Source: a virus
Lineage: Duplodnaviria; Caudoviricetes
IMG/VR virus record: IMGVR_UViG_3300012031_000015
Span: 1-57,591 of that record
Reading direction: 5' to 3' (one strand)
Length of the DNA: 57,591 nt
Numbering within the stretch: the first letter of the stretch is position 1; each line of letters begins with the position of its first letter. The notes below the pieces were generated by a model, which did no database searches, was not told the DNA's origin, and worked only from the letters and a program-made list of their open reading frames with translations. The position numbers and the translations under genes are program-made. Shown here one piece after another: positions 1 through 57,591 of the stretch.

Positions 1-2
1 AC

Positions 3-83
3 AGAGTGCTGTACTTGACACAAGCTGGCATTGCTGCTGCAAAAGCACTGTACTACGCCCGAGCAGCTGAGTTTGCTGCTTAG
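3..83 (+). CDS. 3' end of a truncated early gene (..RVLYLTQAGIAAAKALYYARAAEFAA*)
   Basis: Frame 3 is open from the window edge to TAG at 81-83. YLTQAG resembles a winged-helix C-terminus. Same codon style as neighbouring early ORFs. Confidence 0.4.
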   Translation, partial: RVLYLTQAGIAAAKALYYARAAEFAA

Positions 84-173
84 CACTAAATTAAAATGAG
101 CTGTTGACAAGGACGTTAACAGGACAGCAGCATAGACACAGTTAGGCCCCGCTGTTGCCTAATAAAAAATAGC

Positions 174-202
174 TTGACACGCTGGGCACAAGGCGCTATA
201 AT
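174..202 (+). promoter_or_regulatory. sigma70-type early promoter
   Basis: TTGACA-N17-TATAAT followed by GCTTACACATTAAACAAA, a downstream element shared with the promoters at 1025, 1615 and 2164. Confidence 0.8.
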
Positions 203-230
203 GCTTACACATTAAACAAACGCACAAAGA

Positions 231-666
231 GCAGCCACCTAGACTAGGACAACCAGTCTGGTCCCAGCGGACACGTTTGCACTAGTGAGCAAGGCTGCCC
301 TGCTCGACCAACAACGTCTGTAACAGATCTCTAAATAAGACTTATTTAGAGACTGGCTGGACTAACTCCTGCCCACAGCCTTAGGCGGCGCCAGCTATAC
401 CCCAGCGTCAGCCATACCGCAACAAGCCAACATTCAGCTCTAAGAGCAATCAAGCGCACAGCTGGCCTAAGAGCAGCACAGTGAGCATTAGTAGTCTTAG
501 GTAACACTGCGCCTGCACTAGCTGCTTGGGCGCAACAGTGCGCTCTTAGACCTAGCTCGCTACCATGCCAGCCGTTGTCTCGTTCTGTCCTGCTCCTAGA
601 CAAAGCCTAACGCCTACAGTTCTGTACCGCGTGACCTTAGGCCAACGAACATAGTCCAGTCTGGAC
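231..666. other. palindrome-rich non-coding region
   Basis: Odd palindromes at 238-248, 252-262, 317-327, 328-352 (12-bp arms), 378-386, 437-447 and 654-666. Long stem 464-479/538-552. No credible ORF. Confidence 0.6.
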
Positions 667-685
667 ACACTGCGTTATCTACTCG

Positions 686-977
686 TAACACAACAAAAAA
701 CTACTTGCAACTACATTACATAAAGTTAATGTTCGCGCGCCACCTCCTATATCTCACTGCAACGCTGCAATAATAACACAACAAAAAACTAATTGCAACT
801 ACATTACATAAAGTTAATGTTCGCATGTCTCGTCTCACCGCAATGTAATGCTGCAATACTAACACAACAAAAAACTAATTGCAAGCACATTACATAAAGT
901 TAATGTGCGTGTGGCAGCTCACTTTTAAATGCTAGCACATTGCGCTGCGCAATGCAAGCACATTACGCAAAGTTAAT
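686..977 (-). repeat. tandem ~51-bp direct repeats (686-736, 774-824, 860-910, partial 953-977), each carrying a leftward sigma70-like promoter
   Basis: Unit TAACACAACAAAAAACTAMTTGCAASYACATTACATAAAGTTAATGT with period 86-88. The minus strand reads TTGCAA/TTGCAT-N17-(TACGAG, TATTAT, TAGTAT, TAGCAT). Confidence 0.8.
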
Positions 978-1021
978 TAATGCAAATAAGTGCAAATAAT
1001 AGTATACACACATAATATACG

Positions 1022-1049
1022 TGTTATAATGTTTACACATTAAAGCAAA
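1022..1049 (+). promoter_or_regulatory. extended -10 early promoter
   Basis: TGtTATAAT plus the conserved GTTTACACATTAAAGCAAA, upstream of ORF 1106; weak -35. Confidence 0.65.
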
Positions 1050-1105
1050 GCAGCAATAACGCTGCAAAGCAGCAATAGTGCTGCAACACAAAAAAGTGCA
1101 AAATT

Positions 1106-1420
1106 ATGTTACAACGCTACGCACAGCAAGCTGTACACAACTACACACAAGTGCACACACAGCTAGTAACTGAGTACGCTGACACGCACGCTAACGCGCT
1201 AGCTGCTTGCATAGCGGAATTTGAGGAGGAGGAGCTGTACACACATTTATACAAAAAGCTACACACTGCAAATTATATTATGTACGTTAATGCGCAAAAT
1301 ATTGAAGTAGCGTATTTTAACAAAGCACAATTAACTGCGCATGTAAACACACAGCTTGCAAAAACATTTAATAAACGTGTAATGTTTAACTACACAAGTG
1401 GCAGCATATTTAACGTGTAA
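1106..1420 (+). CDS. hypothetical early protein
   Basis: 104-aa ORF downstream of a conserved promoter; no recognisable motif. Confidence 0.65.
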   Translation: MLQRYAQQAVHNYTQVHTQLVTEYADTHANALAACIAEFEEEELYTHLYKKLHTANYIMYVNAQNIEVAYFNKAQLTAHVNTQLAKTFNKRVMFNYTSGSIFNV

Positions 1421-1456
1421 ACACAAGTTAACTGTGTGTAATGTGCTAGCAACAAA

Positions 1457-1576
1457 ACGCTAGCACACAACGCAGCAAATTGCAACCCCACCACATAAAT
1501 TTAATAGACCGGTCGGCCGTTAGTTAATTATAGCATACGCAGTTGTACACTTGCAACCCCATTACAAAAAGTTAAT
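1457..1576 (-). promoter_or_regulatory. two leftward sigma70-like promoters
   Basis: Minus strand TTGCAA(1480-1485)-N17-TAGCGT and TTGCAA(1551-1556)-N18-TATAAT with extended TG. Both carry the same ATTAA(C/A)TTT upstream element as the 686-977 repeats. Confidence 0.6.
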
Positions 1577-1591
1577 AATTCAAAAGAGGTG

Positions 1592-1620
1592 TTGACCACC
1601 GCACCCATATGCCTTATAAT
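1592..1620 (+). promoter_or_regulatory. sigma70-type early promoter
   Basis: TTGACC-N17-TATAAT plus GTTTACACACTAAAGCAAA. Confidence 0.8.
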
Positions 1621-1658
1621 GTTTACACACTAAAGCAAACAAGCAAAAGGCGCACAAC

Positions 1659-2123
1659 ATGAACACTACTGTAGCAGCAATTACTAACACTTACCCCCCG
1701 CGTAGCAACACACTGGCAGTAAGTGGTTGGGTTCCGATTGCGGAGTTTGACCGTGTTGAAAAAGAGTTGCGTAAAGACATGCGTGGACTTGACATGCGCG
1801 TTTTTTACAGGGGGCCGCGTGACACACAGACGCAGCATACAAAACGCAAAGACGCAACACATGCTGTAATTTATTACAACAGGCCGCAGGTGCAAGTGCA
1901 AGCAGCAGCCCAAACAGTTGCAGCAGCAAAGCCCGGCAAAGCGTCTGTAAAGCCCAGCAAAGCACCCAGCAAAGCAGACTTGATACGTGCTGCTATTGCT
2001 GACTGCAAGCGACTAGCGCAGGGCAAAGACGTTGCTGTACTGTATGGCACAGCTGAGCTGGGCATGAAAGCAGCACTGGCGCGCACATACGTAAACAATA
2101 ACTGGGACAAAGTTATTGCGTAA
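1659..2123 (+). CDS. hypothetical early protein
   Basis: 154-aa ORF after a promoter and AAGG RBS; two domains joined by an Ala/Lys/Pro linker. Confidence 0.75.
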   Translation: MNTTVAAITNTYPPRSNTLAVSGWVPIAEFDRVEKELRKDMRGLDMRVFYRGPRDTQTQHTKRKDATHAVIYYNRPQVQVQAAAQTVAAAKPGKASVKPSKAPSKADLIRAAIADCKRLAQGKDVAVLYGTAELGMKAALARTYVNNNWDKVIA

Positions 2124-2140
2124 TAGTTGCAAATGAGCAG

Positions 2141-2169
2141 TTGACATGGACGTTAGCTGAGCTTATAAT
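2141..2169 (+). promoter_or_regulatory. sigma70-type early promoter
   Basis: TTGACA-N17-TATAAT plus GTTTACACACTAAAGCAAAGGAG. Confidence 0.85.
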
Positions 2170-2201
2170 GTTTACACACTAAAGCAAAGGAGCAGCACAA
2201 C

Positions 2202-2342
2202 ATGAGCACAATAACAAACGATGCAGAAGCAGTAATTGAGATGATTGAGTACAGCGCAAGCGTGTCCGACGTTGTAGCTTGGCTAGAAGAAAGAGACGCA
2301 AGGCTGCGAGCTGAAGCAAGCGCACAGCACAGCACACAGTAG
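2202..2342 (+). CDS. small hypothetical early protein (46 aa, MSTITNDAEAVIEMIEY...)
   Basis: Not in the ORF track because it is short. Has its own promoter and an AAGGAG RBS 9 nt before ATG; ends TAG at 2340-2342. Confidence 0.65.
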   Translation: MSTITNDAEAVIEMIEYSASVSDVVAWLEERDARLRAEASAQHSTQ

Positions 2343-2410
2343 CACAGTGTAGCACAGCACACAGCTGAGTGCAACTGTAGCGCACACAATAAATAGGTTG
2401 ACATTGACAC

Positions 2411-2566
2411 AAAAGATTCGTTCGGGAGTCGGGGTATACTAAGGCTAAGTCATTGTTTTAATTGGATAAAGGCAATGGTTGACCTTTGAGAAAAAAGATT
2501 TCTCGAGGTGGGGGGTCGGGGCATAGAAAGTCTAATGTTTTCAATGACTTAGCTAAAGGCAACGGA
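2411..2566. repeat. pair of imperfect direct repeats containing inverted 12-bp arms
   Basis: AAAAGATT..GTCGGGGYATA..TAAAGGCAAYGG occurs twice. GCTAAGTCATTG (2444-2455) and its reverse complement CAATGACTTAGC (2542-2553). Confidence 0.7.
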
Positions 2567-3028
2567 AATCTAATTCAAATTCATTTTAATAAATTAAAAC
2601 TACTGTTTTTAAAATGAGTGGGTACAAAACCACCACCTCAAAAGCAAAAGTACTTGGCCATCAAATTTCGCAGCGCAGAAAATAAAAGGGTGTAGAACCC
2701 TGGTCACCTCAACGTTCTCACTCTAGAAATTTTTGCGCAGAATTTTTTTTATTGCAGCGAACTAGTTTCGCCCAGCACACCAGTTCGCTTCAAGTACCCT
2801 ATCCCCAACGTGCAGTATACAGTGTTGTGCAGACCCGTGAGAGTCTTCTCACTGTGTGACTACGTTTTATCCACGGTATCACACAGAGTGTAAATTAAGT
2901 GCGCAAGGTGTAAATAAAGTGCAACACAGTGAATACCCTGGACCAGAGACTTTGAGGACTTCGAGGCAGCTAGCGTGAATTGCAAATTTGCGCTTACCGC
3001 TGCGCGGCTCGGGGGCCTACGCCGCTGG

Positions 3029-3056
3029 TTGACACGTTGTATAAAGGTGCTATAAT
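3029..3056 (+). promoter_or_regulatory. sigma70-type promoter of the paralogue operon
   Basis: TTGACA-N16-TATAAT with extended TG. Confidence 0.7.
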
Positions 3057-3086
3057 CTGCTTATACTTTGTTAAAAGAGAAACATT

Positions 3087-3464
3087 ATGCAAGATATGAT
3101 CTACACATTTGGGGATGCCACAACCATCTGGGTCCATGTGCGCATACAAAGTGGCATCTACGCTGATGATACTAAATGGGCTGAATTTGATCGCCAAACT
3201 TCCAGTATCGCACAGCTTAACGATACTCTGTTAGCACGAGGCGTGCCCTGTATACTCCATGATATTCAATACCATCTCAAAGTCTACTGTAAGAACCAAA
3301 GTGCACAGACACTGCTGCTGTTGAGCATACCCAACGGCTTACATTGCGGACAACCTAGAAGCGGTGCACATATAGTCGGCCACCCCTTAGATCAACTGTT
3401 GACAGTAGCTGACGCTTGTGGGCTGAAGTACACCTGCAGGGAACGAAGGAAGATTGTGATATGA
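3087..3464 (+). CDS. hypothetical protein, paralogue array member 1
   Basis: Motifs YTFGDATTIW, LLARGVPCIL, VYCKNQSAQTLLLL, ADACGLKY. Confidence 0.8.
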   Translation: MQDMIYTFGDATTIWVHVRIQSGIYADDTKWAEFDRQTSSIAQLNDTLLARGVPCILHDIQYHLKVYCKNQSAQTLLLLSIPNGLHCGQPRSGAHIVGHPLDQLLTVADACGLKYTCRERRKIVI

Positions 3465-3862
3465 TAGAAATTAATCGCCAGCATGACAGCTCTTGGCTGG
3501 GCAACGCTGATAGCAGATGGGTGGTGTTTACGCAGGATCTGCGCAACGCTGATGATGCGCGGCCTTATGAGCCGGATCGCATGGCCGCCGCACTGGTTGA
3601 TCTCATGGGAGATGAGATCAACGTCGCAGCTCTAGGTCTAATAAATCGAGGATGGGTTGCTATTCCTAATCTTGATCGACTTGAACTTGCTGTGCTGTGC
3701 AACAAAGGAGCACACCAAACTATGCTGTTATTGTCTATTGGAGGAAAGTTTAAAGTCAGCAGTTACTACACAGGCGTAAAAAGTGTGGTCCGTGGTTCTT
3801 GGGTTTTAGAACAACTAGAACAAAAGAACTTACTAGATTCAACAAAGGTATCAATGATATGA
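3461..3862 (+). CDS. hypothetical protein, paralogue array member 2
   Basis: Start re-placed at the ATGA overlap; motifs WLGNADSRW, LINRGW, LAVLCNKGAHQTMLLL. Confidence 0.7.
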   Translation: MIEINRQHDSSWLGNADSRWVVFTQDLRNADDARPYEPDRMAAALVDLMGDEINVAALGLINRGWVAIPNLDRLELAVLCNKGAHQTMLLLSIGGKFKVSSYYTGVKSVVRGSWVLEQLEQKNLLDSTKVSMI

Positions 3863-4224
3863 ACAAATATGTATTTGGAGATACCACAACCACTTGGATC
3901 TGTGTGTTTACTGGCGGACTGTGGTTAGGAGGCAACAACACCCAAGACCTCAAGGACCTAGTCACACTGCATAGACAACTACTCAACCGTGGCATACCTG
4001 CTGTACTCGAAATTGCAAATCGACCAGTAGCTGATTCCAGCGTGTCAGCACTTCTAGTGCACTGTGCAACACCCAAGGTCGAGACTATGCTGCGACTGAG
4101 CATGATAGGCACACTGTGGTGTGGAGAACCTAAGCTAAGCTGCTGCCACCTAAAAGATCCCAATGAGCGCATGCTAGCCGCTGCTGACTCATGCGGATTA
4201 AAATACACAATAGATAACAGGTAA
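3859..4224 (+). CDS. hypothetical protein, paralogue array member 3
   Basis: ATGA overlap start MNKYVFGDTTTTW; motifs LLNRGIPAVL, VHCATPKVETMLRL, ADSCGLKY. Confidence 0.8.
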   Translation: MNKYVFGDTTTTWICVFTGGLWLGGNNTQDLKDLVTLHRQLLNRGIPAVLEIANRPVADSSVSALLVHCATPKVETMLRLSMIGTLWCGEPKLSCCHLKDPNERMLAAADSCGLKYTIDNR

Positions 4225-4228
4225 AGTT

Positions 4229-4621
4229 ATGAACAAATATGTATTTGGAGATACCACAACCACTTGGATCCGTGTGCACCCTAACTACACAGGATACCCG
4301 CAAGGGCAAGCGCTAGATGTAATAGGACGAGGGCAACATCTTCGTATTCTGCAGGATCAACTACTAACCAGCGGTGTGCCCTGTGTGATCGGATATAGGT
4401 TAGGATCACCAACTATACCAGGAATGCTTGCAGTCTACTGTGCAACACCCAAGTTCCAGACCCTGCTGCGGTTAACAGTGGTAGAAGAACTACGTTGCGG
4501 CCGCGCTGGCCGTTACGGATTGATGGCTGAATCTATTAGTCAACGGCTATTAGCTGTTGCTGACGCATGTGGGCTAAAATACCGGCCTATGCTTCCACGC
4601 TGCCCGACTATATCAGATTGA
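4229..4621 (+). CDS. hypothetical protein, paralogue array member 4
   Basis: Motifs MNKYVFGDTTTTW, LLTSGVPCVI, VYCATPKFQTLLRL, ADACGLKY. Confidence 0.8.
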   Translation: MNKYVFGDTTTTWIRVHPNYTGYPQGQALDVIGRGQHLRILQDQLLTSGVPCVIGYRLGSPTIPGMLAVYCATPKFQTLLRLTVVEELRCGRAGRYGLMAESISQRLLAVADACGLKYRPMLPRCPTISD

Positions 4622-5076
4622 ACAATTTAAGTTATACAATTGGCGACCATACCACTCAATGGACAAATGTTTGGGCAACTGACACTCCAGAAACCTATAT
4701 CAGCTGCGGTTGGCAGGAAGATGCAGCTAGGCTAGATCTGCTGGATCAGTTTGGTTATATGCTGCTGAATAGAGGTGTGCCCTGCGTGATGCAACTAGGC
4801 AGCAGATTCCTAGCAGTGTATTGCAGCTCACCTCAAGCAGACACATTATTACAATTGAGTATGCAGCCGGTTAATGCGGACTTCGACTGGACGTCGTGGA
4901 TCACAAACGCTGTCCACGCACCATTGGACTATCACAGATCATACAAGTCACACAGATCAAATCAACTCGCTTTCAGAAGAGAAATTACTAGCGTTGGCTC
5001 ACGCATGTGGGCCGATCATTACTTACTACTAACAGCGACCCAACAATATGAGCAGCTACAGAATAGGCAACACTAA
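4618..5076 (+). CDS. hypothetical protein, paralogue array member 5
   Basis: Probable TTG start overlapping the previous TGA; motifs YTIGDHTTQW, LLNRGVPCVM, VYCSSPQADTLLQL. Confidence 0.7.
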   Translation: MNNLSYTIGDHTTQWTNVWATDTPETYISCGWQEDAARLDLLDQFGYMLLNRGVPCVMQLGSRFLAVYCSSPQADTLLQLSMQPVNADFDWTSWITNAVHAPLDYHRSYKSHRSNQLAFRREITSVGSRMWADHYLLLTATQQYEQLQNRQH

Positions 5077-5386
5077 TACCGATTGGATAACTGTATGGAA
5101 TATAACAGGTGTAGATTCGGGTACATACTTGGCTAGATTTGCGAGGCTACAACAATTTAATCATACTCTATTCAGGCAAGGTATACCCTGTGTGTTGAGA
5201 GAGGGCAGCGAACATCTGCTGGTGTATTGCAGATCACCACAAATCGAAATGTTATTTCATTTAATAATGCCAGACAAACTAAACAGTGGAGGTAAGTCGC
5301 GTGGAGCAAAGGTTGTACACGGCACTCATAAAGAGCTATTGGGTCTTGCTGGTCTCAACGGATTAGAGATTCACAAGCTACAATGA
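5048..5386 (+). CDS. hypothetical protein, paralogue array member 6
   Basis: Motifs YRIGNTNTDW, LFRQGIPCVL, VYCRSPQIEMLFHL. Confidence 0.75.
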   Translation: MSSYRIGNTNTDWITVWNITGVDSGTYLARFARLQQFNHTLFRQGIPCVLREGSEHLLVYCRSPQIEMLFHLIMPDKLNSGGKSRGAKVVHGTHKELLGLAGLNGLEIHKLQ

Positions 5387-5640
5387 CTAAAGATCCGTGG
5401 TATCATGCAGCTGAGTACTACACTGGAAAGACTGAGCAGTGGTATAAGATTACTCCCTCAAAGGATCAAGACTATAAGATGTGGTCTATTTACAGATCTC
5501 TGTTAAAACAGGGCTTTGTAACTACATACATGAACATGACTGGAGTGGTGTGGGCAATGCAACGTAGCGAACGAGACTTGAGCATTTTGTTACTCCTGGT
5601 AGGTACCAACACTATTACTCTGCACACCAAGTTAATCTAA
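5383..5640 (+). CDS. hypothetical protein, divergent paralogue array member 7
   Basis: ATGA overlap; weaker motifs YTGKTEQW, LLKQGF, SILLLL. Confidence 0.6.
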   Translation: MTKDPWYHAAEYYTGKTEQWYKITPSKDQDYKMWSIYRSLLKQGFVTTYMNMTGVVWAMQRSERDLSILLLLVGTNTITLHTKLI

Positions 5641-5662
5641 CCGTTTTCTACCATTCCAATCT

Positions 5663-5682
5663 AGTGGTACCCTAGTACCACT
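5663..5682. terminator. hairpin between convergent transcription units
   Basis: AGTGGTAC-CCTA-GTACCACT; no clear U-tract. Confidence 0.35.
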
Positions 5683-5732
5683 CGATTGTTATAGACCCGC
5701 TGTGCAGTGCGACAGACCCACTAAACGACGAA

Positions 5733-7169
5733 TTAATCGTCGTCACCGCCCAGGTTATTTAGGAACTGTCGTAACTTAGTACTGTCAGCCTCTGCTCGTA
5801 TTTTGCCCGTAGGCTTGTCTTCCGATGTATCCTCTTGTGTAGTAGAACTACTGCTTCCTCTCTTAATTGCGTTTACAATACTACTTCCGCTGTTGCCTGC
5901 GCTGTTGCTTGCTGTTGCATCTTCATCAATATCGTCACAATCTGAGATGCGCAATGTGTCTACATCAAACGCTAGGTCAATTTTATTACCCACACCACTT
6001 GAACTACGTGTCTTCATTAGCTGTATTTGATACCGGCCTCTTTCTCGCATTGCCCTGCTAGTGAAAATACCAAACACATTGTCTGCTGTTTGAATCTTAC
6101 TCAAGCCGCCTGAGATGTGACTGTGATCGAATTCTATTTCTTCTACTGCTCCCCTGTTCAACTGTGCTGCTGTAACGAACACAGTATTAAGTTCCATCGC
6201 CAAGTTACGCAGTTCTTCACTAACGTACTTGTCTTTAATGAACAAGTTTTCTGCACTTATTTTAGCACCATTTGGCATCAACAAGTCTAGGTAGTCAATT
6301 AACAGTACATCAACCTTACGGCCTGTCTTGATCTCGTACTCTTTGATGTAGGCTCGAATGTCATTAGGCGTCTTGCCTGATGGCATGTACTTGACCTGAA
6401 AAGCACCACTCTTCTTACCTATTATCCTAACTTTCATTTCAACATCGTCGATATTCTTAAATATCTCACGAGTTGTTATGCCCGACACCATACTGTCCAC
6501 ACGCATGCTCACTAGGTTCTCACTTAGCTCCAGCGTTACATACAGTACGTTTAAGCCAGCCAAGGCCCAGTTTACACCTAAGTTAGCAAGGAACAGTGAT
6601 TTGCCTGCGCCTGAGCCGCCAGCAAAAATATTTAATTCCCCTCGATTGAATCCACCAAAAAGTTTATTATCTAGGGCTGCCCACCCTGTTGCTACCTGTC
6701 CGTTATTGTCTTTAATTGCGTTTAGCCGTGCTCTTGGGTCTTTGAAGTAGTCTGTACCCAGGTCCTTCTGTAGACCAATTTGGACGGCTTTTTTCACAAG
6801 ATCCTCTACAGGACCGTACTCTCCTTTTTCTAGTAGATCTGCGCTCTGCAGAATAGCTGCTTCTAGTGCCTTGTGTCTTGCGAAGGTCTCGAACTCTGTG
6901 AGCAGCCAGTCATAATGATTCTCTTGTAGTTGCCCTGGATCTTTTAGTTTCGAATCAAGTGCTGCGTTTATCATATCAAACGTGGGCATAGCATTATATT
7001 CTGTGACATAGTTGTCAAGAAACTTTGCTGCCGGCTGTAAGCGCCTGTCAAACGCCTCTGGGTCAAAAACAGCTTGGCATCGAACGAATGTTTCTGCGTC
7101 AGTCATCATCATTTCAAGATATATCTTTTGTATTTCGTATCCGTAGTCTGTGTTTTGTCTAGTTGCCAT
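5733..7169 (-). CDS. gp41: replicative DNA helicase (T4 gp41/DnaB-like)
   Basis: Walker A GGSGAGKS, YVTLELSE, Walker B LLIDYLDL, TAAQLNR, MKTR; adjacent to primase. Confidence 0.9.
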   Translation of the reverse strand: MATRQNTDYGYEIQKIYLEMMMTDAETFVRCQAVFDPEAFDRRLQPAAKFLDNYVTEYNAMPTFDMINAALDSKLKDPGQLQENHYDWLLTEFETFARHKALEAAILQSADLLEKGEYGPVEDLVKKAVQIGLQKDLGTDYFKDPRARLNAIKDNNGQVATGWAALDNKLFGGFNRGELNIFAGGSGAGKSLFLANLGVNWALAGLNVLYVTLELSENLVSMRVDSMVSGITTREIFKNIDDVEMKVRIIGKKSGAFQVKYMPSGKTPNDIRAYIKEYEIKTGRKVDVLLIDYLDLLMPNGAKISAENLFIKDKYVSEELRNLAMELNTVFVTAAQLNRGAVEEIEFDHSHISGGLSKIQTADNVFGIFTSRAMRERGRYQIQLMKTRSSSGVGNKIDLAFDVDTLRISDCDDIDEDATASNSAGNSGSSIVNAIKRGSSSSTTQEDTSEDKPTGKIRAEADSTKLRQFLNNLGGDDD

Positions 7170-7211
7170 TTATTAAGTGTGTTTCCTCTCGTATACTTTA
7201 GTAATTATTTC

Positions 7212-8213
7212 CTAGAACTTTTCCTCTTTAGATGGAAACCATTTCTTCGCTCTCAGTCTGTTTTTAAGTGGTGAATACTCTGCTGCTGCAAATATACTAT
7301 GCAGTGTGTATAATCTTCCGTACTTCAACACCGCATCACCTGCGTCTAGAATGTCGCGGTCCCAGTCAGGCATACTCAGCCCCCAACCTCGAGAGATTGC
7401 ATATTCTACTAGTTTTTTTCCTGAACTGTCCCTGTCTGGCACTACAATTACGTCTTTATTTAATCTGTTGATCAGCATGGCTTGCCCGTCACTAATTGAC
7501 GACCCCATTAGTGCGGTGCCACCCATGTAGATAGCGTCGACTGGTCCTTCAAACACCAGTACCGCTACCTTTTCATAGTTCTGTGCGTCTAGGTTAAACA
7601 CATAGTCACCCGGCTCTTCAGCTAGATACTTGGGACGCTTGTCATTGTTGACACTTCGAGCAGTGTAGCCGACTAATGTGCTGTCGTGATAAAAGGGTAT
7701 TATTAGTCTATCTCTATAGGCTAGATTACTAGTCCAATAAAACGGATAATCCTCTAGGTATAATTCACGCGACTGCATGTATTCTACTACTGAAATAAAA
7801 TGATTGGATATGTTGGTATTGTCTGCAATGTTCACCGCATCTTTAGGTAACTTACCTAATTCGAACTTGGGCATCAAAGGAATATGGTCCTTGGACATAA
7901 CGCCTTCGTTCTCACGTAGTATCTGTAGACTTAGTTTATTAATAGTGCCGTCGGGCACATGCATCCATCGTAACAGCTTCTTATACTTGTGGCTAAGGTT
8001 TCTGCCTGGCTGCCAAGATGCCTTAAAGTGACAGTTAAAGCACGAATAACTGATGCCGCCGTCACTATTAGCAATAACGCCTCCGCGGCCTTTTACATCA
8101 ATTGATTCTCCATTATGCTGACAGCACACTGCGCAGAAAGAAATCCAACCCTTGGATGATATCTTTCGCTTTGCTGGGAGATACGATAATGTTATTTCTG
8201 CTACTGCGCTCAT
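7212..8213 (-). CDS. gp61: DNA primase (T4 gp61-like)
   Basis: N-terminal Zn finger (CAVC..CFNC), RLIIPFY, GYTAR, PKYL, TOPRIM VFEGPVDA and PDRD. Confidence 0.88.
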   Translation of the reverse strand: MSAVAEITLSYLPAKRKISSKGWISFCAVCCQHNGESIDVKGRGGVIANSDGGISYSCFNCHFKASWQPGRNLSHKYKKLLRWMHVPDGTINKLSLQILRENEGVMSKDHIPLMPKFELGKLPKDAVNIADNTNISNHFISVVEYMQSRELYLEDYPFYWTSNLAYRDRLIIPFYHDSTLVGYTARSVNNDKRPKYLAEEPGDYVFNLDAQNYEKVAVLVFEGPVDAIYMGGTALMGSSISDGQAMLINRLNKDVIVVPDRDSSGKKLVEYAISRGWGLSMPDWDRDILDAGDAVLKYGRLYTLHSIFAAAEYSPLKNRLRAKKWFPSKEEKF

Positions 8214-8219
8214 AAGTAA

Positions 8220-8248
8220 ATTATACTGTCAAATCAATGACTTGTCAA
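8220..8248 (-). promoter_or_regulatory. sigma70-type promoter of primase
   Basis: TTGACA-N17-TATAAT; the -10 ends 6 nt before the ATG. Confidence 0.75.
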
Positions 8249-9034
8249 TTAGTTTCGAATCAGTATTTTAGTTACTGCGGCAGTAGGATTTCCCATAGAC
8301 TTAAATCGAAAGTAGCTGAAGTTTCCGGTAACATTTATGGGTTTTGGTTCAGTTTCTGCACCAGTAAAAATAACCTGTTGTATATCAGCCCAGGACGTAG
8401 TTTCGTTTATTTGAGGATCAAGTGTGCCTTGCACAAATATATCGCCCACAAAGAAGGTTGTATAGATTGCAAAGGTATGTAAAGCTTCGTTGCTGTTGAT
8501 ACTAGGCTGCGCGTCTACAGCGCCTGTGAACCAGTGCAAGTTGCCTGCATTCTCTTGACGGAACACTGACAAGCTCAAGCTGGGCTTGGGATTTGGAAAC
8601 GCTGTTGTATCGATAAAAATAGTAGCATCGTTGTCGAAATTACTGTGTGAGTATGTTAGAATATTCTTTTGGTTTGCATCTTCTAAATAAACATTGTATT
8701 TTAGGTACTGCTGTTCGAACTGTATTAAATCATTTTCAGTTAGCGTTACCGTAAACAATCCTCGCATACTGCTCGAGTCGTCGTCTTGTATCACGCCGTC
8801 TTTCTCTATAGCTAACATATTGTTATCGTCAATAGCTACAAATTTTGGAATATAATTTGCTGTGTTTACAGGCCGTTGGTCTGCGTTCATCAGTCTAAAT
8901 TGCAGGACATTATCTATGCCTTTATAAACTTTTATCTGTCTACTATACACTGGTCTATACTCCGTAACGAAACCCGCCAGATTAGCTACTATTGTGATTC
9001 TATTTGATACTAAATACCTTGGCGTCAATTGCAT
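8249..9034 (-). CDS. hypothetical protein, probably a virion structural beta-rich protein
   Basis: Start re-placed at MQLTPRY just after a TAAATA late motif; beta-strand-rich sequence. Confidence 0.6.
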   Translation of the reverse strand: MQLTPRYLVSNRITIVANLAGFVTEYRPVYSRQIKVYKGIDNVLQFRLMNADQRPVNTANYIPKFVAIDDNNMLAIEKDGVIQDDDSSSMRGLFTVTLTENDLIQFEQQYLKYNVYLEDANQKNILTYSHSNFDNDATIFIDTTAFPNPKPSLSLSVFRQENAGNLHWFTGAVDAQPSINSNEALHTFAIYTTFFVGDIFVQGTLDPQINETTSWADIQQVIFTGAETEPKPINVTGNFSYFRFKSMGNPTAAVTKILIRN

Positions 9035-9054
9035 ACTATATTTATCGGAATCAT

Positions 9055-9426
9055 ATGTTAACAAAAGATATACAAGAAAATTTCCCCTTTTTGTCTGTAG
9101 TCACCTACGGCGGGAACGAATATGTCGGAATTATTATTAACCAAGATGTGTCAGTTACGTCAATTTACGTATATACTGCACTATTATCACATAAAGAACA
9201 GGCTAAATTTTTAAAGCTGGGCAGTGTGTGGTGGTGGGAATCTAATAGACTAATACCGATCAACATATTCTTAAAAAACGAAATGGACGTGTTTCGATAC
9301 ACAATTGTTACTATGAACTCTAAAGATGTTAGAGTTACTATTGGGCCTTGTGTTAATCTAAGCAATCTCTCTATAAAACGTGTTAAGAGGAAAAGTGTAC
9401 AACTAGTTAGAAAACCTAAGGACTAG
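9055..9426 (+). CDS. hypothetical protein
   Basis: ATG start MLTKDIQENFPFLS; WWWESNRLIPINIFL motif; basic C-terminus. Confidence 0.7.
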   Translation: MLTKDIQENFPFLSVVTYGGNEYVGIIINQDVSVTSIYVYTALLSHKEQAKFLKLGSVWWWESNRLIPINIFLKNEMDVFRYTIVTMNSKDVRVTIGPCVNLSNLSIKRVKRKSVQLVRKPKD

Positions 9427-9976
9427 ATAGCTGTTCGCACAGCAAGTTCATATGTACCACCACGGCCATTGCGTAACTAAAAGAATGTGCTTTTTTGAAG
9501 TAGTATTCGTCACTGTTTGGTTTAACCCAAACTTCTTTCATAACACTGTCCCAGTCTTTGCCTATTAAATGTCGTTTAGCAGGACGAATCATTGCTAATA
9601 CCGCTGCCAATTGAGTCACGTTTCTTGGCTTAGTTTTCACTAAGATATTGTGCTGTCCGTTTAAATGGAATACTTGGTCTGCAAACTCGGCATGTTCTAA
9701 CAATTCCCATATAGGTTCCTTATTCATTAGTTGATCTAGATGCTGCTCGCTTTTTACGTTTTCGTAAATGCTTACATTTAAGAAATCTATTTTAAAATAT
9801 CCTCGAATTTCTGCTGTTTTGTAATCAATTGTAGATCGACCATCAATTGGGTTGTGGGGGATCTCTGTAACATATACACCAGTTGCGTGTTTCTTATCAG
9901 TCTCTAATTTAGCTGATCGATGTTTGAGTCTGCTTAGTATTTCGTCTCTGTTTTGGAAATCAATGTCTATATCCAT
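9416..9976 (-). CDS. miniature DNA polymerase III alpha (DnaE)-like catalytic-core protein
   Basis: Colinear C-family motifs DIDIDF, KHATGVYV, GYFKIDFL, LAMIRPA and YYFKKAHS in only 186 aa. Confidence 0.75.
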   Translation of the reverse strand: MDIDIDFQNRDEILSRLKHRSAKLETDKKHATGVYVTEIPHNPIDGRSTIDYKTAEIRGYFKIDFLNVSIYENVKSEQHLDQLMNKEPIWELLEHAEFADQVFHLNGQHNILVKTKPRNVTQLAAVLAMIRPAKRHLIGKDWDSVMKEVWVKPNSDEYYFKKAHSFSYAMAVVVHMNLLCEQLSSP

Positions 9977-9994
9977 TGAGAACTCCGATGTTGG

Positions 9995-10489
9995 TTAAAG
10001 TGCTTTGTTTATTTTCTTTGCTTTCTTTTTAGCTTGGTTCCACTTAACGTTAGACACACGGTCTTTCATTGTGATCCCTAGTACGTGATCCAGTTCATGC
10101 AGATAGCACTTAGCACTATACCCAATGATCTTAACAGTTTGCTTAACTAGGTTTTCGTCCCAGTACTCTGCTAATATTTCTTTAGGACGTTTTACATCAA
10201 CAAACACACCAGGAAAGCTCAAACATCCTTCTGGGTCTACTGCTGTCTCAGCCGTATATTCAAGTACACTAGGATTAATACACATTGTACTATTGGCTAC
10301 AGAATTACCCATAACAAATATACTAGCATCTATTCCTACTTGACTTGCTGCGAGTCCTATGCCTTTACTTTCTAGCATAAACTCAACCATCTGTTTTTTT
10401 AGCTCAACAGGATTAAATCCAGGATTAGCTAAGTCAACTTCTTTTAATTTTCTTGCTAATATTTCTTCAGGATACTTAACTAACTTCAT
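9995..10489 (-). CDS. def: peptide deformylase
   Basis: Motifs GIGLAASQVG, EGCLS, HELDH. Confidence 0.95.
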   Translation of the reverse strand: MKLVKYPEEILARKLKEVDLANPGFNPVELKKQMVEFMLESKGIGLAASQVGIDASIFVMGNSVANSTMCINPSVLEYTAETAVDPEGCLSFPGVFVDVKRPKEILAEYWDENLVKQTVKIIGYSAKCYLHELDHVLGITMKDRVSNVKWNQAKKKAKKINKAL

Positions 10490-10505
10490 TCATACTCCTT
10501 AATGT

Positions 10506-11210
10506 TTAGAGGTGACTTTCTTTTACTATAGCTTTAACTAACTTAACGTCGCTTGGTTGTCTACTGAATCGTAACGCCCAATGTTTAGGGTCTAATACGT
10601 GATAGATCATATTCAGCTGCTCGTCAGTTAGCTTGCCCAACATCTCCTTGCCAGTTTTGCAATTAAGTATTAACCAAGGACTTACCTTACCGTCACGAAT
10701 GTGCCAAACTATTCTGTTGGGAGCTGCATACAGAAAGTAATGATTCCACGAACTGTTATTTTCTTCAGCCCACTCTGCCATTGTGCCAACACTACGTTCT
10801 AGCGCTGTTTCTACACCTTCTTTACGTATCAACTCAGTTGCATACTTTTCGTACATTTCTTCGCGACACCATTTATCTAATTTTACACCGCTGGTAACCA
10901 CATAGTTAATGTATTTCTCAGGATACAGTGGCTTTACGTTGGATACAAAGCTACCAAATTTAACAAATGCATTATAGTACTGGCTATTACAAAACTCTTC
11001 GTAGGTCTTGTCCTTCTTTGCACCAGCGCTTAGTTTATAAAATTGGTTAAATGCGATGTACCCCAGTTGTACTCGTTTTTCACCTTTCTGTAATGCCCTG
11101 CGCTTCTTTTCACACACGTGGCTCATTAAGGTTTTTTCTCGTACATACCCTGTGTTGCAGTATTCGCATCTAAAAGGTTTTTCAGAGTTTGGTGTCGATT
11201 TCATGTTCAT
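10506..11210 (-). CDS. hypothetical protein with N-terminal zinc finger
   Basis: FRCEYC..LMSHVC; start re-placed to MNMKSTP. Confidence 0.65.
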   Translation of the reverse strand: MNMKSTPNSEKPFRCEYCNTGYVREKTLMSHVCEKKRRALQKGEKRVQLGYIAFNQFYKLSAGAKKDKTYEEFCNSQYYNAFVKFGSFVSNVKPLYPEKYINYVVTSGVKLDKWCREEMYEKYATELIRKEGVETALERSVGTMAEWAEENNSSWNHYFLYAAPNRIVWHIRDGKVSPWLILNCKTGKEMLGKLTDEQLNMIYHVLDPKHWALRFSRQPSDVKLVKAIVKESHL

Positions 11211-11634
11211 CAGCCAATGCTCGGAGTTCTTTTTTTGTAGATAATTTAGCAAGTATTTCGGCCTCGTCATTTTTTAAATGTGGATATACTTCTTGAACTA
11301 ATTTAATAGCTTTATTAGTATTAGCATCTTTTTTCTTAAAGCCAATCCAAGGATGGAACTGTATCTTGCCAGTGCCTCCGCTCTGACACAATAGTTGCCA
11401 CTGCAATTTAGGATGTTTGGTACTTAGAGACAACCAGTTCTTATTGTAAAACTCGTTGGTCTTAAAGATTGCTAGTTCCTGGGCTTCTCTATTACCGCTG
11501 ACACTACTAACATATCTATTTAGTAGCCAGAAGCTGACTTGTTTTTTTTCGTCATCATCTAGTTCGTCCCATACTTCCTTGGCACCCATATCAATAGCAG
11601 CTAGTATGTCTTTAATCGGAAGTTTATTCGCCAT
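11182..11634 (-). CDS. gp62: putative clamp-loader small subunit (T4 gp62-like)
   Basis: FWLLNRYVS, LQWQLL, FHPWI and IKLVQEVY pattern; size and replication-module context. Confidence 0.55.
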   Translation of the reverse strand: MANKLPIKDILAAIDMGAKEVWDELDDDEKKQVSFWLLNRYVSSVSGNREAQELAIFKTNEFYNKNWLSLSTKHPKLQWQLLCQSGGTGKIQFHPWIGFKKKDANTNKAIKLVQEVYPHLKNDEAEILAKLSTKKELRALADEHEIDTKL

Positions 11635-11644
11635 TTGTGTTCTC

Positions 11645-11896
11645 CTAATGACCTCTTATAGTATAGTAAGACATGTACAGTTTGTCAAGTTGTTTCTGCA
11701 GAGTCACGTTTTCCTTGGCCATACGAGTAATCTCCAACCAGTCTCGATAATACTGTGGAACTTCAGGACCACTAGGTGCTGCCTCTCCTATTGCCCAACG
11801 CGGCAACCTATTATGTGGTGTGTCTCTATACCTTGCGTAAACTGTAGTGCCTACTCTTTCATAAATCATTACTGCACCAGGTATTAAGCTGCCCAT
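11645..11896 (-). CDS. hypothetical protein
   Basis: ATG overlapping the upstream stop (TAATG); IYERVGTTVYAR. Confidence 0.65.
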   Translation of the reverse strand: MGSLIPGAVMIYERVGTTVYARYRDTPHNRLPRWAIGEAAPSGPEVPQYYRDWLEITRMAKENVTLQKQLDKLYMSYYTIRGH

Positions 11897-12402
11897 TAGA
11901 GTAGTTTCTCGTAGTCTATGATTTCGCATTGTCTGCTAATGTCTTTTACAAAGTAAGCACACAGTGGATTGTTACCTTCTGTGATCGGAACTGAAAGCAG
12001 CTGGCCATTTTTCATTTTAGGAAAATACCATTTTACATCTGTATAAAAATTGGTAATTTTAATCTCTGCAAAGTCAAAGCTAAAGCTGGATCGCGGATTA
12101 AACAAAAATGCTTCAAATCCTCTATCATTTAAACTGGTCAATGGCAACACTTCCAGGTCCGCATTGACCTCTGCACATCCAACAGCAATACTCCAGTCAA
12201 CCGGCATAGTAATTTCTTTGCCGCCGATTTCTAATACCATCGCCGGTGCACTAAAAGATTCTAGAAATATTAACGGAATAAAAAAGAAGTCTGGATTTTT
12301 AGGATCTGAGTTGTCCAACACACTAAATCGAAGGTCATCTTCGATTTGTTCTGGCAACTCGTCCAGATTAAAACTTTTATTCTCTAGCGTGAGAATTCTC
12401 AT
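11896..12402 (-). CDS. hypothetical protein, possible degenerate Hint-like fold
   Basis: 168-aa ORF coupled to uvsW; spacing of hydrophobic blocks resembles intein blocks B/F. Confidence 0.65.
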   Translation of the reverse strand: MRILTLENKSFNLDELPEQIEDDLRFSVLDNSDPKNPDFFFIPLIFLESFSAPAMVLEIGGKEITMPVDWSIAVGCAEVNADLEVLPLTSLNDRGFEAFLFNPRSSFSFDFAEIKITNFYTDVKWYFPKMKNGQLLSVPITEGNNPLCAYFVKDISRQCEIIDYEKLL

Positions 12403-12405
12403 AAA

Positions 12406-14304
12406 TTACTTGTTTTCCTTTGGTTGAATAGCTTTAAACTTCTTACTCATCATATCTTGCTCCCAGTCTATCTTTTCAATTGTATAAGGGTACTGAGCTT
12501 CGGCATAAAAACGCTTACGTGCTGCTAGGTGACGCTTGGCATATTTACAAGTTGACGTTAGATCCCATATTTGAACAAAATCCTTGTCCTTTGCTTTACG
12601 CACACCTCGTCCGATTGACTGTATGACTCTAACAAAGCTCTTGCCAGGTTCAAATAACACCAAGTTAAATATTCGAGGAATGTCGATGCCTGTACTTGCA
12701 ACACCGTAAGTAGCTACTATGGTCATGTTCGTGGCGTTCTGAATCTCGTCATATGACTCTTGTCGATCGTTGACCTTAACACTTCCGCTAATAAACACAC
12801 TATCTGGTATTAGCCGCTGAAGTTCCTGACCAGCACTTATTCTGTCAACAAGTATAAGTGTATTGCCAGTCTGACTAACCTTATTCATTACTCGTGCAAT
12901 GTACGCAAGGCGATGAGGATCACTTACTAGATATTTTAGTTCACCCTGATAATCTCGGAATACTTGTGTGTCTATTAGCTGCATTACGTTTACATGGCAG
13001 TTAGACAACACTCCTCGGTCTTGAAGTTCTTTAGCCCCAATAGCACCAATTACCGGACCAAGACTTGCGTGGATGCTTTCGAACTCAAAGTCTTCTTTGG
13101 GGATTGTGCCAGTCAATCCCCAACGTATGGGCGCGTTACGAAGGTTCTGTGTGAGCAACTTTTTCAAGACTTCGGCTTTGGCTTGGTGACAGTTTGCAAC
13201 TACTGCGCCGTTAGCAATGTAGTTGTGGTCATTCTTGATGTGTAAGTTGTACACTGTTTCGGGTTTACGAATAACTTTCTTCTTGATTAATTTCATACCA
13301 GTAATAGACATTTCGTCGGTAAGATTATCTGCTTTTACCCATCCGGTACTGGTCAGGAACTTGTGGTTTGCAGTTACTTTGATAATACTGCCGTTATCAA
13401 ACTCTATCTCCAGCATATCCACGGATTCACTGTTGAGTAGATTTTTATGTACTTTAACTATAAAGTCTTCCTTATATGTGTTTGTACTTTCACATAAGTT
13501 AATTATTACGTCACCAACTTCAAGGTCTTTAATAGCAACTTTTCCTAATAGAGTAGAAATTAGGGTGTCACCAGCAAAGCATTCGTCTATAATAACAGTA
13601 CTCACATTTTCTAAAAATTCAGCAAGACTTAGTACACTTGTGCCGTCTTTGTTTTTCTTATCTAAAATGTTAAGAGATTGCCATGTGCAGATGGTGTGAG
13701 TTTTACCTAACTCTTTTCGGTCGCCGAAGTATACGCCCACGTCAAGCCCGCAATTGATGTAGTCTTTCTCTGTTTGTCCCACTAGACTTTTGTTGGGCAC
13801 CACCACAATACTGCGTCCGTATTTTTCAGTTATCTTTGACAATGTTGCAGTAATGATGGTTTTCCCCGCGCCGGTGGCTACAGATTGCAGACCTTGAGGG
13901 TTTTCAAGAAAGTTGTTAATTACATCTACTTGGTAATCACGTAACATGATACAAGTGCCTTCAGCAACATGCCCGGGTGGCCAGACAGTTTCACCCCAAA
14001 AGTCTTCTGTAATCTTGTCAAACTGTAGGTCAACCGTCTGCCGGCGATCTTCAATTTCTGCTATCTCAACTTTGTTCTTTTGCAGTATCTCTACTACCCT
14101 GTCGAGATGGTTTACATATCCTGTGCCGCCGATGCCAAAGAATGCAACCTTACCGTCCCAACGGCCTAGTTTGTATTGCGGCATGTGTTTGGCGTAGGGC
14201 ACTTCGAACTTTAACGCGGACGAAATTTGTCGTCGGACATCAACATCCAATCCTTCAAATTTAATATTAACTTCGTCCTCTATTATCAGTTTACATTTAG
14301 CCAT
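12406..14304 (-). CDS. uvsW: UvsW-like SF2 helicase containing a mini-intein
   Basis: LRDYQ, ATGAGKT, IIDE[intein]CH, GLTGT, STGIDIP, QSIGRGVR. Confidence 0.92.
   Translation of the reverse strand: MAKCKLIIEDEVNIKFEGLDVDVRRQISSALKFEVPYAKHMPQYKLGRWDGKVAFFGIGGTGYVNHLDRVVEILQKNKVEIAEIEDRRQTVDLQFDKITEDFWGETVWPPGHVAEGTCIMLRDYQVDVINNFLENPQGLQSVATGAGKTIITATLSKITEKYGRSIVVVPNKSLVGQTEKDYINCGLDVGVYFGDRKELGKTHTICTWQSLNILDKKNKDGTSVLSLAEFLENVSTVIIDECFAGDTLISTLLGKVAIKDLEVGDVIINLCESTNTYKEDFIVKVHKNLLNSESVDMLEIEFDNGSIIKVTANHKFLTSTGWVKADNLTDEMSITGMKLIKKKVIRKPETVYNLHIKNDHNYIANGAVVANCHQAKAEVLKKLLTQNLRNAPIRWGLTGTIPKEDFEFESIHASLGPVIGAIGAKELQDRGVLSNCHVNVMQLIDTQVFRDYQGELKYLVSDPHRLAYIARVMNKVSQTGNTLILVDRISAGQELQRLIPDSVFISGSVKVNDRQESYDEIQNATNMTIVATYGVASTGIDIPRIFNLVLFEPGKSFVRVIQSIGRGVRKAKDKDFVQIWDLTSTCKYAKRHLAARKRFYAEAQYPYTIEKIDWEQDMMSKKFKAIQPKENK
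13192..13581 (-). mobile_element. 130-aa mini-intein in the UvsW DExH motif
   Basis: Starts CFAGDT; block B VTANHKF; block F VYNLHI; ends YIANGAVVAN then Cys+1; removal restores DECH. Confidence 0.92.
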
Positions 14305-15514
14305 AGTATGATGAATACTTCCTTATTAAGCTATAATCTTCTTCTCTAAAAACTATTAAATCACTAGAATGTTCAATAAAAGTATTAAGCAATCTGTTCA
14401 GTTTACTCGAAAAAGATATTGTTGCGTTGGGGGTCCAGATATTGCCCACTAGTAATTTAGGCAACTTGTCTGCACTAACATACACTATCTTGGTATCTTT
14501 ATCCACCCAGTTGTTTACTTTTCTGTCCTTAACAAGGTCATTAAACTCACTGCCGCCTTCAAGCCTAAACAACACGCTCTGCTGTGGCGCCGGCACAATG
14601 TCTCTATAATAGTTTAACGTCTCGTACAGTTGTTGCTTGGCGTTAGACTTTTCTAGAATTATTAATAAAGGAAGTCTATCAAGTGTACATATTGCGTCTA
14701 ACAACACGCCTAGTGACGCTTGAGTAGGCTTGCTATGATATTCCTTAGAAGTTCGATATGCTATTTTCTCGCACAGTGTTACTGGATCTTTTTTAGGTAG
14801 ATCTACGATTCCGTATCGGCGGCAACGATCAACATAGTGTAATTCTGTAGAGGCACTAAACTCTCCCAGTTCTTCTTGCGCTAGTTTCAATGCTCTAGGG
14901 TGAATGTTATTTAAAATGTTGCCTGTAATACTGCTAACGTATTTCTCTCTGTTAGCAGTAATAACTTGCATTTTTTTGTAAATAATATCAATTTCGTCGT
15001 CAATATCAAAGTCCTTGTTCTTAAACTCAGTAGCCAACGCAGATATAACTTGCTCGTTAAATTGAAAATAATAGTCGTGGCTTCTCATCTCATGCCAATG
15101 TGGGTTCGCTTTTGCAATTGGTATAATTAATGCAACCAAAGACTTCCTAAACGGAAACCGTATTTTAACATATGGCCCTTGTGGTTTGAAGAATTTATCG
15201 TTAGGCAAGTCTTCATATACTAGCTTAATGTACTTGCTTCGATCGATCTCTCGTAGTGGTAATCTTATTTCTTTAACTGCGTGGTCAAAGTTAGTGTAAT
15301 TATTGTCTATAAACTGTGATCTGTAATCTTCAAGTTTCCTCAATATAAGAATTTGTTGTCTATCAGTCAGTGCAATTCCTCGACCTGTTTGACGAGCTAT
15401 TGACGTCATGATAGATATGTCGGTACTGTTGATAGAAAAATCACCAGAACTGATTAATACTCCGGTGATTATTTCTAAACAATCTTCAATTGTCAACAAG
15501 TTTATTTTTTTCAT
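14297..15514 (-). CDS. hypothetical protein upstream of uvsW
   Basis: 405-aa ORF overlapping the uvsW start; has its own sigma70 promoter. Confidence 0.75.
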   Translation of the reverse strand: MKKINLLTIEDCLEIITGVLISSGDFSINSTDISIMTSIARQTGRGIALTDRQQILILRKLEDYRSQFIDNNYTNFDHAVKEIRLPLREIDRSKYIKLVYEDLPNDKFFKPQGPYVKIRFPFRKSLVALIIPIAKANPHWHEMRSHDYYFQFNEQVISALATEFKNKDFDIDDEIDIIYKKMQVITANREKYVSSITGNILNNIHPRALKLAQEELGEFSASTELHYVDRCRRYGIVDLPKKDPVTLCEKIAYRTSKEYHSKPTQASLGVLLDAICTLDRLPLLIILEKSNAKQQLYETLNYYRDIVPAPQQSVLFRLEGGSEFNDLVKDRKVNNWVDKDTKIVYVSADKLPKLLVGNIWTPNATISFSSKLNRLLNTFIEHSSDLIVFREEDYSLIRKYSSYYG

Positions 15515-15519
15515 GTTTA

Positions 15520-15548
15520 ATAATAACAGGTTGTAGGTAGTTTGTCAA
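15520..15548 (-). promoter_or_regulatory. sigma70-type promoter
   Basis: TTGACA-N17-TATTAT, 5 nt before the ATG at 15514. Confidence 0.7.
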
Positions 15549-15591
15549 GTTTATTCATGATAAATAAGCTAACACCCAAAGGAATAGACAC

Positions 15592-16302
15592 ATGAAGATG
15601 CACGAAATTATCGTTGAGTCGGTTAGTTACGAATCAGCAATGAACAGTATCAAAGGTGACATAGGCTCACCCATTAGACAATTGTACAATAATCTGACGC
15701 AAGCTGCCAACAAGTATTTTTCAGATGCAGATACACTGATGATTATAGACGGTAAAACAGGAGCTTGGGGATTGATTAAAGGCGGAGTTACTGGGCGCTG
15801 GCGAGAAAGATTTTGGACTAAAAGTCTTTATCCGAATCTCAAGGCGTTGTGTAGCTATCGAAAAAGAAACTGCGAAGAACTGTCAAAGTATCTAAGTGCG
15901 TTGAATGCCGAAGATTACAACGAAAGAATGAAGTTTAAAAATATTGAAGATAATCTTCCCGGCATACTTTCAAGGCTTGCAACTTCACTAAAGGACAAAC
16001 GACTATACGAGTTAGCACAGAATTGGGCTAAAGAAAACGATAAACTAAAGCAAGAAGTTAAACGGTTAATCGGTGTTCACTACGATTACGCTAAAAAGCA
16101 TTACAATCAGGATCAGGATAATTCTAAAAAGACAGCACAAGTAACAGGCGCACAGTCGTCACAAGCTGAAACAGTAATTAATCAAGTGTTAAAAGATCTA
16201 CCAAAAAAAGTTGCTGGTGAGATTAGAGGTAACATTGCCAAGTCTGCAAACAAACTAGCAGCATTAAGTATGGAGTTAGAAAAACGAGGCATTAAAATGT
16301 GA
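15592..16302 (+). CDS. hypothetical late protein, possible internal head protein
   Basis: TAAATA at 15561-15566, AAGGA RBS, N-terminus MKMHEIIVES; helical. Confidence 0.7.
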   Translation: MKMHEIIVESVSYESAMNSIKGDIGSPIRQLYNNLTQAANKYFSDADTLMIIDGKTGAWGLIKGGVTGRWRERFWTKSLYPNLKALCSYRKRNCEELSKYLSALNAEDYNERMKFKNIEDNLPGILSRLATSLKDKRLYELAQNWAKENDKLKQEVKRLIGVHYDYAKKHYNQDQDNSKKTAQVTGAQSSQAETVINQVLKDLPKKVAGEIRGNIAKSANKLAALSMELEKRGIKM

Positions 16303-16327
16303 TAGCAGTGCCTCGTTCAGAGTGAGC

Positions 16328-16783
16328 CTAGAGACTAACATCCTCCATGCCAGCTGCTCTAAGTTTTATGATATTGTTAATGGAGAATCCTTTGGAGTCT
16401 AACGATTTTAATATCCCTAGCCATTTGTTGCGTATTAATGCAAACTCATTAATCAGTAATTCGTAATCAACTACTGCACTTTCACCATCTACATATTTTT
16501 CTACGTCTCTGCTACTTAGTGCTCGCTGATAGTTCTCGAGATATTTCTTAAAAAAAGAACTGCGCAATTTACGCAGTTCAATATTTAGATAATTAAGAAT
16601 TGCTTCCAGCTCTTGTAGCTGACGAAAACGATGTTCGATTATACCAGGCATTTCTGCTGCGGCCTTCTCAATACTACCCTTAATCTTTACTTCAAGACGA
16701 GCATCAACTAACTCTGATTCATAATACTGTATAGCATCAGGAATCCTTGATATGTCATTTGATACAACGTGATACCATCCCAT
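16328..16783 (-). CDS. uvsY: recombination mediator UvsY-like
   Basis: Helical ~150 aa with DVEKYVDGE and KGFSINNIIKLRAAG; downstream of uvsX. Confidence 0.7.
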   Translation of the reverse strand: MGWYHVVSNDISRIPDAIQYYESELVDARLEVKIKGSIEKAAAEMPGIIEHRFRQLQELEAILNYLNIELRKLRSSFFKKYLENYQRALSSRDVEKYVDGESAVVDYELLINEFALIRNKWLGILKSLDSKGFSINNIIKLRAAGMEDVSL

Positions 16784-16784
16784 G

Positions 16785-17003
16785 CTAGTCCTCGTTCTCA
16801 CTTTCAACAGCGTCTAAATCTAGATAGTACACAATGGCATCATCTAGATGCGAATCCATACCCATTGCTTCTTTCAATACGTCATCAGCAATGCCTTGGT
16901 CAGCAAGTAAGTCAATGTACTTCTCGGCCGCTACTTCTAGTTGCTTCTTGTCAACGTATTGTTTAAACAGCATCCATACTTCGCTTACGTGCTCTTCATT
17001 CAT
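16785..17003 (-). CDS. small acidic hypothetical protein
   Basis: 72 aa, ATGA-coupled to uvsX-C. Confidence 0.65.
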   Translation of the reverse strand: MNEEHVSEVWMLFKQYVDKKQLEVAAEKYIDLLADQGIADDVLKEAMGMDSHLDDAIVYYLDLDAVESENED

Positions 17004-18265
17004 TCTTGATCTTGCTCCTCAATGTCGTCTTCAATTTCATCTACTTCATCGATATTTACCTTAGCAGGTTCTTTTGCTTTGCGTTTTGTAAAATCTTCCA
17101 TCAGCATATCCAGTTTCTCACCAACCCATTTTTTGCGGAATTCAAGATGCTCAACGCCGTTGCTATCGATGTACTTGAGTCGGTTGCCTGATTTTTCCAG
17201 CATACCTTTCTTCTCAAATAGTTCCACTAGCCCACTGTGAGGGTTCATTCCCGTTTCGTAGGGAATTTTGACCTGCACTCCTTCGAACGGTTTTGCGTAG
17301 CGCGTTTTCATTACCTTACAGCCAGCACGTATTCCCATTACTTCGGATATCTTGTTGCCGTCTTCGTCTTCTTTAAGCTTCATTTTCTTCATGGCAACTA
17401 CGATAGAGCTTGCGTAGATAAATCCTTGTCCGCCACTAATCTTATCATCCGGGTTGAAAATATCTTGACTGGCGTAAGAATGATTAGTGCATACTAACCC
17501 AACGTTATAGCTGCCAATCATGTTTACTGTGTTTCTAACAAGACTAGTAAGTGCCTTGGGCTTGCGACCCATATCACCTTTCATGTCACCTTTATTAAAC
17601 TGGTCTACGTCTGTTGGAGTTAGCAACATACCTAGACTGTCAATTACAAACAGCACCTTGGGCCTATCTCCGTCTGGCAATGCTTTGTAGTCGATCATAA
17701 ATGTTGAGATAGTCTTTGCAACGTCGTCGATCATACTCATGTTTAGCTTGAGCAGCTTGGTCGGACTAGTATCTACATCAAGAGCCTGTAGCCACTTTTC
17801 GTCAAGTGCGTTTTCACTGTCAACAAGTACAACAAAGATACCTTGTGCCTGTGCATCTTTGACAATATTACCTGCGCAAAAATAACTTTTACCCGAGTTA
17901 TGACTTACGATTCCGTCACCGTAATATCTATGATTCGGATGCATGACTTCAAAATCGTAACACTCTGCATCACTTGTATCTTCGACTAACATAACAGGCT
18001 GGATGCCTGCCGCAGTTTGTATATCTACTCCTACATCTAACTCACAGGCTTGTACCCATGTATTGTCAGCCAGTTGAATCATATGATTAAATGCACACAC
18101 TGTTTCGTAAGTGGCTGTGGCAACTCTAACCATAGACAATACACCTTTGTCAAACCATTTTCCAATAGGCTGATATCCGTCCGGTGTGTCAATCTCAATA
18201 GTATATTCGCCGCTGAGATATAGCTCTCTAAGCTCTTGTACTGTTACTTGCTTTTCTTCAATCAT
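17000..18265 (-). CDS. uvsX: UvsX/RecA recombinase, C-terminal part fused to a split-intein IntC
   Basis: 123-aa IntC ending GIVSHN, then SGKSYF, DSENALD, VIDSLG, KGDMGRK, SGGQG, KTR. Confidence 0.92.
   Translation of the reverse strand: MIEEKQVTVQELRELYLSGEYTIEIDTPDGYQPIGKWFDKGVLSMVRVATATYETVCAFNHMIQLADNTWVQACELDVGVDIQTAAGIQPVMLVEDTSDAECYDFEVMHPNHRYYGDGIVSHNSGKSYFCAGNIVKDAQAQGIFVVLVDSENALDEKWLQALDVDTSPTKLLKLNMSMIDDVAKTISTFMIDYKALPDGDRPKVLFVIDSLGMLLTPTDVDQFNKGDMKGDMGRKPKALTSLVRNTVNMIGSYNVGLVCTNHSYASQDIFNPDDKISGGQGFIYASSIVVAMKKMKLKEDEDGNKISEVMGIRAGCKVMKTRYAKPFEGVQVKIPYETGMNPHSGLVELFEKKGMLEKSGNRLKYIDSNGVEHLEFRKKWVGEKLDMLMEDFTKRKAKEPAKVNIDEVDEIEDDIEEQDQE
17897..18265 (-). mobile_element. split intein IntC (123 aa) of UvsX
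   Basis: Block B VCAFNHMI, block F CYDFEV, block G YGDGIVSHN/S. Confidence 0.92.
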
Positions 18266-18323
18266 CTTTTATTTCCTTTATAATAGAATTAACACATTCT
18301 ACTAGGTTTGCGAGAGTATACAG

Positions 18324-18566
18324 CTAGCCTTTTTTTGTTAATCGAACCTGTACTACTGCTTCTTTTGGCAAGCAGCCGCTTTCGCCAGCAAACACTGTTA
18401 CTTTGCCTAGTGGTACTCCTCGGTGAAAGTCTCCACTGATTAGATAGTTCAGGGCATAGCTGCCAGTAGAGACCCAGTCAGTAGGATCGTTAAATCCAGT
18501 ACTCATACCGGTTATTGCTTTTGTGATGTCTTTTCTAAATTTTGTTGGGTCGAAAGATTTAGCCAT
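18324..18566 (-). CDS. uvsX: UvsX/RecA N-terminal part fused to a 16-aa split-intein IntN
   Basis: WVSTGSYALNYLISG..GVPLGKVTVFAGESG, then CLPKEAVVQVRLTKKG*; splicing restores Walker A GESGSGKS. Confidence 0.92.
   Translation of the reverse strand: MAKSFDPTKFRKDITKAITGMSTGFNDPTDWVSTGSYALNYLISGDFHRGVPLGKVTVFAGESGCLPKEAVVQVRLTKKG
18327..18374 (-). mobile_element. ultra-short split intein IntN (16 aa)
   Basis: Block A CLPKEAVV followed by a stop after 16 residues. Confidence 0.9.
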
Positions 18567-18593
18567 TAATGACTCCTGTGCTAGTTAATAATA

Positions 18594-18616
18594 CTAGGGG
18601 GAAGGACTCCCCCTAG
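18594..18616 (-). terminator. stem-loop between gp32 and uvsX
   Basis: CTAGGGGGA-N5-TCCCCCTAG. Confidence 0.55.
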
Positions 18617-18625
18617 GCATTCTTA

Positions 18626-19633
18626 TTACTGACTTTGACGTGAACGGATCATTGACAGTATATCCTGGGCACTACCGCCTCCTTCAGATTTAGTCGCTGT
18701 CTTTGCTTCCTTGGCATTGTCGTTCCAAGGTAGAGTTGCTTCGTCTTCAGCTAGAGTGCTTTCAGTTTTAGCTGCTGGCTTGCTAGTATTTACTGCTGAC
18801 TTATCTGCACCGTCTGGGCCCTTGTTGGGATCACCAGTCTTTGCACTGACGCCTGCTGGACGGAAGTACTGGCTCCAACGGTCTGCATCGTATGCTTCGC
18901 CATCTACGCTTGCTTCAAACATTTCCTTGATAACTTGTACTGCTACGTCATCAGGCTCTTTTGGTAAGAAGTCGCTGAGGTCAAACAAGCCATGCTCGTC
19001 AACTGCTTTCTGCTCTGCGTCACTAAGTGGACGATCGCGTCTTGCCCAGTTAGATGAAGAGTAATCAGCAAAGCCGCCTTTACTAGTCTTGTTAAGTCGG
19101 AAATCAATGCCGGCTGTATAATCAGTTGGCAGTTCTTCCATATCAGGATCCATAAGAGCCTGCTTGATAATCTGGAAGATCTGTGGTCCGATAACGAACC
19201 GTCGAATCGGATTTTCAGGTGGGGTTTCTTCTTTTAATGGGGTATCAGTAACAAAGCCCTGGAAAATATAAGAACGCTTTTTCCAGTATTTACGGCCCAT
19301 GTCTTCTAATGCTGGATCTTTGAACCAACCACGCACTTCTGCAAGTACAGGGCAAGTTTTGCCATACATTTCCATGCAGGGTACTTGCACTTGTACAGGA
19401 CGTGAATCAGTATCACCTTTGATCCCTGCGAATGGCAGTTTGATCATGAGACGTTCGGCCCAGAAGAATGTGTTTTCGGTATTACCATCAGGTAAAAAAC
19501 GAAAAACTGTAGTTTCGCCTTCTTTGATGTTCCAGAATGGAAAAATAGCATTATCACCGTATGATTGGGTGTTGCCGCCTTTGTTTGCTTCTTGATCTTT
19601 GAGTTTTGCTCGTATTTCTTTTAGTGTAGCCAT
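18626..19633 (-). CDS. gp32: single-stranded DNA-binding protein (T4 gp32-like)
   Basis: FRFLP, CPV, YWKKRSY, GIDFRL..GGFADYSSS; low-complexity C-tail. Confidence 0.85.
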   Translation of the reverse strand: MATLKEIRAKLKDQEANKGGNTQSYGDNAIFPFWNIKEGETTVFRFLPDGNTENTFFWAERLMIKLPFAGIKGDTDSRPVQVQVPCMEMYGKTCPVLAEVRGWFKDPALEDMGRKYWKKRSYIFQGFVTDTPLKEETPPENPIRRFVIGPQIFQIIKQALMDPDMEELPTDYTAGIDFRLNKTSKGGFADYSSSNWARRDRPLSDAEQKAVDEHGLFDLSDFLPKEPDDVAVQVIKEMFEASVDGEAYDADRWSQYFRPAGVSAKTGDPNKGPDGADKSAVNTSKPAAKTESTLAEDEATLPWNDNAKEAKTATKSEGGGSAQDILSMIRSRQSQ

Positions 19634-19715
19634 AGTGTAATTGCCTCTAAGTGTTGCCTATGCTTTAGTTGCAGCTCTTAACTGCTTGTGCCTTTAATTG
19701 TGTAGCACATGTTAC

Positions 19716-19744
19716 ATACTACACAAGTTTATTTATCCTGTCAA
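19716..19744 (-). promoter_or_regulatory. gp32 promoter (sigma70 with embedded TAAATA late motif)
   Basis: TTGACA-GGATAAATAAACTTGTG-TAGTAT. Confidence 0.7.
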
Positions 19745-19781
19745 CTGTTTTTTTCTTTAAAAATGAACGACTTAGCCGATC

Positions 19782-21230
19782 TTATACGCCTGCTAAGTTT
19801 CTCATGCGCTCGAATTCGTATTGTTCTTCGTCACGCACCATTGTATCAGATGTACCACGAAATTGTTCGTATACCTGTCCTACACGCTCAATAAACTGTT
19901 TGGCAGGATTAATGTATTGGTCTCCGTACTCTTTTTCAACCATAGTCAATACGGCCGTTTCTCCTTTGGGGAATGTACCTGTCTCTCTATCGTAATAACT
20001 GAGTACAAATTCACTAATAGGAGTTTGTGCTTCTGCTGCGTTTGTTTCGTCAGCTTGGTCTTCATCACCGTTGTCTTCAGCAGTATAACCTTCGTCGGCC
20101 CACTGCCCTGCTAGTTCGTTAAAGATTGATTCGATCTGAGACTCTTCTGGTACGCAGTTTGGAACTTTCTTTCCGCCTTTGTCTTTCATACCTACTTGCT
20201 TGTAGTTTTTCCAGCACGGATCGTCTGATTCGCTCACAAAGTCGTCCGGTCCCATTTGTTTAGTCTTGGTCTTTTCTGATACAAGATTATATATGTAAGG
20301 GAATACGTCTTTAAGTTCTTCGTTAAACTGTTTAATAGTCAGTTCGTCAATCCAGTTATCTTGTACATGATCCGGTACGTCTTCCATAACTGGGACTACA
20401 AATGTTTCAAATGCTTCTTTATAGTAATTGGTCTTTTGCAATTGTTCTAGTGTCTTTTTAACAGTAGTTAGTCGTTCTTTAACGATGTCCATATAGCCTG
20501 CTAAACTTTCTGCCATAACAGAATTGCGTCCCATGTGAGTCTTAAACTTGCGCAATTTTGCTATCTCTTCAGATAAGCCGGTGATATGACTGCCGAATTC
20601 GTCGAACGGTTTACCACCTTCTGACACATGACGAGCCATTGCTCGAGCTCCACTTAGATGATTAAACGGATATCTAAATCGTTCGCCTTGGTCATTTTCA
20701 ATATAGATCGATCCTACTTTTGTCGAACGAGCACTTGACTTTTCTTGATCTATACTTTCTGTATGCTTGATCACAAGCCTGGCATTGTCTACGTTTTGAT
20801 AACTCATTTTATGAGTGCCGTATAATTTTGATTCTGTCATTTGATCGTCCCCGGGCCGATTAGTAGCTAAAAATTTGTAATCTCTTTTATCTAAATTAGA
20901 CTTACTTATGTCACGTATACTAAAGCCCATCATACGCTTTTTACTGAATACACGTAATTCTTTAAGAAAGCTGTACCAGTGTTTTTGTGTTATACTGTCT
21001 TGGCCTTGCATAAAGTCCTTAGAAAAGATAACGGATAACCCTCGATCCTCGTCGATGCTAACACTAACTTTCCCTAGCTTAACTTCGCCTTCTTTAAACT
21101 CAAAGTCGAAGAACCGAGCGGCTTCCGGCTCGTTAGTAACATTTCCTTCTTGGTCACCTATGGTAACATTAGGAAATCTTCCTCTAATTTTGTTAAAAAG
21201 GTCTTCACCTATCCTATTAAATTCGTTCAT
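19782..21230 (-). CDS. hypothetical late/virion protein
   Basis: TAAATA 4 nt upstream; contains DPCWKNYKQVGMKDKGGKKVPNCVP; ends RNLAGV, like the scaffold protein's RRLAGL. Confidence 0.7.
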   Translation of the reverse strand: MNEFNRIGEDLFNKIRGRFPNVTIGDQEGNVTNEPEAARFFDFEFKEGEVKLGKVSVSIDEDRGLSVIFSKDFMQGQDSITQKHWYSFLKELRVFSKKRMMGFSIRDISKSNLDKRDYKFLATNRPGDDQMTESKLYGTHKMSYQNVDNARLVIKHTESIDQEKSSARSTKVGSIYIENDQGERFRYPFNHLSGARAMARHVSEGGKPFDEFGSHITGLSEEIAKLRKFKTHMGRNSVMAESLAGYMDIVKERLTTVKKTLEQLQKTNYYKEAFETFVVPVMEDVPDHVQDNWIDELTIKQFNEELKDVFPYIYNLVSEKTKTKQMGPDDFVSESDDPCWKNYKQVGMKDKGGKKVPNCVPEESQIESIFNELAGQWADEGYTAEDNGDEDQADETNAAEAQTPISEFVLSYYDRETGTFPKGETAVLTMVEKEYGDQYINPAKQFIERVGQVYEQFRGTSDTMVRDEEQYEFERMRNLAGV

Positions 21231-21240
21231 ATTGTATTTA

Positions 21241-22338
21241 TCAATAGCTAGAGCTTATGAATATGGGCATAGGTGCTTCGTAATCTTCAACATGCCCTGC
21301 TTGGCTAAAAGAGTTATATATCCTAGGATCCCAGTCTTTAAGCACGGTGATCATTCTTAGTGCTAGTAGTGTTGCACTGATTAAATCGTCACCGCGTCCT
21401 GACTTTGCTTGATAACTTGAACCTGTTGCAATATACTGTTTAAGTTCGGATATCATAGGCTTACTGTTTATTATTAGCTTGTCGTTTTCTATCATGCTCT
21501 TGAGGCGACTGCATGCACTTACTTTAGTACTGTGTGTTGTGTTAAATCCCTTGCGGAATTTGCGCACGTGGCCTTTTCTAATTGGCTCGCTTACAAATAG
21601 TCCAGGTATGTTTTCCTCGCCAAAGTCACTAATAACAATTAATGCGGCCTCACCAATACCGTTGTTTTCTACGCTCCAGTATATACCTGTTGGATTGTTC
21701 GTGTGCTCTACCAAATACTTACAAATATCAGACATAATTCTTATCTGGCCAGGAATTGAAGTTTCGTTATGATTCCATTCTGCTACTTGTTCGTAGCTAG
21801 GCAGTTCAAACACTTGAATAGCAGCATTGTCGCCACCTGTGCCCATGCTAGGATCAAGCGCCACTGCGTAGGTGTATTGTGAAGTTGGCTTTTTATACCA
21901 GCGTGTTTGGCCCATGTTAAGTATAGGAGCTTTGCCTTCCATAACTGCTAGTTTTAAGCTGTTAATAAGAGTCTCATCAAATACCAAAAATTCGCAATTT
22001 GAGCTGAGTATTTTGTTTGTGTAATATCGGTGACCGCCTTCAACTTGTATAAGATCATAAACAGGTTCTGAATAACCCAATTCTATTTTGTTAAGTAATT
22101 TTATATCACCCTCAGAAGTAACCACAGTGGTTCCTACTGCAATGTCTTGGGCAGGCTTACAAGTTTCTAGGTCTATGTAAAATTTATGATCGTATGTACA
22201 TTCGACATATGCGCCGCGCTCGAACTCTAGCCGAAGCAACGGTTTTATTCCCATCATGCTAACACCAGCAAAGTCTTGAAACCCCGCTGGTGTTAGCACC
22301 TTATATCCATTAGTATTCTCTTTAAAAATCTTGCTCAT
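21241..22338 (-). CDS. gp17: large terminase, C-terminal nuclease part fused to a split-intein IntC
   Basis: 114-aa IntC ending YTNKILSSN, then CEFL; RNase H-like ALDPSMGTGGDNAA, SVENNGIG, GDDLISA. Confidence 0.92.
   Translation of the reverse strand: MSKIFKENTNGYKVLTPAGFQDFAGVSMMGIKPLLRLEFERGAYVECTYDHKFYIDLETCKPAQDIAVGTTVVTSEGDIKLLNKIELGYSEPVYDLIQVEGGHRYYTNKILSSNCEFLVFDETLINSLKLAVMEGKAPILNMGQTRWYKKPTSQYTYAVALDPSMGTGGDNAAIQVFELPSYEQVAEWNHNETSIPGQIRIMSDICKYLVEHTNNPTGIYWSVENNGIGEAALIVISDFGEENIPGLFVSEPIRKGHVRKFRKGFNTTHSTKVSACSRLKSMIENDKLIINSKPMISELKQYIATGSSYQAKSGRGDDLISATLLALRMITVLKDWDPRIYNSFSQAGHVEDYEAPMPIFISSSY
21997..22338 (-). mobile_element. split intein IntC (114 aa) of TerL
   Basis: KVLTPAGFQDF, block B ECTYDHKF, block F VYDLIQV, end SSN/C. 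Confidence 0.9.
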
Positions 22339-23365
22339 TTAATATCCTATACGAATATTTATTCTCAAATATCCAAACTTCGTAGTTGTAACCCTTGTCT
22401 ATAACAGCTTGGCGTTTTTTAAGGTTATTAACTAATCTATTCTTATACTTTTCCTTGCCATGACCGTCCCACCACCATTGGCTCTTTACTTCAATAATTT
22501 TATTTTCTTTAGGAATATAGATGTCCGGGTAATATTTTAGGTGATGCCTATTTTCAGCTATGTACTCAAATACCTCTATGGCATAGTTTGAATAGTCGTC
22601 GTGCATAATCACGTCATCTTCACTATATTTCAGCTGGTTAAATAATATATCTAAAGCAAGCGGCTCATGGCCGCGTACACCCACAATCTTACCGCTTGGC
22701 ATCTTATAGTCTTTTATTGTGCAGTTGCCTTTATTGGTCTTGCTGGCAGTTGATTTGGTCATCAACACCTGCTCGACTCCGTATCTTTCTAGATTAGTTG
22801 CTCTTCTAAGCGCATTAATTTTATTTTTTTCTTCAACTGACTTGGTTAGGTTAGTTATACTAATCATTTTACTATTGTTGTACTTTTCGTCGCCGTATCT
22901 CGATAGTTTAGTTTGTCTTGACTTTTCCTTTTGACTGTCTAATTCGGAACCCCACGCAACTCCGTATCTCTTTTTAAATGTAGCCTGTGATTTGTTAAGC
23001 TGTTTTTGTTTTTGGTCAGCTGTTCGAATTGCGGCTGCTGCTTTCTTGTGTAGCGAATCAGTTTGTCGTTCTTGCTCAGTCCACTGCTGTTTTGCTTGAG
23101 ATATGGTCTTGCCTCGACAGGCAGGAGTGCCACAGCTTTTTGCATAAGTTTCTGAGCTCGGATAAAATGCTAAACCAGCTCCGCACGCACACTCAGGGCT
23201 AGTCTTGGTAATATATTTTTCGTAGTAATCTTGATAGGTCATCTGGTTAGTTCTTAAATGCCTACCAAACTGCCCATTTGATTTGCAGTATTTGACATTG
23301 TCTATTTTTGATTCTATATAAATTGCAGTGCTCACAGTATTCTCCGTTAAACTGTTGTTGTGCAA
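22322..23365 (-). CDS. free-standing putative homing endonuclease (PD-(D/E)XK type) between the split TerL halves
   Basis: Cys cluster (CACG..CGTPAC), RYG repeats, C-terminal YYPDIYIPKENKIIEVKS..GYNYEVWIF; abuts or overlaps both TerL genes. Confidence 0.75.
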   Translation of the reverse strand: MHNNSLTENTVSTAIYIESKIDNVKYCKSNGQFGRHLRTNQMTYQDYYEKYITKTSPECACGAGLAFYPSSETYAKSCGTPACRGKTISQAKQQWTEQERQTDSLHKKAAAAIRTADQKQKQLNKSQATFKKRYGVAWGSELDSQKEKSRQTKLSRYGDEKYNNSKMISITNLTKSVEEKNKINALRRATNLERYGVEQVLMTKSTASKTNKGNCTIKDYKMPSGKIVGVRGHEPLALDILFNQLKYSEDDVIMHDDYSNYAIEVFEYIAENRHHLKYYPDIYIPKENKIIEVKSQWWWDGHGKEKYKNRLVNNLKKRQAVIDKGYNYEVWIFENKYSYRILNEQDF

Positions 23366-25270
23366 TTATTTATCTATAGTGTTGAACAAGTCGCCTATTT
23401 GTGAGTCAAATATATTACCGTGTGTGTCTTGGAGAGTAATGATTGTAGATGCGCTCACACAACCGTACTCCCTTCTGAATTTTTCAACCCCGATGCGACC
23501 TGTTTCAGCAAGTCGCCACGCTTCGTCTCTATCTGGATGTTCGTCCCATTTAGCAGTAAAACTATGAAATCCGTTGATACCTACTTCCCGTTCGTTACCG
23601 TGGTCATCAAACTTTTGTTCTGCTTGCTTCCAAATTGTAGCAAAAGTATCCTCATCTGAGTTTGGCGTGCTTGTGATAATTGATCTACCACCCGTTGCTA
23701 GAGTAGGAGAGATTGACGTCCAAAATTCTTCAGCAATGTTAGGAGCAACAAATGAGAATTCGTCGGCGTAAAGTAACGAAATACTCATGCCTCGGCCGGT
23801 ATTTCCTGTAGTAGTTTGAGATACGATTCTACTACCATTTTCGAATTCAATACTGCCTTTATTATATGAAGTAACGCCTGCTCTAACGTAATCCGGACAC
23901 ATCTCGTATACATATCTCACCCGTGCCATAATTTCCTGGGCACCAGTGTACTTGTGAGCAGCTATAAGAATAGTTTGATCAGGCTTAAACATAGCGTACC
24001 ATGTTAAGTAGATGGCGGCGCAGGTGGTATTGTGCGTGGGAATCATCGACTTACCACATAAGAATAAATGATCGTCATTGTCTACTTGAATGCATCTCAC
24101 AGGAACTGACTGTGTTTCGGTTATTCTCTTTATATAGTGTCGAGTATTTTTTTGATGGCCTTTACACTTTTGTTGAAATTTTGCTTTTCTACTAAGTTTA
24201 AACACAGTGTGTGCAGTGGTTGCAAATCCAATAGTGTAATACTTTTGATCCTCTATGACTTTATAGCTGCACCTATTTTTAATTCCTAAAGACGACAGTA
24301 GTTCCTGCACCTGGACAATTAAATTCTTGTTCTTTTGATAAAACTCACATCTTCCGCTGCGTTTATCTACTGATCCGTCAGAATCCATTAGTCCTTGAAT
24401 TAACTCAACTCGTTGATTAACAGATGCTCTCATATAAATTTCGGGAATATGCTTATTTTTTAATAAATTATTCTTGTTTAGTTTTCCGCGCAATCCGTAA
24501 ATTGTTCTATTTTCGCTAACCACGCTAGTGCCGTTTGTATAAGACTTAGATATTTCAAAACCTCGGCTTACTATTTCTGGAATAATTTCTTTGTTATCAT
24601 CAATGCATTGGGTATATCTAGCTCCTGCACTTTCGCCGTCTCCTAGCCAAAAGCCTAATACATACGGGTCTACAGGCAGTTCTATTTCGTCAGTGGTAAT
24701 CTCTTTGGCAGCATCTATGTACACACATGTATTGTGAGATTCAACGTAGTCTTTTATTTCTTTAGTAGTAAGTGTCTTGCGGCCAGCTCTCCAAAAGCCA
24801 GTGTTAACACTCCACAAATGGTCCTCATCGGCAGTAATGACGTCGCCGTTATCAAATTCAACAGCATAACAGTTATGATTGTTCATTACTTCTGTGGCAA
24901 ATGTGACCTTAGTAGCGTTACCGTTAGCGTCGAGTATGTGATCTCCTACGCTAAGATCTCCCATAGTAGTCCATCCAGAGACAGTAGGAATAGGGGTATC
25001 AAGAGCTAGTGCCTTTCCCGTTTGGCGTGGCATCATGTTAATATTGAAACGATAGTTGTGGTAACTATGCATCAATCTTACTTGATATTCGTAGGGAGCA
25101 AACAGCAGCTTGCCTTTTACTGGGTGCTGTATATATGCAAAGTGCTCAGCAAAGTACATGTACCCATTGTCAGGATCCATACACTTTACAAGGTGTTGAA
25201 TCTGCTCTTCGGTATATGTATCTTTTGTATGAGCCTTTTTGGTTAGGACTCCGTCAAGCGATTTAGACAT
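23366..25270 (-). CDS. gp17: large terminase, N-terminal ATPase part with a cis intein and a C-terminal split IntN
   Basis: PYEYQ, RQTGK[intein]TT, LLYADEF, ITSTPN, FRREYG, then CVSAST..K*. Confidence 0.93.
   Translation of the reverse strand: MSKSLDGVLTKKAHTKDTYTEEQIQHLVKCMDPDNGYMYFAEHFAYIQHPVKGKLLFAPYEYQVRLMHSYHNYRFNINMMPRQTGKALALDTPIPTVSGWTTMGDLSVGDHILDANGNATKVTFATEVMNNHNCYAVEFDNGDVITADEDHLWSVNTGFWRAGRKTLTTKEIKDYVESHNTCVYIDAAKEITTDEIELPVDPYVLGFWLGDGESAGARYTQCIDDNKEIIPEIVSRGFEISKSYTNGTSVVSENRTIYGLRGKLNKNNLLKNKHIPEIYMRASVNQRVELIQGLMDSDGSVDKRSGRCEFYQKNKNLIVQVQELLSSLGIKNRCSYKVIEDQKYYTIGFATTAHTVFKLSRKAKFQQKCKGHQKNTRHYIKRITETQSVPVRCIQVDNDDHLFLCGKSMIPTHNTTCAAIYLTWYAMFKPDQTILIAAHKYTGAQEIMARVRYVYEMCPDYVRAGVTSYNKGSIEFENGSRIVSQTTTGNTGRGMSISLLYADEFSFVAPNIAEEFWTSISPTLATGGRSIITSTPNSDEDTFATIWKQAEQKFDDHGNEREVGINGFHSFTAKWDEHPDRDEAWRLAETGRIGVEKFRREYGCVSASTIITLQDTHGNIFDSQIGDLFNTIDK
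23369..23461 (-). mobile_element. split intein IntN (31 aa) of TerL
   Basis: CVSASTIITLQDTHGNIFDSQIGDLFNTIDK*: block A plus the IxDL motif. Confidence 0.88.
24029..25012 (-). mobile_element. 328-aa class 3 intein with LAGLIDADG homing endonuclease in the TerL Walker A
   Basis: Ala1 (ALALDTPIPT); WCT triad (DHLW, VRCIQV, PTHN/T); LGFWLGDG and LIQGLMDSDG. Confidence 0.9.
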
Positions 25271-25273
25271 TTA

Positions 25274-26053
25274 TTATGCTATTTCAATTTCGAATTCTTT
25301 TCTAAAATACTCTGCGCCCATTCTACTAATAGTAGCAGTTTTCCATGCTTCAGATCTATCAAAGAACTTATCCCAGGATGCTGTAAACGGCACAAAGTGG
25401 TTTTTACTAGTGTCGTTCCATATATTCATAAAAGGATCAGTCTTGTGATTAGGAGTCGACGTAATAATTGTACGTCCTGTGTTGAGCATACACGGAAGAA
25501 TTTCTTCAATAAACTTTTTTGCAACTTCTGGCTTACAAAATGCATATTCATCACAATACAAAATGTCTAGGCTGCGACCCTTCCCTGTGTATTCTGCTAG
25601 GACTGAACCATAAATATTAGAGCCGTTTGCAAAAGCAAGCTCTTTCTTATTATCTTTTATTATTTTTGGTGTTAAGTAATGCGGACAATGATGGTAGATA
25701 TATCGCATCTTTTCTAAAACATCACAAGACATTGCTAATTTATTCGAGGTAATTAATATTTCTTGGCTGGGCTTGAACATTGCATCCCACAATAAGTATA
25801 TTGCAGCGCACAGAGTCTTGCCTGACTGCCGAGCAAGCATATTAATACTAAACTGATTATTATGAAAACTCTCCATAAGTTCAGCTTGAGCATCAAATAA
25901 CTCTATAGAGATATTACCGATTATTGGGTGCAAGACATTTACAAAATTATTCGCAAAATATAGGAATCCTGATTCAGGATCAGAGCACTTAATTAAATGC
26001 TCTATTTGATCCTCTGTATTAGTATTAGATAAGTTTTTTAGTAGTTGTGTCAT
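25274..26053 (-). CDS. terminase ATPase-domain-only paralogue (intein-free)
   Basis: ARQSGKT, ILYCDEY, ITSTPN, FRKEFE; colinear with the TerL N-extein; no nuclease domain. Confidence 0.85.
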   Translation of the reverse strand: MTQLLKNLSNTNTEDQIEHLIKCSDPESGFLYFANNFVNVLHPIIGNISIELFDAQAELMESFHNNQFSINMLARQSGKTLCAAIYLLWDAMFKPSQEILITSNKLAMSCDVLEKMRYIYHHCPHYLTPKIIKDNKKELAFANGSNIYGSVLAEYTGKGRSLDILYCDEYAFCKPEVAKKFIEEILPCMLNTGRTIITSTPNHKTDPFMNIWNDTSKNHFVPFTASWDKFFDRSEAWKTATISRMGAEYFRKEFEIEIA

Positions 26054-26062
26054 TTTACTCCC

Positions 26063-26680
26063 TTACTTCTTTTTCGATTTCTTATCTTTTACAGCTTTCT
26101 TCATCGGCTCTTTCTTATCACCATCTTTATCCACATCAAGGAAATCAGGCTTAGCTTTTTTTTCATTAAGTGCTCTTAAAAGCTGTGCTTTGATAGTCTC
26201 AACAGCCATTGCGTTGTCACCGTCCTGTGCAGATTTATATGCTTTCTTCTCGCGATTTAGGCCACCAGCTAAATCTTTGGTCATATAGCTAGTGTCCTGA
26301 TACTCTTCGTCTGGCTCGTTATCGTATCCTTCTAGGCCCATTTCCCCTTTTTTCATAGAAGCATCGTCATCGTCATCGTCTGCCATGCCCGGGCCGTCCA
26401 TTTCTGGTGCAATAGCGGGCATTTCTGATGAAGTCTCTTTATCACCATCTACCATTCCTCTAAAATTTTCCATGTCCTGGCGCATTGGCATCATTTCTGG
26501 GCTAAATTCTTCTGCACTAGACAACCCTGCATTTTTCATCATAGCTACTAGATCAGCTACATGTTCTTTGCCTGATGCATTTAATGATATATTCATTGTG
26601 ACCGGCGAACCGCTGTTTTGGCCTGGCATTTGTTCCATGCCACATTCGTTTAGCGACTCTAATAATTTTTTCATTTCCAT
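26063..26680 (-). CDS. hypothetical acidic protein, probable internal head protein
   Basis: Start MEMKKLLES; EF-hand-like DVDKDGDKKE; Lys-rich tail. Confidence 0.65.
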   Translation of the reverse strand: MEMKKLLESLNECGMEQMPGQNSGSPVTMNISLNASGKEHVADLVAMMKNAGLSSAEEFSPEMMPMRQDMENFRGMVDGDKETSSEMPAIAPEMDGPGMADDDDDDASMKKGEMGLEGYDNEPDEEYQDTSYMTKDLAGGLNREKKAYKSAQDGDNAMAVETIKAQLLRALNEKKAKPDFLDVDKDGDKKEPMKKAVKDKKSKKK

Positions 26681-26681
26681 C

Positions 26682-27176
26682 TTAATTCTCCTGGGTTGCG
26701 TTAGTGCGCTCTTTGGTAGCAGTTTCAAGTTCCTTTAAAAGGTCCATAACACGATTCTGTCCTACGTTGTGTTGAGCACTCTCGCCGCCCAAATCATTTT
26801 TAGTAAGTAGCGGCTCATAAATGTTGCTTTCGCTTTGATTCTGATAAAGCTCTAGTGGTTCGTTCGGATTGCGAACAATAATGTTACTGTGAGCCACAGA
26901 ACATACTCGTCCTAAATACTCTTGTAATACTTGCGGAGTTGTAGGATATTCGAGCTCTGCTTCAAAGTAAGTAACTTCCATATTTTGTAGATTTGGAAAA
27001 TCTAATGGACGTTCTTGAATAGGAGTTTTCTTTCCTGTGCTAATATCAATAATGCTAAATTTCTTTAGCGCTGTTTCCATATGGTCTTGAAAGTGTTCAG
27101 GAAGCGGTCCTGCTACACCAATCTTAAACTGATATGTTTTTTTAGACTCATTTAAAAGTTGTGTAAAAGATTTCAT
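26682..27176 (-). CDS. hypothetical late protein
   Basis: MKSFTQLLNES N-terminus; TAAATA upstream at 27195-27200. Confidence 0.7.
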   Translation of the reverse strand: MKSFTQLLNESKKTYQFKIGVAGPLPEHFQDHMETALKKFSIIDISTGKKTPIQERPLDFPNLQNMEVTYFEAELEYPTTPQVLQEYLGRVCSVAHSNIIVRNPNEPLELYQNQSESNIYEPLLTKNDLGGESAQHNVGQNRVMDLLKELETATKERTNATQEN

Positions 27177-27206
27177 GTAGATTTATCCTAGTTATATTTA
27201 TTTATC

Positions 27207-27250
27207 AATAACATAGGCAACAACACACATAGTTTGTTGCCTATGTTATT
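27207..27250 (-). terminator. 17-bp stem-loop after putative TerS
   Basis: AATAACATAGGCAACAA / TTGTTGCCTATGTTATT. Confidence 0.55.
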
Positions 27251-27740
27251 TAGGCATTCCTTTAAGTTTTTCTAATAGACTGTTGCGATCAGTAACTACA
27301 TATCCTTCGCCGTTGACCATACTATTGTCACTAGGTTTATCGTCTTTGTCCATTTTCTCTTTCTTTAGCTGTAGTTCGACCATTTTTAACTTCTTGTCCA
27401 TTTTTGCAACTTTGGCATCAAGACTAGTTTTAAGCATGCCGCCGGCGGTTTCAAAAATTCTAGCTGAATAACGAGCTTCTACGTTCATTCCCAGATCCAT
27501 CAGGTCGTCATAGGCTGTCATTGCTTTTAGTGCAATCTCGTTCAGTTCACTGTCTGACACCTCGCCTAGTCCTTTGACAGCAGGTAGTGCTGAACTTATC
27601 TTATCAAACTCTTCTATTTGTGCAAACGCTTTCTTCATTGACACTGATTCGTAATTTGTTTTTTTACTTTCTTCTTTAGCTTCCTCTACAAGTGCTTTTG
27701 ACTCTGGCAAATCTAATAAATCTTCCAGTCTGCGGGTCAT
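27246..27740 (-). CDS. putative terminase small subunit
   Basis: Helical 164 aa, ARIFETAGGMLK resembling gp16, C-terminal DRNSLL; located near TerL. Confidence 0.5.
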   Translation of the reverse strand: MTRRLEDLLDLPESKALVEEAKEESKKTNYESVSMKKAFAQIEEFDKISSALPAVKGLGEVSDSELNEIALKAMTAYDDLMDLGMNVEARYSARIFETAGGMLKTSLDAKVAKMDKKLKMVELQLKKEKMDKDDKPSDNSMVNGEGYVVTDRNSLLEKLKGMPK

Positions 27741-27774
27741 TATGTTCTCTCCATATATTATATGCTAACATTAT

Positions 27775-28224
27775 TTATCGTCGCTTGGTGTTACCCTTAG
27801 TGCCAGTATATATATCGTCCTCAGTAACTACCCTAAAAATGATGCCCTTCTGTTTACAGAATGCGCGGGCGGCCTCCCACTTGGCTTGATTTATTGCGTA
27901 ATGGGTTTGATTAAATTTAGAGCGGCCTAGTCTTTCTTTTATAGCTTGACTAGCAGGTTTTACTTCTATTAACTCTACCCGTTGTTTTCCACTTTTATCG
28001 TTGTAGGCAATAAAGAAGTCCGGTACGTATACTGACGCTTTGCCAGTTAGCGGATTCTTATAAGGGATTTTAATTGCTTCGCTTGCCCATTGAGAAATTG
28101 AGGGGTGTTCATCACAAAATTTCATAAAATGAAATTCCCAACCACTTCTGTACGTGGGTATTTTATTTCCTACGTATTTGTCTGGATTTTTTAGAGTGAA
28201 CTTTCCTTGAGCGAAGCGTGACAT
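27775..28224 (-). CDS. gp4: head completion nuclease (T4 gp4-like)
   Basis: KNPDKYVG, YRSGWE, WASE, YVPDF, IEVKP, NQAKWEAA, FRVVTE. Confidence 0.88.
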   Translation of the reverse strand: MSRFAQGKFTLKNPDKYVGNKIPTYRSGWEFHFMKFCDEHPSISQWASEAIKIPYKNPLTGKASVYVPDFFIAYNDKSGKQRVELIEVKPASQAIKERLGRSKFNQTHYAINQAKWEAARAFCKQKGIIFRVVTEDDIYTGTKGNTKRR

Positions 28225-28589
28225 TATACTATGATCTGCCTTTGATCAAACAACTGAGTAAGTCTGTCGACTTTGTAACCAACTGCACTGGTCTTGCTTC
28301 TATTTATATTGAGTATTTGAGCAATTACATTACTCAGTTGTACATCTGTTGCTCCTTTTAATGTGTCAATTAACTGAAAAACTGATATATTATCAACTGC
28401 GGCTTGTTGCAAAATAATACTAGCAGTATTAGTGGCAGCAACCTTGTCAAATCCTCTCTTTAAGAAATACCCAACTACTGCATCTATTTCGTTAGCATTA
28501 AACGATAGTTCCTGGCCGTAAAAGTTATCAAAAAATCTAGTAGTAGAGACTGATGCATTCTGTGTACTTACACTGTCAGATCGTGCCAT
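28224..28589 (-). CDS. hypothetical protein (tail/baseplate module)
   Basis: 121-aa ORF coupled to gp4. Confidence 0.65.
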   Translation of the reverse strand: MARSDSVSTQNASVSTTRFFDNFYGQELSFNANEIDAVVGYFLKRGFDKVAATNTASIILQQAAVDNISVFQLIDTLKGATDVQLSNVIAQILNINRSKTSAVGYKVDRLTQLFDQRQIIV

Positions 28590-28591
28590 AT

Positions 28592-29818
28592 TTATTCTCC
28601 GTCACTGTTAATTGCACTCTGTGCAAATGATGATGTTTTCTTGTCGCCACCTGTAATCTTGCCCTGAAGATTTGCATCAATAGCTGCGCGGCCGCTGTCA
28701 CTAGTAGCCACGTAGTCTGCATAATTTGTGCCTTCTACTGTGCTTGCATTGAGAGCCTGAGCAGTAAAACTTTCTTTTGCGCTGGGACTGTTATTTAACT
28801 TAGATATTAATGCGTCAGGATTAGAAACATTGTTGCTACTTGCACTCAGTGCAGATACGTTAACCGCTTGCTGCGTATCTTTGCTAGGAACTGCTAACCC
28901 AGGCAATGCACCTATTAATCCTCGGCCTAGATCCACTAATAATGAAGGCTGTTTATTACTTGCGCTATTACTAGCCCTGCCAGGAAGTAAATTTCTAACT
29001 GTACTCGAAGACGATTCGTTTAATATGGGGCCAAGTATTGCAGAAAAAAGACTTTCATCTTCTTGTGTAGGATATTGAAGTGGACTTTTTACAGTATCAT
29101 ATCTTGTTTCATCTGATGTAAATCCAGGCGGGGTATCAGTTTTGATATCTCCGTGATTATATATTACGCTTTCGTAGGTTAATACTAGGGTGTTTTCCAT
29201 TTGGCCGCCGCTGTCGCTGTATTCTAATACGTCATGGCCCCATTGGCTGATTAACGGGTTAACTAAGGTATAACTGAACCACTTCTTTCTTGCAAGTTGA
29301 AAAATTTTAATATAGTTAAAAAACGGGCCGTTATTAGTGGTGTCTAATCCGTATCTTGGTACTCTCTCTTTATATTTGTCTCGAGGATCATACGCACCTT
29401 GATTTAATTGGTGTCTTCCGTCGTTATAGTAGTATTTGTAATACTCTTGTAACATAGACCGAGTTAGACCTGTATTGTCATCGTGAAACTTAATAGTCAC
29501 ATCTTGGTAATCTATACGAGTTTGCACATTCTTTTTTCTATTGTATTGTTGCTTATTTTCTATGCTTGCTCGATACTGAGGTAGTTCAACACTCTTAGCA
29601 AGTACACCTATCTCTTTTTGAAACTTAACAGTGTTTGAGTCGTACTGGTTTCCTACTTCGTCTCTTGTTTGAAATACAACATGATAAAGAAACTTGTTTT
29701 TAGGTGCTAGCGCGTGGCCATGCTCAGTGAATAGTTGATGGGCGTGGCGTGCATCCCTAAGCGACACTTCGTTAGTTCGTGAATTTAGATTGTCTAGAAA
29801 ATTATTTAAGAAGCTCAT
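28592..29818 (-). CDS. tail-tube-fold baseplate/tube initiator (gp48/gp54-like)
   Basis: Tube-like motifs AKSVELP, QYNRK, VTIKFHDD, LTYE; follows gp19. Confidence 0.6.
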   Translation of the reverse strand: MSFLNNFLDNLNSRTNEVSLRDARHAHQLFTEHGHALAPKNKFLYHVVFQTRDEVGNQYDSNTVKFQKEIGVLAKSVELPQYRASIENKQQYNRKKNVQTRIDYQDVTIKFHDDNTGLTRSMLQEYYKYYYNDGRHQLNQGAYDPRDKYKERVPRYGLDTTNNGPFFNYIKIFQLARKKWFSYTLVNPLISQWGHDVLEYSDSGGQMENTLVLTYESVIYNHGDIKTDTPPGFTSDETRYDTVKSPLQYPTQEDESLFSAILGPILNESSSSTVRNLLPGRASNSASNKQPSLLVDLGRGLIGALPGLAVPSKDTQQAVNVSALSASSNNVSNPDALISKLNNSPSAKESFTAQALNASTVEGTNYADYVATSDSGRAAIDANLQGKITGGDKKTSSFAQSAINSDGE

Positions 29819-29858
29819 AACTATATTTATGTCATTTGTTTAAGTGAGAATACAATAG

Positions 29859-29885
29859 AAAACAGAGACATATAGCCTCTGTTTT
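29859..29885 (-). terminator. terminator after tail tube gene
   Basis: AAAACAGAG..CTCTGTTTT with T-tracts on both strands. Confidence 0.55.
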
Positions 29886-29907
29886 TACTATTATATACCA
29901 ACATACA

Positions 29908-30552
29908 TTAACCAGTTGCTTGAGTGCCGCCGACTGAGTCTACTACAGCTCGAGCAAAGCTTTCGCCAATACCGTTCTGTTGTTCGTCTGCACCGTACTG
30001 AATAGCATTGTCATAACGTATAGTTAACGCAACTGTTACAGCGTCACTAGTAGAATATGCCAGTGTGTTGTAGTTTGCTGATTCAATATAACACCCAACT
30101 AAGTGGAATCTATCAATAACATTAGGACCGCTTGCGCCGTTGCCACCATCAAGAATTTCAATCTTTGTTTGAAACTTATAGGTGCCACCTGCGACCGCAC
30201 TTGATTGTTCAAAGAAGTCAAACTGCTTTTGAAGCTGCTGACCTACAACTTTTTGAATGTTGTTGTTTGCATCTTCACGTAAGTTAAGAGTAATTGGTTC
30301 CCAAGTAGGTTTACCAGCAAAATAACTTCTACTGTTATAGGCATCCACAGTTACTTGTTCAAATGTCACATTAGGACGAGTTACGTCAATTACTTGGCGT
30401 GATACTTCTCTAACACCGTCCGGACCTCCGCCAGTTCCGAAGCTGTCAAATAGTACTCTGAATCGGTATTGCATTTTAGGCATCAACAGTGAGGAGTTAG
30501 ATCCGCCTGCTTCTGTTGGTACGCTAATGTTTTGTAAAGTTGTGATTGGCAT
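29908..30552 (-). CDS. gp19: tail tube protein
   Basis: QYRFRV, YFAGKPTWEPITL, LTIRYD; follows sheath. Confidence 0.85.
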   Translation of the reverse strand: MPITTLQNISVPTEAGGSNSSLLMPKMQYRFRVLFDSFGTGGGPDGVREVSRQVIDVTRPNVTFEQVTVDAYNSRSYFAGKPTWEPITLNLREDANNNIQKVVGQQLQKQFDFFEQSSAVAGGTYKFQTKIEILDGGNGASGPNVIDRFHLVGCYIESANYNTLAYSTSDAVTVALTIRYDNAIQYGADEQQNGIGESFARAVVDSVGGTQATG

Positions 30553-30584
30553 TACTTTCTCCTATTATCACTTGTATTTATGTT

Positions 30585-30616
30585 ATAATAGGGTGGTATT
30601 TATTCCACCCTATTAT
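30585..30616 (-). terminator. stem-loop after sheath gene
   Basis: ATAATAGGGTGG / CCACCCTATTAT. Confidence 0.55.
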
Positions 30617-30625
30617 GTGTGCATA

Positions 30626-33600
30626 TTATCCCAGTGATGCTATTTCGCCTGTGTTCTTAATACGCAAAGGAATAAAAATAAATTCGATCGCTTTCACAGG
30701 TTCTATGGCCACGTCCAAGAAAAGTTCGTTACGATCAATACGACTTGGAGTGTTATTACTCTCGTCACAGACAGTAACAAAGTCGTAAATTCCACGTAGT
30801 CCTACAAGTTCTAGAAGAAGTGAATCTGCTGCTGCTTTAATCTGATCGCGTGTGATCTTATCGTTCGGCTCAAACAGATATGGACGAGCTAGTAACTCAA
30901 ATTGACCACGTAGATAAACAACCAACCGAGCAACATTTATTCTATCTAATGCACTTGCATTTCTTGCTCGAGTATTCTGTCCAAATACAACAAGTCCTGC
31001 ACCGCTAATAAACGTAATTGGGTTAATACTGTTAGCATACAGCGTATCACGCTGACCTGTATTCAAAGCAACACTTACAAACTCACCTTCACTACTGATG
31101 TAGCCTGATGCACTTGCGTTGGTTACTCCGCCTCTACGAGTTCCTGCTGGAGCAAACCACGGAAACGCCACTTGGTCGTTTAGCACTATAGTACGAAGCG
31201 CCATGTGACTTGGTGGTACAACAATGTTGTTACCAAAGTTGTCACTAGTGAATCCCCACAAGTAGTACATGCCCATGTACTCATCTCGACTAACTGCGCC
31301 GTTGATGTTGTCTTCGACTGCCAAGTTAACGTTTGATCCCCACTCGTTAAGACTAGTAGCATCTGGAGCTAATCTTGCCGGAGTGTCACCTACTACAAAC
31401 GCAGTAATTCTTCGGTCGTAGTTTAGAGTAATCATTTCCCCAATTAGTTCCGGATAGCCCGGAGTAGCCATCAAGTTAAACTGTCTTGATTCTTCGTCAC
31501 GTATCTGCTGGTTTCCATTAACCATGGCTTGAAATGCTTGTACAACTGACTTACGCTGCGCAATTCTACCAAACGAACCTGAGCCGTCGATGTTATTACC
31601 TGAGTCAGTAACCCAACGGTTTGGATAATAGTTTTGCATTGCTTCGTCACTAAACCGAATATTGTCACCAGCAGTATCTATGTAGTTGCGTACATAACGC
31701 TTAACGTTAAATCCACTTCTGCGCATGTTCCATAGCAGCATACCTTTTGGGTATAGCGCTGGATCAGGTGCATCTGGATCCAAATAATCAGAAGTTAACA
31801 ACTCGTCTATGTCTGCCGGAGCACTGTCAGAGCCAGCATTGCCCCAACGAGCATCTGCAAACAGAATTCCTTCTTCGGATGTTTGGTCAGTTTTATCAAG
31901 CAATATCCATTCTGATCGTTGTGCGCTATAACGATAAACTCCCGGATAATTATCAATGTCAGCAGTGTCAATCCAAAGATCACCTTCTACTAGTGCACTG
32001 CTGTTTCGTTGCGTAGTAGGTTCAGAAGCACTAACAATTGGCCCGGCAGCATCAGTATTAGTAAGTTCGTTAGCATATCCTACCCAACCATTACCGTCGT
32101 GTATCATAATATCAACTTCATCAACAACTGAGTTATACCAAATTTCACCGTCAGCAGTAAGACTCAACGGCTCATCAGGTGACGCTGTGTACTCCAGCTC
32201 TCGCCAGTTAGATACTACCAGTGTATCAAATCCAATAAGAGCCAGTGTTTCGGCTGAGTCAGTTATGCGGATTTCACCACCTAGCTTGTGCTGTATTACA
32301 ACTTTGTTGGTAGCGTTTACCATTGCAACAACGTTAACAAATCCAGCTGCGTTGATAGCTGCTGCCATTGTCTCTGCGTCTGCTAGTGTTCCGGCTGCCT
32401 CAAAAGTAATTGTCTGAGCAGTGCTGAGTGCTAGTCTTCCTACTGTTGATTCCTGTATGGAAAAACTAATTGCTCCAGTCAATTGATCTACGACTGTCGC
32501 ACTTGTTATTTGTGACGGACCTTGCGATACGCGACGGAATATCTTGTAATTTGCGTGGGGGTCTGCTTCTTCGTCAGCGTTTACTTTAACATAAACGTCC
32601 CCAGTCATTATATTTGTTCCACCGCCAGCTTTGTCTAGATTAAACAATGCTGCATTAGGTGTGGAAAATAAAGGAGCGCTTAGCAATTCCCAAAGTTGAG
32701 TGTCACCGTTATACTGCTTTACTGAAAACTTTGCGCCGCCGTTTGGCTCAGTGGTCTTTAACCAAATAGAGCCGGTTGGCGCTGGACTAGGATCTGAACT
32801 TTTAAATGCCGGAACATTTGTATGTGGTTGAATCGCTAGAACTGGAGCAATGTAGGTACCAGCAACAAGGTTTAGTTCACCTAACAAAGTGCCGCCGCCA
32901 GCTGCAATGATCACGTCAACACCTGTTGAATAAATTTCTAGTAGTCCATTAGGTGCTGCTGCTGTAATTCCTGTGATATCTGGGCTATTAATAGCTGTAA
33001 CCATGGCAGCTACATCTGTGCCATCGAGTGTAACAGTAGAGTTGTTAATTATAATAGTTCCGCTAGTAGTTAAAGCACCAGGCGCAACAGAACTGCGTAC
33101 ACTAGACCAGCTAGCTTTCCATTTCTGTGAACCAACCTCTACCCAATCGCCTGGATTGCCAGCTGCACTGCTTGCCCCGGGTGTCTTATAATATACTCGG
33201 TTCATATTAGTTTCTGCTACAACAGCGTAGTTACCAATCTGTCCTATCGACCTTTTAGGTACATTGCCGTCAAGATCAGATGCCTCAACGATCACTGTTC
33301 TAGGCACAGTAGAAAAGCTCTGTCCATTTGAGGTAGTTAATGCTGCTGAATTCCACTCTAGAAAACCAAAGTTTGTAACCTGAGTGTCAAACCAATAAGC
33401 ACCATCAGCAGGCTCTCCGCCAGGTGCATTAGCCGATGCTTGCAGCTTGGCTAAGTTTAAATCTGCTCGCACAACGTATACTCGGTTGCTAACGCCTAAT
33501 AGCGAATAAGCAGTTTGTAAACCATATTCGTTTAGCTCGCCGCCGTTGATCATGTTTCCGTTACTATCTGAATAGAACAGCGGATCACCAAATGTCTCAC

Positions 33601-33799
33601 CCAGTTCTCGCTGACTAGTAATTAAGTATGGTTTGCCTGCGTTGGACTTGAGTGTTCCAACTGCAACGCCTGATCCGCCGCTGCTGATTTTGTTTTCTGC
33701 AGATGCTACAAAGATCATTGGTACTGTACCAGCGGATGACGGTGTGTAAAAACTTTCGTCAATTACATTAACTTGTACACCTGGTGATGAAAGGGCCAT
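30626..33799 (-). CDS. gp18: contractile tail sheath protein
   Basis: SPGVQV, TFGDP, VPPSH, PWFAPAG..RG, INPI, DRINVARL, FEPND, DESNNTP, IEPVKAIEFI. Confidence 0.95.
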   Translation of the reverse strand: MALSSPGVQVNVIDESFYTPSSAGTVPMIFVASAENKISSGGSGVAVGTLKSNAGKPYLITSQRELGETFGDPLFYSDSNGNMINGGELNEYGLQTAYSLLGVSNRVYVVRADLNLAKLQASANAPGGEPADGAYWFDTQVTNFGFLEWNSAALTTSNGQSFSTVPRTVIVEASDLDGNVPKRSIGQIGNYAVVAETNMNRVYYKTPGASSAAGNPGDWVEVGSQKWKASWSSVRSSVAPGALTTSGTIIINNSTVTLDGTDVAAMVTAINSPDITGITAAAPNGLLEIYSTGVDVIIAAGGGTLLGELNLVAGTYIAPVLAIQPHTNVPAFKSSDPSPAPTGSIWLKTTEPNGGAKFSVKQYNGDTQLWELLSAPLFSTPNAALFNLDKAGGGTNIMTGDVYVKVNADEEADPHANYKIFRRVSQGPSQITSATVVDQLTGAISFSIQESTVGRLALSTAQTITFEAAGTLADAETMAAAINAAGFVNVVAMVNATNKVVIQHKLGGEIRITDSAETLALIGFDTLVVSNWRELEYTASPDEPLSLTADGEIWYNSVVDEVDIMIHDGNGWVGYANELTNTDAAGPIVSASEPTTQRNSSALVEGDLWIDTADIDNYPGVYRYSAQRSEWILLDKTDQTSEEGILFADARWGNAGSDSAPADIDELLTSDYLDPDAPDPALYPKGMLLWNMRRSGFNVKRYVRNYIDTAGDNIRFSDEAMQNYYPNRWVTDSGNNIDGSGSFGRIAQRKSVVQAFQAMVNGNQQIRDEESRQFNLMATPGYPELIGEMITLNYDRRITAFVVGDTPARLAPDATSLNEWGSNVNLAVEDNINGAVSRDEYMGMYYLWGFTSDNFGNNIVVPPSHMALRTIVLNDQVAFPWFAPAGTRRGGVTNASASGYISSEGEFVSVALNTGQRDTLYANSINPITFISGAGLVVFGQNTRARNASALDRINVARLVVYLRGQFELLARPYLFEPNDKITRDQIKAAADSLLLELVGLRGIYDFVTVCDESNNTPSRIDRNELFLDVAIEPVKAIEFIFIPLRIKNTGEIASLG

Positions 33800-33835
33800 T
33801 GTTTTATTTCTCCTTGAATAATTGTTATCTAACTG

Positions 33836-33907
33836 TATTTAGTTGTTCTCAGTTAAAATAGCCCAATTATAACCCAGGTAAAGGTACCTGAAAAGGTGAG
33901 GTAAATA
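33836..33907. promoter_or_regulatory. divergent TAAATA late-promoter motifs
   Basis: TAAATA on the minus strand (33836-33841) before sheath and on the plus strand (33902-33907) before the HNH gene; resembles T4 late TATAAATA. Confidence 0.6.
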
Positions 33908-33911
33908 CGTT

Positions 33912-34280
33912 ATGAGACCATTATGCAAATGCGGACGGCGACCTGCTGCTGTAAATTATAAAAAACAAGGAAAAACCTATTACCGTAAGCTGTGCGGGGC
34001 ATGTCTTCACAAGGGAGCAAGAGAGGGCATTCCTAAATGGCAACAGGCCAAATACGAAAAAAAGGAATACTGCGAGAAGTGCGGATTTAAGTCTAGGTTT
34101 CCGGAGCAGTTTGACGTGTATCATATAGATGGAAATCTAAATAGTTGCCGTCCAAACAACTTGAAGACTGTGTGCGCTAACTGCCAGCGTGTGCTCTATA
34201 AGACGGGTGTGCGCTGGCGACAGGGCGATTTAACGCCGGATCATTGCAGTGGACAAGTAGCCATATCTCGCAGGCAGTAG
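33912..34280 (+). CDS. HNH-family zinc-binding endonuclease-like protein
   Basis: CKCG..CGAC, CEKCG, VYHIDGNLNSCRPNNLKTVCANC. Confidence 0.75.
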   Translation: MRPLCKCGRRPAAVNYKKQGKTYYRKLCGACLHKGAREGIPKWQQAKYEKKEYCEKCGFKSRFPEQFDVYHIDGNLNSCRPNNLKTVCANCQRVLYKTGVRWRQGDLTPDHCSGQVAISRRQ

Positions 34281-34775
34281 GTAGTCCATAAACGCGCATA
34301 CGTTGGCTTCTAGCTCGTCTTCAGTTCCGTTGTTGTCAATTACAAAATCTGCCATCCATGGTTCAAGAGTCATGCTGGACTTATCTTCACGCGGCAGATG
34401 ATCGCTGCGGTCTATCCATATTGTATAATCAAACACACCTTGGTTTTTCATACCGTTGAATTCACGCTTGTGACGCAGTCCGCAATAGATGTCATTTTCT
34501 CTATACAGTTCTTTGCCAAATCGAGCAGGGTCGGGATAGTTGTAATTGGCAATCATGTCATACCACAGCCGTCTATGGTTAACACGATCTGCTAAACATT
34601 GTTCTATAGAGTCGTACTTGAATTGGTCTTTGATTTCGTCAAAGATAAATTTACGGGCGGCAAAATGACTGCTGCTTTCATATTCTAGATGGTAGTTTTT
34701 TACAAATGCCTCACATGCCTTATCTTTACCGTGTCGTGCGTGTCCGATAATCATTAGTTTAGGTTTTTTGGTCAA
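34230..34775 (-). CDS. deoxynucleoside monophosphate kinase-like protein
   Basis: N-terminal P-loop IIGHARHGKD, GLRHKRE, DFVIDNNGT; AGGAGG RBS; TTG start. Confidence 0.7.
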   Translation of the reverse strand: MTKKPKLMIIGHARHGKDKACEAFVKNYHLEYESSSHFAARKFIFDEIKDQFKYDSIEQCLADRVNHRRLWYDMIANYNYPDPARFGKELYRENDIYCGLRHKREFNGMKNQGVFDYTIWIDRSDHLPREDKSSMTLEPWMADFVIDNNGTEDELEANVCAFMDYLLPARYGYLSTAMIRR

Positions 34776-34798
34776 GTTGTTTCCTCCTATTTCACTAA

Positions 34799-34827
34799 AT
34801 TATACTAGAAAAACAACAACTTGTCAA
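34799..34827 (-). promoter_or_regulatory. sigma70-type promoter
   Basis: TTGACA-N17-TATAAT. Confidence 0.8.
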
Positions 34828-34855
34828 CCGAATCATTCTTACCCAATAAAGAACC

Positions 34856-35842
34856 CTAGCCGATTAACCAGCTATAGCCCACTCCGCCAGCCACCTGCTG
34901 CACCACGTCAATTTCAAGTTTTTCCATTTCAGCTTGCGCTTCTGCTTTTAGTGCGTCACCGTTTAGTGAGCTGCCACCTTGTGGGCCCGCAATCTGTGCA
35001 AACTTGCTCCGTGCCTCGCCTAGCATATATTTACAACTGGCTAGAGTGTAATCCTTGATCCACGGCCCTGCTAGATAATCTGTAATTAACTGGTCATCTG
35101 GTCTATAATTATAAGCATATAACATCAGAGTCTCCTCTGCTCTAGGACGTTGCAGCAAGGTTAATTTTTTAGCAGTAGTGTTCCATTTAAATTCAATAAA
35201 ACTACCAAACATTCGTCCTACTAGCTCTTGATACTGACTAAACATGTCGTAGGTAGCTAGACCTCCCATATTAGAGCTGCTTAACAAGTAAGCGTTGGTA
35301 TAAGCCAAACTAAACGGATCAAATAACGAGCCACCGCCGTTTTCGCCAGATGCAAACAAACTTACTCCTACTACGTCGGCAGGCACTAGCGGAGTAATAA
35401 ACGTAATTGTTCTATTGTTAGAATCAATTGCATAGTCCTTTGTGTCCACACCGTTTACTTTTACAATAACAGTTTTTACTGACATTAGATTGTAGTTCAC
35501 GTCAAACGTAGACAATTGGCCTGGAACTGCTGTGAATGATTGAGTAAATATTGGGCCACCTGATTGCGATGTTGAAGGACGAGATCCAATACTTCTTCTG
35601 AATATTTTTCTTACTTCAATAACTTCGTTAGCCAACGTATAATCATTTTGATCCTCTGAAGTTGTAAGAAAAATGTATGACTCTTCAACTGAGTTGTCTG
35701 AACGCTGCCTAAATTTAGATAGTGCTTTTTTTAGAGCAGTTTCATAGTGAATTTTATCTAGTTCAACGTCAATCATCCCGTCACCTAGAAACACTCTTAC
35801 GTAATCATATACTTCTTGCTTTTGTGCGGTCAAATTTGACAT
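34856..35842 (-). CDS. gp13: neck protein (T4 gp13-like)
   Basis: LGDGMIDVEL, WIKDYTLA..KYMLG..RSKF..GPQGG..LNG. Confidence 0.85.
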   Translation of the reverse strand: MSNLTAQKQEVYDYVRVFLGDGMIDVELDKIHYETALKKALSKFRQRSDNSVEESYIFLTTSEDQNDYTLANEVIEVRKIFRRSIGSRPSTSQSGGPIFTQSFTAVPGQLSTFDVNYNLMSVKTVIVKVNGVDTKDYAIDSNNRTITFITPLVPADVVGVSLFASGENGGGSLFDPFSLAYTNAYLLSSSNMGGLATYDMFSQYQELVGRMFGSFIEFKWNTTAKKLTLLQRPRAEETLMLYAYNYRPDDQLITDYLAGPWIKDYTLASCKYMLGEARSKFAQIAGPQGGSSLNGDALKAEAQAEMEKLEIDVVQQVAGGVGYSWLIG

Positions 35843-35861
35843 TTAGTAGTTCTCCTTGATG

Positions 35862-35878
35862 TATTTATTAAATAAATA
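35862..35878. promoter_or_regulatory. bidirectional TAAATA late promoter
   Basis: TATTTATTAAATAAATA between the divergent gp13 and gp14 genes. Confidence 0.6.
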
Positions 35879-35902
35879 CACTAAGAACCAAGGAGAAACA
35901 CT

Positions 35903-37060
35903 ATCCCTCGCTTATCATTATATAAACCAGAACGTGGCAATGATTATTATTTTCTTGATCGACAAATAAAAGAAATGTTTGTAGTCGGCGGCACGGATGT
36001 TAATATCCACAAATACCTGGGGCCGTTGAACCCCGAGGAAGCACAAGCCACTGCTGACCAACCTGTGTACGATAAAATGTCAGTGACTAATATTCAGGAT
36101 CTATTATTTTTAGAAAATCGTGACCGAAAGTACGATCCGGATATTTATAATATTCGCGGCATCTATAATGTTCAAGATATTGACTTTGACCTATCAGCGT
36201 TTGGTATGTTCTTAAGCAACGACACTGTATTTTTAACTGTTCATATCAACAGCAGTGTAAAAACTCTAGGACGCAAGATACTGTCGGGTGACGTTATAGA
36301 ATTACCTCACCTAAAAGACGAATACGCACTTAATGATTATTCATCTAGTCTAAAAAGATTCTATGTAGTAGAAGATGTAACGCGAGCAGGGGAAGGATTT
36401 AGTCCTACTTGGTTTCCTCATCTATACAGACTCAAACTTAAACAGATTATTGACAGTCAAGAGTATGCAGATATACTTGATCAGCCTGCTGACCTGGACA
36501 GCGATAATACACTACGTGATCTACTGAGCACTTACGATAAAGAAATGCAGATTAGCCAAGCAGTAGTAGCGCAAGCAGAAGCTGATGCGCCACGCTCTGG
36601 ATTTGAAATCAGTCATTACTACACTATAGACACAAACGAAAATGGCAGTATTTCATTGAGAACTGCGGTGCCCAGTGATCTACAAGACAACAATATCTCT
36701 GAGTATGCTGCGTTTGTAGGTAAACCGTCGCGTTCAGGATACACTGGTTATATGATAGGTGGCGGCGATGCTGCTCCCAATGGGTTGCCCTTTGGTATCG
36801 GCACACAATTTCCTCGAGATACTGTTACTGGTGATTACTTTTTACGCACTGATTTTATGCCCAACAGGCTATTTCAATACGATGAAGATCGCTGGAAGAA
36901 AGTCTACGACGATATTAGAATGACACTGAGTAATGTAGACCAAAGACAAAATCAAAGAGGAAGTTTTGTTAATAACTTTAACACCAGTATAATTGACGGC
37001 GAAATAGTTGAAGAAAGACAAAGCTTGTCCAAAGCACTTAGACCAAAACCAGATAATTAA
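35903..37060 (+). CDS. gp14: neck/head-closure protein (T4 gp14-like), probable ATC start
   Basis: LSAFGMFL, GDVIELPHL, FYVVEDV, HLYRLK. AGGAG RBS 7 nt before an in-frame ATC at 35903; the first ATG is at 35975. Confidence 0.7.
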   Translation: MPRLSLYKPERGNDYYFLDRQIKEMFVVGGTDVNIHKYLGPLNPEEAQATADQPVYDKMSVTNIQDLLFLENRDRKYDPDIYNIRGIYNVQDIDFDLSAFGMFLSNDTVFLTVHINSSVKTLGRKILSGDVIELPHLKDEYALNDYSSSLKRFYVVEDVTRAGEGFSPTWFPHLYRLKLKQIIDSQEYADILDQPADLDSDNTLRDLLSTYDKEMQISQAVVAQAEADAPRSGFEISHYYTIDTNENGSISLRTAVPSDLQDNNISEYAAFVGKPSRSGYTGYMIGGGDAAPNGLPFGIGTQFPRDTVTGDYFLRTDFMPNRLFQYDEDRWKKVYDDIRMTLSNVDQRQNQRGSFVNNFNTSIIDGEIVEERQSLSKALRPKPDN

Positions 37061-37075
37061 GATAGGGAGAATATA

Positions 37076-38488
37076 GTGAAATTTTTCTACGACGCTCAGA
37101 TTAGAAGATACATAACTCAGATGATGCGCATCATGAGCAACTTCCCTGTCCAAGACGGGAACGGCAACATAAAAGAAGTTCCTGTAATGTACGGTGATAT
37201 GTCTCGACAGGTTGCCCACGTTATAAGAGAAAACAGCGAGAACAAGCTACCTAGTGCACCTAGAATAAGTGTATACGTAACTGGTCTTGAATTAGACAAA
37301 GATAGACTGAGCGATTCTTCTTACACTCGCAAGACCAATATTAGAGAACGGGCCTACGACAGCAACAACAACGAGTATCTTAATTACCAAGGTAAGAACT
37401 ATACAGTAGAGCGTTTAATGCCCACTCCTTATACTCTTCGATTGACTTCGGATATATGGGCCAGCAATACTGATCAAAAATTACAATTACTTGAGCAGAT
37501 ACTGGTTATGTTTAATCCAGCGCTTGAGATACAGACCACTGACAACTTTATTGATTGGACCAGCATCACTGTGGTAAACCTTGACAGCATTTCTTGGTCC
37601 AGTCGCAGCATTCCTACAGGTGTAGATAGTGAGATCGACGTTGCTTCTATATCGTTCAGTATACCAATTTATATCAGCCCTCCGATAAAGGTCAAGAAGA
37701 TGGGAGTGATTACTAATATCATTACATCAATGTTTGACGAAACACGAGGCACAATTGAAGCTGGAGTAAGCACGCCTGAGATCAACCAATATGACAGCTT
37801 TGCCACTGCTGGAAGTGCCAGTACTAGATACGGAGCAGTAGCGCAAACTGAACTGTCAGACACCATGGCCAATGTAAACTATATTCAATGGCCCTTGTAT
37901 CTAGAAGCAGGCACTGCTCAACTGATCACAAACGGCACAGTGGGCACACAGTCATGGAGAGATCTATTTGAAGCGTACCCTGGCGTGTACTCTGCTGGGG
38001 TAACCACTATTTTTATTAACAACAAGGACAACGACAGCACACTAACCGGCACAGTTTCACTCGACAGCAATGACGAGGGCAAACTTAATATCGACTTTGA
38101 CATTGATTCATTTCCTGGAGATACTGTTATTGACGCAAGGACGGGTATAGACTACGTGATAGACCCCACTAGATTCAACCCTACAAGCGTTCTGTCGCAG
38201 TCAGCACGGTTCCTCATACTCGAGGACATAGGCGCTGACACTGCTACAGAAAGTGCAGCAGTTTGGAAGAACGCAGATGGTACAAAATTAGTTGCAAAAG
38301 CCAATGATATTATTGAATGGACAGGTACTGGCTGGCGTATTGTGTTCGATGCCAGTGAGGTTACAGAGATAACCTATACCACTAACCTTGCTACCGGCAC
38401 ACAATATCGTTTCAAAAACGGAGAATGGCTCAAGTCAGTAGATGGCGAGTACCCTGTAGGAACATATCGTATTGACCTAGAAGGATAA
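37076..38488 (+). CDS. gp15: tail terminator/sheath stabiliser (T4 gp15-like) with C-terminal extension
   Basis: FFYDAQIRRY, VPVMYG, PTPY, QLLEQILVMFNP. Confidence 0.8.
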   Translation: MKFFYDAQIRRYITQMMRIMSNFPVQDGNGNIKEVPVMYGDMSRQVAHVIRENSENKLPSAPRISVYVTGLELDKDRLSDSSYTRKTNIRERAYDSNNNEYLNYQGKNYTVERLMPTPYTLRLTSDIWASNTDQKLQLLEQILVMFNPALEIQTTDNFIDWTSITVVNLDSISWSSRSIPTGVDSEIDVASISFSIPIYISPPIKVKKMGVITNIITSMFDETRGTIEAGVSTPEINQYDSFATAGSASTRYGAVAQTELSDTMANVNYIQWPLYLEAGTAQLITNGTVGTQSWRDLFEAYPGVYSAGVTTIFINNKDNDSTLTGTVSLDSNDEGKLNIDFDIDSFPGDTVIDARTGIDYVIDPTRFNPTSVLSQSARFLILEDIGADTATESAAVWKNADGTKLVAKANDIIEWTGTGWRIVFDASEVTEITYTTNLATGTQYRFKNGEWLKSVDGEYPVGTYRIDLEG

Positions 38489-38496
38489 CTATTTGT

Positions 38497-38943
38497 ATGA
38501 CCAATAAAATAGTTTGCAGTGGCGCATTGTTTTATGCGTTGGACACCAAAAGGTTTCTTTTTATTCACCGTACTCAGGGTAGACAAAAGAATCAATGGGG
38601 GATAGTAGGAGGAACCACAGAAGGGGTAGAGTCTCCGTTTCAGGGTCTCCAGCGTGAGATACAAGAAGAAATAGGCGCTGCTGATATCCTAAAGACCATG
38701 CCGCTTGAAAGTTTTATTTCTAACGATGATTACTTTCACTTTCACACATATCTAACGCTGGTTAAACAAGAATTTATTCCCAGTCTTAATCACGAGCACG
38801 ATGGCTATGCATGGGTGAGTTTTGGCAAGTGGCCCAAACCACTACACCACGGACTGAGAAACACACTTCAAAATAAAACAATTCAAAACAAGCTTCAAAC
38901 AGTTATGAAGGTTATTGACTTGTTAAACATTAGTTCAGAATAG
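38497..38943 (+). CDS. NUDIX hydrolase
   Basis: Nudix box GGTTEGVESPFQGLQREIQEEIG; LNHEHDGYAW. Confidence 0.88.
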   Translation: MTNKIVCSGALFYALDTKRFLFIHRTQGRQKNQWGIVGGTTEGVESPFQGLQREIQEEIGAADILKTMPLESFISNDDYFHFHTYLTLVKQEFIPSLNHEHDGYAWVSFGKWPKPLHHGLRNTLQNKTIQNKLQTVMKVIDLLNISSE

Positions 38944-38953
38944 TAATAACGAG

Positions 38954-39353
38954 TTAACTGGTTCTGTAACGAATTATTACTATGCCAGAGCCTCCGCCGT
39001 TGCCATCTCCTTCGCTACTACTTCCGCCGCCGCCGCCTGCTACAATTAAGTATTCAACTTCGCCGCCTTTGGTCACATTAAAAGTACTGGTGCCAGTGTC
39101 GGTAAACACGTGAACACGATAAGCAGTGCCGTTGTGATTCATGTCATACACACTGTTGCCGCCTGTGGCAACTACTCCGCTGACACTGGTAGCAATCCAC
39201 CCGCTAAAGCTAGTATCGTAATATTCAGTTATTCCCAACTCACTGTTAAATCGTAATTGCCCGGCCGCAGCAGTAGGGCGCTGCGCAGTGGTTCCTACTG
39301 GCAGTGTAAAATTTCCTGTGTCGTTAATTGTGGTATTTTTTTAAGTTAGCCAT
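38954..39353 (-). pseudogene. short glycine-rich tail-associated protein interrupted by a frameshift in an A7 run
   Basis: ATG at 39353. Removing one A from 39336-39342 gives MANLKNTTINDTGNFTLPVGTTAQRP..QLRFNSELGITEYY continuous with ORF 38954-39238 (VAGGGGG..GGSGIVIIRY). Confidence 0.6.
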
Positions 39354-40710
39354 TCTTGAGCTCTTGTAGTTGTTTTTCTAGATCTTTAACTGCTTCTATT
39401 AGGTATGCAGTTAATCGAGAGTACTGAATTGATTTTTGACCCTGCGTACTAACCAGCTCTGGAGCAATTTTTTCTACCTCTTCTGCTATTAACCCTGTTT
39501 CGTATGCGCCAGAGGACTTTCTGTTATAGTGCACTCCGTCAAGCATAAGCACAGTGGCCAGTGCGTTTGCTATGGGAACAACATTCTCTTTGAGTACAAT
39601 ACTGGAAGTTTCTGTAAGCGTGCCGTTTATAGTCAGGTCTCCAGTGACTGTGTAGGTGCCATCTAGTGTGTCATCTTGATCACTCCTAACAAAAGAACTG
39701 CTGTCTATACCATCTAAGGTTGTGGCGTTAACACTGTTAAGTCCCGAGCCGTTGCCGGTCCAAACTCCTGAACCCACTGTTTCTATATTTCCTAGGTGAT
39801 CTAATTGGAAGCCGTTAGTCGAAAAGCTACTTAAAAACTGAAGTTCGTTTCCGTCGGCGCCGCCGGTACTGCCTTGATATCCTATTTTCCAGTTGTAAGC
39901 GCCTGGCAAATGACCAAACACAATCCAAGCATCTGCGCTATCTAGTAAACTGTTTCCTAGTCTTAATAGCTCGCCGGTACCAATAATAGTATGTTTAGCA
40001 GTGATAATATTGTTTTGGTCAGTCCTAAGGAATTGACTGCTATTAACCCCGTCGAGTGTGTCTGCATCAATATTAAGAGCATCAATATCAAACTTAGTTT
40101 GATCAGCAGTTGCATTGTTCTCAATGTTAGATAGTTTGTTTTTCTCAATATTACTGTAAGGCTCCGAGTTCCCAGCATGAAATATTAGGTTACCGTCAGC
40201 TCTAACAACCCCGTAGCTGGTCCTGAAGTCGATTATTTTAACGCTGGTTTCTATACTAGTATTTTCAAAGTACATTACGTTATTACTATCAAATCCCCAT
40301 GCACCTGTAACTTGCCCACCATCCTGACTCAACCTTATTGTAGCTGTATCGTCCTCGTTACTATTATCATTATCTGCTATCACAGAGAATACTGCTGGCC
40401 CAGTAGCGCCACTAACTGTTAAATTGCCACTAACGGTACCGTCCACATCGCTGCGTAAGAATTGTGTACTAGTAATACTGTTCAGTGTTCCTGCATTAAC
40501 ACCAAGTGCATCAACGTCTGCTTTAGACACAAGATACTCTAAGTCGTTAGTCAACTCTGATATATTATCTGTTTGTTTAAGCACGCGGTCTGTGCCTATG
40601 TTAACAACATAGCCATCCGCAAATGTAGCGGTGTCTGTAGAAACATCTACAGAGAAGTCATCTGGTCCCACAACAATACCGTGTCGGACCTTAAAATCAT
40701 TAATTGCCAT
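39346..40710 (-). CDS. tail fibre protein with C-terminal intramolecular chaperone (S74-like)
   Basis: Three xAxTL(D/N)xxxSxxFxRxD repeats; SS..LKENV, GLIAEEVEKIAPELV, IQYSRLTAYLIEAVK. Confidence 0.8.
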   Translation of the reverse strand: MAINDFKVRHGIVVGPDDFSVDVSTDTATFADGYVVNIGTDRVLKQTDNISELTNDLEYLVSKADVDALGVNAGTLNSITSTQFLRSDVDGTVSGNLTVSGATGPAVFSVIADNDNSNEDDTATIRLSQDGGQVTGAWGFDSNNVMYFENTSIETSVKIIDFRTSYGVVRADGNLIFHAGNSEPYSNIEKNKLSNIENNATADQTKFDIDALNIDADTLDGVNSSQFLRTDQNNIITAKHTIIGTGELLRLGNSLLDSADAWIVFGHLPGAYNWKIGYQGSTGGADGNELQFLSSFSTNGFQLDHLGNIETVGSGVWTGNGSGLNSVNATTLDGIDSSSFVRSDQDDTLDGTYTVTGDLTINGTLTETSSIVLKENVVPIANALATVLMLDGVHYNRKSSGAYETGLIAEEVEKIAPELVSTQGQKSIQYSRLTAYLIEAVKDLEKQLQELKNG

Positions 40711-40755
40711 TTAGTTCCCTTTCCCTAAAATTAGCTGTTCATAACTACTTATCCA

Positions 40756-43700
40756 TTAAATAGTTATCATAGTTTTTACTACTTTGTAAGTGTGTGAAGC
40801 TGCTGTGGCAGCAGTTGCCAGTAAGGAAACACTACCTCCAGAATATATTGCTGTAAAACTGGCCAACGGATCTGCAGAAGTATGAATTATTGCGTACTCT
40901 ACGAAATCCGCCCTAACGCCGCTGTCATGCACTACTAGAATTTCCTGCGCTTGATAATCACCTGTGCTGTTGTTTGTTACCTGTACTATCATCTTTGCAG
41001 ACCTAAATTGTGAACCAAGAAACGTGGCCACTGTCTGTGGAGACGTAGAGCTGGCAGTTGTGGTCTCTGAATCTAAACTAAAATCTTTAACTTGAAAGCT
41101 GTCAGTAACTTCTATATTATTAGCGGTAATCGAGTTAGACCAAGCAGGTGATCCATTGATTGATGTTAAAATTGTATTCGCAACACCAATGGGCAATCGG
41201 CTCATGCTGTCTGTATTAGTAGACAACTCGGCCGCCGCAAATATTATATCACCAGCAATATAACTTTGTATGTTGGTGCCGCCCTTGTTTACTGGCACGG
41301 CTCTGTTTAGGTTTTCTGGATTAATAAAGAACGAACTTGGACTACCACCCAGCGTTGCGGCATCCAGTGTACCACCATCAGCCGACGAAGTAATATCAAC
41401 TTCACCTTGTGGAGAAACCGTAAACTGGCTTTTATTAAAAGCCGATACACCAACGTTTGTATAGTCTACGTTGCCGGCTGCGCTGCTTGTGGGTAGTATT
41501 TCTAGCCTTAGATCGCCGTAGTAACGGTTATCAGATCCAACTGTATTAGAGTTACCCACAAGGTTCAATGGGCTGTCAGGGTTTATTCTAATAGTGCTAA
41601 CAGCTTCAACCCATGAAGAATCGCCTCGTAAAAACGTACTGGTATTTGCAACGCCGCTAGCAAGCCTGGACGTAGAAATAGTACCTGATACTATGTTTGC
41701 TGCGTCTACATTTGTAGCAGACAATGAACTGTAATTATCTAATTCTCTGCTGGATGTATCAGTTGTTCCAGTAATTTCCACATTCTGTAAAGTAAATGTT
41801 GCAGTTCCAGTACCAGGTGAAACTGTTAATGATTCTTCTGATTGTACTATACCGTTTATGCTCTGAACTGCAAATCCTCTATCGTTGTGCAGTGTAAATG
41901 AGTTTGTAGTAGGAGCTCCAACGTAATAGAAATTGCCAGATACAAGCCCGTCGGGCAGGTCAGCTCCTACTATTCTAACTGGATCACCGACCTTAAACCC
42001 GTGATTGTTTACTACTATTCTATTAGCAGAAAGTGATACTGTTCTTTTTCTAAACAGGTGGGTTCCTAACTGACTAGTAGTAAAGTTTACTTGTTGGGCT
42101 GGATTCAAATCATAACGAGTGTATACTGCAAAACTTGTATTGTTTATGACCTTTACATAAAATATTCCTATTTGGCTCAGACCCCCTATTGAGGCATTAC
42201 CGTTATTATCATATTCAATAGGATCACCGTCGGTAAATCCGTGACCACTAGAAACTATTATATGTGAAACGTTATAATCTATTTCTCCGCTAGCAGCGTC
42301 TCCGTCAAAACTGATAGAATTAAACGAAGTTAAATTATTAGTCTCAAGCACCGGTGCATTATTATCTGCTATATAATCTCTTCTTGTATCTGACGCAGTA
42401 AACCTTATAAAGTTTCCTGTAATATCAACATACAATCTCTTTTCTGTTGCACTTACCTCTACAGTAAATGCAGTGCCTCCTGATCTGCCACCAATAAGTA
42501 CGTCATTAGTTACGGTGAGCGTATCCCCCACAACATAGCCTGCGCCACCTCTTCTTAAATCAATTATAGTAACTTCTCCAGCAGATACTGTTATATCTGC
42601 TCTTGCGCCGACTCCCGAGCCAGATGAACTGTCCAGCGGTACATTAATATAAGTTCCACTTGTGCTATACCCAGATCCACTTGGCAAAGCACCGGCATTA
42701 ATTAAGATTGTTAGACCTTGAACAAAATCAGTTATTTGTCCTTGTGCTCGGCTGCCAGCCGACGTTACACTAGCACCAACAGTGAAGTCAAGCGCAGTAC
42801 CACTTTCTGGATCATCTATTTTTAGGAACTGAGAGTCACCGTCGTCACTTAGGAAAAAGTTTTGCTGAAATTCTGCGTTGACGTCGGCAGTGACAACATA
42901 CAATCCTGCTGGACTTTCAACTCCATTAATCTCTAGTGTATTAGCAATACCTTGTATAAATTCACCAACTACGTTTACTAGAACCACAACAGTATCAGCA
43001 ATAACATCTTCTCTTACAAATCCTTCTGAACCAGAGCTAGCTTGTGTAAATTTGTCTCCCTTGATTACTGTTATGTTTTGATCTACAATAATAGATTGTT
43101 GCTGATATGCCTCAATAACAATATCACCACTCAACACTTCCTGCGGAGGGATATCGTTCACTAGTTCTAGCCTGGCCTCAAAAGAAGACAGATTGTATGA
43201 ATTAAATGCCCTTGTAGGCGGAATTACATCGACGTTCAACTGACCAGATGAGTTTAGCTGTACTACCGCGCCCGGTACAGAAGATGTGGAAACTCTTTTG
43301 TCAAGGAAATCACCAAGACGATTATCTAAGAATAGTCTTTGAGAAAGTTGAGTGGTCAGTCTTTCGTTAGATGCTCCACCGGGTTCATTATCACCAAGAC
43401 CTGGGTCAGTTGATATTTGAGATATAGTAGCTCCGGAAAGATTAAGAGAGATAGAATCAAGACGCGCAATGGAGACTCTATTTGCAAATATCACATTACC
43501 TGTTCTATTTTCTGCTCTTATAAAATTACCTACTTTAAAGTCGCCTAATTCGTTTGTACCCGAAGCGTATACTCTTCCTGGTAGATCTTCAAATTGTTCA
43601 AAGCGCTCTATGCTTTTACCACCGTTGCTAGGTAATGCATTATAATCAGTACCTGATCCTGCATATTCCCATGTGTGAGCAGACGAGTTAACAATAGAAG

Positions 43701-46296
43701 GTCTATGCAAGTTAAGACCTAATCCGACAGTTTGTGCAACATTCGCTATATTCGATCCACCTAACGAACTTTTTATTTTAAGTGTGGCCGAATACAAGTC
43801 TCTTCTGTCGGTTACAGAAGCTACTGGAATATCAGTAGATTGACCAGATGCATCTTGTGAAATAGTAGAAGATGATGTAAAATCTACGTACTGAAGCGCA
43901 TTGCTAATACTAACTTGGTTCAAACTCACTACTAGCGTATTTGTATCCACATCCCATGAATAAACATAAGCAGTTGTAGATGCTGCGCCAACTGTTCCTG
44001 ATATCTCTTGACCTACGTTAAAATTCAAATTTGAACCAGTCAGGGTCAATGTTTGATATCTATTTGACGGGTTGACAACTTCTTCTATAAAGAATTCTTC
44101 ATTACCTATAATAAGCTGATGAGTACCTAACGAGGCGCCGTCTATAGTTGCAGTTTCTGTTAGAGCATCGTCTTCGTACAACTTAAAGACGTCCGGAGTT
44201 AATTGTTCAACATAATAGTAAGTATCAGTTATTAATCCAGGAATTTCAGAATTTCCATTTTCTTTGTATTGTACTCTAGTGCCATTAGTAAATCCATGAT
44301 TTACTATATTAAATGTATTTAGAGTTATATCTATAACATTAGCGTCGGGAGTAAAATCAAACGTAGTTAATGAACCTTTAAAGTTGTCTGAAATGTCGTC
44401 GCCGTTAGAGTTAATAAAACGTAGAACAAAGTGTTCAACAAACTCTCTTCCGTATCCTATTACGTCAAAAGTAATAAAGCCGTTAGTCACTCCGTTGTTA
44501 GCAATAAATCCTCTGTCAAAATCAAACGCAGTAGATCTAAAGCCAGAGGAACGAAGTGCGTATGTGCCAAAGTTTGTTGCTGAGTTTGTAATAGATAAGT
44601 AGCCGCCGCTTTGAGCGTACGATCCGTTTTTACAGAAAATCTGAAAACATGATACTACTTGCGAATAGGCTTCGTTAGTAACACGCCATCCTGTGCCGCC
44701 AAATGATAGCATAGTAAATGCGTTTGCAACTATAGATGGATTTTGTCTTGGCTTATCACCCGCCGGTGGATTTTCCACCTCACTTTGAAATTTGGGTACA
44801 TTAGGACTGCGAACTTTCGAGCCGTCGTTGTAAATACCGTTCGCTCCCAAAAACGATATAATAGAGCAATTTTGAATATAGGGAGATGCAGTAACCAGTG
44901 TCTTCTCAAAAGGTATCTCAGGATACTCAAATCTGTTAAAAGTTCTATCATCTAAATCGTCAAATGCAACAGCATAGTTAAATCGGTCTTTTGGACGGCC
45001 TTCTGAGTCCAAAGAATCTCTAAATGTAAATTGAGAGAACAGTACACCATCTCTTATTCTTAAAAAATCACGCAACGGATTAAGAGGACGTAATATACAG
45101 TTTCTTAAAGAGTCGCCTGCAATACTGCAAAAGTCAGGAATTAGTATAGGATTTTGTTCGTAGTATTCCCCGGACGCAACCTGAATAGTTTGTGACGTAA
45201 TTTTATATGCCGGATCTACTACTGTAGCAAGAACACTAATGCCTTGTTCGAGTACGTCAATAGTGATTTGATATAGTTCTGAGAGAGCACTAACTGCCGC
45301 ACTGCCTTGAGACTTAGTTTGATCAGTAACTTGCGTAATCGCTGATTGATATCGATTTCCGGTTTGATCATTTTGTATAACTCGCATTGATAATGTTTGA
45401 AGAACTGTAATTGCATCAGCAGTTTGATCTTCTTGACCATTAATAACAGAGGTTGATCCAGTATAATATCGTTTGGCCGAGAAAACAGACCGTGAGTTAC
45501 CCGTGTACTTTAGATCATAGACTGCTGATTCTACTAAGTACCCGACATCTCTTGAACACGTAGCAGAATTATATGAAAATCCTTCCCACATTGAACCAGG
45601 AGCAGCCGGATCTATCTGTTGTTCTATATAAGCAATTACTTCTGCTTGCAGATACGTATTGTTTGATAATAATAACTCTGTAGCATCTTTAACGCCAACT
45701 GTAGGAGCAACTCTTGGTGAGAATGTATTCTGACTAGCAATCTGTGTAGCACGTTTAATAGTTAATACAGGAGCGTTAATGCCGTCATTGGCATCATTAC
45801 CGGACTTTGCTACTTGTATAGTCTTTGTACCAGGAGACAGCTTGATCCAATCAAGGTTACCTGCTCCGTCAGTCCGCAGTACCTGACCAAACTCTCCAGG
45901 CGTTGGCGGTAAGACAAAATTGTAATCAGTGGTTAAGCCTAGTGGAATCTTTATTTCAATGCCAATTGAGTCAGCATCACCTTCTTTGATAGTGATAGAG
46001 TTTCTGTCTTCAATTATAAGAGGAACTTTAATACTAGTCGCAGCACTTGTTATTTCTTGAACATTCGTTCCATCAGCAATCATTACAATTGTTCCGACTG
46101 CCCCAGATTCATCAATTGCGACAGATGTGTCTTGATCATGTATCTGTTTTGTAATGTCTCTTACTGAGTCGTCAGCTTGCTTGATAAACACTTTGCCGTC
46201 AATAGTGTTTAACGCAATTTGACCTTCTTCTAGGTCTGAAGGTAGCGGAATCTTACCTGATACGTCACTTCTTTTATGTTTTATCTTACTTGCCAT
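40756..46296 (-). CDS. large tail fibre/baseplate-associated virion protein (1846 aa)
   Basis: IKHKRS..LEEGQIALNT fibre N-terminus, VAKSGND beta-helix start, repeated HGFxxG modules, KGGT motif. Confidence 0.75.
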   Translation of the reverse strand: MASKIKHKRSDVSGKIPLPSDLEEGQIALNTIDGKVFIKQADDSVRDITKQIHDQDTSVAIDESGAVGTIVMIADGTNVQEITSAATSIKVPLIIEDRNSITIKEGDADSIGIEIKIPLGLTTDYNFVLPPTPGEFGQVLRTDGAGNLDWIKLSPGTKTIQVAKSGNDANDGINAPVLTIKRATQIASQNTFSPRVAPTVGVKDATELLLSNNTYLQAEVIAYIEQQIDPAAPGSMWEGFSYNSATCSRDVGYLVESAVYDLKYTGNSRSVFSAKRYYTGSTSVINGQEDQTADAITVLQTLSMRVIQNDQTGNRYQSAITQVTDQTKSQGSAAVSALSELYQITIDVLEQGISVLATVVDPAYKITSQTIQVASGEYYEQNPILIPDFCSIAGDSLRNCILRPLNPLRDFLRIRDGVLFSQFTFRDSLDSEGRPKDRFNYAVAFDDLDDRTFNRFEYPEIPFEKTLVTASPYIQNCSIISFLGANGIYNDGSKVRSPNVPKFQSEVENPPAGDKPRQNPSIVANAFTMLSFGGTGWRVTNEAYSQVVSCFQIFCKNGSYAQSGGYLSITNSATNFGTYALRSSGFRSTAFDFDRGFIANNGVTNGFITFDVIGYGREFVEHFVLRFINSNGDDISDNFKGSLTTFDFTPDANVIDITLNTFNIVNHGFTNGTRVQYKENGNSEIPGLITDTYYYVEQLTPDVFKLYEDDALTETATIDGASLGTHQLIIGNEEFFIEEVVNPSNRYQTLTLTGSNLNFNVGQEISGTVGAASTTAYVYSWDVDTNTLVVSLNQVSISNALQYVDFTSSSTISQDASGQSTDIPVASVTDRRDLYSATLKIKSSLGGSNIANVAQTVGLGLNLHRPSIVNSSAHTWEYAGSGTDYNALPSNGGKSIERFEQFEDLPGRVYASGTNELGDFKVGNFIRAENRTGNVIFANRVSIARLDSISLNLSGATISQISTDPGLGDNEPGGASNERLTTQLSQRLFLDNRLGDFLDKRVSTSSVPGAVVQLNSSGQLNVDVIPPTRAFNSYNLSSFEARLELVNDIPPQEVLSGDIVIEAYQQQSIIVDQNITVIKGDKFTQASSGSEGFVREDVIADTVVVLVNVVGEFIQGIANTLEINGVESPAGLYVVTADVNAEFQQNFFLSDDGDSQFLKIDDPESGTALDFTVGASVTSAGSRAQGQITDFVQGLTILINAGALPSGSGYSTSGTYINVPLDSSSGSGVGARADITVSAGEVTIIDLRRGGAGYVVGDTLTVTNDVLIGGRSGGTAFTVEVSATEKRLYVDITGNFIRFTASDTRRDYIADNNAPVLETNNLTSFNSISFDGDAASGEIDYNVSHIIVSSGHGFTDGDPIEYDNNGNASIGGLSQIGIFYVKVINNTSFAVYTRYDLNPAQQVNFTTSQLGTHLFRKRTVSLSANRIVVNNHGFKVGDPVRIVGADLPDGLVSGNFYYVGAPTTNSFTLHNDRGFAVQSINGIVQSEESLTVSPGTGTATFTLQNVEITGTTDTSSRELDNYSSLSATNVDAANIVSGTISTSRLASGVANTSTFLRGDSSWVEAVSTIRINPDSPLNLVGNSNTVGSDNRYYGDLRLEILPTSSAAGNVDYTNVGVSAFNKSQFTVSPQGEVDITSSADGGTLDAATLGGSPSSFFINPENLNRAVPVNKGGTNIQSYIAGDIIFAAAELSTNTDSMSRLPIGVANTILTSINGSPAWSNSITANNIEVTDSFQVKDFSLDSETTTASSTSPQTVATFLGSQFRSAKMIVQVTNNSTGDYQAQEILVVHDSGVRADFVEYAIIHTSADPLASFTAIYSGGSVSLLATAATAASHTYKVVKTMITI

Positions 46297-47322
46297 TTAA
46301 TATGTTCCTTCGTCAATGGTGTCTGTCCAAACTGGGATACCTGCACTATTAACTGTTAATATTTCAAAAGATGATGATGCATTGTTAGTGCCTGCTGCAT
46401 CAGTAACATTAAGAGGATCAGTTCCGTTTCCGTATAACATGCCGTTCAACGTGAGAGTGCGTTTTCCTGTACCGCCTTGTGATACTGCCAGCGCATTTGC
46501 TATGCTGAGGTTGCCGTTAATTAAAACGCTGCCTTCTGCACCTACAGGTGAAGGATCAATTATCAACTGTCCATTAGTTGTTGATATTCGGTTAACATTG
46601 GTATTTAGAAAAACAAAACCGTTTTGATCAAATCTTGCAATCAGTCTTCCGCCTGTTGTAAACTCTAGTTGATCATTGTCTTGGCCTGGCGTAGTTTCGG
46701 CAGCAATAAAAGTATCACCGTCTGCGTCTATAACACCACCACCGCCACCACCACCTTGAGAAAGCTGATAGTTAACGATGTCAATTACTGCTCTAGTGTT
46801 TGGCAGACTGTCCTCAAGACCGTCCTTTAAAATAGAACCATTAACAGGAACTACAGAACCGCCTGAATAGTTAAGAATATTTCTTTCGTAGTTAATTGTG
46901 CCGTTGACACTGACTATACCTGTGCCGCTACCTATTAAAAACAAATCACCGCCACCAGTGGTTACAGCATTGGTTCTAATGCCTTTTGTTGCGCCACCGT
47001 CTACCTTAAAGACAAATTGCCCTGGTGATAGAGTATTAACAAGATCCGGAAGGTTCTCATCGTAAACAAGGAATGCATCTGGTCTAGTGCCTCGATCAAT
47101 TCTTAGACCTGCTTCATCTAGTGTAATCCCATCGCCTTGCTCTCCTGAGTTTACAACTATAATATTATCACTCACAGCCAGCTCAGTAGACGTAATTGTT
47201 GTTAGGTCACCTTGCACTGTCAAGTCACCAGAGATTATTACACTACTGCTGTCCAGAGTGATGTTTCCATCTGGTGTCTTTATGTAGTAATCACCATTGA
47301 GTATGTTTAGATACTTTGACAT
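46297..47322 (-). CDS. virion structural/fibre-associated protein
   Basis: GDLTVQG, DNIIVVN..AGLRIDRG, DADGDT, QGGTG, IDEGTY. Confidence 0.7.
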   Translation of the reverse strand: MSKYLNILNGDYYIKTPDGNITLDSSSVIISGDLTVQGDLTTITSTELAVSDNIIVVNSGEQGDGITLDEAGLRIDRGTRPDAFLVYDENLPDLVNTLSPGQFVFKVDGGATKGIRTNAVTTGGGDLFLIGSGTGIVSVNGTINYERNILNYSGGSVVPVNGSILKDGLEDSLPNTRAVIDIVNYQLSQGGGGGGGVIDADGDTFIAAETTPGQDNDQLEFTTGGRLIARFDQNGFVFLNTNVNRISTTNGQLIIDPSPVGAEGSVLINGNLSIANALAVSQGGTGKRTLTLNGMLYGNGTDPLNVTDAAGTNNASSSFEILTVNSAGIPVWTDTIDEGTY

Positions 47323-47355
47323 TTATTAGTTCCTAGCTGTGAGAGTTTTCTACGT

Positions 47356-47787
47356 TTAGATTAAAGTTAAGACCAACACGTTTTGGGTAGTAAAGATGAG
47401 GTCCTCACCTTCCTCTTGTGTAGTAATGTCGTCAATAGTCCATGTGTATCGATTGTTATCAAAGTCAGTGCATGTACGATTATACATCTTTCGAATTCTA
47501 ATAGCAGCAGTTTCGGTGTCTCCTGCAATGTAGCCCTCAAGCACCATTTCATTGTCGCCGGGATTAGCTTTGTTTACCAGCAAACATATTCCGGTATTTC
47601 CGCTGCCATCAGGATTATCATTAACTCTAAATCGTGTTTCACTACGTTGAGATAATACAATGCCGTCATCAGCAGCAGTATTAGCACCAACTTTTACAAT
47701 GGCAGTGAGCCTTTCTTCGTTCTCTATGCCAGTAGTAGGGTCAGTTGCAGTTCTACCTAAATATCTCTTATTAATTGGACGTCCCAT
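47356..47787 (-). CDS. hypothetical late protein (MGRPINKRYLG)
   Basis: AAGGAG RBS; TAAATA at 47877-47882. Confidence 0.7.
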   Translation of the reverse strand: MGRPINKRYLGRTATDPTTGIENEERLTAIVKVGANTAADDGIVLSQRSETRFRVNDNPDGSGNTGICLLVNKANPGDNEMVLEGYIAGDTETAAIRIRKMYNRTCTDFDNNRYTWTIDDITTQEEGEDLIFTTQNVLVLTLI

Positions 47788-47883
47788 TTGTTTTCTCCTT
47801 GGTTACGTTCTAAGTAATACGCGGTGGGTCACTTCCGCATAAGTCCACTATTGCGTGGCACGATTAAAGACACAAGTATTTAT

Positions 47884-49386
47884 CTATTCGCAGTGCCATA
47901 CGTACAAGTTGTTTCCACAATCGCCTATCCTGTACCACTTAATTGAAGCTGCTAGCTCTTCTTCGGTATTTCCCACTGCGTCAGGATTTTCAAGCAATTT
48001 AGATTTAGTAAAGTTTGACCGATGCAATCGCGTTGTGAAATTTGTATAACAGTAGCCTTGCTGAGTAGACTTAAGAAATGTCATTCCTATGGCTGAATAC
48101 AGTTCCCCTGTGCCCCACCTCATGTCACAATAACTGATAACACTAGACGGAGCATACATTCTTATAAAATGTCTAAACAGTTTGCTTGCGCCACCTACAA
48201 CTGTTCCTAGACTAGCATATCGAATGATCTCATATTCATATGTTTTATTATAACGCGGCTTTCCAAAACTCATTAATGCAACGATACCTGTATCGTCACA
48301 CAGTGCTATATTGATACTAGCAGAGCAATATCCCTGTATGTGAGTGTTATTCAAAAATTCTCTAGCTTGGGAACCAGTAACAAGTTTAACAGATAATTTT
48401 CTAGCATATAATTTTTCTGATTTACCCAGGATATTCTCTAAGCGAGACTTAACTATGTGTTGCTTGTTTACCCATTCGTCTTCAAAAATAGTAATTAACC
48501 TATACCCTTGTTGATTAGTTTTAATCATTTTATCATAGTGATACTTAATAGATTTCTTATATAACGAACTGTGCCAGTATAAACCACAATATTCAATTGC
48601 TATTTTAAGTTCTGGAATAACAATGTCTAGCTCAAACGGATTAATTATGGTCTTATTAGATTGTTCTACTACTAGATCTGGTCGCAAATCTTGCACGTAC
48701 TCTTTAAGTGTTGTTTCTGCTTGACTGACATAACTGGGGATGGTAGGATTGCACTTCTTGCAAATTGGCACATTACCGTTGTCTAAGTAAGTTGAGAATA
48801 AAAAGTCACATAATTTGCATTGGAACTGATAATATGCTTGGTTACTAACTCCCATATACTCATGCACTGGTGTTAACAATTCAACATCTGTTTTATTTAC
48901 ACGCTGCTTTATTTTAAAGTAACTTTGCTCGATCAATGTACTTTTCTTTACTAGTTGTTTTTTAGTAGCAGCATAAAAGTCCTGATGTTTTTGTCGAGCA
49001 TCAGCAGTCTGTCCTACGTTATACACCCCGTATTTTTTTAAATTAGTAGTTGCTCGCTTGGTATTAATTTCTTGTTTAGTTTTTGCAGAGTAAGATTTTT
49101 TTGATAATGCTACTGATTCTGACACATGTTGTCTAGCACACTTACACTGGCTTGATACCGCACAAAAGCCGTATCCAGTAGTGATTGACTTAAACTTTTT
49201 GAAGTTACCGTTATCGCATGTTGTTGATGTTATACAATGTACACTGTCGTATATACGTTGAGAAAAGTTTGAAGACTGAGATGAATTTTCACAAACCCAT
49301 TCACTTAGCACAGCATTGTTTTTTATCTTCTTACTAACGCTTTTTGGATTAGTAGAGTTTATAATTTCTATTATAGTATTTTTCAT
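47884..49386 (-). CDS. Hef-like putative homing endonuclease
   Basis: KYGV repeat, ELDIVIP..IAIEYCGLYWHS, IFEDEW, YARKL, GGASKL, SYCDMRW, RIGDCG; start re-placed to MKNTII. Confidence 0.8.
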   Translation of the reverse strand: MKNTIIEIINSTNPKSVSKKIKNNAVLSEWVCENSSQSSNFSQRIYDSVHCITSTTCDNGNFKKFKSITTGYGFCAVSSQCKCARQHVSESVALSKKSYSAKTKQEINTKRATTNLKKYGVYNVGQTADARQKHQDFYAATKKQLVKKSTLIEQSYFKIKQRVNKTDVELLTPVHEYMGVSNQAYYQFQCKLCDFLFSTYLDNGNVPICKKCNPTIPSYVSQAETTLKEYVQDLRPDLVVEQSNKTIINPFELDIVIPELKIAIEYCGLYWHSSLYKKSIKYHYDKMIKTNQQGYRLITIFEDEWVNKQHIVKSRLENILGKSEKLYARKLSVKLVTGSQAREFLNNTHIQGYCSASINIALCDDTGIVALMSFGKPRYNKTYEYEIIRYASLGTVVGGASKLFRHFIRMYAPSSVISYCDMRWGTGELYSAIGMTFLKSTQQGYCYTNFTTRLHRSNFTKSKLLENPDAVGNTEEELAASIKWYRIGDCGNNLYVWHCE

Positions 49387-49441
49387 ATAGATACTTATAC
49401 ATTTGAACTCATAATCAATTAAGTTGTGGCTTATGTTAGAT

Positions 49442-49469
49442 GTGAAAATAGGCCCCGAAGGGCCTATTT
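49442..49469 (-). terminator. terminator, exact copy of 51316-51343
   Basis: GTGAAAATAGGCCCCGAAGGGCCTATTT; TTCG loop on the minus strand. Confidence 0.8.
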
Positions 49470-51251
49470 TGTCTTTATCCAGCGAACTTTTCCACAATCC
49501 CATATTCTGTCCCACTTGAGACTGCGTATCAATTCTAGCTCAGTTTTGTTTCCGACATCAACTCCAAACCTAGCAGCAATCCTGGCCTTACGCCATTTAA
49601 ACTTGTGCTCTCGTATATGGTAGTTGGTAACGGCGTAGTCAGGAGCTAAATGTTTGTCCAGTGTAAAACCGTTCTTTTGATAAACGTTGCCCTTGCTCCA
49701 TCTGTTGTCACTAAAGCTATATATCTCGTTGTGTTTGTAATTTCTTTCAAAGTAAGCAAGCATCTTCGAGAACAGTCCATTTCGCATTTTCTGGTCACTG
49801 GCAAATCTGTTTAGTTCCCATGAACCTGTGTTTCTTTGTATAAATGACATAACTCCCACCAGCTGATCTTTTTCAAATGCCCCAAGATAAACTGAACTAT
49901 TTACTGCGCCCTGTAGATGATAATGGGCTAAAAAAGCTCGAGCAGTGATGTGATCCACACTGCACACTGACAGCTTTCGTCCTGCTGCTCCGCGTTGACC
50001 TAGACCTAATGATATCATTAGCTTGTTTTTGATAATCTCTTTAGAAGTGTTCCACTCGTCTTCGAATATAGTAAACAGCTGAATATTCTGCGCTGCACAG
50101 TTAACGAACTTATTGTAATGATATTTGCTGTCTATTTTTAATTGCTGGCCATAAAAGCTGTTTTCGCTGTGAGTATATAGGCCGTTAAATTCAATTGCAA
50201 TAGTATCATTAATTAAGAAGTCCACTGTTTTAGAACATAGCTTATAGTTTCTAATATAGCTAACACCCTGCTGACTTAGCCAATATGCAATTTCTTCTTC
50301 GTATTGACTTCTAACACTGCGAGAATAAAAGTCAAATTCATATCGGTCGTGCCTATTCCAAATAATAGTTTCACTTACGCCCAGTATCTCTGTTAACTCC
50401 TTGAGGCTGTGACGGTCACACAACTTAAATAACTGTTCGCGGTCTTCTAGGATCTTATATGAGTCAGCCGGAATATGTAGCTGTGCAGGGTTAGCCACCT
50501 TGTGATTCTTTAAAAGAGTATTTTTTGCTCTAGCTACTACTTCGGCGCTTTGCATAGGATGTTGAACATTATATCTTTCTTCAATACGTTGCTTTATCTT
50601 TGCTTGATTCACTACAAACGGGTTTTGATTATCATGCTGGTCTAGGTAGGTCTGTCTAGCACCCTTCATAAAGTCATTACCATATCTAGTTCTACTGGTA
50701 TTGTGCGCTTTGTCTATTACGGCGTGACTTTGAAACGGATACTCTACACCTAACTTGTCTAGGTTTATTTGTTTAATACGCTGTTGTACATCAGCATTGG
50801 CTAGTGGACTTGTTGCTCCGTATCTTTCTAGATTAGTCTTTTCTTGTTTGGCTTTTATTTCAGGCACATGCATAGCATTGTCTACGCCATAACGTCGCTG
50901 CATGGTTGCTTTAGCACGCTGCCCTGTCTGAGATTTTACTTGGGCACTTGAAGTATTATGATAGTCAGTCAGCACAGTACTTTGATGTGTTTGACTACAC
51001 TCACAACTGCTTTTTGGACCACAGAATTCTCGGTAACCTTTATTGTATGACGAAAAACTTGGATGTTTACCACAGGGTTTACTCTTGGGTAAAGAGACTA
51101 AAACAATATATAATTGTTCATTCACACTCTTAGTAGGATACTCTGCTGTTTGTACACTTAACCATTCTAGTATGTCCGGGTACTTTTTTAATAAACGAGC
51201 ATAACTCTTAGTTGAGTATCCTTCAATTATCGAACGTATCTTATCTATCAT
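49464..51251 (-). CDS. Hef-like putative homing endonuclease
   Basis: Multiple RYG(V/A) repeats, VDFL..IAIEFNGLYTHS, IFEDEW, WELNRFAS, SFSDNRW, RIWDCG. Confidence 0.82.
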   Translation of the reverse strand: MIDKIRSIIEGYSTKSYARLLKKYPDILEWLSVQTAEYPTKSVNEQLYIVLVSLPKSKPCGKHPSFSSYNKGYREFCGPKSSCECSQTHQSTVLTDYHNTSSAQVKSQTGQRAKATMQRRYGVDNAMHVPEIKAKQEKTNLERYGATSPLANADVQQRIKQINLDKLGVEYPFQSHAVIDKAHNTSRTRYGNDFMKGARQTYLDQHDNQNPFVVNQAKIKQRIEERYNVQHPMQSAEVVARAKNTLLKNHKVANPAQLHIPADSYKILEDREQLFKLCDRHSLKELTEILGVSETIIWNRHDRYEFDFYSRSVRSQYEEEIAYWLSQQGVSYIRNYKLCSKTVDFLINDTIAIEFNGLYTHSENSFYGQQLKIDSKYHYNKFVNCAAQNIQLFTIFEDEWNTSKEIIKNKLMISLGLGQRGAAGRKLSVCSVDHITARAFLAHYHLQGAVNSSVYLGAFEKDQLVGVMSFIQRNTGSWELNRFASDQKMRNGLFSKMLAYFERNYKHNEIYSFSDNRWSKGNVYQKNGFTLDKHLAPDYAVTNYHIREHKFKWRKARIAARFGVDVGNKTELELIRSLKWDRIWDCGKVRWIKTK

Positions 51252-51277
51252 TAACTCCTCCGAGATCTTTGTTTACT

Positions 51278-51306
51278 ATTATACACGATAAGGATTAAAG
51301 ATGCAA
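51278..51306 (-). promoter_or_regulatory. sigma70-type promoter of the endonuclease
   Basis: TTGCAT-N17-TATAAT, then GGAGGAG RBS. Confidence 0.7.
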
Positions 51307-51315
51307 TCAGCAGTG

Positions 51316-51343
51316 GTGAAAATAGGCCCCGAAGGGCCTATTT
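51316..51343 (-). terminator. terminator after major capsid gene
   Basis: GC-rich stem with TTCG loop and T-tract. Confidence 0.85.
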
Positions 51344-51370
51344 ATTTTCTTTTTACTTAGAACTTAGTGA

Positions 51371-52543
51371 TTAGCTAAAGCTAACGTTACTGTTAACAAT
51401 ACCAACTTGTCCCAAATAATCACTCGCGTTACCAAGAGATGACGCAGTGTTGCTTAGCTCTACATAACCGTAACGTGTCATGAACGATACAGTTGGTTCG
51501 AACGTGCTTGGATCAAGCACAACACCTGAGCTCATTAGCGGAATGTATGGGCAATAGAACGCTGCCGCATCTGATTCGCTTGAACCTTTGTAACCAATTA
51601 GTACTGGTGCGTTGTCAGATGCATAGGTGTTAACATATACCTTCATAGCGTTGTTCAAAGTACCAACCATCTTGGTGTTAGTTGGGGCTTCAAAAGTACC
51701 TTCTGTAGTACGAGCAAACGCACTAGTAGTAGCACTTTGTATAATGGTCAATGCAAACGGACTAACTACAGCCCAGTTACCTGAACCACGACGTGTACGC
51801 TGAGCAATCAAGTTACTCACGCGGTTGATCTGAACAGCCAGTGCAGCGTGCTCGTCACCTACGAAAGTAGCAGTACCACTTACAGCAGCTTGGTCGTAGG
51901 TTTCATACGTACCAGCTAGGCTTCTAAGTGAAATAAGTACTTCTTGATCGATTTCAGCAGTAATTTCTTGTGCAAGAGCAGCCATAATTTCTGCTTCTAC
52001 ATCAATACCATGCTGCGACTGTGCATCCTGTGCTGATTCAAAAGTCCAACGTGCACTCAACTTACGAGTTTTCGCTTCAACTGTTTGCTTCAAGATCTGA
52101 ATGCTTAGACGGTTACCAGCGGTACCTTCAAGTCCTGCTGTAGGTGCTGCTTTACCACTAGTGGTATTACCTGAGTATGCTTCTGCAATCTTAAACGGGC
52201 TCAGTGCTTCTTCACCAGCTACTGCACCGCTTGCGTCTGAGCCTGCTGTGTCGCTGTAGCGAACACGCAAGGTGTGAATCTGACCAACTGGACCGGTCAT
52301 TGGCTGAACGCCAACCAACTCGTTTGCAATTACTGTTGGCATTACACGACGAATAACTGGTAAAATAACACGGTTAAGTGTTGCAACGTTACCAGCAGAG
52401 GTAGCACCTGCTGTTGCTGATTCCGAAAGATACCTACGAGTATTTTCCAGTGTGGTGGCCATTACAGATTTTTTATTACCTTGTAGGCCTTCTAGCAGGG
52501 CGTTTTTCGTGTCGTGCCAGCGACTTTCTAATAGTTCTGACAT
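51371..52543 (-). CDS. gp23: major capsid protein
   Basis: GVQPMTGPVGQI, VEAKTRKLSARWT, EITAEIDQE, AFYCPYIPL, FMTRYG. Confidence 0.97.
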   Translation of the reverse strand: MSELLESRWHDTKNALLEGLQGNKKSVMATTLENTRRYLSESATAGATSAGNVATLNRVILPVIRRVMPTVIANELVGVQPMTGPVGQIHTLRVRYSDTAGSDASGAVAGEEALSPFKIAEAYSGNTTSGKAAPTAGLEGTAGNRLSIQILKQTVEAKTRKLSARWTFESAQDAQSQHGIDVEAEIMAALAQEITAEIDQEVLISLRSLAGTYETYDQAAVSGTATFVGDEHAALAVQINRVSNLIAQRTRRGSGNWAVVSPFALTIIQSATTSAFARTTEGTFEAPTNTKMVGTLNNAMKVYVNTYASDNAPVLIGYKGSSESDAAAFYCPYIPLMSSGVVLDPSTFEPTVSFMTRYGYVELSNTASSLGNASDYLGQVGIVNSNVSFS

Positions 52544-52557
52544 AATTGTCTCCTTGA

Positions 52558-53658
52558 TTATAATCCAGCTAGACGGCGTAAGTCAATTACGTTGGTGTCT
52601 GCTTTCGAACTAGCATTATAGGCCTGCGAATTCTGTTCGCGGTTACCTGTTACTTCTTTGCCTTCTGATAAAACTGTTTTCTGCTTTACAGGACTGCGGC
52701 TATTGATTACTGCCGGTAAGTACTTGTCAAATGCAGATTTCAGTCTATTTGTTTGCACTGTTTCCAGTAGGTCTGTCATAATTTCGCGTTGGTCTTTATT
52801 TAATGGGCCAACTAAATCATTAACTGTTTTTGCTCTTGATGTTGATTCTACCAAGCGGTTCTTCTCATTCTTAGTAGCTTCAGCAATCTGAATTGCTCTT
52901 TTAGCAGTGACTTTTGCTTCTAGAAGTTGCTTGTCTTTAATAGCAAGTACTTTCATTAGCTTAGAAGTTTCTGAACTTTCATTCAAGTAAGAAATTCCGT
53001 ATTCTGCTGCAAATGCTTCGAAGATCTTGCGACCGAAGTCATTCTTACGTGCGAAGTCAATATCTTCTTTCAGTGCCTTGATTTCTTTATTAAGTCCTCT
53101 TGATACTGTTTCAGTTATTGCCTTTGTGCCTCTTTCAATAAAGCTGGTTTTAACTTTACTGAAGTGTGCTTTAGCTTCTCTTACCAAACGAACTTTGGTT
53201 TCAGCTAAGTCATTCTTATCTTCATAAAATTCTGCAATTTCATTTGACAAGGCGTCTACTACGAACTCTTCAAGCCTTGCGTTTTGTTCACGCATTTTTA
53301 GTTTGTCTGTGCGTAGTTCTTTGATTTCTCGTTGTAATTGTTCTACAACAAAGCCTTTTAAAAGTTTTGCATTATCACGCATAGCAACTGAATACTTTGC
53401 TTTTGCTTCTGCTAGCTGTTTACGGTCTTCTGAAAACTCAGCAATTTCTTCTGCAAGTCTTTCTGAAAGCATCGAGTCGATTGCTTCAACCATAGTTGAC
53501 TTATCGTGCTCGTATTTCTGTGCAAATTCTTCACGCAGTTCTGATACTGCTGCGTGCTTGTTTTCTGCAATCCTTGCTTCCCAGGCTTCTTCAATCTGTG
53601 CCCTGACCTCTGACGATACTGCGTCATTTTCAAAGAGTGTTTTCAGTGCATCTATCAT
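52558..53658 (-). CDS. gp22: prohead core scaffold protein
   Basis: Coiled coil between protease and MCP; FGRKIFEAF. Confidence 0.8.
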   Translation of the reverse strand: MIDALKTLFENDAVSSEVRAQIEEAWEARIAENKHAAVSELREEFAQKYEHDKSTMVEAIDSMLSERLAEEIAEFSEDRKQLAEAKAKYSVAMRDNAKLLKGFVVEQLQREIKELRTDKLKMREQNARLEEFVVDALSNEIAEFYEDKNDLAETKVRLVREAKAHFSKVKTSFIERGTKAITETVSRGLNKEIKALKEDIDFARKNDFGRKIFEAFAAEYGISYLNESSETSKLMKVLAIKDKQLLEAKVTAKRAIQIAEATKNEKNRLVESTSRAKTVNDLVGPLNKDQREIMTDLLETVQTNRLKSAFDKYLPAVINSRSPVKQKTVLSEGKEVTGNREQNSQAYNASSKADTNVIDLRRLAGL

Positions 53659-53672
53659 TTTGTTCTCCCAGT

Positions 53673-54296
53673 TTACCGGAGTTTACTGATTATATTAATC
53701 AGCGATTCCTTTAAATACTTTTGTGCTTTTGTGTCTTCTCTAGTTGCTTTTGCAAGCTCGTATGCTTGGTAACCACCTCGTGTATTCATCATGTGCTCAT
53801 AAATAGCAGTTGGGTATGCACCCGGCGCGCTAGGTTGAGCTACAATGTCCACAGTAATGATTTCAAAGTCAGAAACAGTATTGCTACCGTCCTCTGATAC
53901 GTTGCCTGAACCTCTAGAAGAGACGCCTAGCTTAACGCCGCTTTCCAGCAACGTCTTCACTAGGTTTCCCATTGGTGTCGGTAGTATTTTCATCTTACCG
54001 TAACCGTTGTCATCGTCCATCCACATTTCAGTAATCATGTGTGAGACTCTGTCAAGGTTAATATTAAGGCCTTCTGGGTGATCAACTTCTCCAAGAACTG
54101 AATAACCGCCGTGTACTTGATCATTGAGCGTTCTGACAGCCCTGCCTATTTCATTTACAGGATACATTCTTTGATTAGCGTTACGGACTCCACCTTGAAT
54201 GCAAATACCTTTCATATACAGGTCTTTGCCATCGTTGGCGTTTTCGACAACTATCCTAGCTTGGTCAAATGTTAAATGTTCTCGTAGGTTTTTCAT
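53673..54296 (-). CDS. gp21: prohead maturation protease
   Basis: NANQRMYP, LGEVDHP, VSHMI, ILPTPMG, GVSSRGSG, DIVAQPSAPGA. Confidence 0.95.
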   Translation of the reverse strand: MKNLREHLTFDQARIVVENANDGKDLYMKGICIQGGVRNANQRMYPVNEIGRAVRTLNDQVHGGYSVLGEVDHPEGLNINLDRVSHMITEMWMDDDNGYGKMKILPTPMGNLVKTLLESGVKLGVSSRGSGNVSEDGSNTVSDFEIITVDIVAQPSAPGAYPTAIYEHMMNTRGGYQAYELAKATREDTKAQKYLKESLINIISKLR

Positions 54297-54319
54297 CTAA
54301 AAGCCTTCTCCTTTAAGTC

Positions 54320-55444
54320 TTACTTCGCACGACTCGATACTTTATTAAGAGTGCTTGTCGTGCTCTTGTCCGACTTCTCACCTGGGCCTTTCTTTTCAGC
54401 CCCGTGGCCTTTTGGCATTGCCTTATTTGCTTTGGCTGCCTTGCCGCCTGGTACGTTAATATTACCAGTTGACATAACTTTTGCATTTGTGTCACTTAAT
54501 GCCGAGCCTTTTATAGTTGAACCTGCGCCTGACATACCGTCATTGGCAACATCACTACGCACTGTATTAGCAGTTGTACCACCCATGTTGTTTGGACCTG
54601 CTACTGCTGACCTAGTGTTCTGACCGTTATCACCTGAACTTTTCTTTTCAGCGCCGTGACCACTTGTTACTTTTTCTACATACTCACGCATTTGTTCGCC
54701 TGAAGATTTTTTAGTCGCTGCTTTCTTATCAGCGGCTTTCTTATCAGCTATTTCTTCCATTTTCTTATCAGCAGCTTTCTTTTCTGACATTTTCTTATCA
54801 GCAGCTTTTTTATCAGCAGCTTTTTTCTTAGCTGCTTTATCAACTGACTCAAAGTTGTAGCTTTCCTTCCCTTGCTTATCCCCTATATCCATGTCGTCGT
54901 CTTCGCCGTCGTCCATGTCCATATCCATATCGTCGCCGTCCATATCCATGTCGTCGCCGTCCATGTCGTGGTCTTCACCTTCTTCACCGCTCATCATTCT
55001 TTCAAATTCAGCTTTAAGGTCTTCTAAGGCATCTTCAAGATCAACTACACGATCTTCTACGTCGCCTTCTTCCTCTTCACCGTCCATATCCATATCCATG
55101 TCGTCGTCGCCGTCTTCATCGCCGTCCATGCCTAGGTCTGCCATCATATCATCAGTAGGGTCACCGCCGATATCATCATCTGCTTCAACTTCAAACTGGT
55201 TCATATCGAAGCCTTCATTTGTTTCTTCGTCTTCGTCCTCGTCGTATGCTTCGTCCATGTCTTCGTCGTCTTCGTCGTATGCTTCTTCAACGTCATCGTC
55301 GTCTTCATCTTCGTCTTCTAACATCGACTCATAAATGTCACGTGACTTTTGAACTACAAACTCGTGGAATAATTCTTCTGCTGCTGCTTGATCTTCGTTA
55401 ATAAGAAGTTCGAGCATCTTTTCAATTTTGCTACGATCTGCCAT
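54320..55444 (-). CDS. highly acidic low-complexity prohead core-like protein
   Basis: Start MADRSK; D/E/M-rich repeats (DDMDMDG) and KKAADKK repeats; lies between portal and protease. Confidence 0.7.
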   Translation of the reverse strand: MADRSKIEKMLELLINEDQAAAEELFHEFVVQKSRDIYESMLEDEDEDDDDVEEAYDEDDEDMDEAYDEDEDEETNEGFDMNQFEVEADDDIGGDPTDDMMADLGMDGDEDGDDDMDMDMDGEEEEGDVEDRVVDLEDALEDLKAEFERMMSGEEGEDHDMDGDDMDMDGDDMDMDMDDGEDDDMDIGDKQGKESYNFESVDKAAKKKAADKKAADKKMSEKKAADKKMEEIADKKAADKKAATKKSSGEQMREYVEKVTSGHGAEKKSSGDNGQNTRSAVAGPNNMGGTTANTVRSDVANDGMSGAGSTIKGSALSDTNAKVMSTGNINVPGGKAAKANKAMPKGHGAEKKGPGEKSDKSTTSTLNKVSSRAK

Positions 55445-55648
55445 TGTAAAACTCCTATAAATGGTCACACATTGTGATTGTGGGCTGTCATAATATATTT
55501 ACTTCATTCTTTAAAAAGCACCCAGAAACAGGTGGAAAACGAGCCATTTTGAAAAACGACTAGTTTAGAAGGGCTTTTAATTTATTTTTCTTAGTAGGAA
55601 AAACTATTGTAGATCCTACTACTCTTATATCAAAATTTGATATTGCTA

Positions 55649-55900
55649 CTAGAACTCACCGCCGGCTTCTGCGTTTGCTGCTATTCCGTACATCTGTTGA
55701 ATAGCACCTAGATCTTTATTTTTTTCTTCTGCATGAAGCTCGGCAGCTTTTCGAATACGATTAATCTGACTCAGTTTCAGTCTGGTTTTTCTAGTATCCT
55801 TTCTTTTCATTGGAGAATGGTCGTGCTCTGGCTCATAACTCTTATCTTCAACAGAGTCAACCGTTTCTTTGTCAAAATAGAATAGTTCGCGTAGTATCAT
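55649..55900 (-). CDS. small hypothetical head-module protein
   Basis: Start MILRELF 4 nt after TAAATA; RKTRLKLSQINRIRK. Confidence 0.7.
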   Translation of the reverse strand: MILRELFYFDKETVDSVEDKSYEPEHDHSPMKRKDTRKTRLKLSQINRIRKAAELHAEEKNKDLGAIQQMYGIAANAEAGGEF

Positions 55901-55907
55901 GTTGTAT

Positions 55908-57590
55908 TTATGCCGGAGGCGGCTCTCCGCCTCCTGTTGGGAGGTCATCGCTGCCGCCAGCGTCGTTGCCTATAATAGGTGCAGTATCATCTGGCATCTC
56001 ATCCTCTATTCCGTCAATGTCAGATTCTATGCCGGCTCCGCTAATACCAGCATCACGCATTTCAGCACTGGCATCACCGCTGGCGCCGCCTAAATCATCT
56101 TCGTTTTCTTCTCTCCACAACCGCTCGTTCTCCATAATCTCTTCATCAGTCATACCCAGGAATCTTTTCATAGCAAACCGGTTGGATATGTAGGGCACTG
56201 CACTCATTTGAGTAAACGTTGGAATACGAGCGTTATCAAGTTCGCTTTGTCGATACGCTGCAAAGTTTTGTGGTGGTTGAAACTTGAGATCAAACATCGA
56301 CGTATCAATGTTCACACCTTTTTCTAAGAGATAGATTTTGAACTCTTGATCAAATTCTCCTACTACTAGTGTTTGTAACCGTTCACAATAGGTGTTAAAG
56401 CGTAGCTCTTGAATATAAGCTGTACCCACACGTCCATCATTCATTGTTGATGCAGAATCCTCTGCACCAGTTGGCAAGTAACTACTAGGTATACGCAACG
56501 CTCTTACCATTTTGTTAGTAAAGTATCTCAAATCGTCGATTTCACCTAAATTCGAGTTCTTTGTAAATATTCCAGCAGTTAGCGCAAATGTATGATAATT
56601 ATGATGTATTTCGTCTTGGTCAATAGTAAGTGTGCCTACAGGAATTGCATCGTCAAGGTATTCAATTTTTACAACTCTGTGATTGTGTACACTTTCTTTT
56701 TGTCTAACATTAAATTTGTTATCATTATTTGATTTATAAACAAAATTCTTTACAATATTCTCAGGAAGATAATCAGCAACCATTCTATGAGTAAATTTCC
56801 ATTCTTTTACCGCATTGTCAAAATATTGTTCGTATTCTAGCTTCTTATTTTTTGAAATAAATTCTTTTTTCTTATACAGCGGAATCATGCTTTCATTTTC
56901 AGACAAGTGCTCTGCTCTTACAAAACCTTTTCCGTATACAGGAAATTGATGGTCCGGAGTGCAAATTATATGTTCTCCGTTGTCTAAGGTAAGACGCATA
57001 ACTTGTGCAGAATTTTGAGTTACTCCTGCCCAGGAAATTATTCCAGGCACAACTTGTCCAGTTTCCGGATTAGTTGAATAAGTCCACAATGTCTTGCCTG
57101 TGCTCATTTCAGCTTCAATGTCGGAAATGCTCAATTCTCGGCCGTCTAATAAACTAACCCTAGTGTCCATTGAAAAACATCCACCCGGCAGTGTTTCAAC
57201 TTTAGAGCCGCGCCCTTCACTGTTGTGAACATATATTCCGGCTGCTAATCCAAACCAATGGCTGTTACTGTCACTTAAAACCGTAATATCTCCAGTGTCT
57301 ATGGTTTCAGTTAACCATTCAATAGACGCAACTTTGTGATTTTGTTTTGGTCCAGAATATCCATCGCGTAATTCTAGCGGCATTAAGCTGTCATTGATTA
57401 AAAGATGCTGAGCTTCTACTTCTCTACCGTCGCGCATAATGAACCTATGATCAGGCGTAGAGGTGATAGTTTCACCGTTGTCCAGTGTTATCTTTAAAAC
57501 TTTAGCATTTTTACGAGTGATACCAGCCCACTTGATTTCAGCTGATTCCATTTCATGAGTAATGTTGCTCAACCCATAAGTCCAATTACG
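55908..57590 (-). CDS. gp20: portal protein, C-terminal part (5' truncated), with two inteins
   Basis: Frame open to the window edge; exteins SEGRGSKVETLPGG and SNLGEIDDLRYF..LRIPSSYL..ELRF. Confidence 0.9.
   Translation of the reverse strand, partial: RNWTYGLSNITHEMESAEIKWAGITRKNAKVLKITLDNGETITSTPDHRFIMRDGREVEAQHLLINDSLMPLELRDGYSGPKQNHKVASIEWLTETIDTGDITVLSDSNSHWFGLAAGIYVHNSEGRGSKVETLPGGCFSMDTRVSLLDGRELSISDIEAEMSTGKTLWTYSTNPETGQVVPGIISWAGVTQNSAQVMRLTLDNGEHIICTPDHQFPVYGKGFVRAEHLSENESMIPLYKKKEFISKNKKLEYEQYFDNAVKEWKFTHRMVADYLPENIVKNFVYKSNNDNKFNVRQKESVHNHRVVKIEYLDDAIPVGTLTIDQDEIHHNYHTFALTAGIFTKNSNLGEIDDLRYFTNKMVRALRIPSSYLPTGAEDSASTMNDGRVGTAYIQELRFNTYCERLQTLVVGEFDQEFKIYLLEKGVNIDTSMFDLKFQPPQNFAAYRQSELDNARIPTFTQMSAVPYISNRFAMKRFLGMTDEEIMENERLWREENEDDLGGASGDASAEMRDAGISGAGIESDIDGIEDEMPDDTAPIIGNDAGGSDDLPTGGGEPPPA
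56556..57179 (-). mobile_element. 208-aa intein in portal with a degenerate central insert
   Basis: CFSMDTRV, ICTPDHQF, NHRVVKIEYL, FALTAGIFTKN/S. Confidence 0.9.
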
Positions 57591-57591
57591 C
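57222..57591 (-). mobile_element. mini-intein in portal (N-terminus outside window)
   Basis: ITSTPDHRF, NHKVASIEWL, TGDITV, FGLAAGIYVHN/S. Confidence 0.88.

What the first reader, a model, noticed from the sequence alone, without database searches (positions are those of the whole stretch)
25274..26053. Intein-free ATPase-only terminase paralogue ending at the split-intein site, 3 bp upstream of TerL-N
Seen: colinear with the TerL N-extein throughout (EDQIEHLIKCSDP vs EEQIQHLVKCMDP; RQSGKTLCAAIYL vs RQTGK|TTCAAIYL; YCDEY vs YADEF; ITSTPN in both). It ends FRKEFEIEIA*, where spliced TerL reads FRREYG-CEFL. It has intact Walker A/B and coupling motifs, no intein and no IntN, so it cannot be ligated to the nuclease half. 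Inference: a modular packaging motor with two alternative ATPase subunits, one splicing-dependent and nuclease-linked and one splicing-independent. Alternatives are a decoy for terminase-sensing defences (Avs/STAND NTPases recognise terminase and portal) or a backup against intein burden. I know no description of this arrangement; it is the best candidate here for a new system.
Basis: partly seen in the sequence, partly recalled or inferred. Interest (0 to 1): 0.78.

Follow-up and report, generated by a model that had tools for sequence, protein, structure and literature searches.

The report
Nuclease-less terminase ATPase paralogue gene
A giant phage carries, just ahead of its DNA-packaging enzyme gene, an extra stand-alone copy of only the motor (ATPase) half of that enzyme; the copy is a real, selected, fast-evolving gene that phages swap among themselves, and its job is not yet known.

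Summary
Window 26053-25274 (- strand) encodes a 259-aa protein with the large-terminase (TerL) ATPase fold. Walker A, Walker B and coupling motifs are intact. There is no nuclease domain and no intein. It ends four codons past the split-intein site, with TAA TAA before the terL ATG.

It is not a one-off:
- A 90%-identical copy sits in the same place on another contig (dN/dS 0.40).
- Four further allele types (36-47% identical) form one short-only clade with it.
- Alleles with known context sit directly upstream of terL in related IMG/VR phages.

The intein-centred reading is only partly supported.
- The paralogue lies beside uninterrupted terL in 3 of 7 loci.
- It is absent from 54 of 54 nearest relatives with enough upstream sequence. 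Three intein-bearing terL loci in that survey also lack it.
- It is still enriched next to intein-bearing terL (4/7 versus 3/68).

It evolves far faster than TerL yet keeps 30-33 of 37 TerL-conserved residues. A ~1.1-kb tract carrying it was recently exchanged between diverged phages.

Best reading: an accessory, horizontally exchanged, catalytically competent ATPase-only TerL paralogue. It is the first cistron before terL and probably acts on the packaging machinery. The mechanism is unproven. I found no description in print.

The parts
25274..26053 (-). ATPase-only TerL paralogue CDS (259 aa plus TAA stop). Walker A is RQSGKT, Walker B is LYCDEY, the coupling motif is TSTPN. It ends FRKEFEIEIA.
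26058..26062 (-). GGGAG Shine-Dalgarno-like motif 4 nt before the paralogue ATG. It lies directly after the TAA (26063-26065) of the upstream acidic-protein gene.
   Evidence: read from sequence
25271..25273 (-). Second TAA between the paralogue stop and the terL ATG. No Shine-Dalgarno-like motif lies before the terL ATG. The paralogue and terL are in the same frame.
23366..25270 (-). TerL-N (634 aa): ATPase N-extein, interrupted in Walker A by a LAGLIDADG intein and ending in a 31-aa N-part of a split intein.
24029..25012 (-). LAGLIDADG intein inside Walker A (RQTGK | A...HN | TT). It is precisely absent from a ~94%-identical strain in run X6.
   Evidence: comparison with uninterrupted TerL; contig skips 987 nt with 3 nt between
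23369..23461 (-). Short N-part of the split intein after ...FRREYG (CVSASTIITLQ...).
   Evidence: same junction in L025; terminase split intein with a long C-part described in PMC2677866
22322..23365 (-). Free-standing DUF7487 ORF (347 aa, weak PHROG homing-endonuclease hit) between the two split-intein halves.
21241..22338 (-). C-part of the split intein (about 114 aa, ends ...ILSSN) followed by the TerL nuclease C-extein (CEFLVFDETLIN...).
26063..26728 (-). Acidic, fast-evolving protein gene upstream of the paralogue. PA5oct has a structural protein at the same position. In relatives its 3' ~200 nt form the left arm of the exchanged paralogue tract.

Best explanation
The ORF is a functional accessory gene: a stand-alone large-terminase ATPase domain (the T4 gp17 N-domain fold) without the nuclease domain.

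Origin. It most likely arose by a partial tandem duplication or recombination of terL that broke at the ATPase-nuclease hinge. It has since evolved as its own short-only lineage.

Expression. It sits immediately upstream of terL as the first cistron. In L020 a hairpin plus a promoter-like motif, of the kind that precedes terL in relatives, lies before the paralogue. In the window there is GGGAG before the paralogue, none before terL, and TAA TAA ATG at the junction. The paralogue should therefore be made with, and probably in at least the same amount as, TerL. This step is inferred.

Protein. It keeps the nucleotide-binding and catalytic residues and is therefore most likely an active ATPase (inferred). 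The rest of the protein changes quickly.

Mobility. The gene is moved between related phages by homologous recombination through the conserved 3' end of the upstream gene and the 5' end of terL (shown).

Mechanism I commit to. It is an auxiliary or regulatory ATPase subunit that acts on the terminase-DNA complex, by mixed assembly with TerL or by modulation of it. It is dispensable for packaging as such and is not mechanistically dependent on inteins. This last step is inference only.
For: Real and selected.
- A 90%-identical homologue has the same end and the same TAATAA-ATG junction.
- dN/dS is 0.40, P 0.0026 against neutrality, versus 0.01-0.18 in five neighbouring genes.

One old short-only lineage.
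- Window, L007, L020, L021, L022 and P0047 form one clade, UFboot 100 / SH-aLRT 98.
- No full-length protein above 41% identity appears among the best 150 of 5186 hits in 1.84 billion representatives.
- A local duplication is not rejected. Holding the paralogue clade together with the cognate TerL clade gives p-AU 0.72, and that tree has the higher likelihood.

Catalytic core kept.
- The five alleles keep 30-33 of 37 columns that are at least 85% conserved in 84 full-length TerLs. They match the consensus at only 25-35% of the other columns.
- Walker A K and Walker B DE are present in window, L007, L020, L021 and L022.
- The model matches the T4 gp17 ATPase domain at TM 0.86.

Fast evolution.
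- Alleles are 36-47% identical to each other, while their cognate TerL ATPase domains are 77-94% identical.

Accessory.
- 0 of 54 nearest relatives and 0 of 80 broader TerL loci have a second ATPase-like ORF.

Exchanged.
- L025 and L024 share a ~1.1-kb tract at about 100% identity. It covers the 3' ~200 nt of the acidic gene, the paralogue and the first ~90 nt of terL. The genomes are otherwise 70-77% identical.
- The paralogue shows 0 synonymous differences, while dS is 0.8 over terL codons 1-86.

Operon position.

Independent of inteins: uninterrupted terL follows the paralogue in L020-L022.
Against: - No expression data: no RNA run holds the stretch.
- No evidence of binding to TerL, portal or DNA.
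- A partner of the highly conserved TerL would be expected to evolve slowly. The paralogue instead evolves like a conflict gene.
- The position that aligns with the conserved Arg 10 residues before Walker B is Lys in window, L007 and L022. That Arg is present in 98% of TerLs, and by my recall of the P74-26 work it is the trans-acting arginine finger. The change would not be expected of a standard ring subunit.
- T4 work as I recall it found that the isolated ATPase domain does not package DNA.
- Relatives package without the gene.
- In the wider class of short TerL-like proteins, 14 of 39 rows have lost Walker A and/or Walker B residues. So ATP hydrolysis is not what the wider class has in common.
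- The enrichment next to inteins (P 0.0009) is left unexplained unless it reflects shared recombination history.
Confidence: 0.4

Rival explanations
1. The paralogue is a splicing-independent back-up ATPase that buffers the load of inteins and split inteins in terL. Mixed motors would need fewer fully spliced TerL molecules.
For: The paralogue is enriched beside interrupted terL: 4 of 7 versus 3 of 68, Fisher P 0.0009, or P 0.0056 with L023/L024 collapsed. In this clade inteins sit in Walker A, in Walker B and at the hinge. L025 needs three splicing events. Inteins turn over fast: the Walker-A intein is absent from a ~94%-identical strain. Catalytic residues are kept.
Against: Three carriers have uninterrupted terL (L020-L022). 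Three intein-bearing relatives (L060, L076, L103) show no second ATPase-like ORF. The loci are few and phylogenetically non-independent. Both elements travel by recombination at terL, so shared history could produce the association. The paralogue has no means of joining the nuclease half. An ATPase-only subunit is not known to translocate DNA (recalled).
Confidence: 0.15
2. The paralogue is a conflict factor. It could be a mimic of the TerL ATPase domain that interferes with terminase-sensing host immunity, with satellites, or with the terminase of competing phages.
For: The gene shows the evolutionary signature of a conflict gene.
- It is patchy: 0 of 54 relatives carry it.
- It has very divergent alleles beside a conserved TerL.
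- A cassette was transferred recently.
- dN/dS is raised relative to the neighbours.
- Active-site residues, which SeAvs3 reads according to the introduction of PMC13601566, are the part that is conserved.
- In the wider short class 14 of 39 rows are catalytically dead, as expected of mimics.
Against: Passages of PMC13601566 state that the ATPase domain alone strongly activates EcAvs2 and is sufficient for Upx. A plain extra ATPase domain should therefore trigger these sensors rather than block them. No known anti-defence family matched, although PADLOC and anti-defence libraries were not searched. No mechanism gives a cis advantage against competitors, because terminase acts in trans.
Confidence: 0.2
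3. The paralogue is a by-product without a protein function. It would be a leftover 5' half of terL from aberrant recombination, for instance repair of an endonuclease break at the hinge. The frame would be kept open only because terL translation is coupled to it, and it would be carried along by recombination.
For: - It ends 3-4 codons past the split-intein insertion site in all alleles.
- terL has no Shine-Dalgarno motif or promoter-like motif of its own in carriers, whereas in paralogue-free relatives a hairpin plus a TAAATA-like motif precedes terL.
- Constraint is relaxed: dN/dS is 0.40 against at most 0.18 in the neighbours.
- It is dispensable in relatives.
- It is associated with intein-bearing terL.
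Against: - dN/dS is significantly below 1.
- Selective retention of 30-33 of 37 TerL-conserved residues at 36-47% overall identity cannot be explained by frame maintenance alone.
- There is a single short-only clade with long branches and no close full-length relative.
- A tract was exchanged very recently, which looks like a gain.
Confidence: 0.15

Closest known systems
T4 gp17 N-terminal ATPase domain (laboratory construct N360; PDB 2O0H, 2O0J; full length 3CPE)
   Same: Same fold (TM 0.86, rmsd 2.2-2.4 A, 26% identity). Same Walker A with its P-loop Arg-Gln, Walker B Asp-Glu and TSTPN-type coupling motif. It stops at the hinge before the nuclease domain.
   Different: Here the truncated form is a natural, separately encoded gene that exists beside a complete terL. 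It has diverged to 41-47% identity from the neighbouring TerL. It differs from 99% of TerLs at one conserved Thr and, in this allele, at the conserved Arg before Walker B.
'Fractured genes': split intein plus free-standing endonuclease. This includes a gp17-like terminase with an unusually long C-part (Dassa et al. 2009, PMC2677866, passages read). By recall, the AceL-TerL split intein belongs here too.
   Same: The neighbouring terL (TerL-N / DUF7487 ORF / IntC-TerL-C) has this arrangement. The paralogue ends at that very insertion site.
   Different: The paralogue has no intein part and cannot be spliced to anything. The passages I read do not mention an extra ATPase-only copy.
Xanthomonas phage Xoo-sp13 gp242 and Sinorhizobium phage Phosso gp344 (both deposited as 'terminase small subunit')
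   Same: Both are stand-alone TerL ATPase-like ORFs of 231 and 281 aa that end at the same hinge motif (...DEDFELVSSK...FENQFNCEFKDAQI). The best PHROG is phrog_5989, as for the window protein. Xoo-sp13 gp242 lies directly upstream of an uninterrupted terL.
   Different: Both have lost the Walker A Lys and the Walker B Glu, so they are pseudo-ATPases. They are only 24-25% identical to the window protein and lie outside its clade. Phosso gp344 is 52 kb from terL, near the capsid gene.
phi29-type packaging ATPases and other ASCE motor subunits without nuclease activity (e.g. phi28 gp11, PDB 7JQ6)
   Same: They show that a viral packaging ATPase can work without a nuclease activity. There is a weak fold match (rank 36).
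   Different: Those enzymes are the sole motor and keep a C-terminal domain. Here a complete TerL is also present, and the paralogue has no C-terminal domain at all.
Small terminase (TerS), the gene that usually precedes terL
   Same: Same gene position immediately upstream of terL and the same operon.
   Different: The fold is an ASCE ATPase, not a TerS oligomer. There is no TerS family hit in Pfam or PHROGs.

Membership tests
Large terminase ATPase domain (Pfam Terminase_6N, T4 gp17 type) | Profile match above the curated cut-off | tested here: met
   PF03237 scores 56.3 bits against cut-off 22, residues 72-254. The best PHROG is phrog_5989, E 1.5e-37.
Large terminase ATPase domain (Pfam Terminase_6N, T4 gp17 type) | Walker A (RQxGK[TS]), Walker B (hhhhDE) and coupling motif (TSTPN) | tested here: met
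   RQSGKT, LYCDEY and TSTPN are aligned to 84 full-length TerLs.
Large terminase ATPase domain (Pfam Terminase_6N, T4 gp17 type) | ASCE fold of the T4 gp17 N-domain | tested here: met
   Model pLDDT 93. 2O0J/2O0H match at TM 0.86, E 2e-22.
Large terminase ATPase domain (Pfam Terminase_6N, T4 gp17 type) | ATP hydrolysis | not testable with these tools
   Inferred from the motifs only.
Complete large terminase (TerL) | C-terminal RNase H-like nuclease domain (Terminase_6C) in the same protein or joined by splicing | tested here: not met
   There is no Terminase_6C hit. The ORF stops 4 codons after the hinge site and has no intein part.
N-extein half of a split-intein ('fractured') terL | IntN segment starting with Cys/Ser directly after the hinge motif | tested here: not met
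   It ends ...FRKEFEIEIA and then a stop. The true N-halves (window TerL-N, P0008, P0028, P0060, P0091, P0107) carry 27-39 further residues starting with Cys.
Small terminase (TerS) | TerS family or profile match, or TerS fold | tested here: not met
   No TerS hit in Pfam or PHROGs. The fold is an ATPase.
ATPase-only TerL paralogue lineage (defined here: window, L007, L020, L021/23/24/25, L022, P0047) | One clade apart from full-length TerLs, ending at the hinge | tested here: met
   UFboot 100 / SH-aLRT 98. All members are 257-272 aa and stop 2-4 residues past the intein site.
ATPase-only TerL paralogue lineage (defined here: window, L007, L020, L021/23/24/25, L022, P0047) | Position immediately upstream of terL | tested here: met
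   8 of 8 members with context: window, L007 and L020-L025. The context of P0047 is unknown.
Anti-defence decoy of terminase sensors (Avs1-3, Upx) | Binds the sensor and blocks its activation | not testable with these tools
   The only evidence is indirect. Literature passages say that ATPase domains activate EcAvs2 and Upx.

The most novel reading that the evidence does not exclude
Phages of this abundant jumbo-phage group trade a diffusible, nuclease-less motor subunit as a cassette. The subunit would co-assemble with TerL into mixed packaging rings. It would thereby change motor behaviour, or make the phage tolerant of terL genes shattered by inteins and homing endonucleases. The catalytically dead relatives in Xoo-sp13, Phosso and many metagenomic clusters would be regulatory pseudo-subunits of the same kind. 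That would make hetero-oligomeric terminase motors a natural, recurrent design.
Probability: 0.15. Interest if true: 0.85.

Novelty: new variant of a known kind. Interest (0 to 1): 0.62.

Why it matters
By my recollection, terminase motors are described as homomeric rings of one TerL protein. A natural, selected, separately encoded ATPase-only copy expressed with TerL would question that picture. So would the wider set of short TerL-like proteins, a third of which are catalytically dead. At the least, they would reveal an unrecognised accessory layer of regulation, or of conflict, around genome packaging.

There are three practical consequences.
- Such ORFs are currently deposited as 'terminase large subunit', 'terminase small subunit' or 'hypothetical', which can mislead TerL-based phylogeny and annotation of the packaging strategy.
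- An extra terminase ATPase domain is a potential extra ligand for Avs2- or Upx-type immune sensors.
- The locus gives a clean natural series for studying how selfish elements and accessory genes travel together at terL: the same paralogue allele occurs with 0, 1 and 3 inteins.

Tried and rejected
Searches and predictions that gave nothing usable.
- Single-sequence structure prediction gave pLDDT 38 and was discarded. It was redone with an alignment.
- Complex prediction of the L021 paralogue with the L021 TerL, both given as alignments, returned no answer (score 0.00, controls not run). This is no evidence either way.
- No RNA holder was listed for window 21241-27740, so nothing can be said on expression.
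- Megablast of window 20000-30000 against the phage collection found no match.
- Promoter and terminator scans of 21000-28500 found numbers close to those in shuffled sequence and nothing informative.
- Scans with the single window protein, P0047, P0069 and P0020 gave no close relatives in IMG/VR. The genomic context of the other short clades therefore stays unknown. Those with intact motifs could be first exons or N-halves of split terL genes rather than paralogues.

Ideas considered and dropped.
- RaK2 ORF110 ('PRQTGTTT') looked by eye like a degenerate paralogue. It has no significant BLAST, Pfam or TerL-PHROG match.
- I first read the L025/L024 high-identity tract as ending at the Walker-A intein site. 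The finer profile shows that it ends about 90 nt into terL. It is ordinary homologous exchange, not intein-bounded co-conversion.
- Recent relic of a foreign full-length terL: rejected, because no full-length relative above 41% identity exists among the listed representatives and the short forms are one clade.
- Read-through fusion with TerL: the paralogue is in frame with terL in 4 of 5 allele types. The separator is TAA, or TAA TAA in the window. One allele is out of frame, and the chance probability is about 0.05. Not pursued.
Full report
**What the window is.** The window is a whole IMG/VR virus record of 57,591 bases, estimated 16% complete. That implies a jumbo phage. The genes on the - strand are, in order:
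- tail sheath (33799-30626);
- tail tube and a tube-like protein;
- a 121-aa ORF;
- a TnsA-like 'head closure' nuclease;
- two 164-aa ORFs;
- an acidic 221-aa protein;
- the paralogue in question;
- the pieces of terL;
- a 482-aa structural protein;
- a gp32-like SSB;
- UvsX.

The same order is found in Pseudomonas phage PA5oct upstream of terL and in Klebsiella phage RaK2 and Xanthomonas phage Xoo-sp13 downstream. In those phages a single terL gene stands where the window has the paralogue plus terL.

**The observation.** ORF 26053-25274 (-) encodes 259 aa.
- It aligns colinearly with the TerL-N ORF on both sides of the Walker-A intein: 47% identity over residues 10-82 and 41% over 80-254.
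- It matches Pfam Terminase_6N above threshold and nothing else.
- It has RQSGKT, LYCDEY and TSTPN, ends FRKEFEIEIA, and is followed by TAA TAA ATG.
- An AlphaFold2 model made with a 33-row alignment (pLDDT 93) superposes on the T4 gp17 ATPase domain with TM 0.86.

The neighbouring terL is a 'fractured gene'. It has a LAGLIDADG intein in Walker A and a short IntN after FRREYG. A DUF7487 ORF follows, then a 114-aa IntC fused to the nuclease domain. A terminase with such an unusually long C-part of a split intein was described by Dassa et al. 2009 (PMC2677866, passages).

**Is the paralogue a gene?** A 3,425-base metagenome contig (L007) carries a 258-aa homologue, 90% identical. It has the same neighbours, the same C-terminus and the same TAATAA-ATG junction to MSKSLDG....
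- Nei-Gojobori counts give 18.8 synonymous and 31.2 nonsynonymous differences, dN/dS 0.40.
- That is significantly fewer nonsynonymous changes than neutrality predicts (P 0.0026).
- Constraint is still much weaker than in the five upstream genes (dN/dS 0.01-0.18).

**A lineage of its own.** A search of 1.84 billion representative proteins gave 5186 hits at E up to 0.001. Among the best 150, no full-length protein is more than 41% identical. Many hits are 250-270 aa proteins that stop within a few residues of the same hinge motif (F-x-x-E-Y-E-C-x-F).

A scan of IMG/VR with the three closest short proteins returned 9 loci.
- Six of them (L020-L025) have an ATPase-only ORF followed, after one stop codon and 0-16 further bases, by a stop-free frame carrying terL. 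The terL ATG follows 12-18 bases after the stop.
- L026 has a lone short ORF with nothing recognisable downstream in the 590 bases left.
- L027 and L028 are distant single TerL-like ORFs.

In a 148-row quick tree and a 65-row careful tree, the window protein, L007, L020, L021, L022 and P0047 form one clade (UFboot 100 / SH-aLRT 98). This clade is apart from the clade of their own TerLs, which also has 100/98 support. For those trees I left out three kinds of row: rows covering under 93% of the profile (except Xoo-sp13 gp242), P0003, and the duplicates L023-L025, P0006 and P0010.

Holding the paralogue clade and the cognate TerL clade together is not rejected (p-AU 0.72), and that tree even has the higher likelihood. 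A partial duplication of the resident terL in an ancestor of this phage group therefore remains the simplest origin. Long branches make the exact placement unsafe.

**How it evolves.** The TerL ATPase domains of L020, L021 and L022 are 92-94% identical to each other and 77-80% identical to the window's. The paralogues of the same phages are only 36-47% identical to one another.
- Despite this, each allele keeps 30-33 of the 37 columns that are at least 85% conserved in 84 full-length TerLs. It matches the TerL consensus at only 25-35% of the remaining columns.
- The kept columns include the Walker A Arg-Gln-Gly-Lys, the Walker B Asp-Glu, the Ser-Thr-Pro coupling motif and the upstream Gln.
- Eleven columns carry a residue shared by at least 4 of 5 allele types but found in at most 10% of TerLs. 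One example is Leu where 83 of 84 TerLs have Thr.
- The conserved Arg ten residues before Walker B is Lys in the window, L007 and L022 alleles. By my recollection of the P74-26 work it is the trans-acting finger.

This pattern indicates selection on the nucleotide site with free or driven change elsewhere.

**Distribution.** With an alignment of the nuclease domain I collected the best 80 of at least 577 IMG/VR relatives (78-85% identical to the window's nuclease).
- 68 of the 80 contain the 5' part of terL.
- 65 of those 68 terL genes are uninterrupted. Three (L060, L076, L103) are split.
- 54 of the 68 have at least 900 nt upstream of terL.
- None of the 54 has a second ATPase-like ORF, even in six frames at E up to 1.
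- The 12 loci cut at the 5' end were not counted.

A broader set of 80 TerL loci, found through the hinge motif, also has none within the fetched flanks. The paralogue is therefore a rare accessory gene.

In paralogue-free relatives terL is usually preceded by a GC-rich hairpin with a T-run and a TAAATA-like motif. In L020 that element precedes the paralogue instead. In all carriers the paralogue-terL spacer is only 3-19 bases. In the window a GGGAG precedes the paralogue, and nothing comparable precedes terL. The paralogue is thus the first cistron of the terL transcription unit. This is inferred from sequence.

**Inteins.** The paralogue-bearing loci with known terL state are:

| Locus | Inteins in terL |
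|---|---|
| window | 2 |
| L020 | 0 |
| L021 | 0 |
| L022 | 0 |
| L023 | 1 (split intein in Walker B) |
| L024 | 1 (split intein in Walker B) |
| L025 | 3 |

- The comparison of 4 of 7 with 3 of 68 gives Fisher P 0.0009, or P 0.0056 with L023/L024 collapsed. There is an association.
- The loci are few and related, and the carriers were found by a different search from the non-carriers.
- The same paralogue allele (97-99% identical protein) occurs with 0, 1 and 3 inteins. Intein-bearing relatives exist without the paralogue.
- In sequencing run X6 one contig of a ~94%-identical strain lacks the Walker-A intein precisely (987 bases skipped, 3 bases between) while keeping the split intein. A separate contig carries the paralogue.

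Inteins thus come and go on a shorter time scale than the paralogue. The paralogue does not depend on them.

**Mobility.** L025 and L024 are 70-77% identical over their flanks. They are about 100% identical over roughly 1.1 kb, covering the last ~200 nt of the acidic gene, the whole paralogue and the first ~90 nt of terL.
- The paralogue shows 0 synonymous and 3 nonsynonymous differences plus a four-codon repeat.
- terL codons 1-86 show dS 0.8.

This is a very recent transfer by homologous recombination through conserved flanks. In that allele the first 120 nt of the paralogue are also 75% identical to the first 120 nt of terL.

**The wider class.** Of 39 rows that I classed as 'short' (full profile coverage, at most 12 residues after the hinge), 8 are my own loci.
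- 25 of the 39 keep both the Walker A GK[TS] and the Walker B DE. 14 have lost one or both.
- All 84 full-length rows keep the Lys, and 81 keep DE. The other three look like intein insertions at that site.

Two cultivated jumbo phages have dead members that end at the same hinge. Xoo-sp13 gp242 lies directly upstream of an uninterrupted terL. Phosso gp344 lies 52 kb from terL. Both are deposited as 'terminase small subunit'. The genomic context of the other short clusters could not be obtained. Those with intact motifs may include N-halves of otherwise split genes.

**What it does.** The following are shown:
- it is a selected ORF;
- it has the ATPase fold with a complete catalytic set;
- it is the first cistron before terL;
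- it is accessory, fast evolving and recently exchanged;
- it can stand beside uninterrupted terL.

The following are inferred: it is expressed with TerL and hydrolyses ATP. I commit to an auxiliary or regulatory role at the terminase-DNA complex (confidence 0.40). The reasons are its operon position, its descent from the motor domain and the retention of the nucleotide site.

The rivals are:
- a conflict factor (0.20);
- a functionless by-product kept open for translational coupling (0.15).

The evolutionary signature fits the conflict-factor reading best. However, according to passages of PMC13601566, a terminase ATPase domain alone activates EcAvs2 and suffices for Upx, so a plain decoy should trigger rather than blunt these sensors. 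The by-product reading is contradicted by the selective retention of functional residues and by dN/dS below 1.

The complex prediction gave no verdict, and no RNA data exist.

**Novelty.** Three full-text searches found no description of a stand-alone TerL ATPase paralogue. The passages matching 'terminase' in the jumbo-phage survey PMC7824862 did not mention one either. PHROGs already groups such proteins with TerL (phrog_5989, labelled 'terminase large subunit'). The family is therefore known by sequence but not recognised as a separate entity. I rate it a new variant of a known kind, of moderate to high interest. The interest lies less in the link to inteins than in a natural, mobile, nuclease-less terminase subunit and its catalytically dead relatives.

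Noticed in passing
window 24029-25012 (-): The LAGLIDADG intein in Walker A begins with Ala and is followed by Thr as the first C-extein residue. It is shared at 40-45% identity, intein included, with RaK2-like Klebsiella and Escherichia jumbo phages. It is precisely absent from a ~94%-identical strain in run X6.
   Followed up: partly
window 22322-23365 (-): A DUF7487 ORF (347 aa, TTG start as listed, overlaps the start of IntC-TerL-C by 17 nt) lies between the split-intein halves. It has only a weak PHROG homing-endonuclease hit (E 9e-4). It may be the free-standing endonuclease of this fractured gene.
   Followed up: no
L023:1129-4079, L024:6757-9707, L025:6769-10570: Relatives carry a further split intein inside Walker B (...SLLYC | LDGDTT... 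and ...NSHQ | CDEFAF), with about 900 nt between the halves. L025's terL comes in three ORFs with three inteins.
   Followed up: partly
L002:5232-5927 (Xoo-sp13 gp242); L036:3809-4654 (Phosso gp344): Both are deposited as 'terminase small subunit'. Both are degenerate TerL ATPase-domain paralogues that have lost the Walker A Lys and the Walker B Glu and end at the hinge motif. This is a likely mis-annotation.
   Followed up: yes
L039-L116, about 90 nt before terL (e.g. L039:6086-6175): In paralogue-free relatives terL is preceded by a conserved GC-rich hairpin with a T-run and a TAAATA-like motif 8-12 nt before the ATG. This looks like a terminator followed by a late-promoter-like element. In L020 the same element precedes the paralogue instead.
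   Followed up: partly
window 25268-26053 (-); L020, L021, L023-L025 junctions: The paralogue and terL are in the same reading frame, separated only by TAA (TAA TAA in the window), in 4 of 5 allele types. L022 is out of frame. Chance probability is about 0.05.
   Followed up: no
window 26063-26728 (-) and homologues in L020-L025: The acidic low-complexity protein upstream evolves almost as fast as the paralogue (43-59% identity between phages whose TerL is 87-90% identical). Its lysine-rich C-terminal tail is conserved and serves as a recombination arm.
   Followed up: partly
run X6 on window 25241-27379: Contigs break at both ends of the paralogue. The paralogue contig has a lower depth (5.7) than its flanks (14-17). 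One contig leaves the window sequence at 26082 into unlike sequence. This may mean a mixed population with another allele or without the paralogue.
   Followed up: no
L026:5088-5813: A further short TerL-ATPase-like ORF (26% identical, Walker A GKT and Walker B DE present, coupling motif lost) ends at ...NWYREFE. No terL is recognisable in the 590 nt that remain downstream.
   Followed up: no
window 40756-46296 (-): A very long ORF of 1846 aa lies in the structural region. It was not examined.
   Followed up: no
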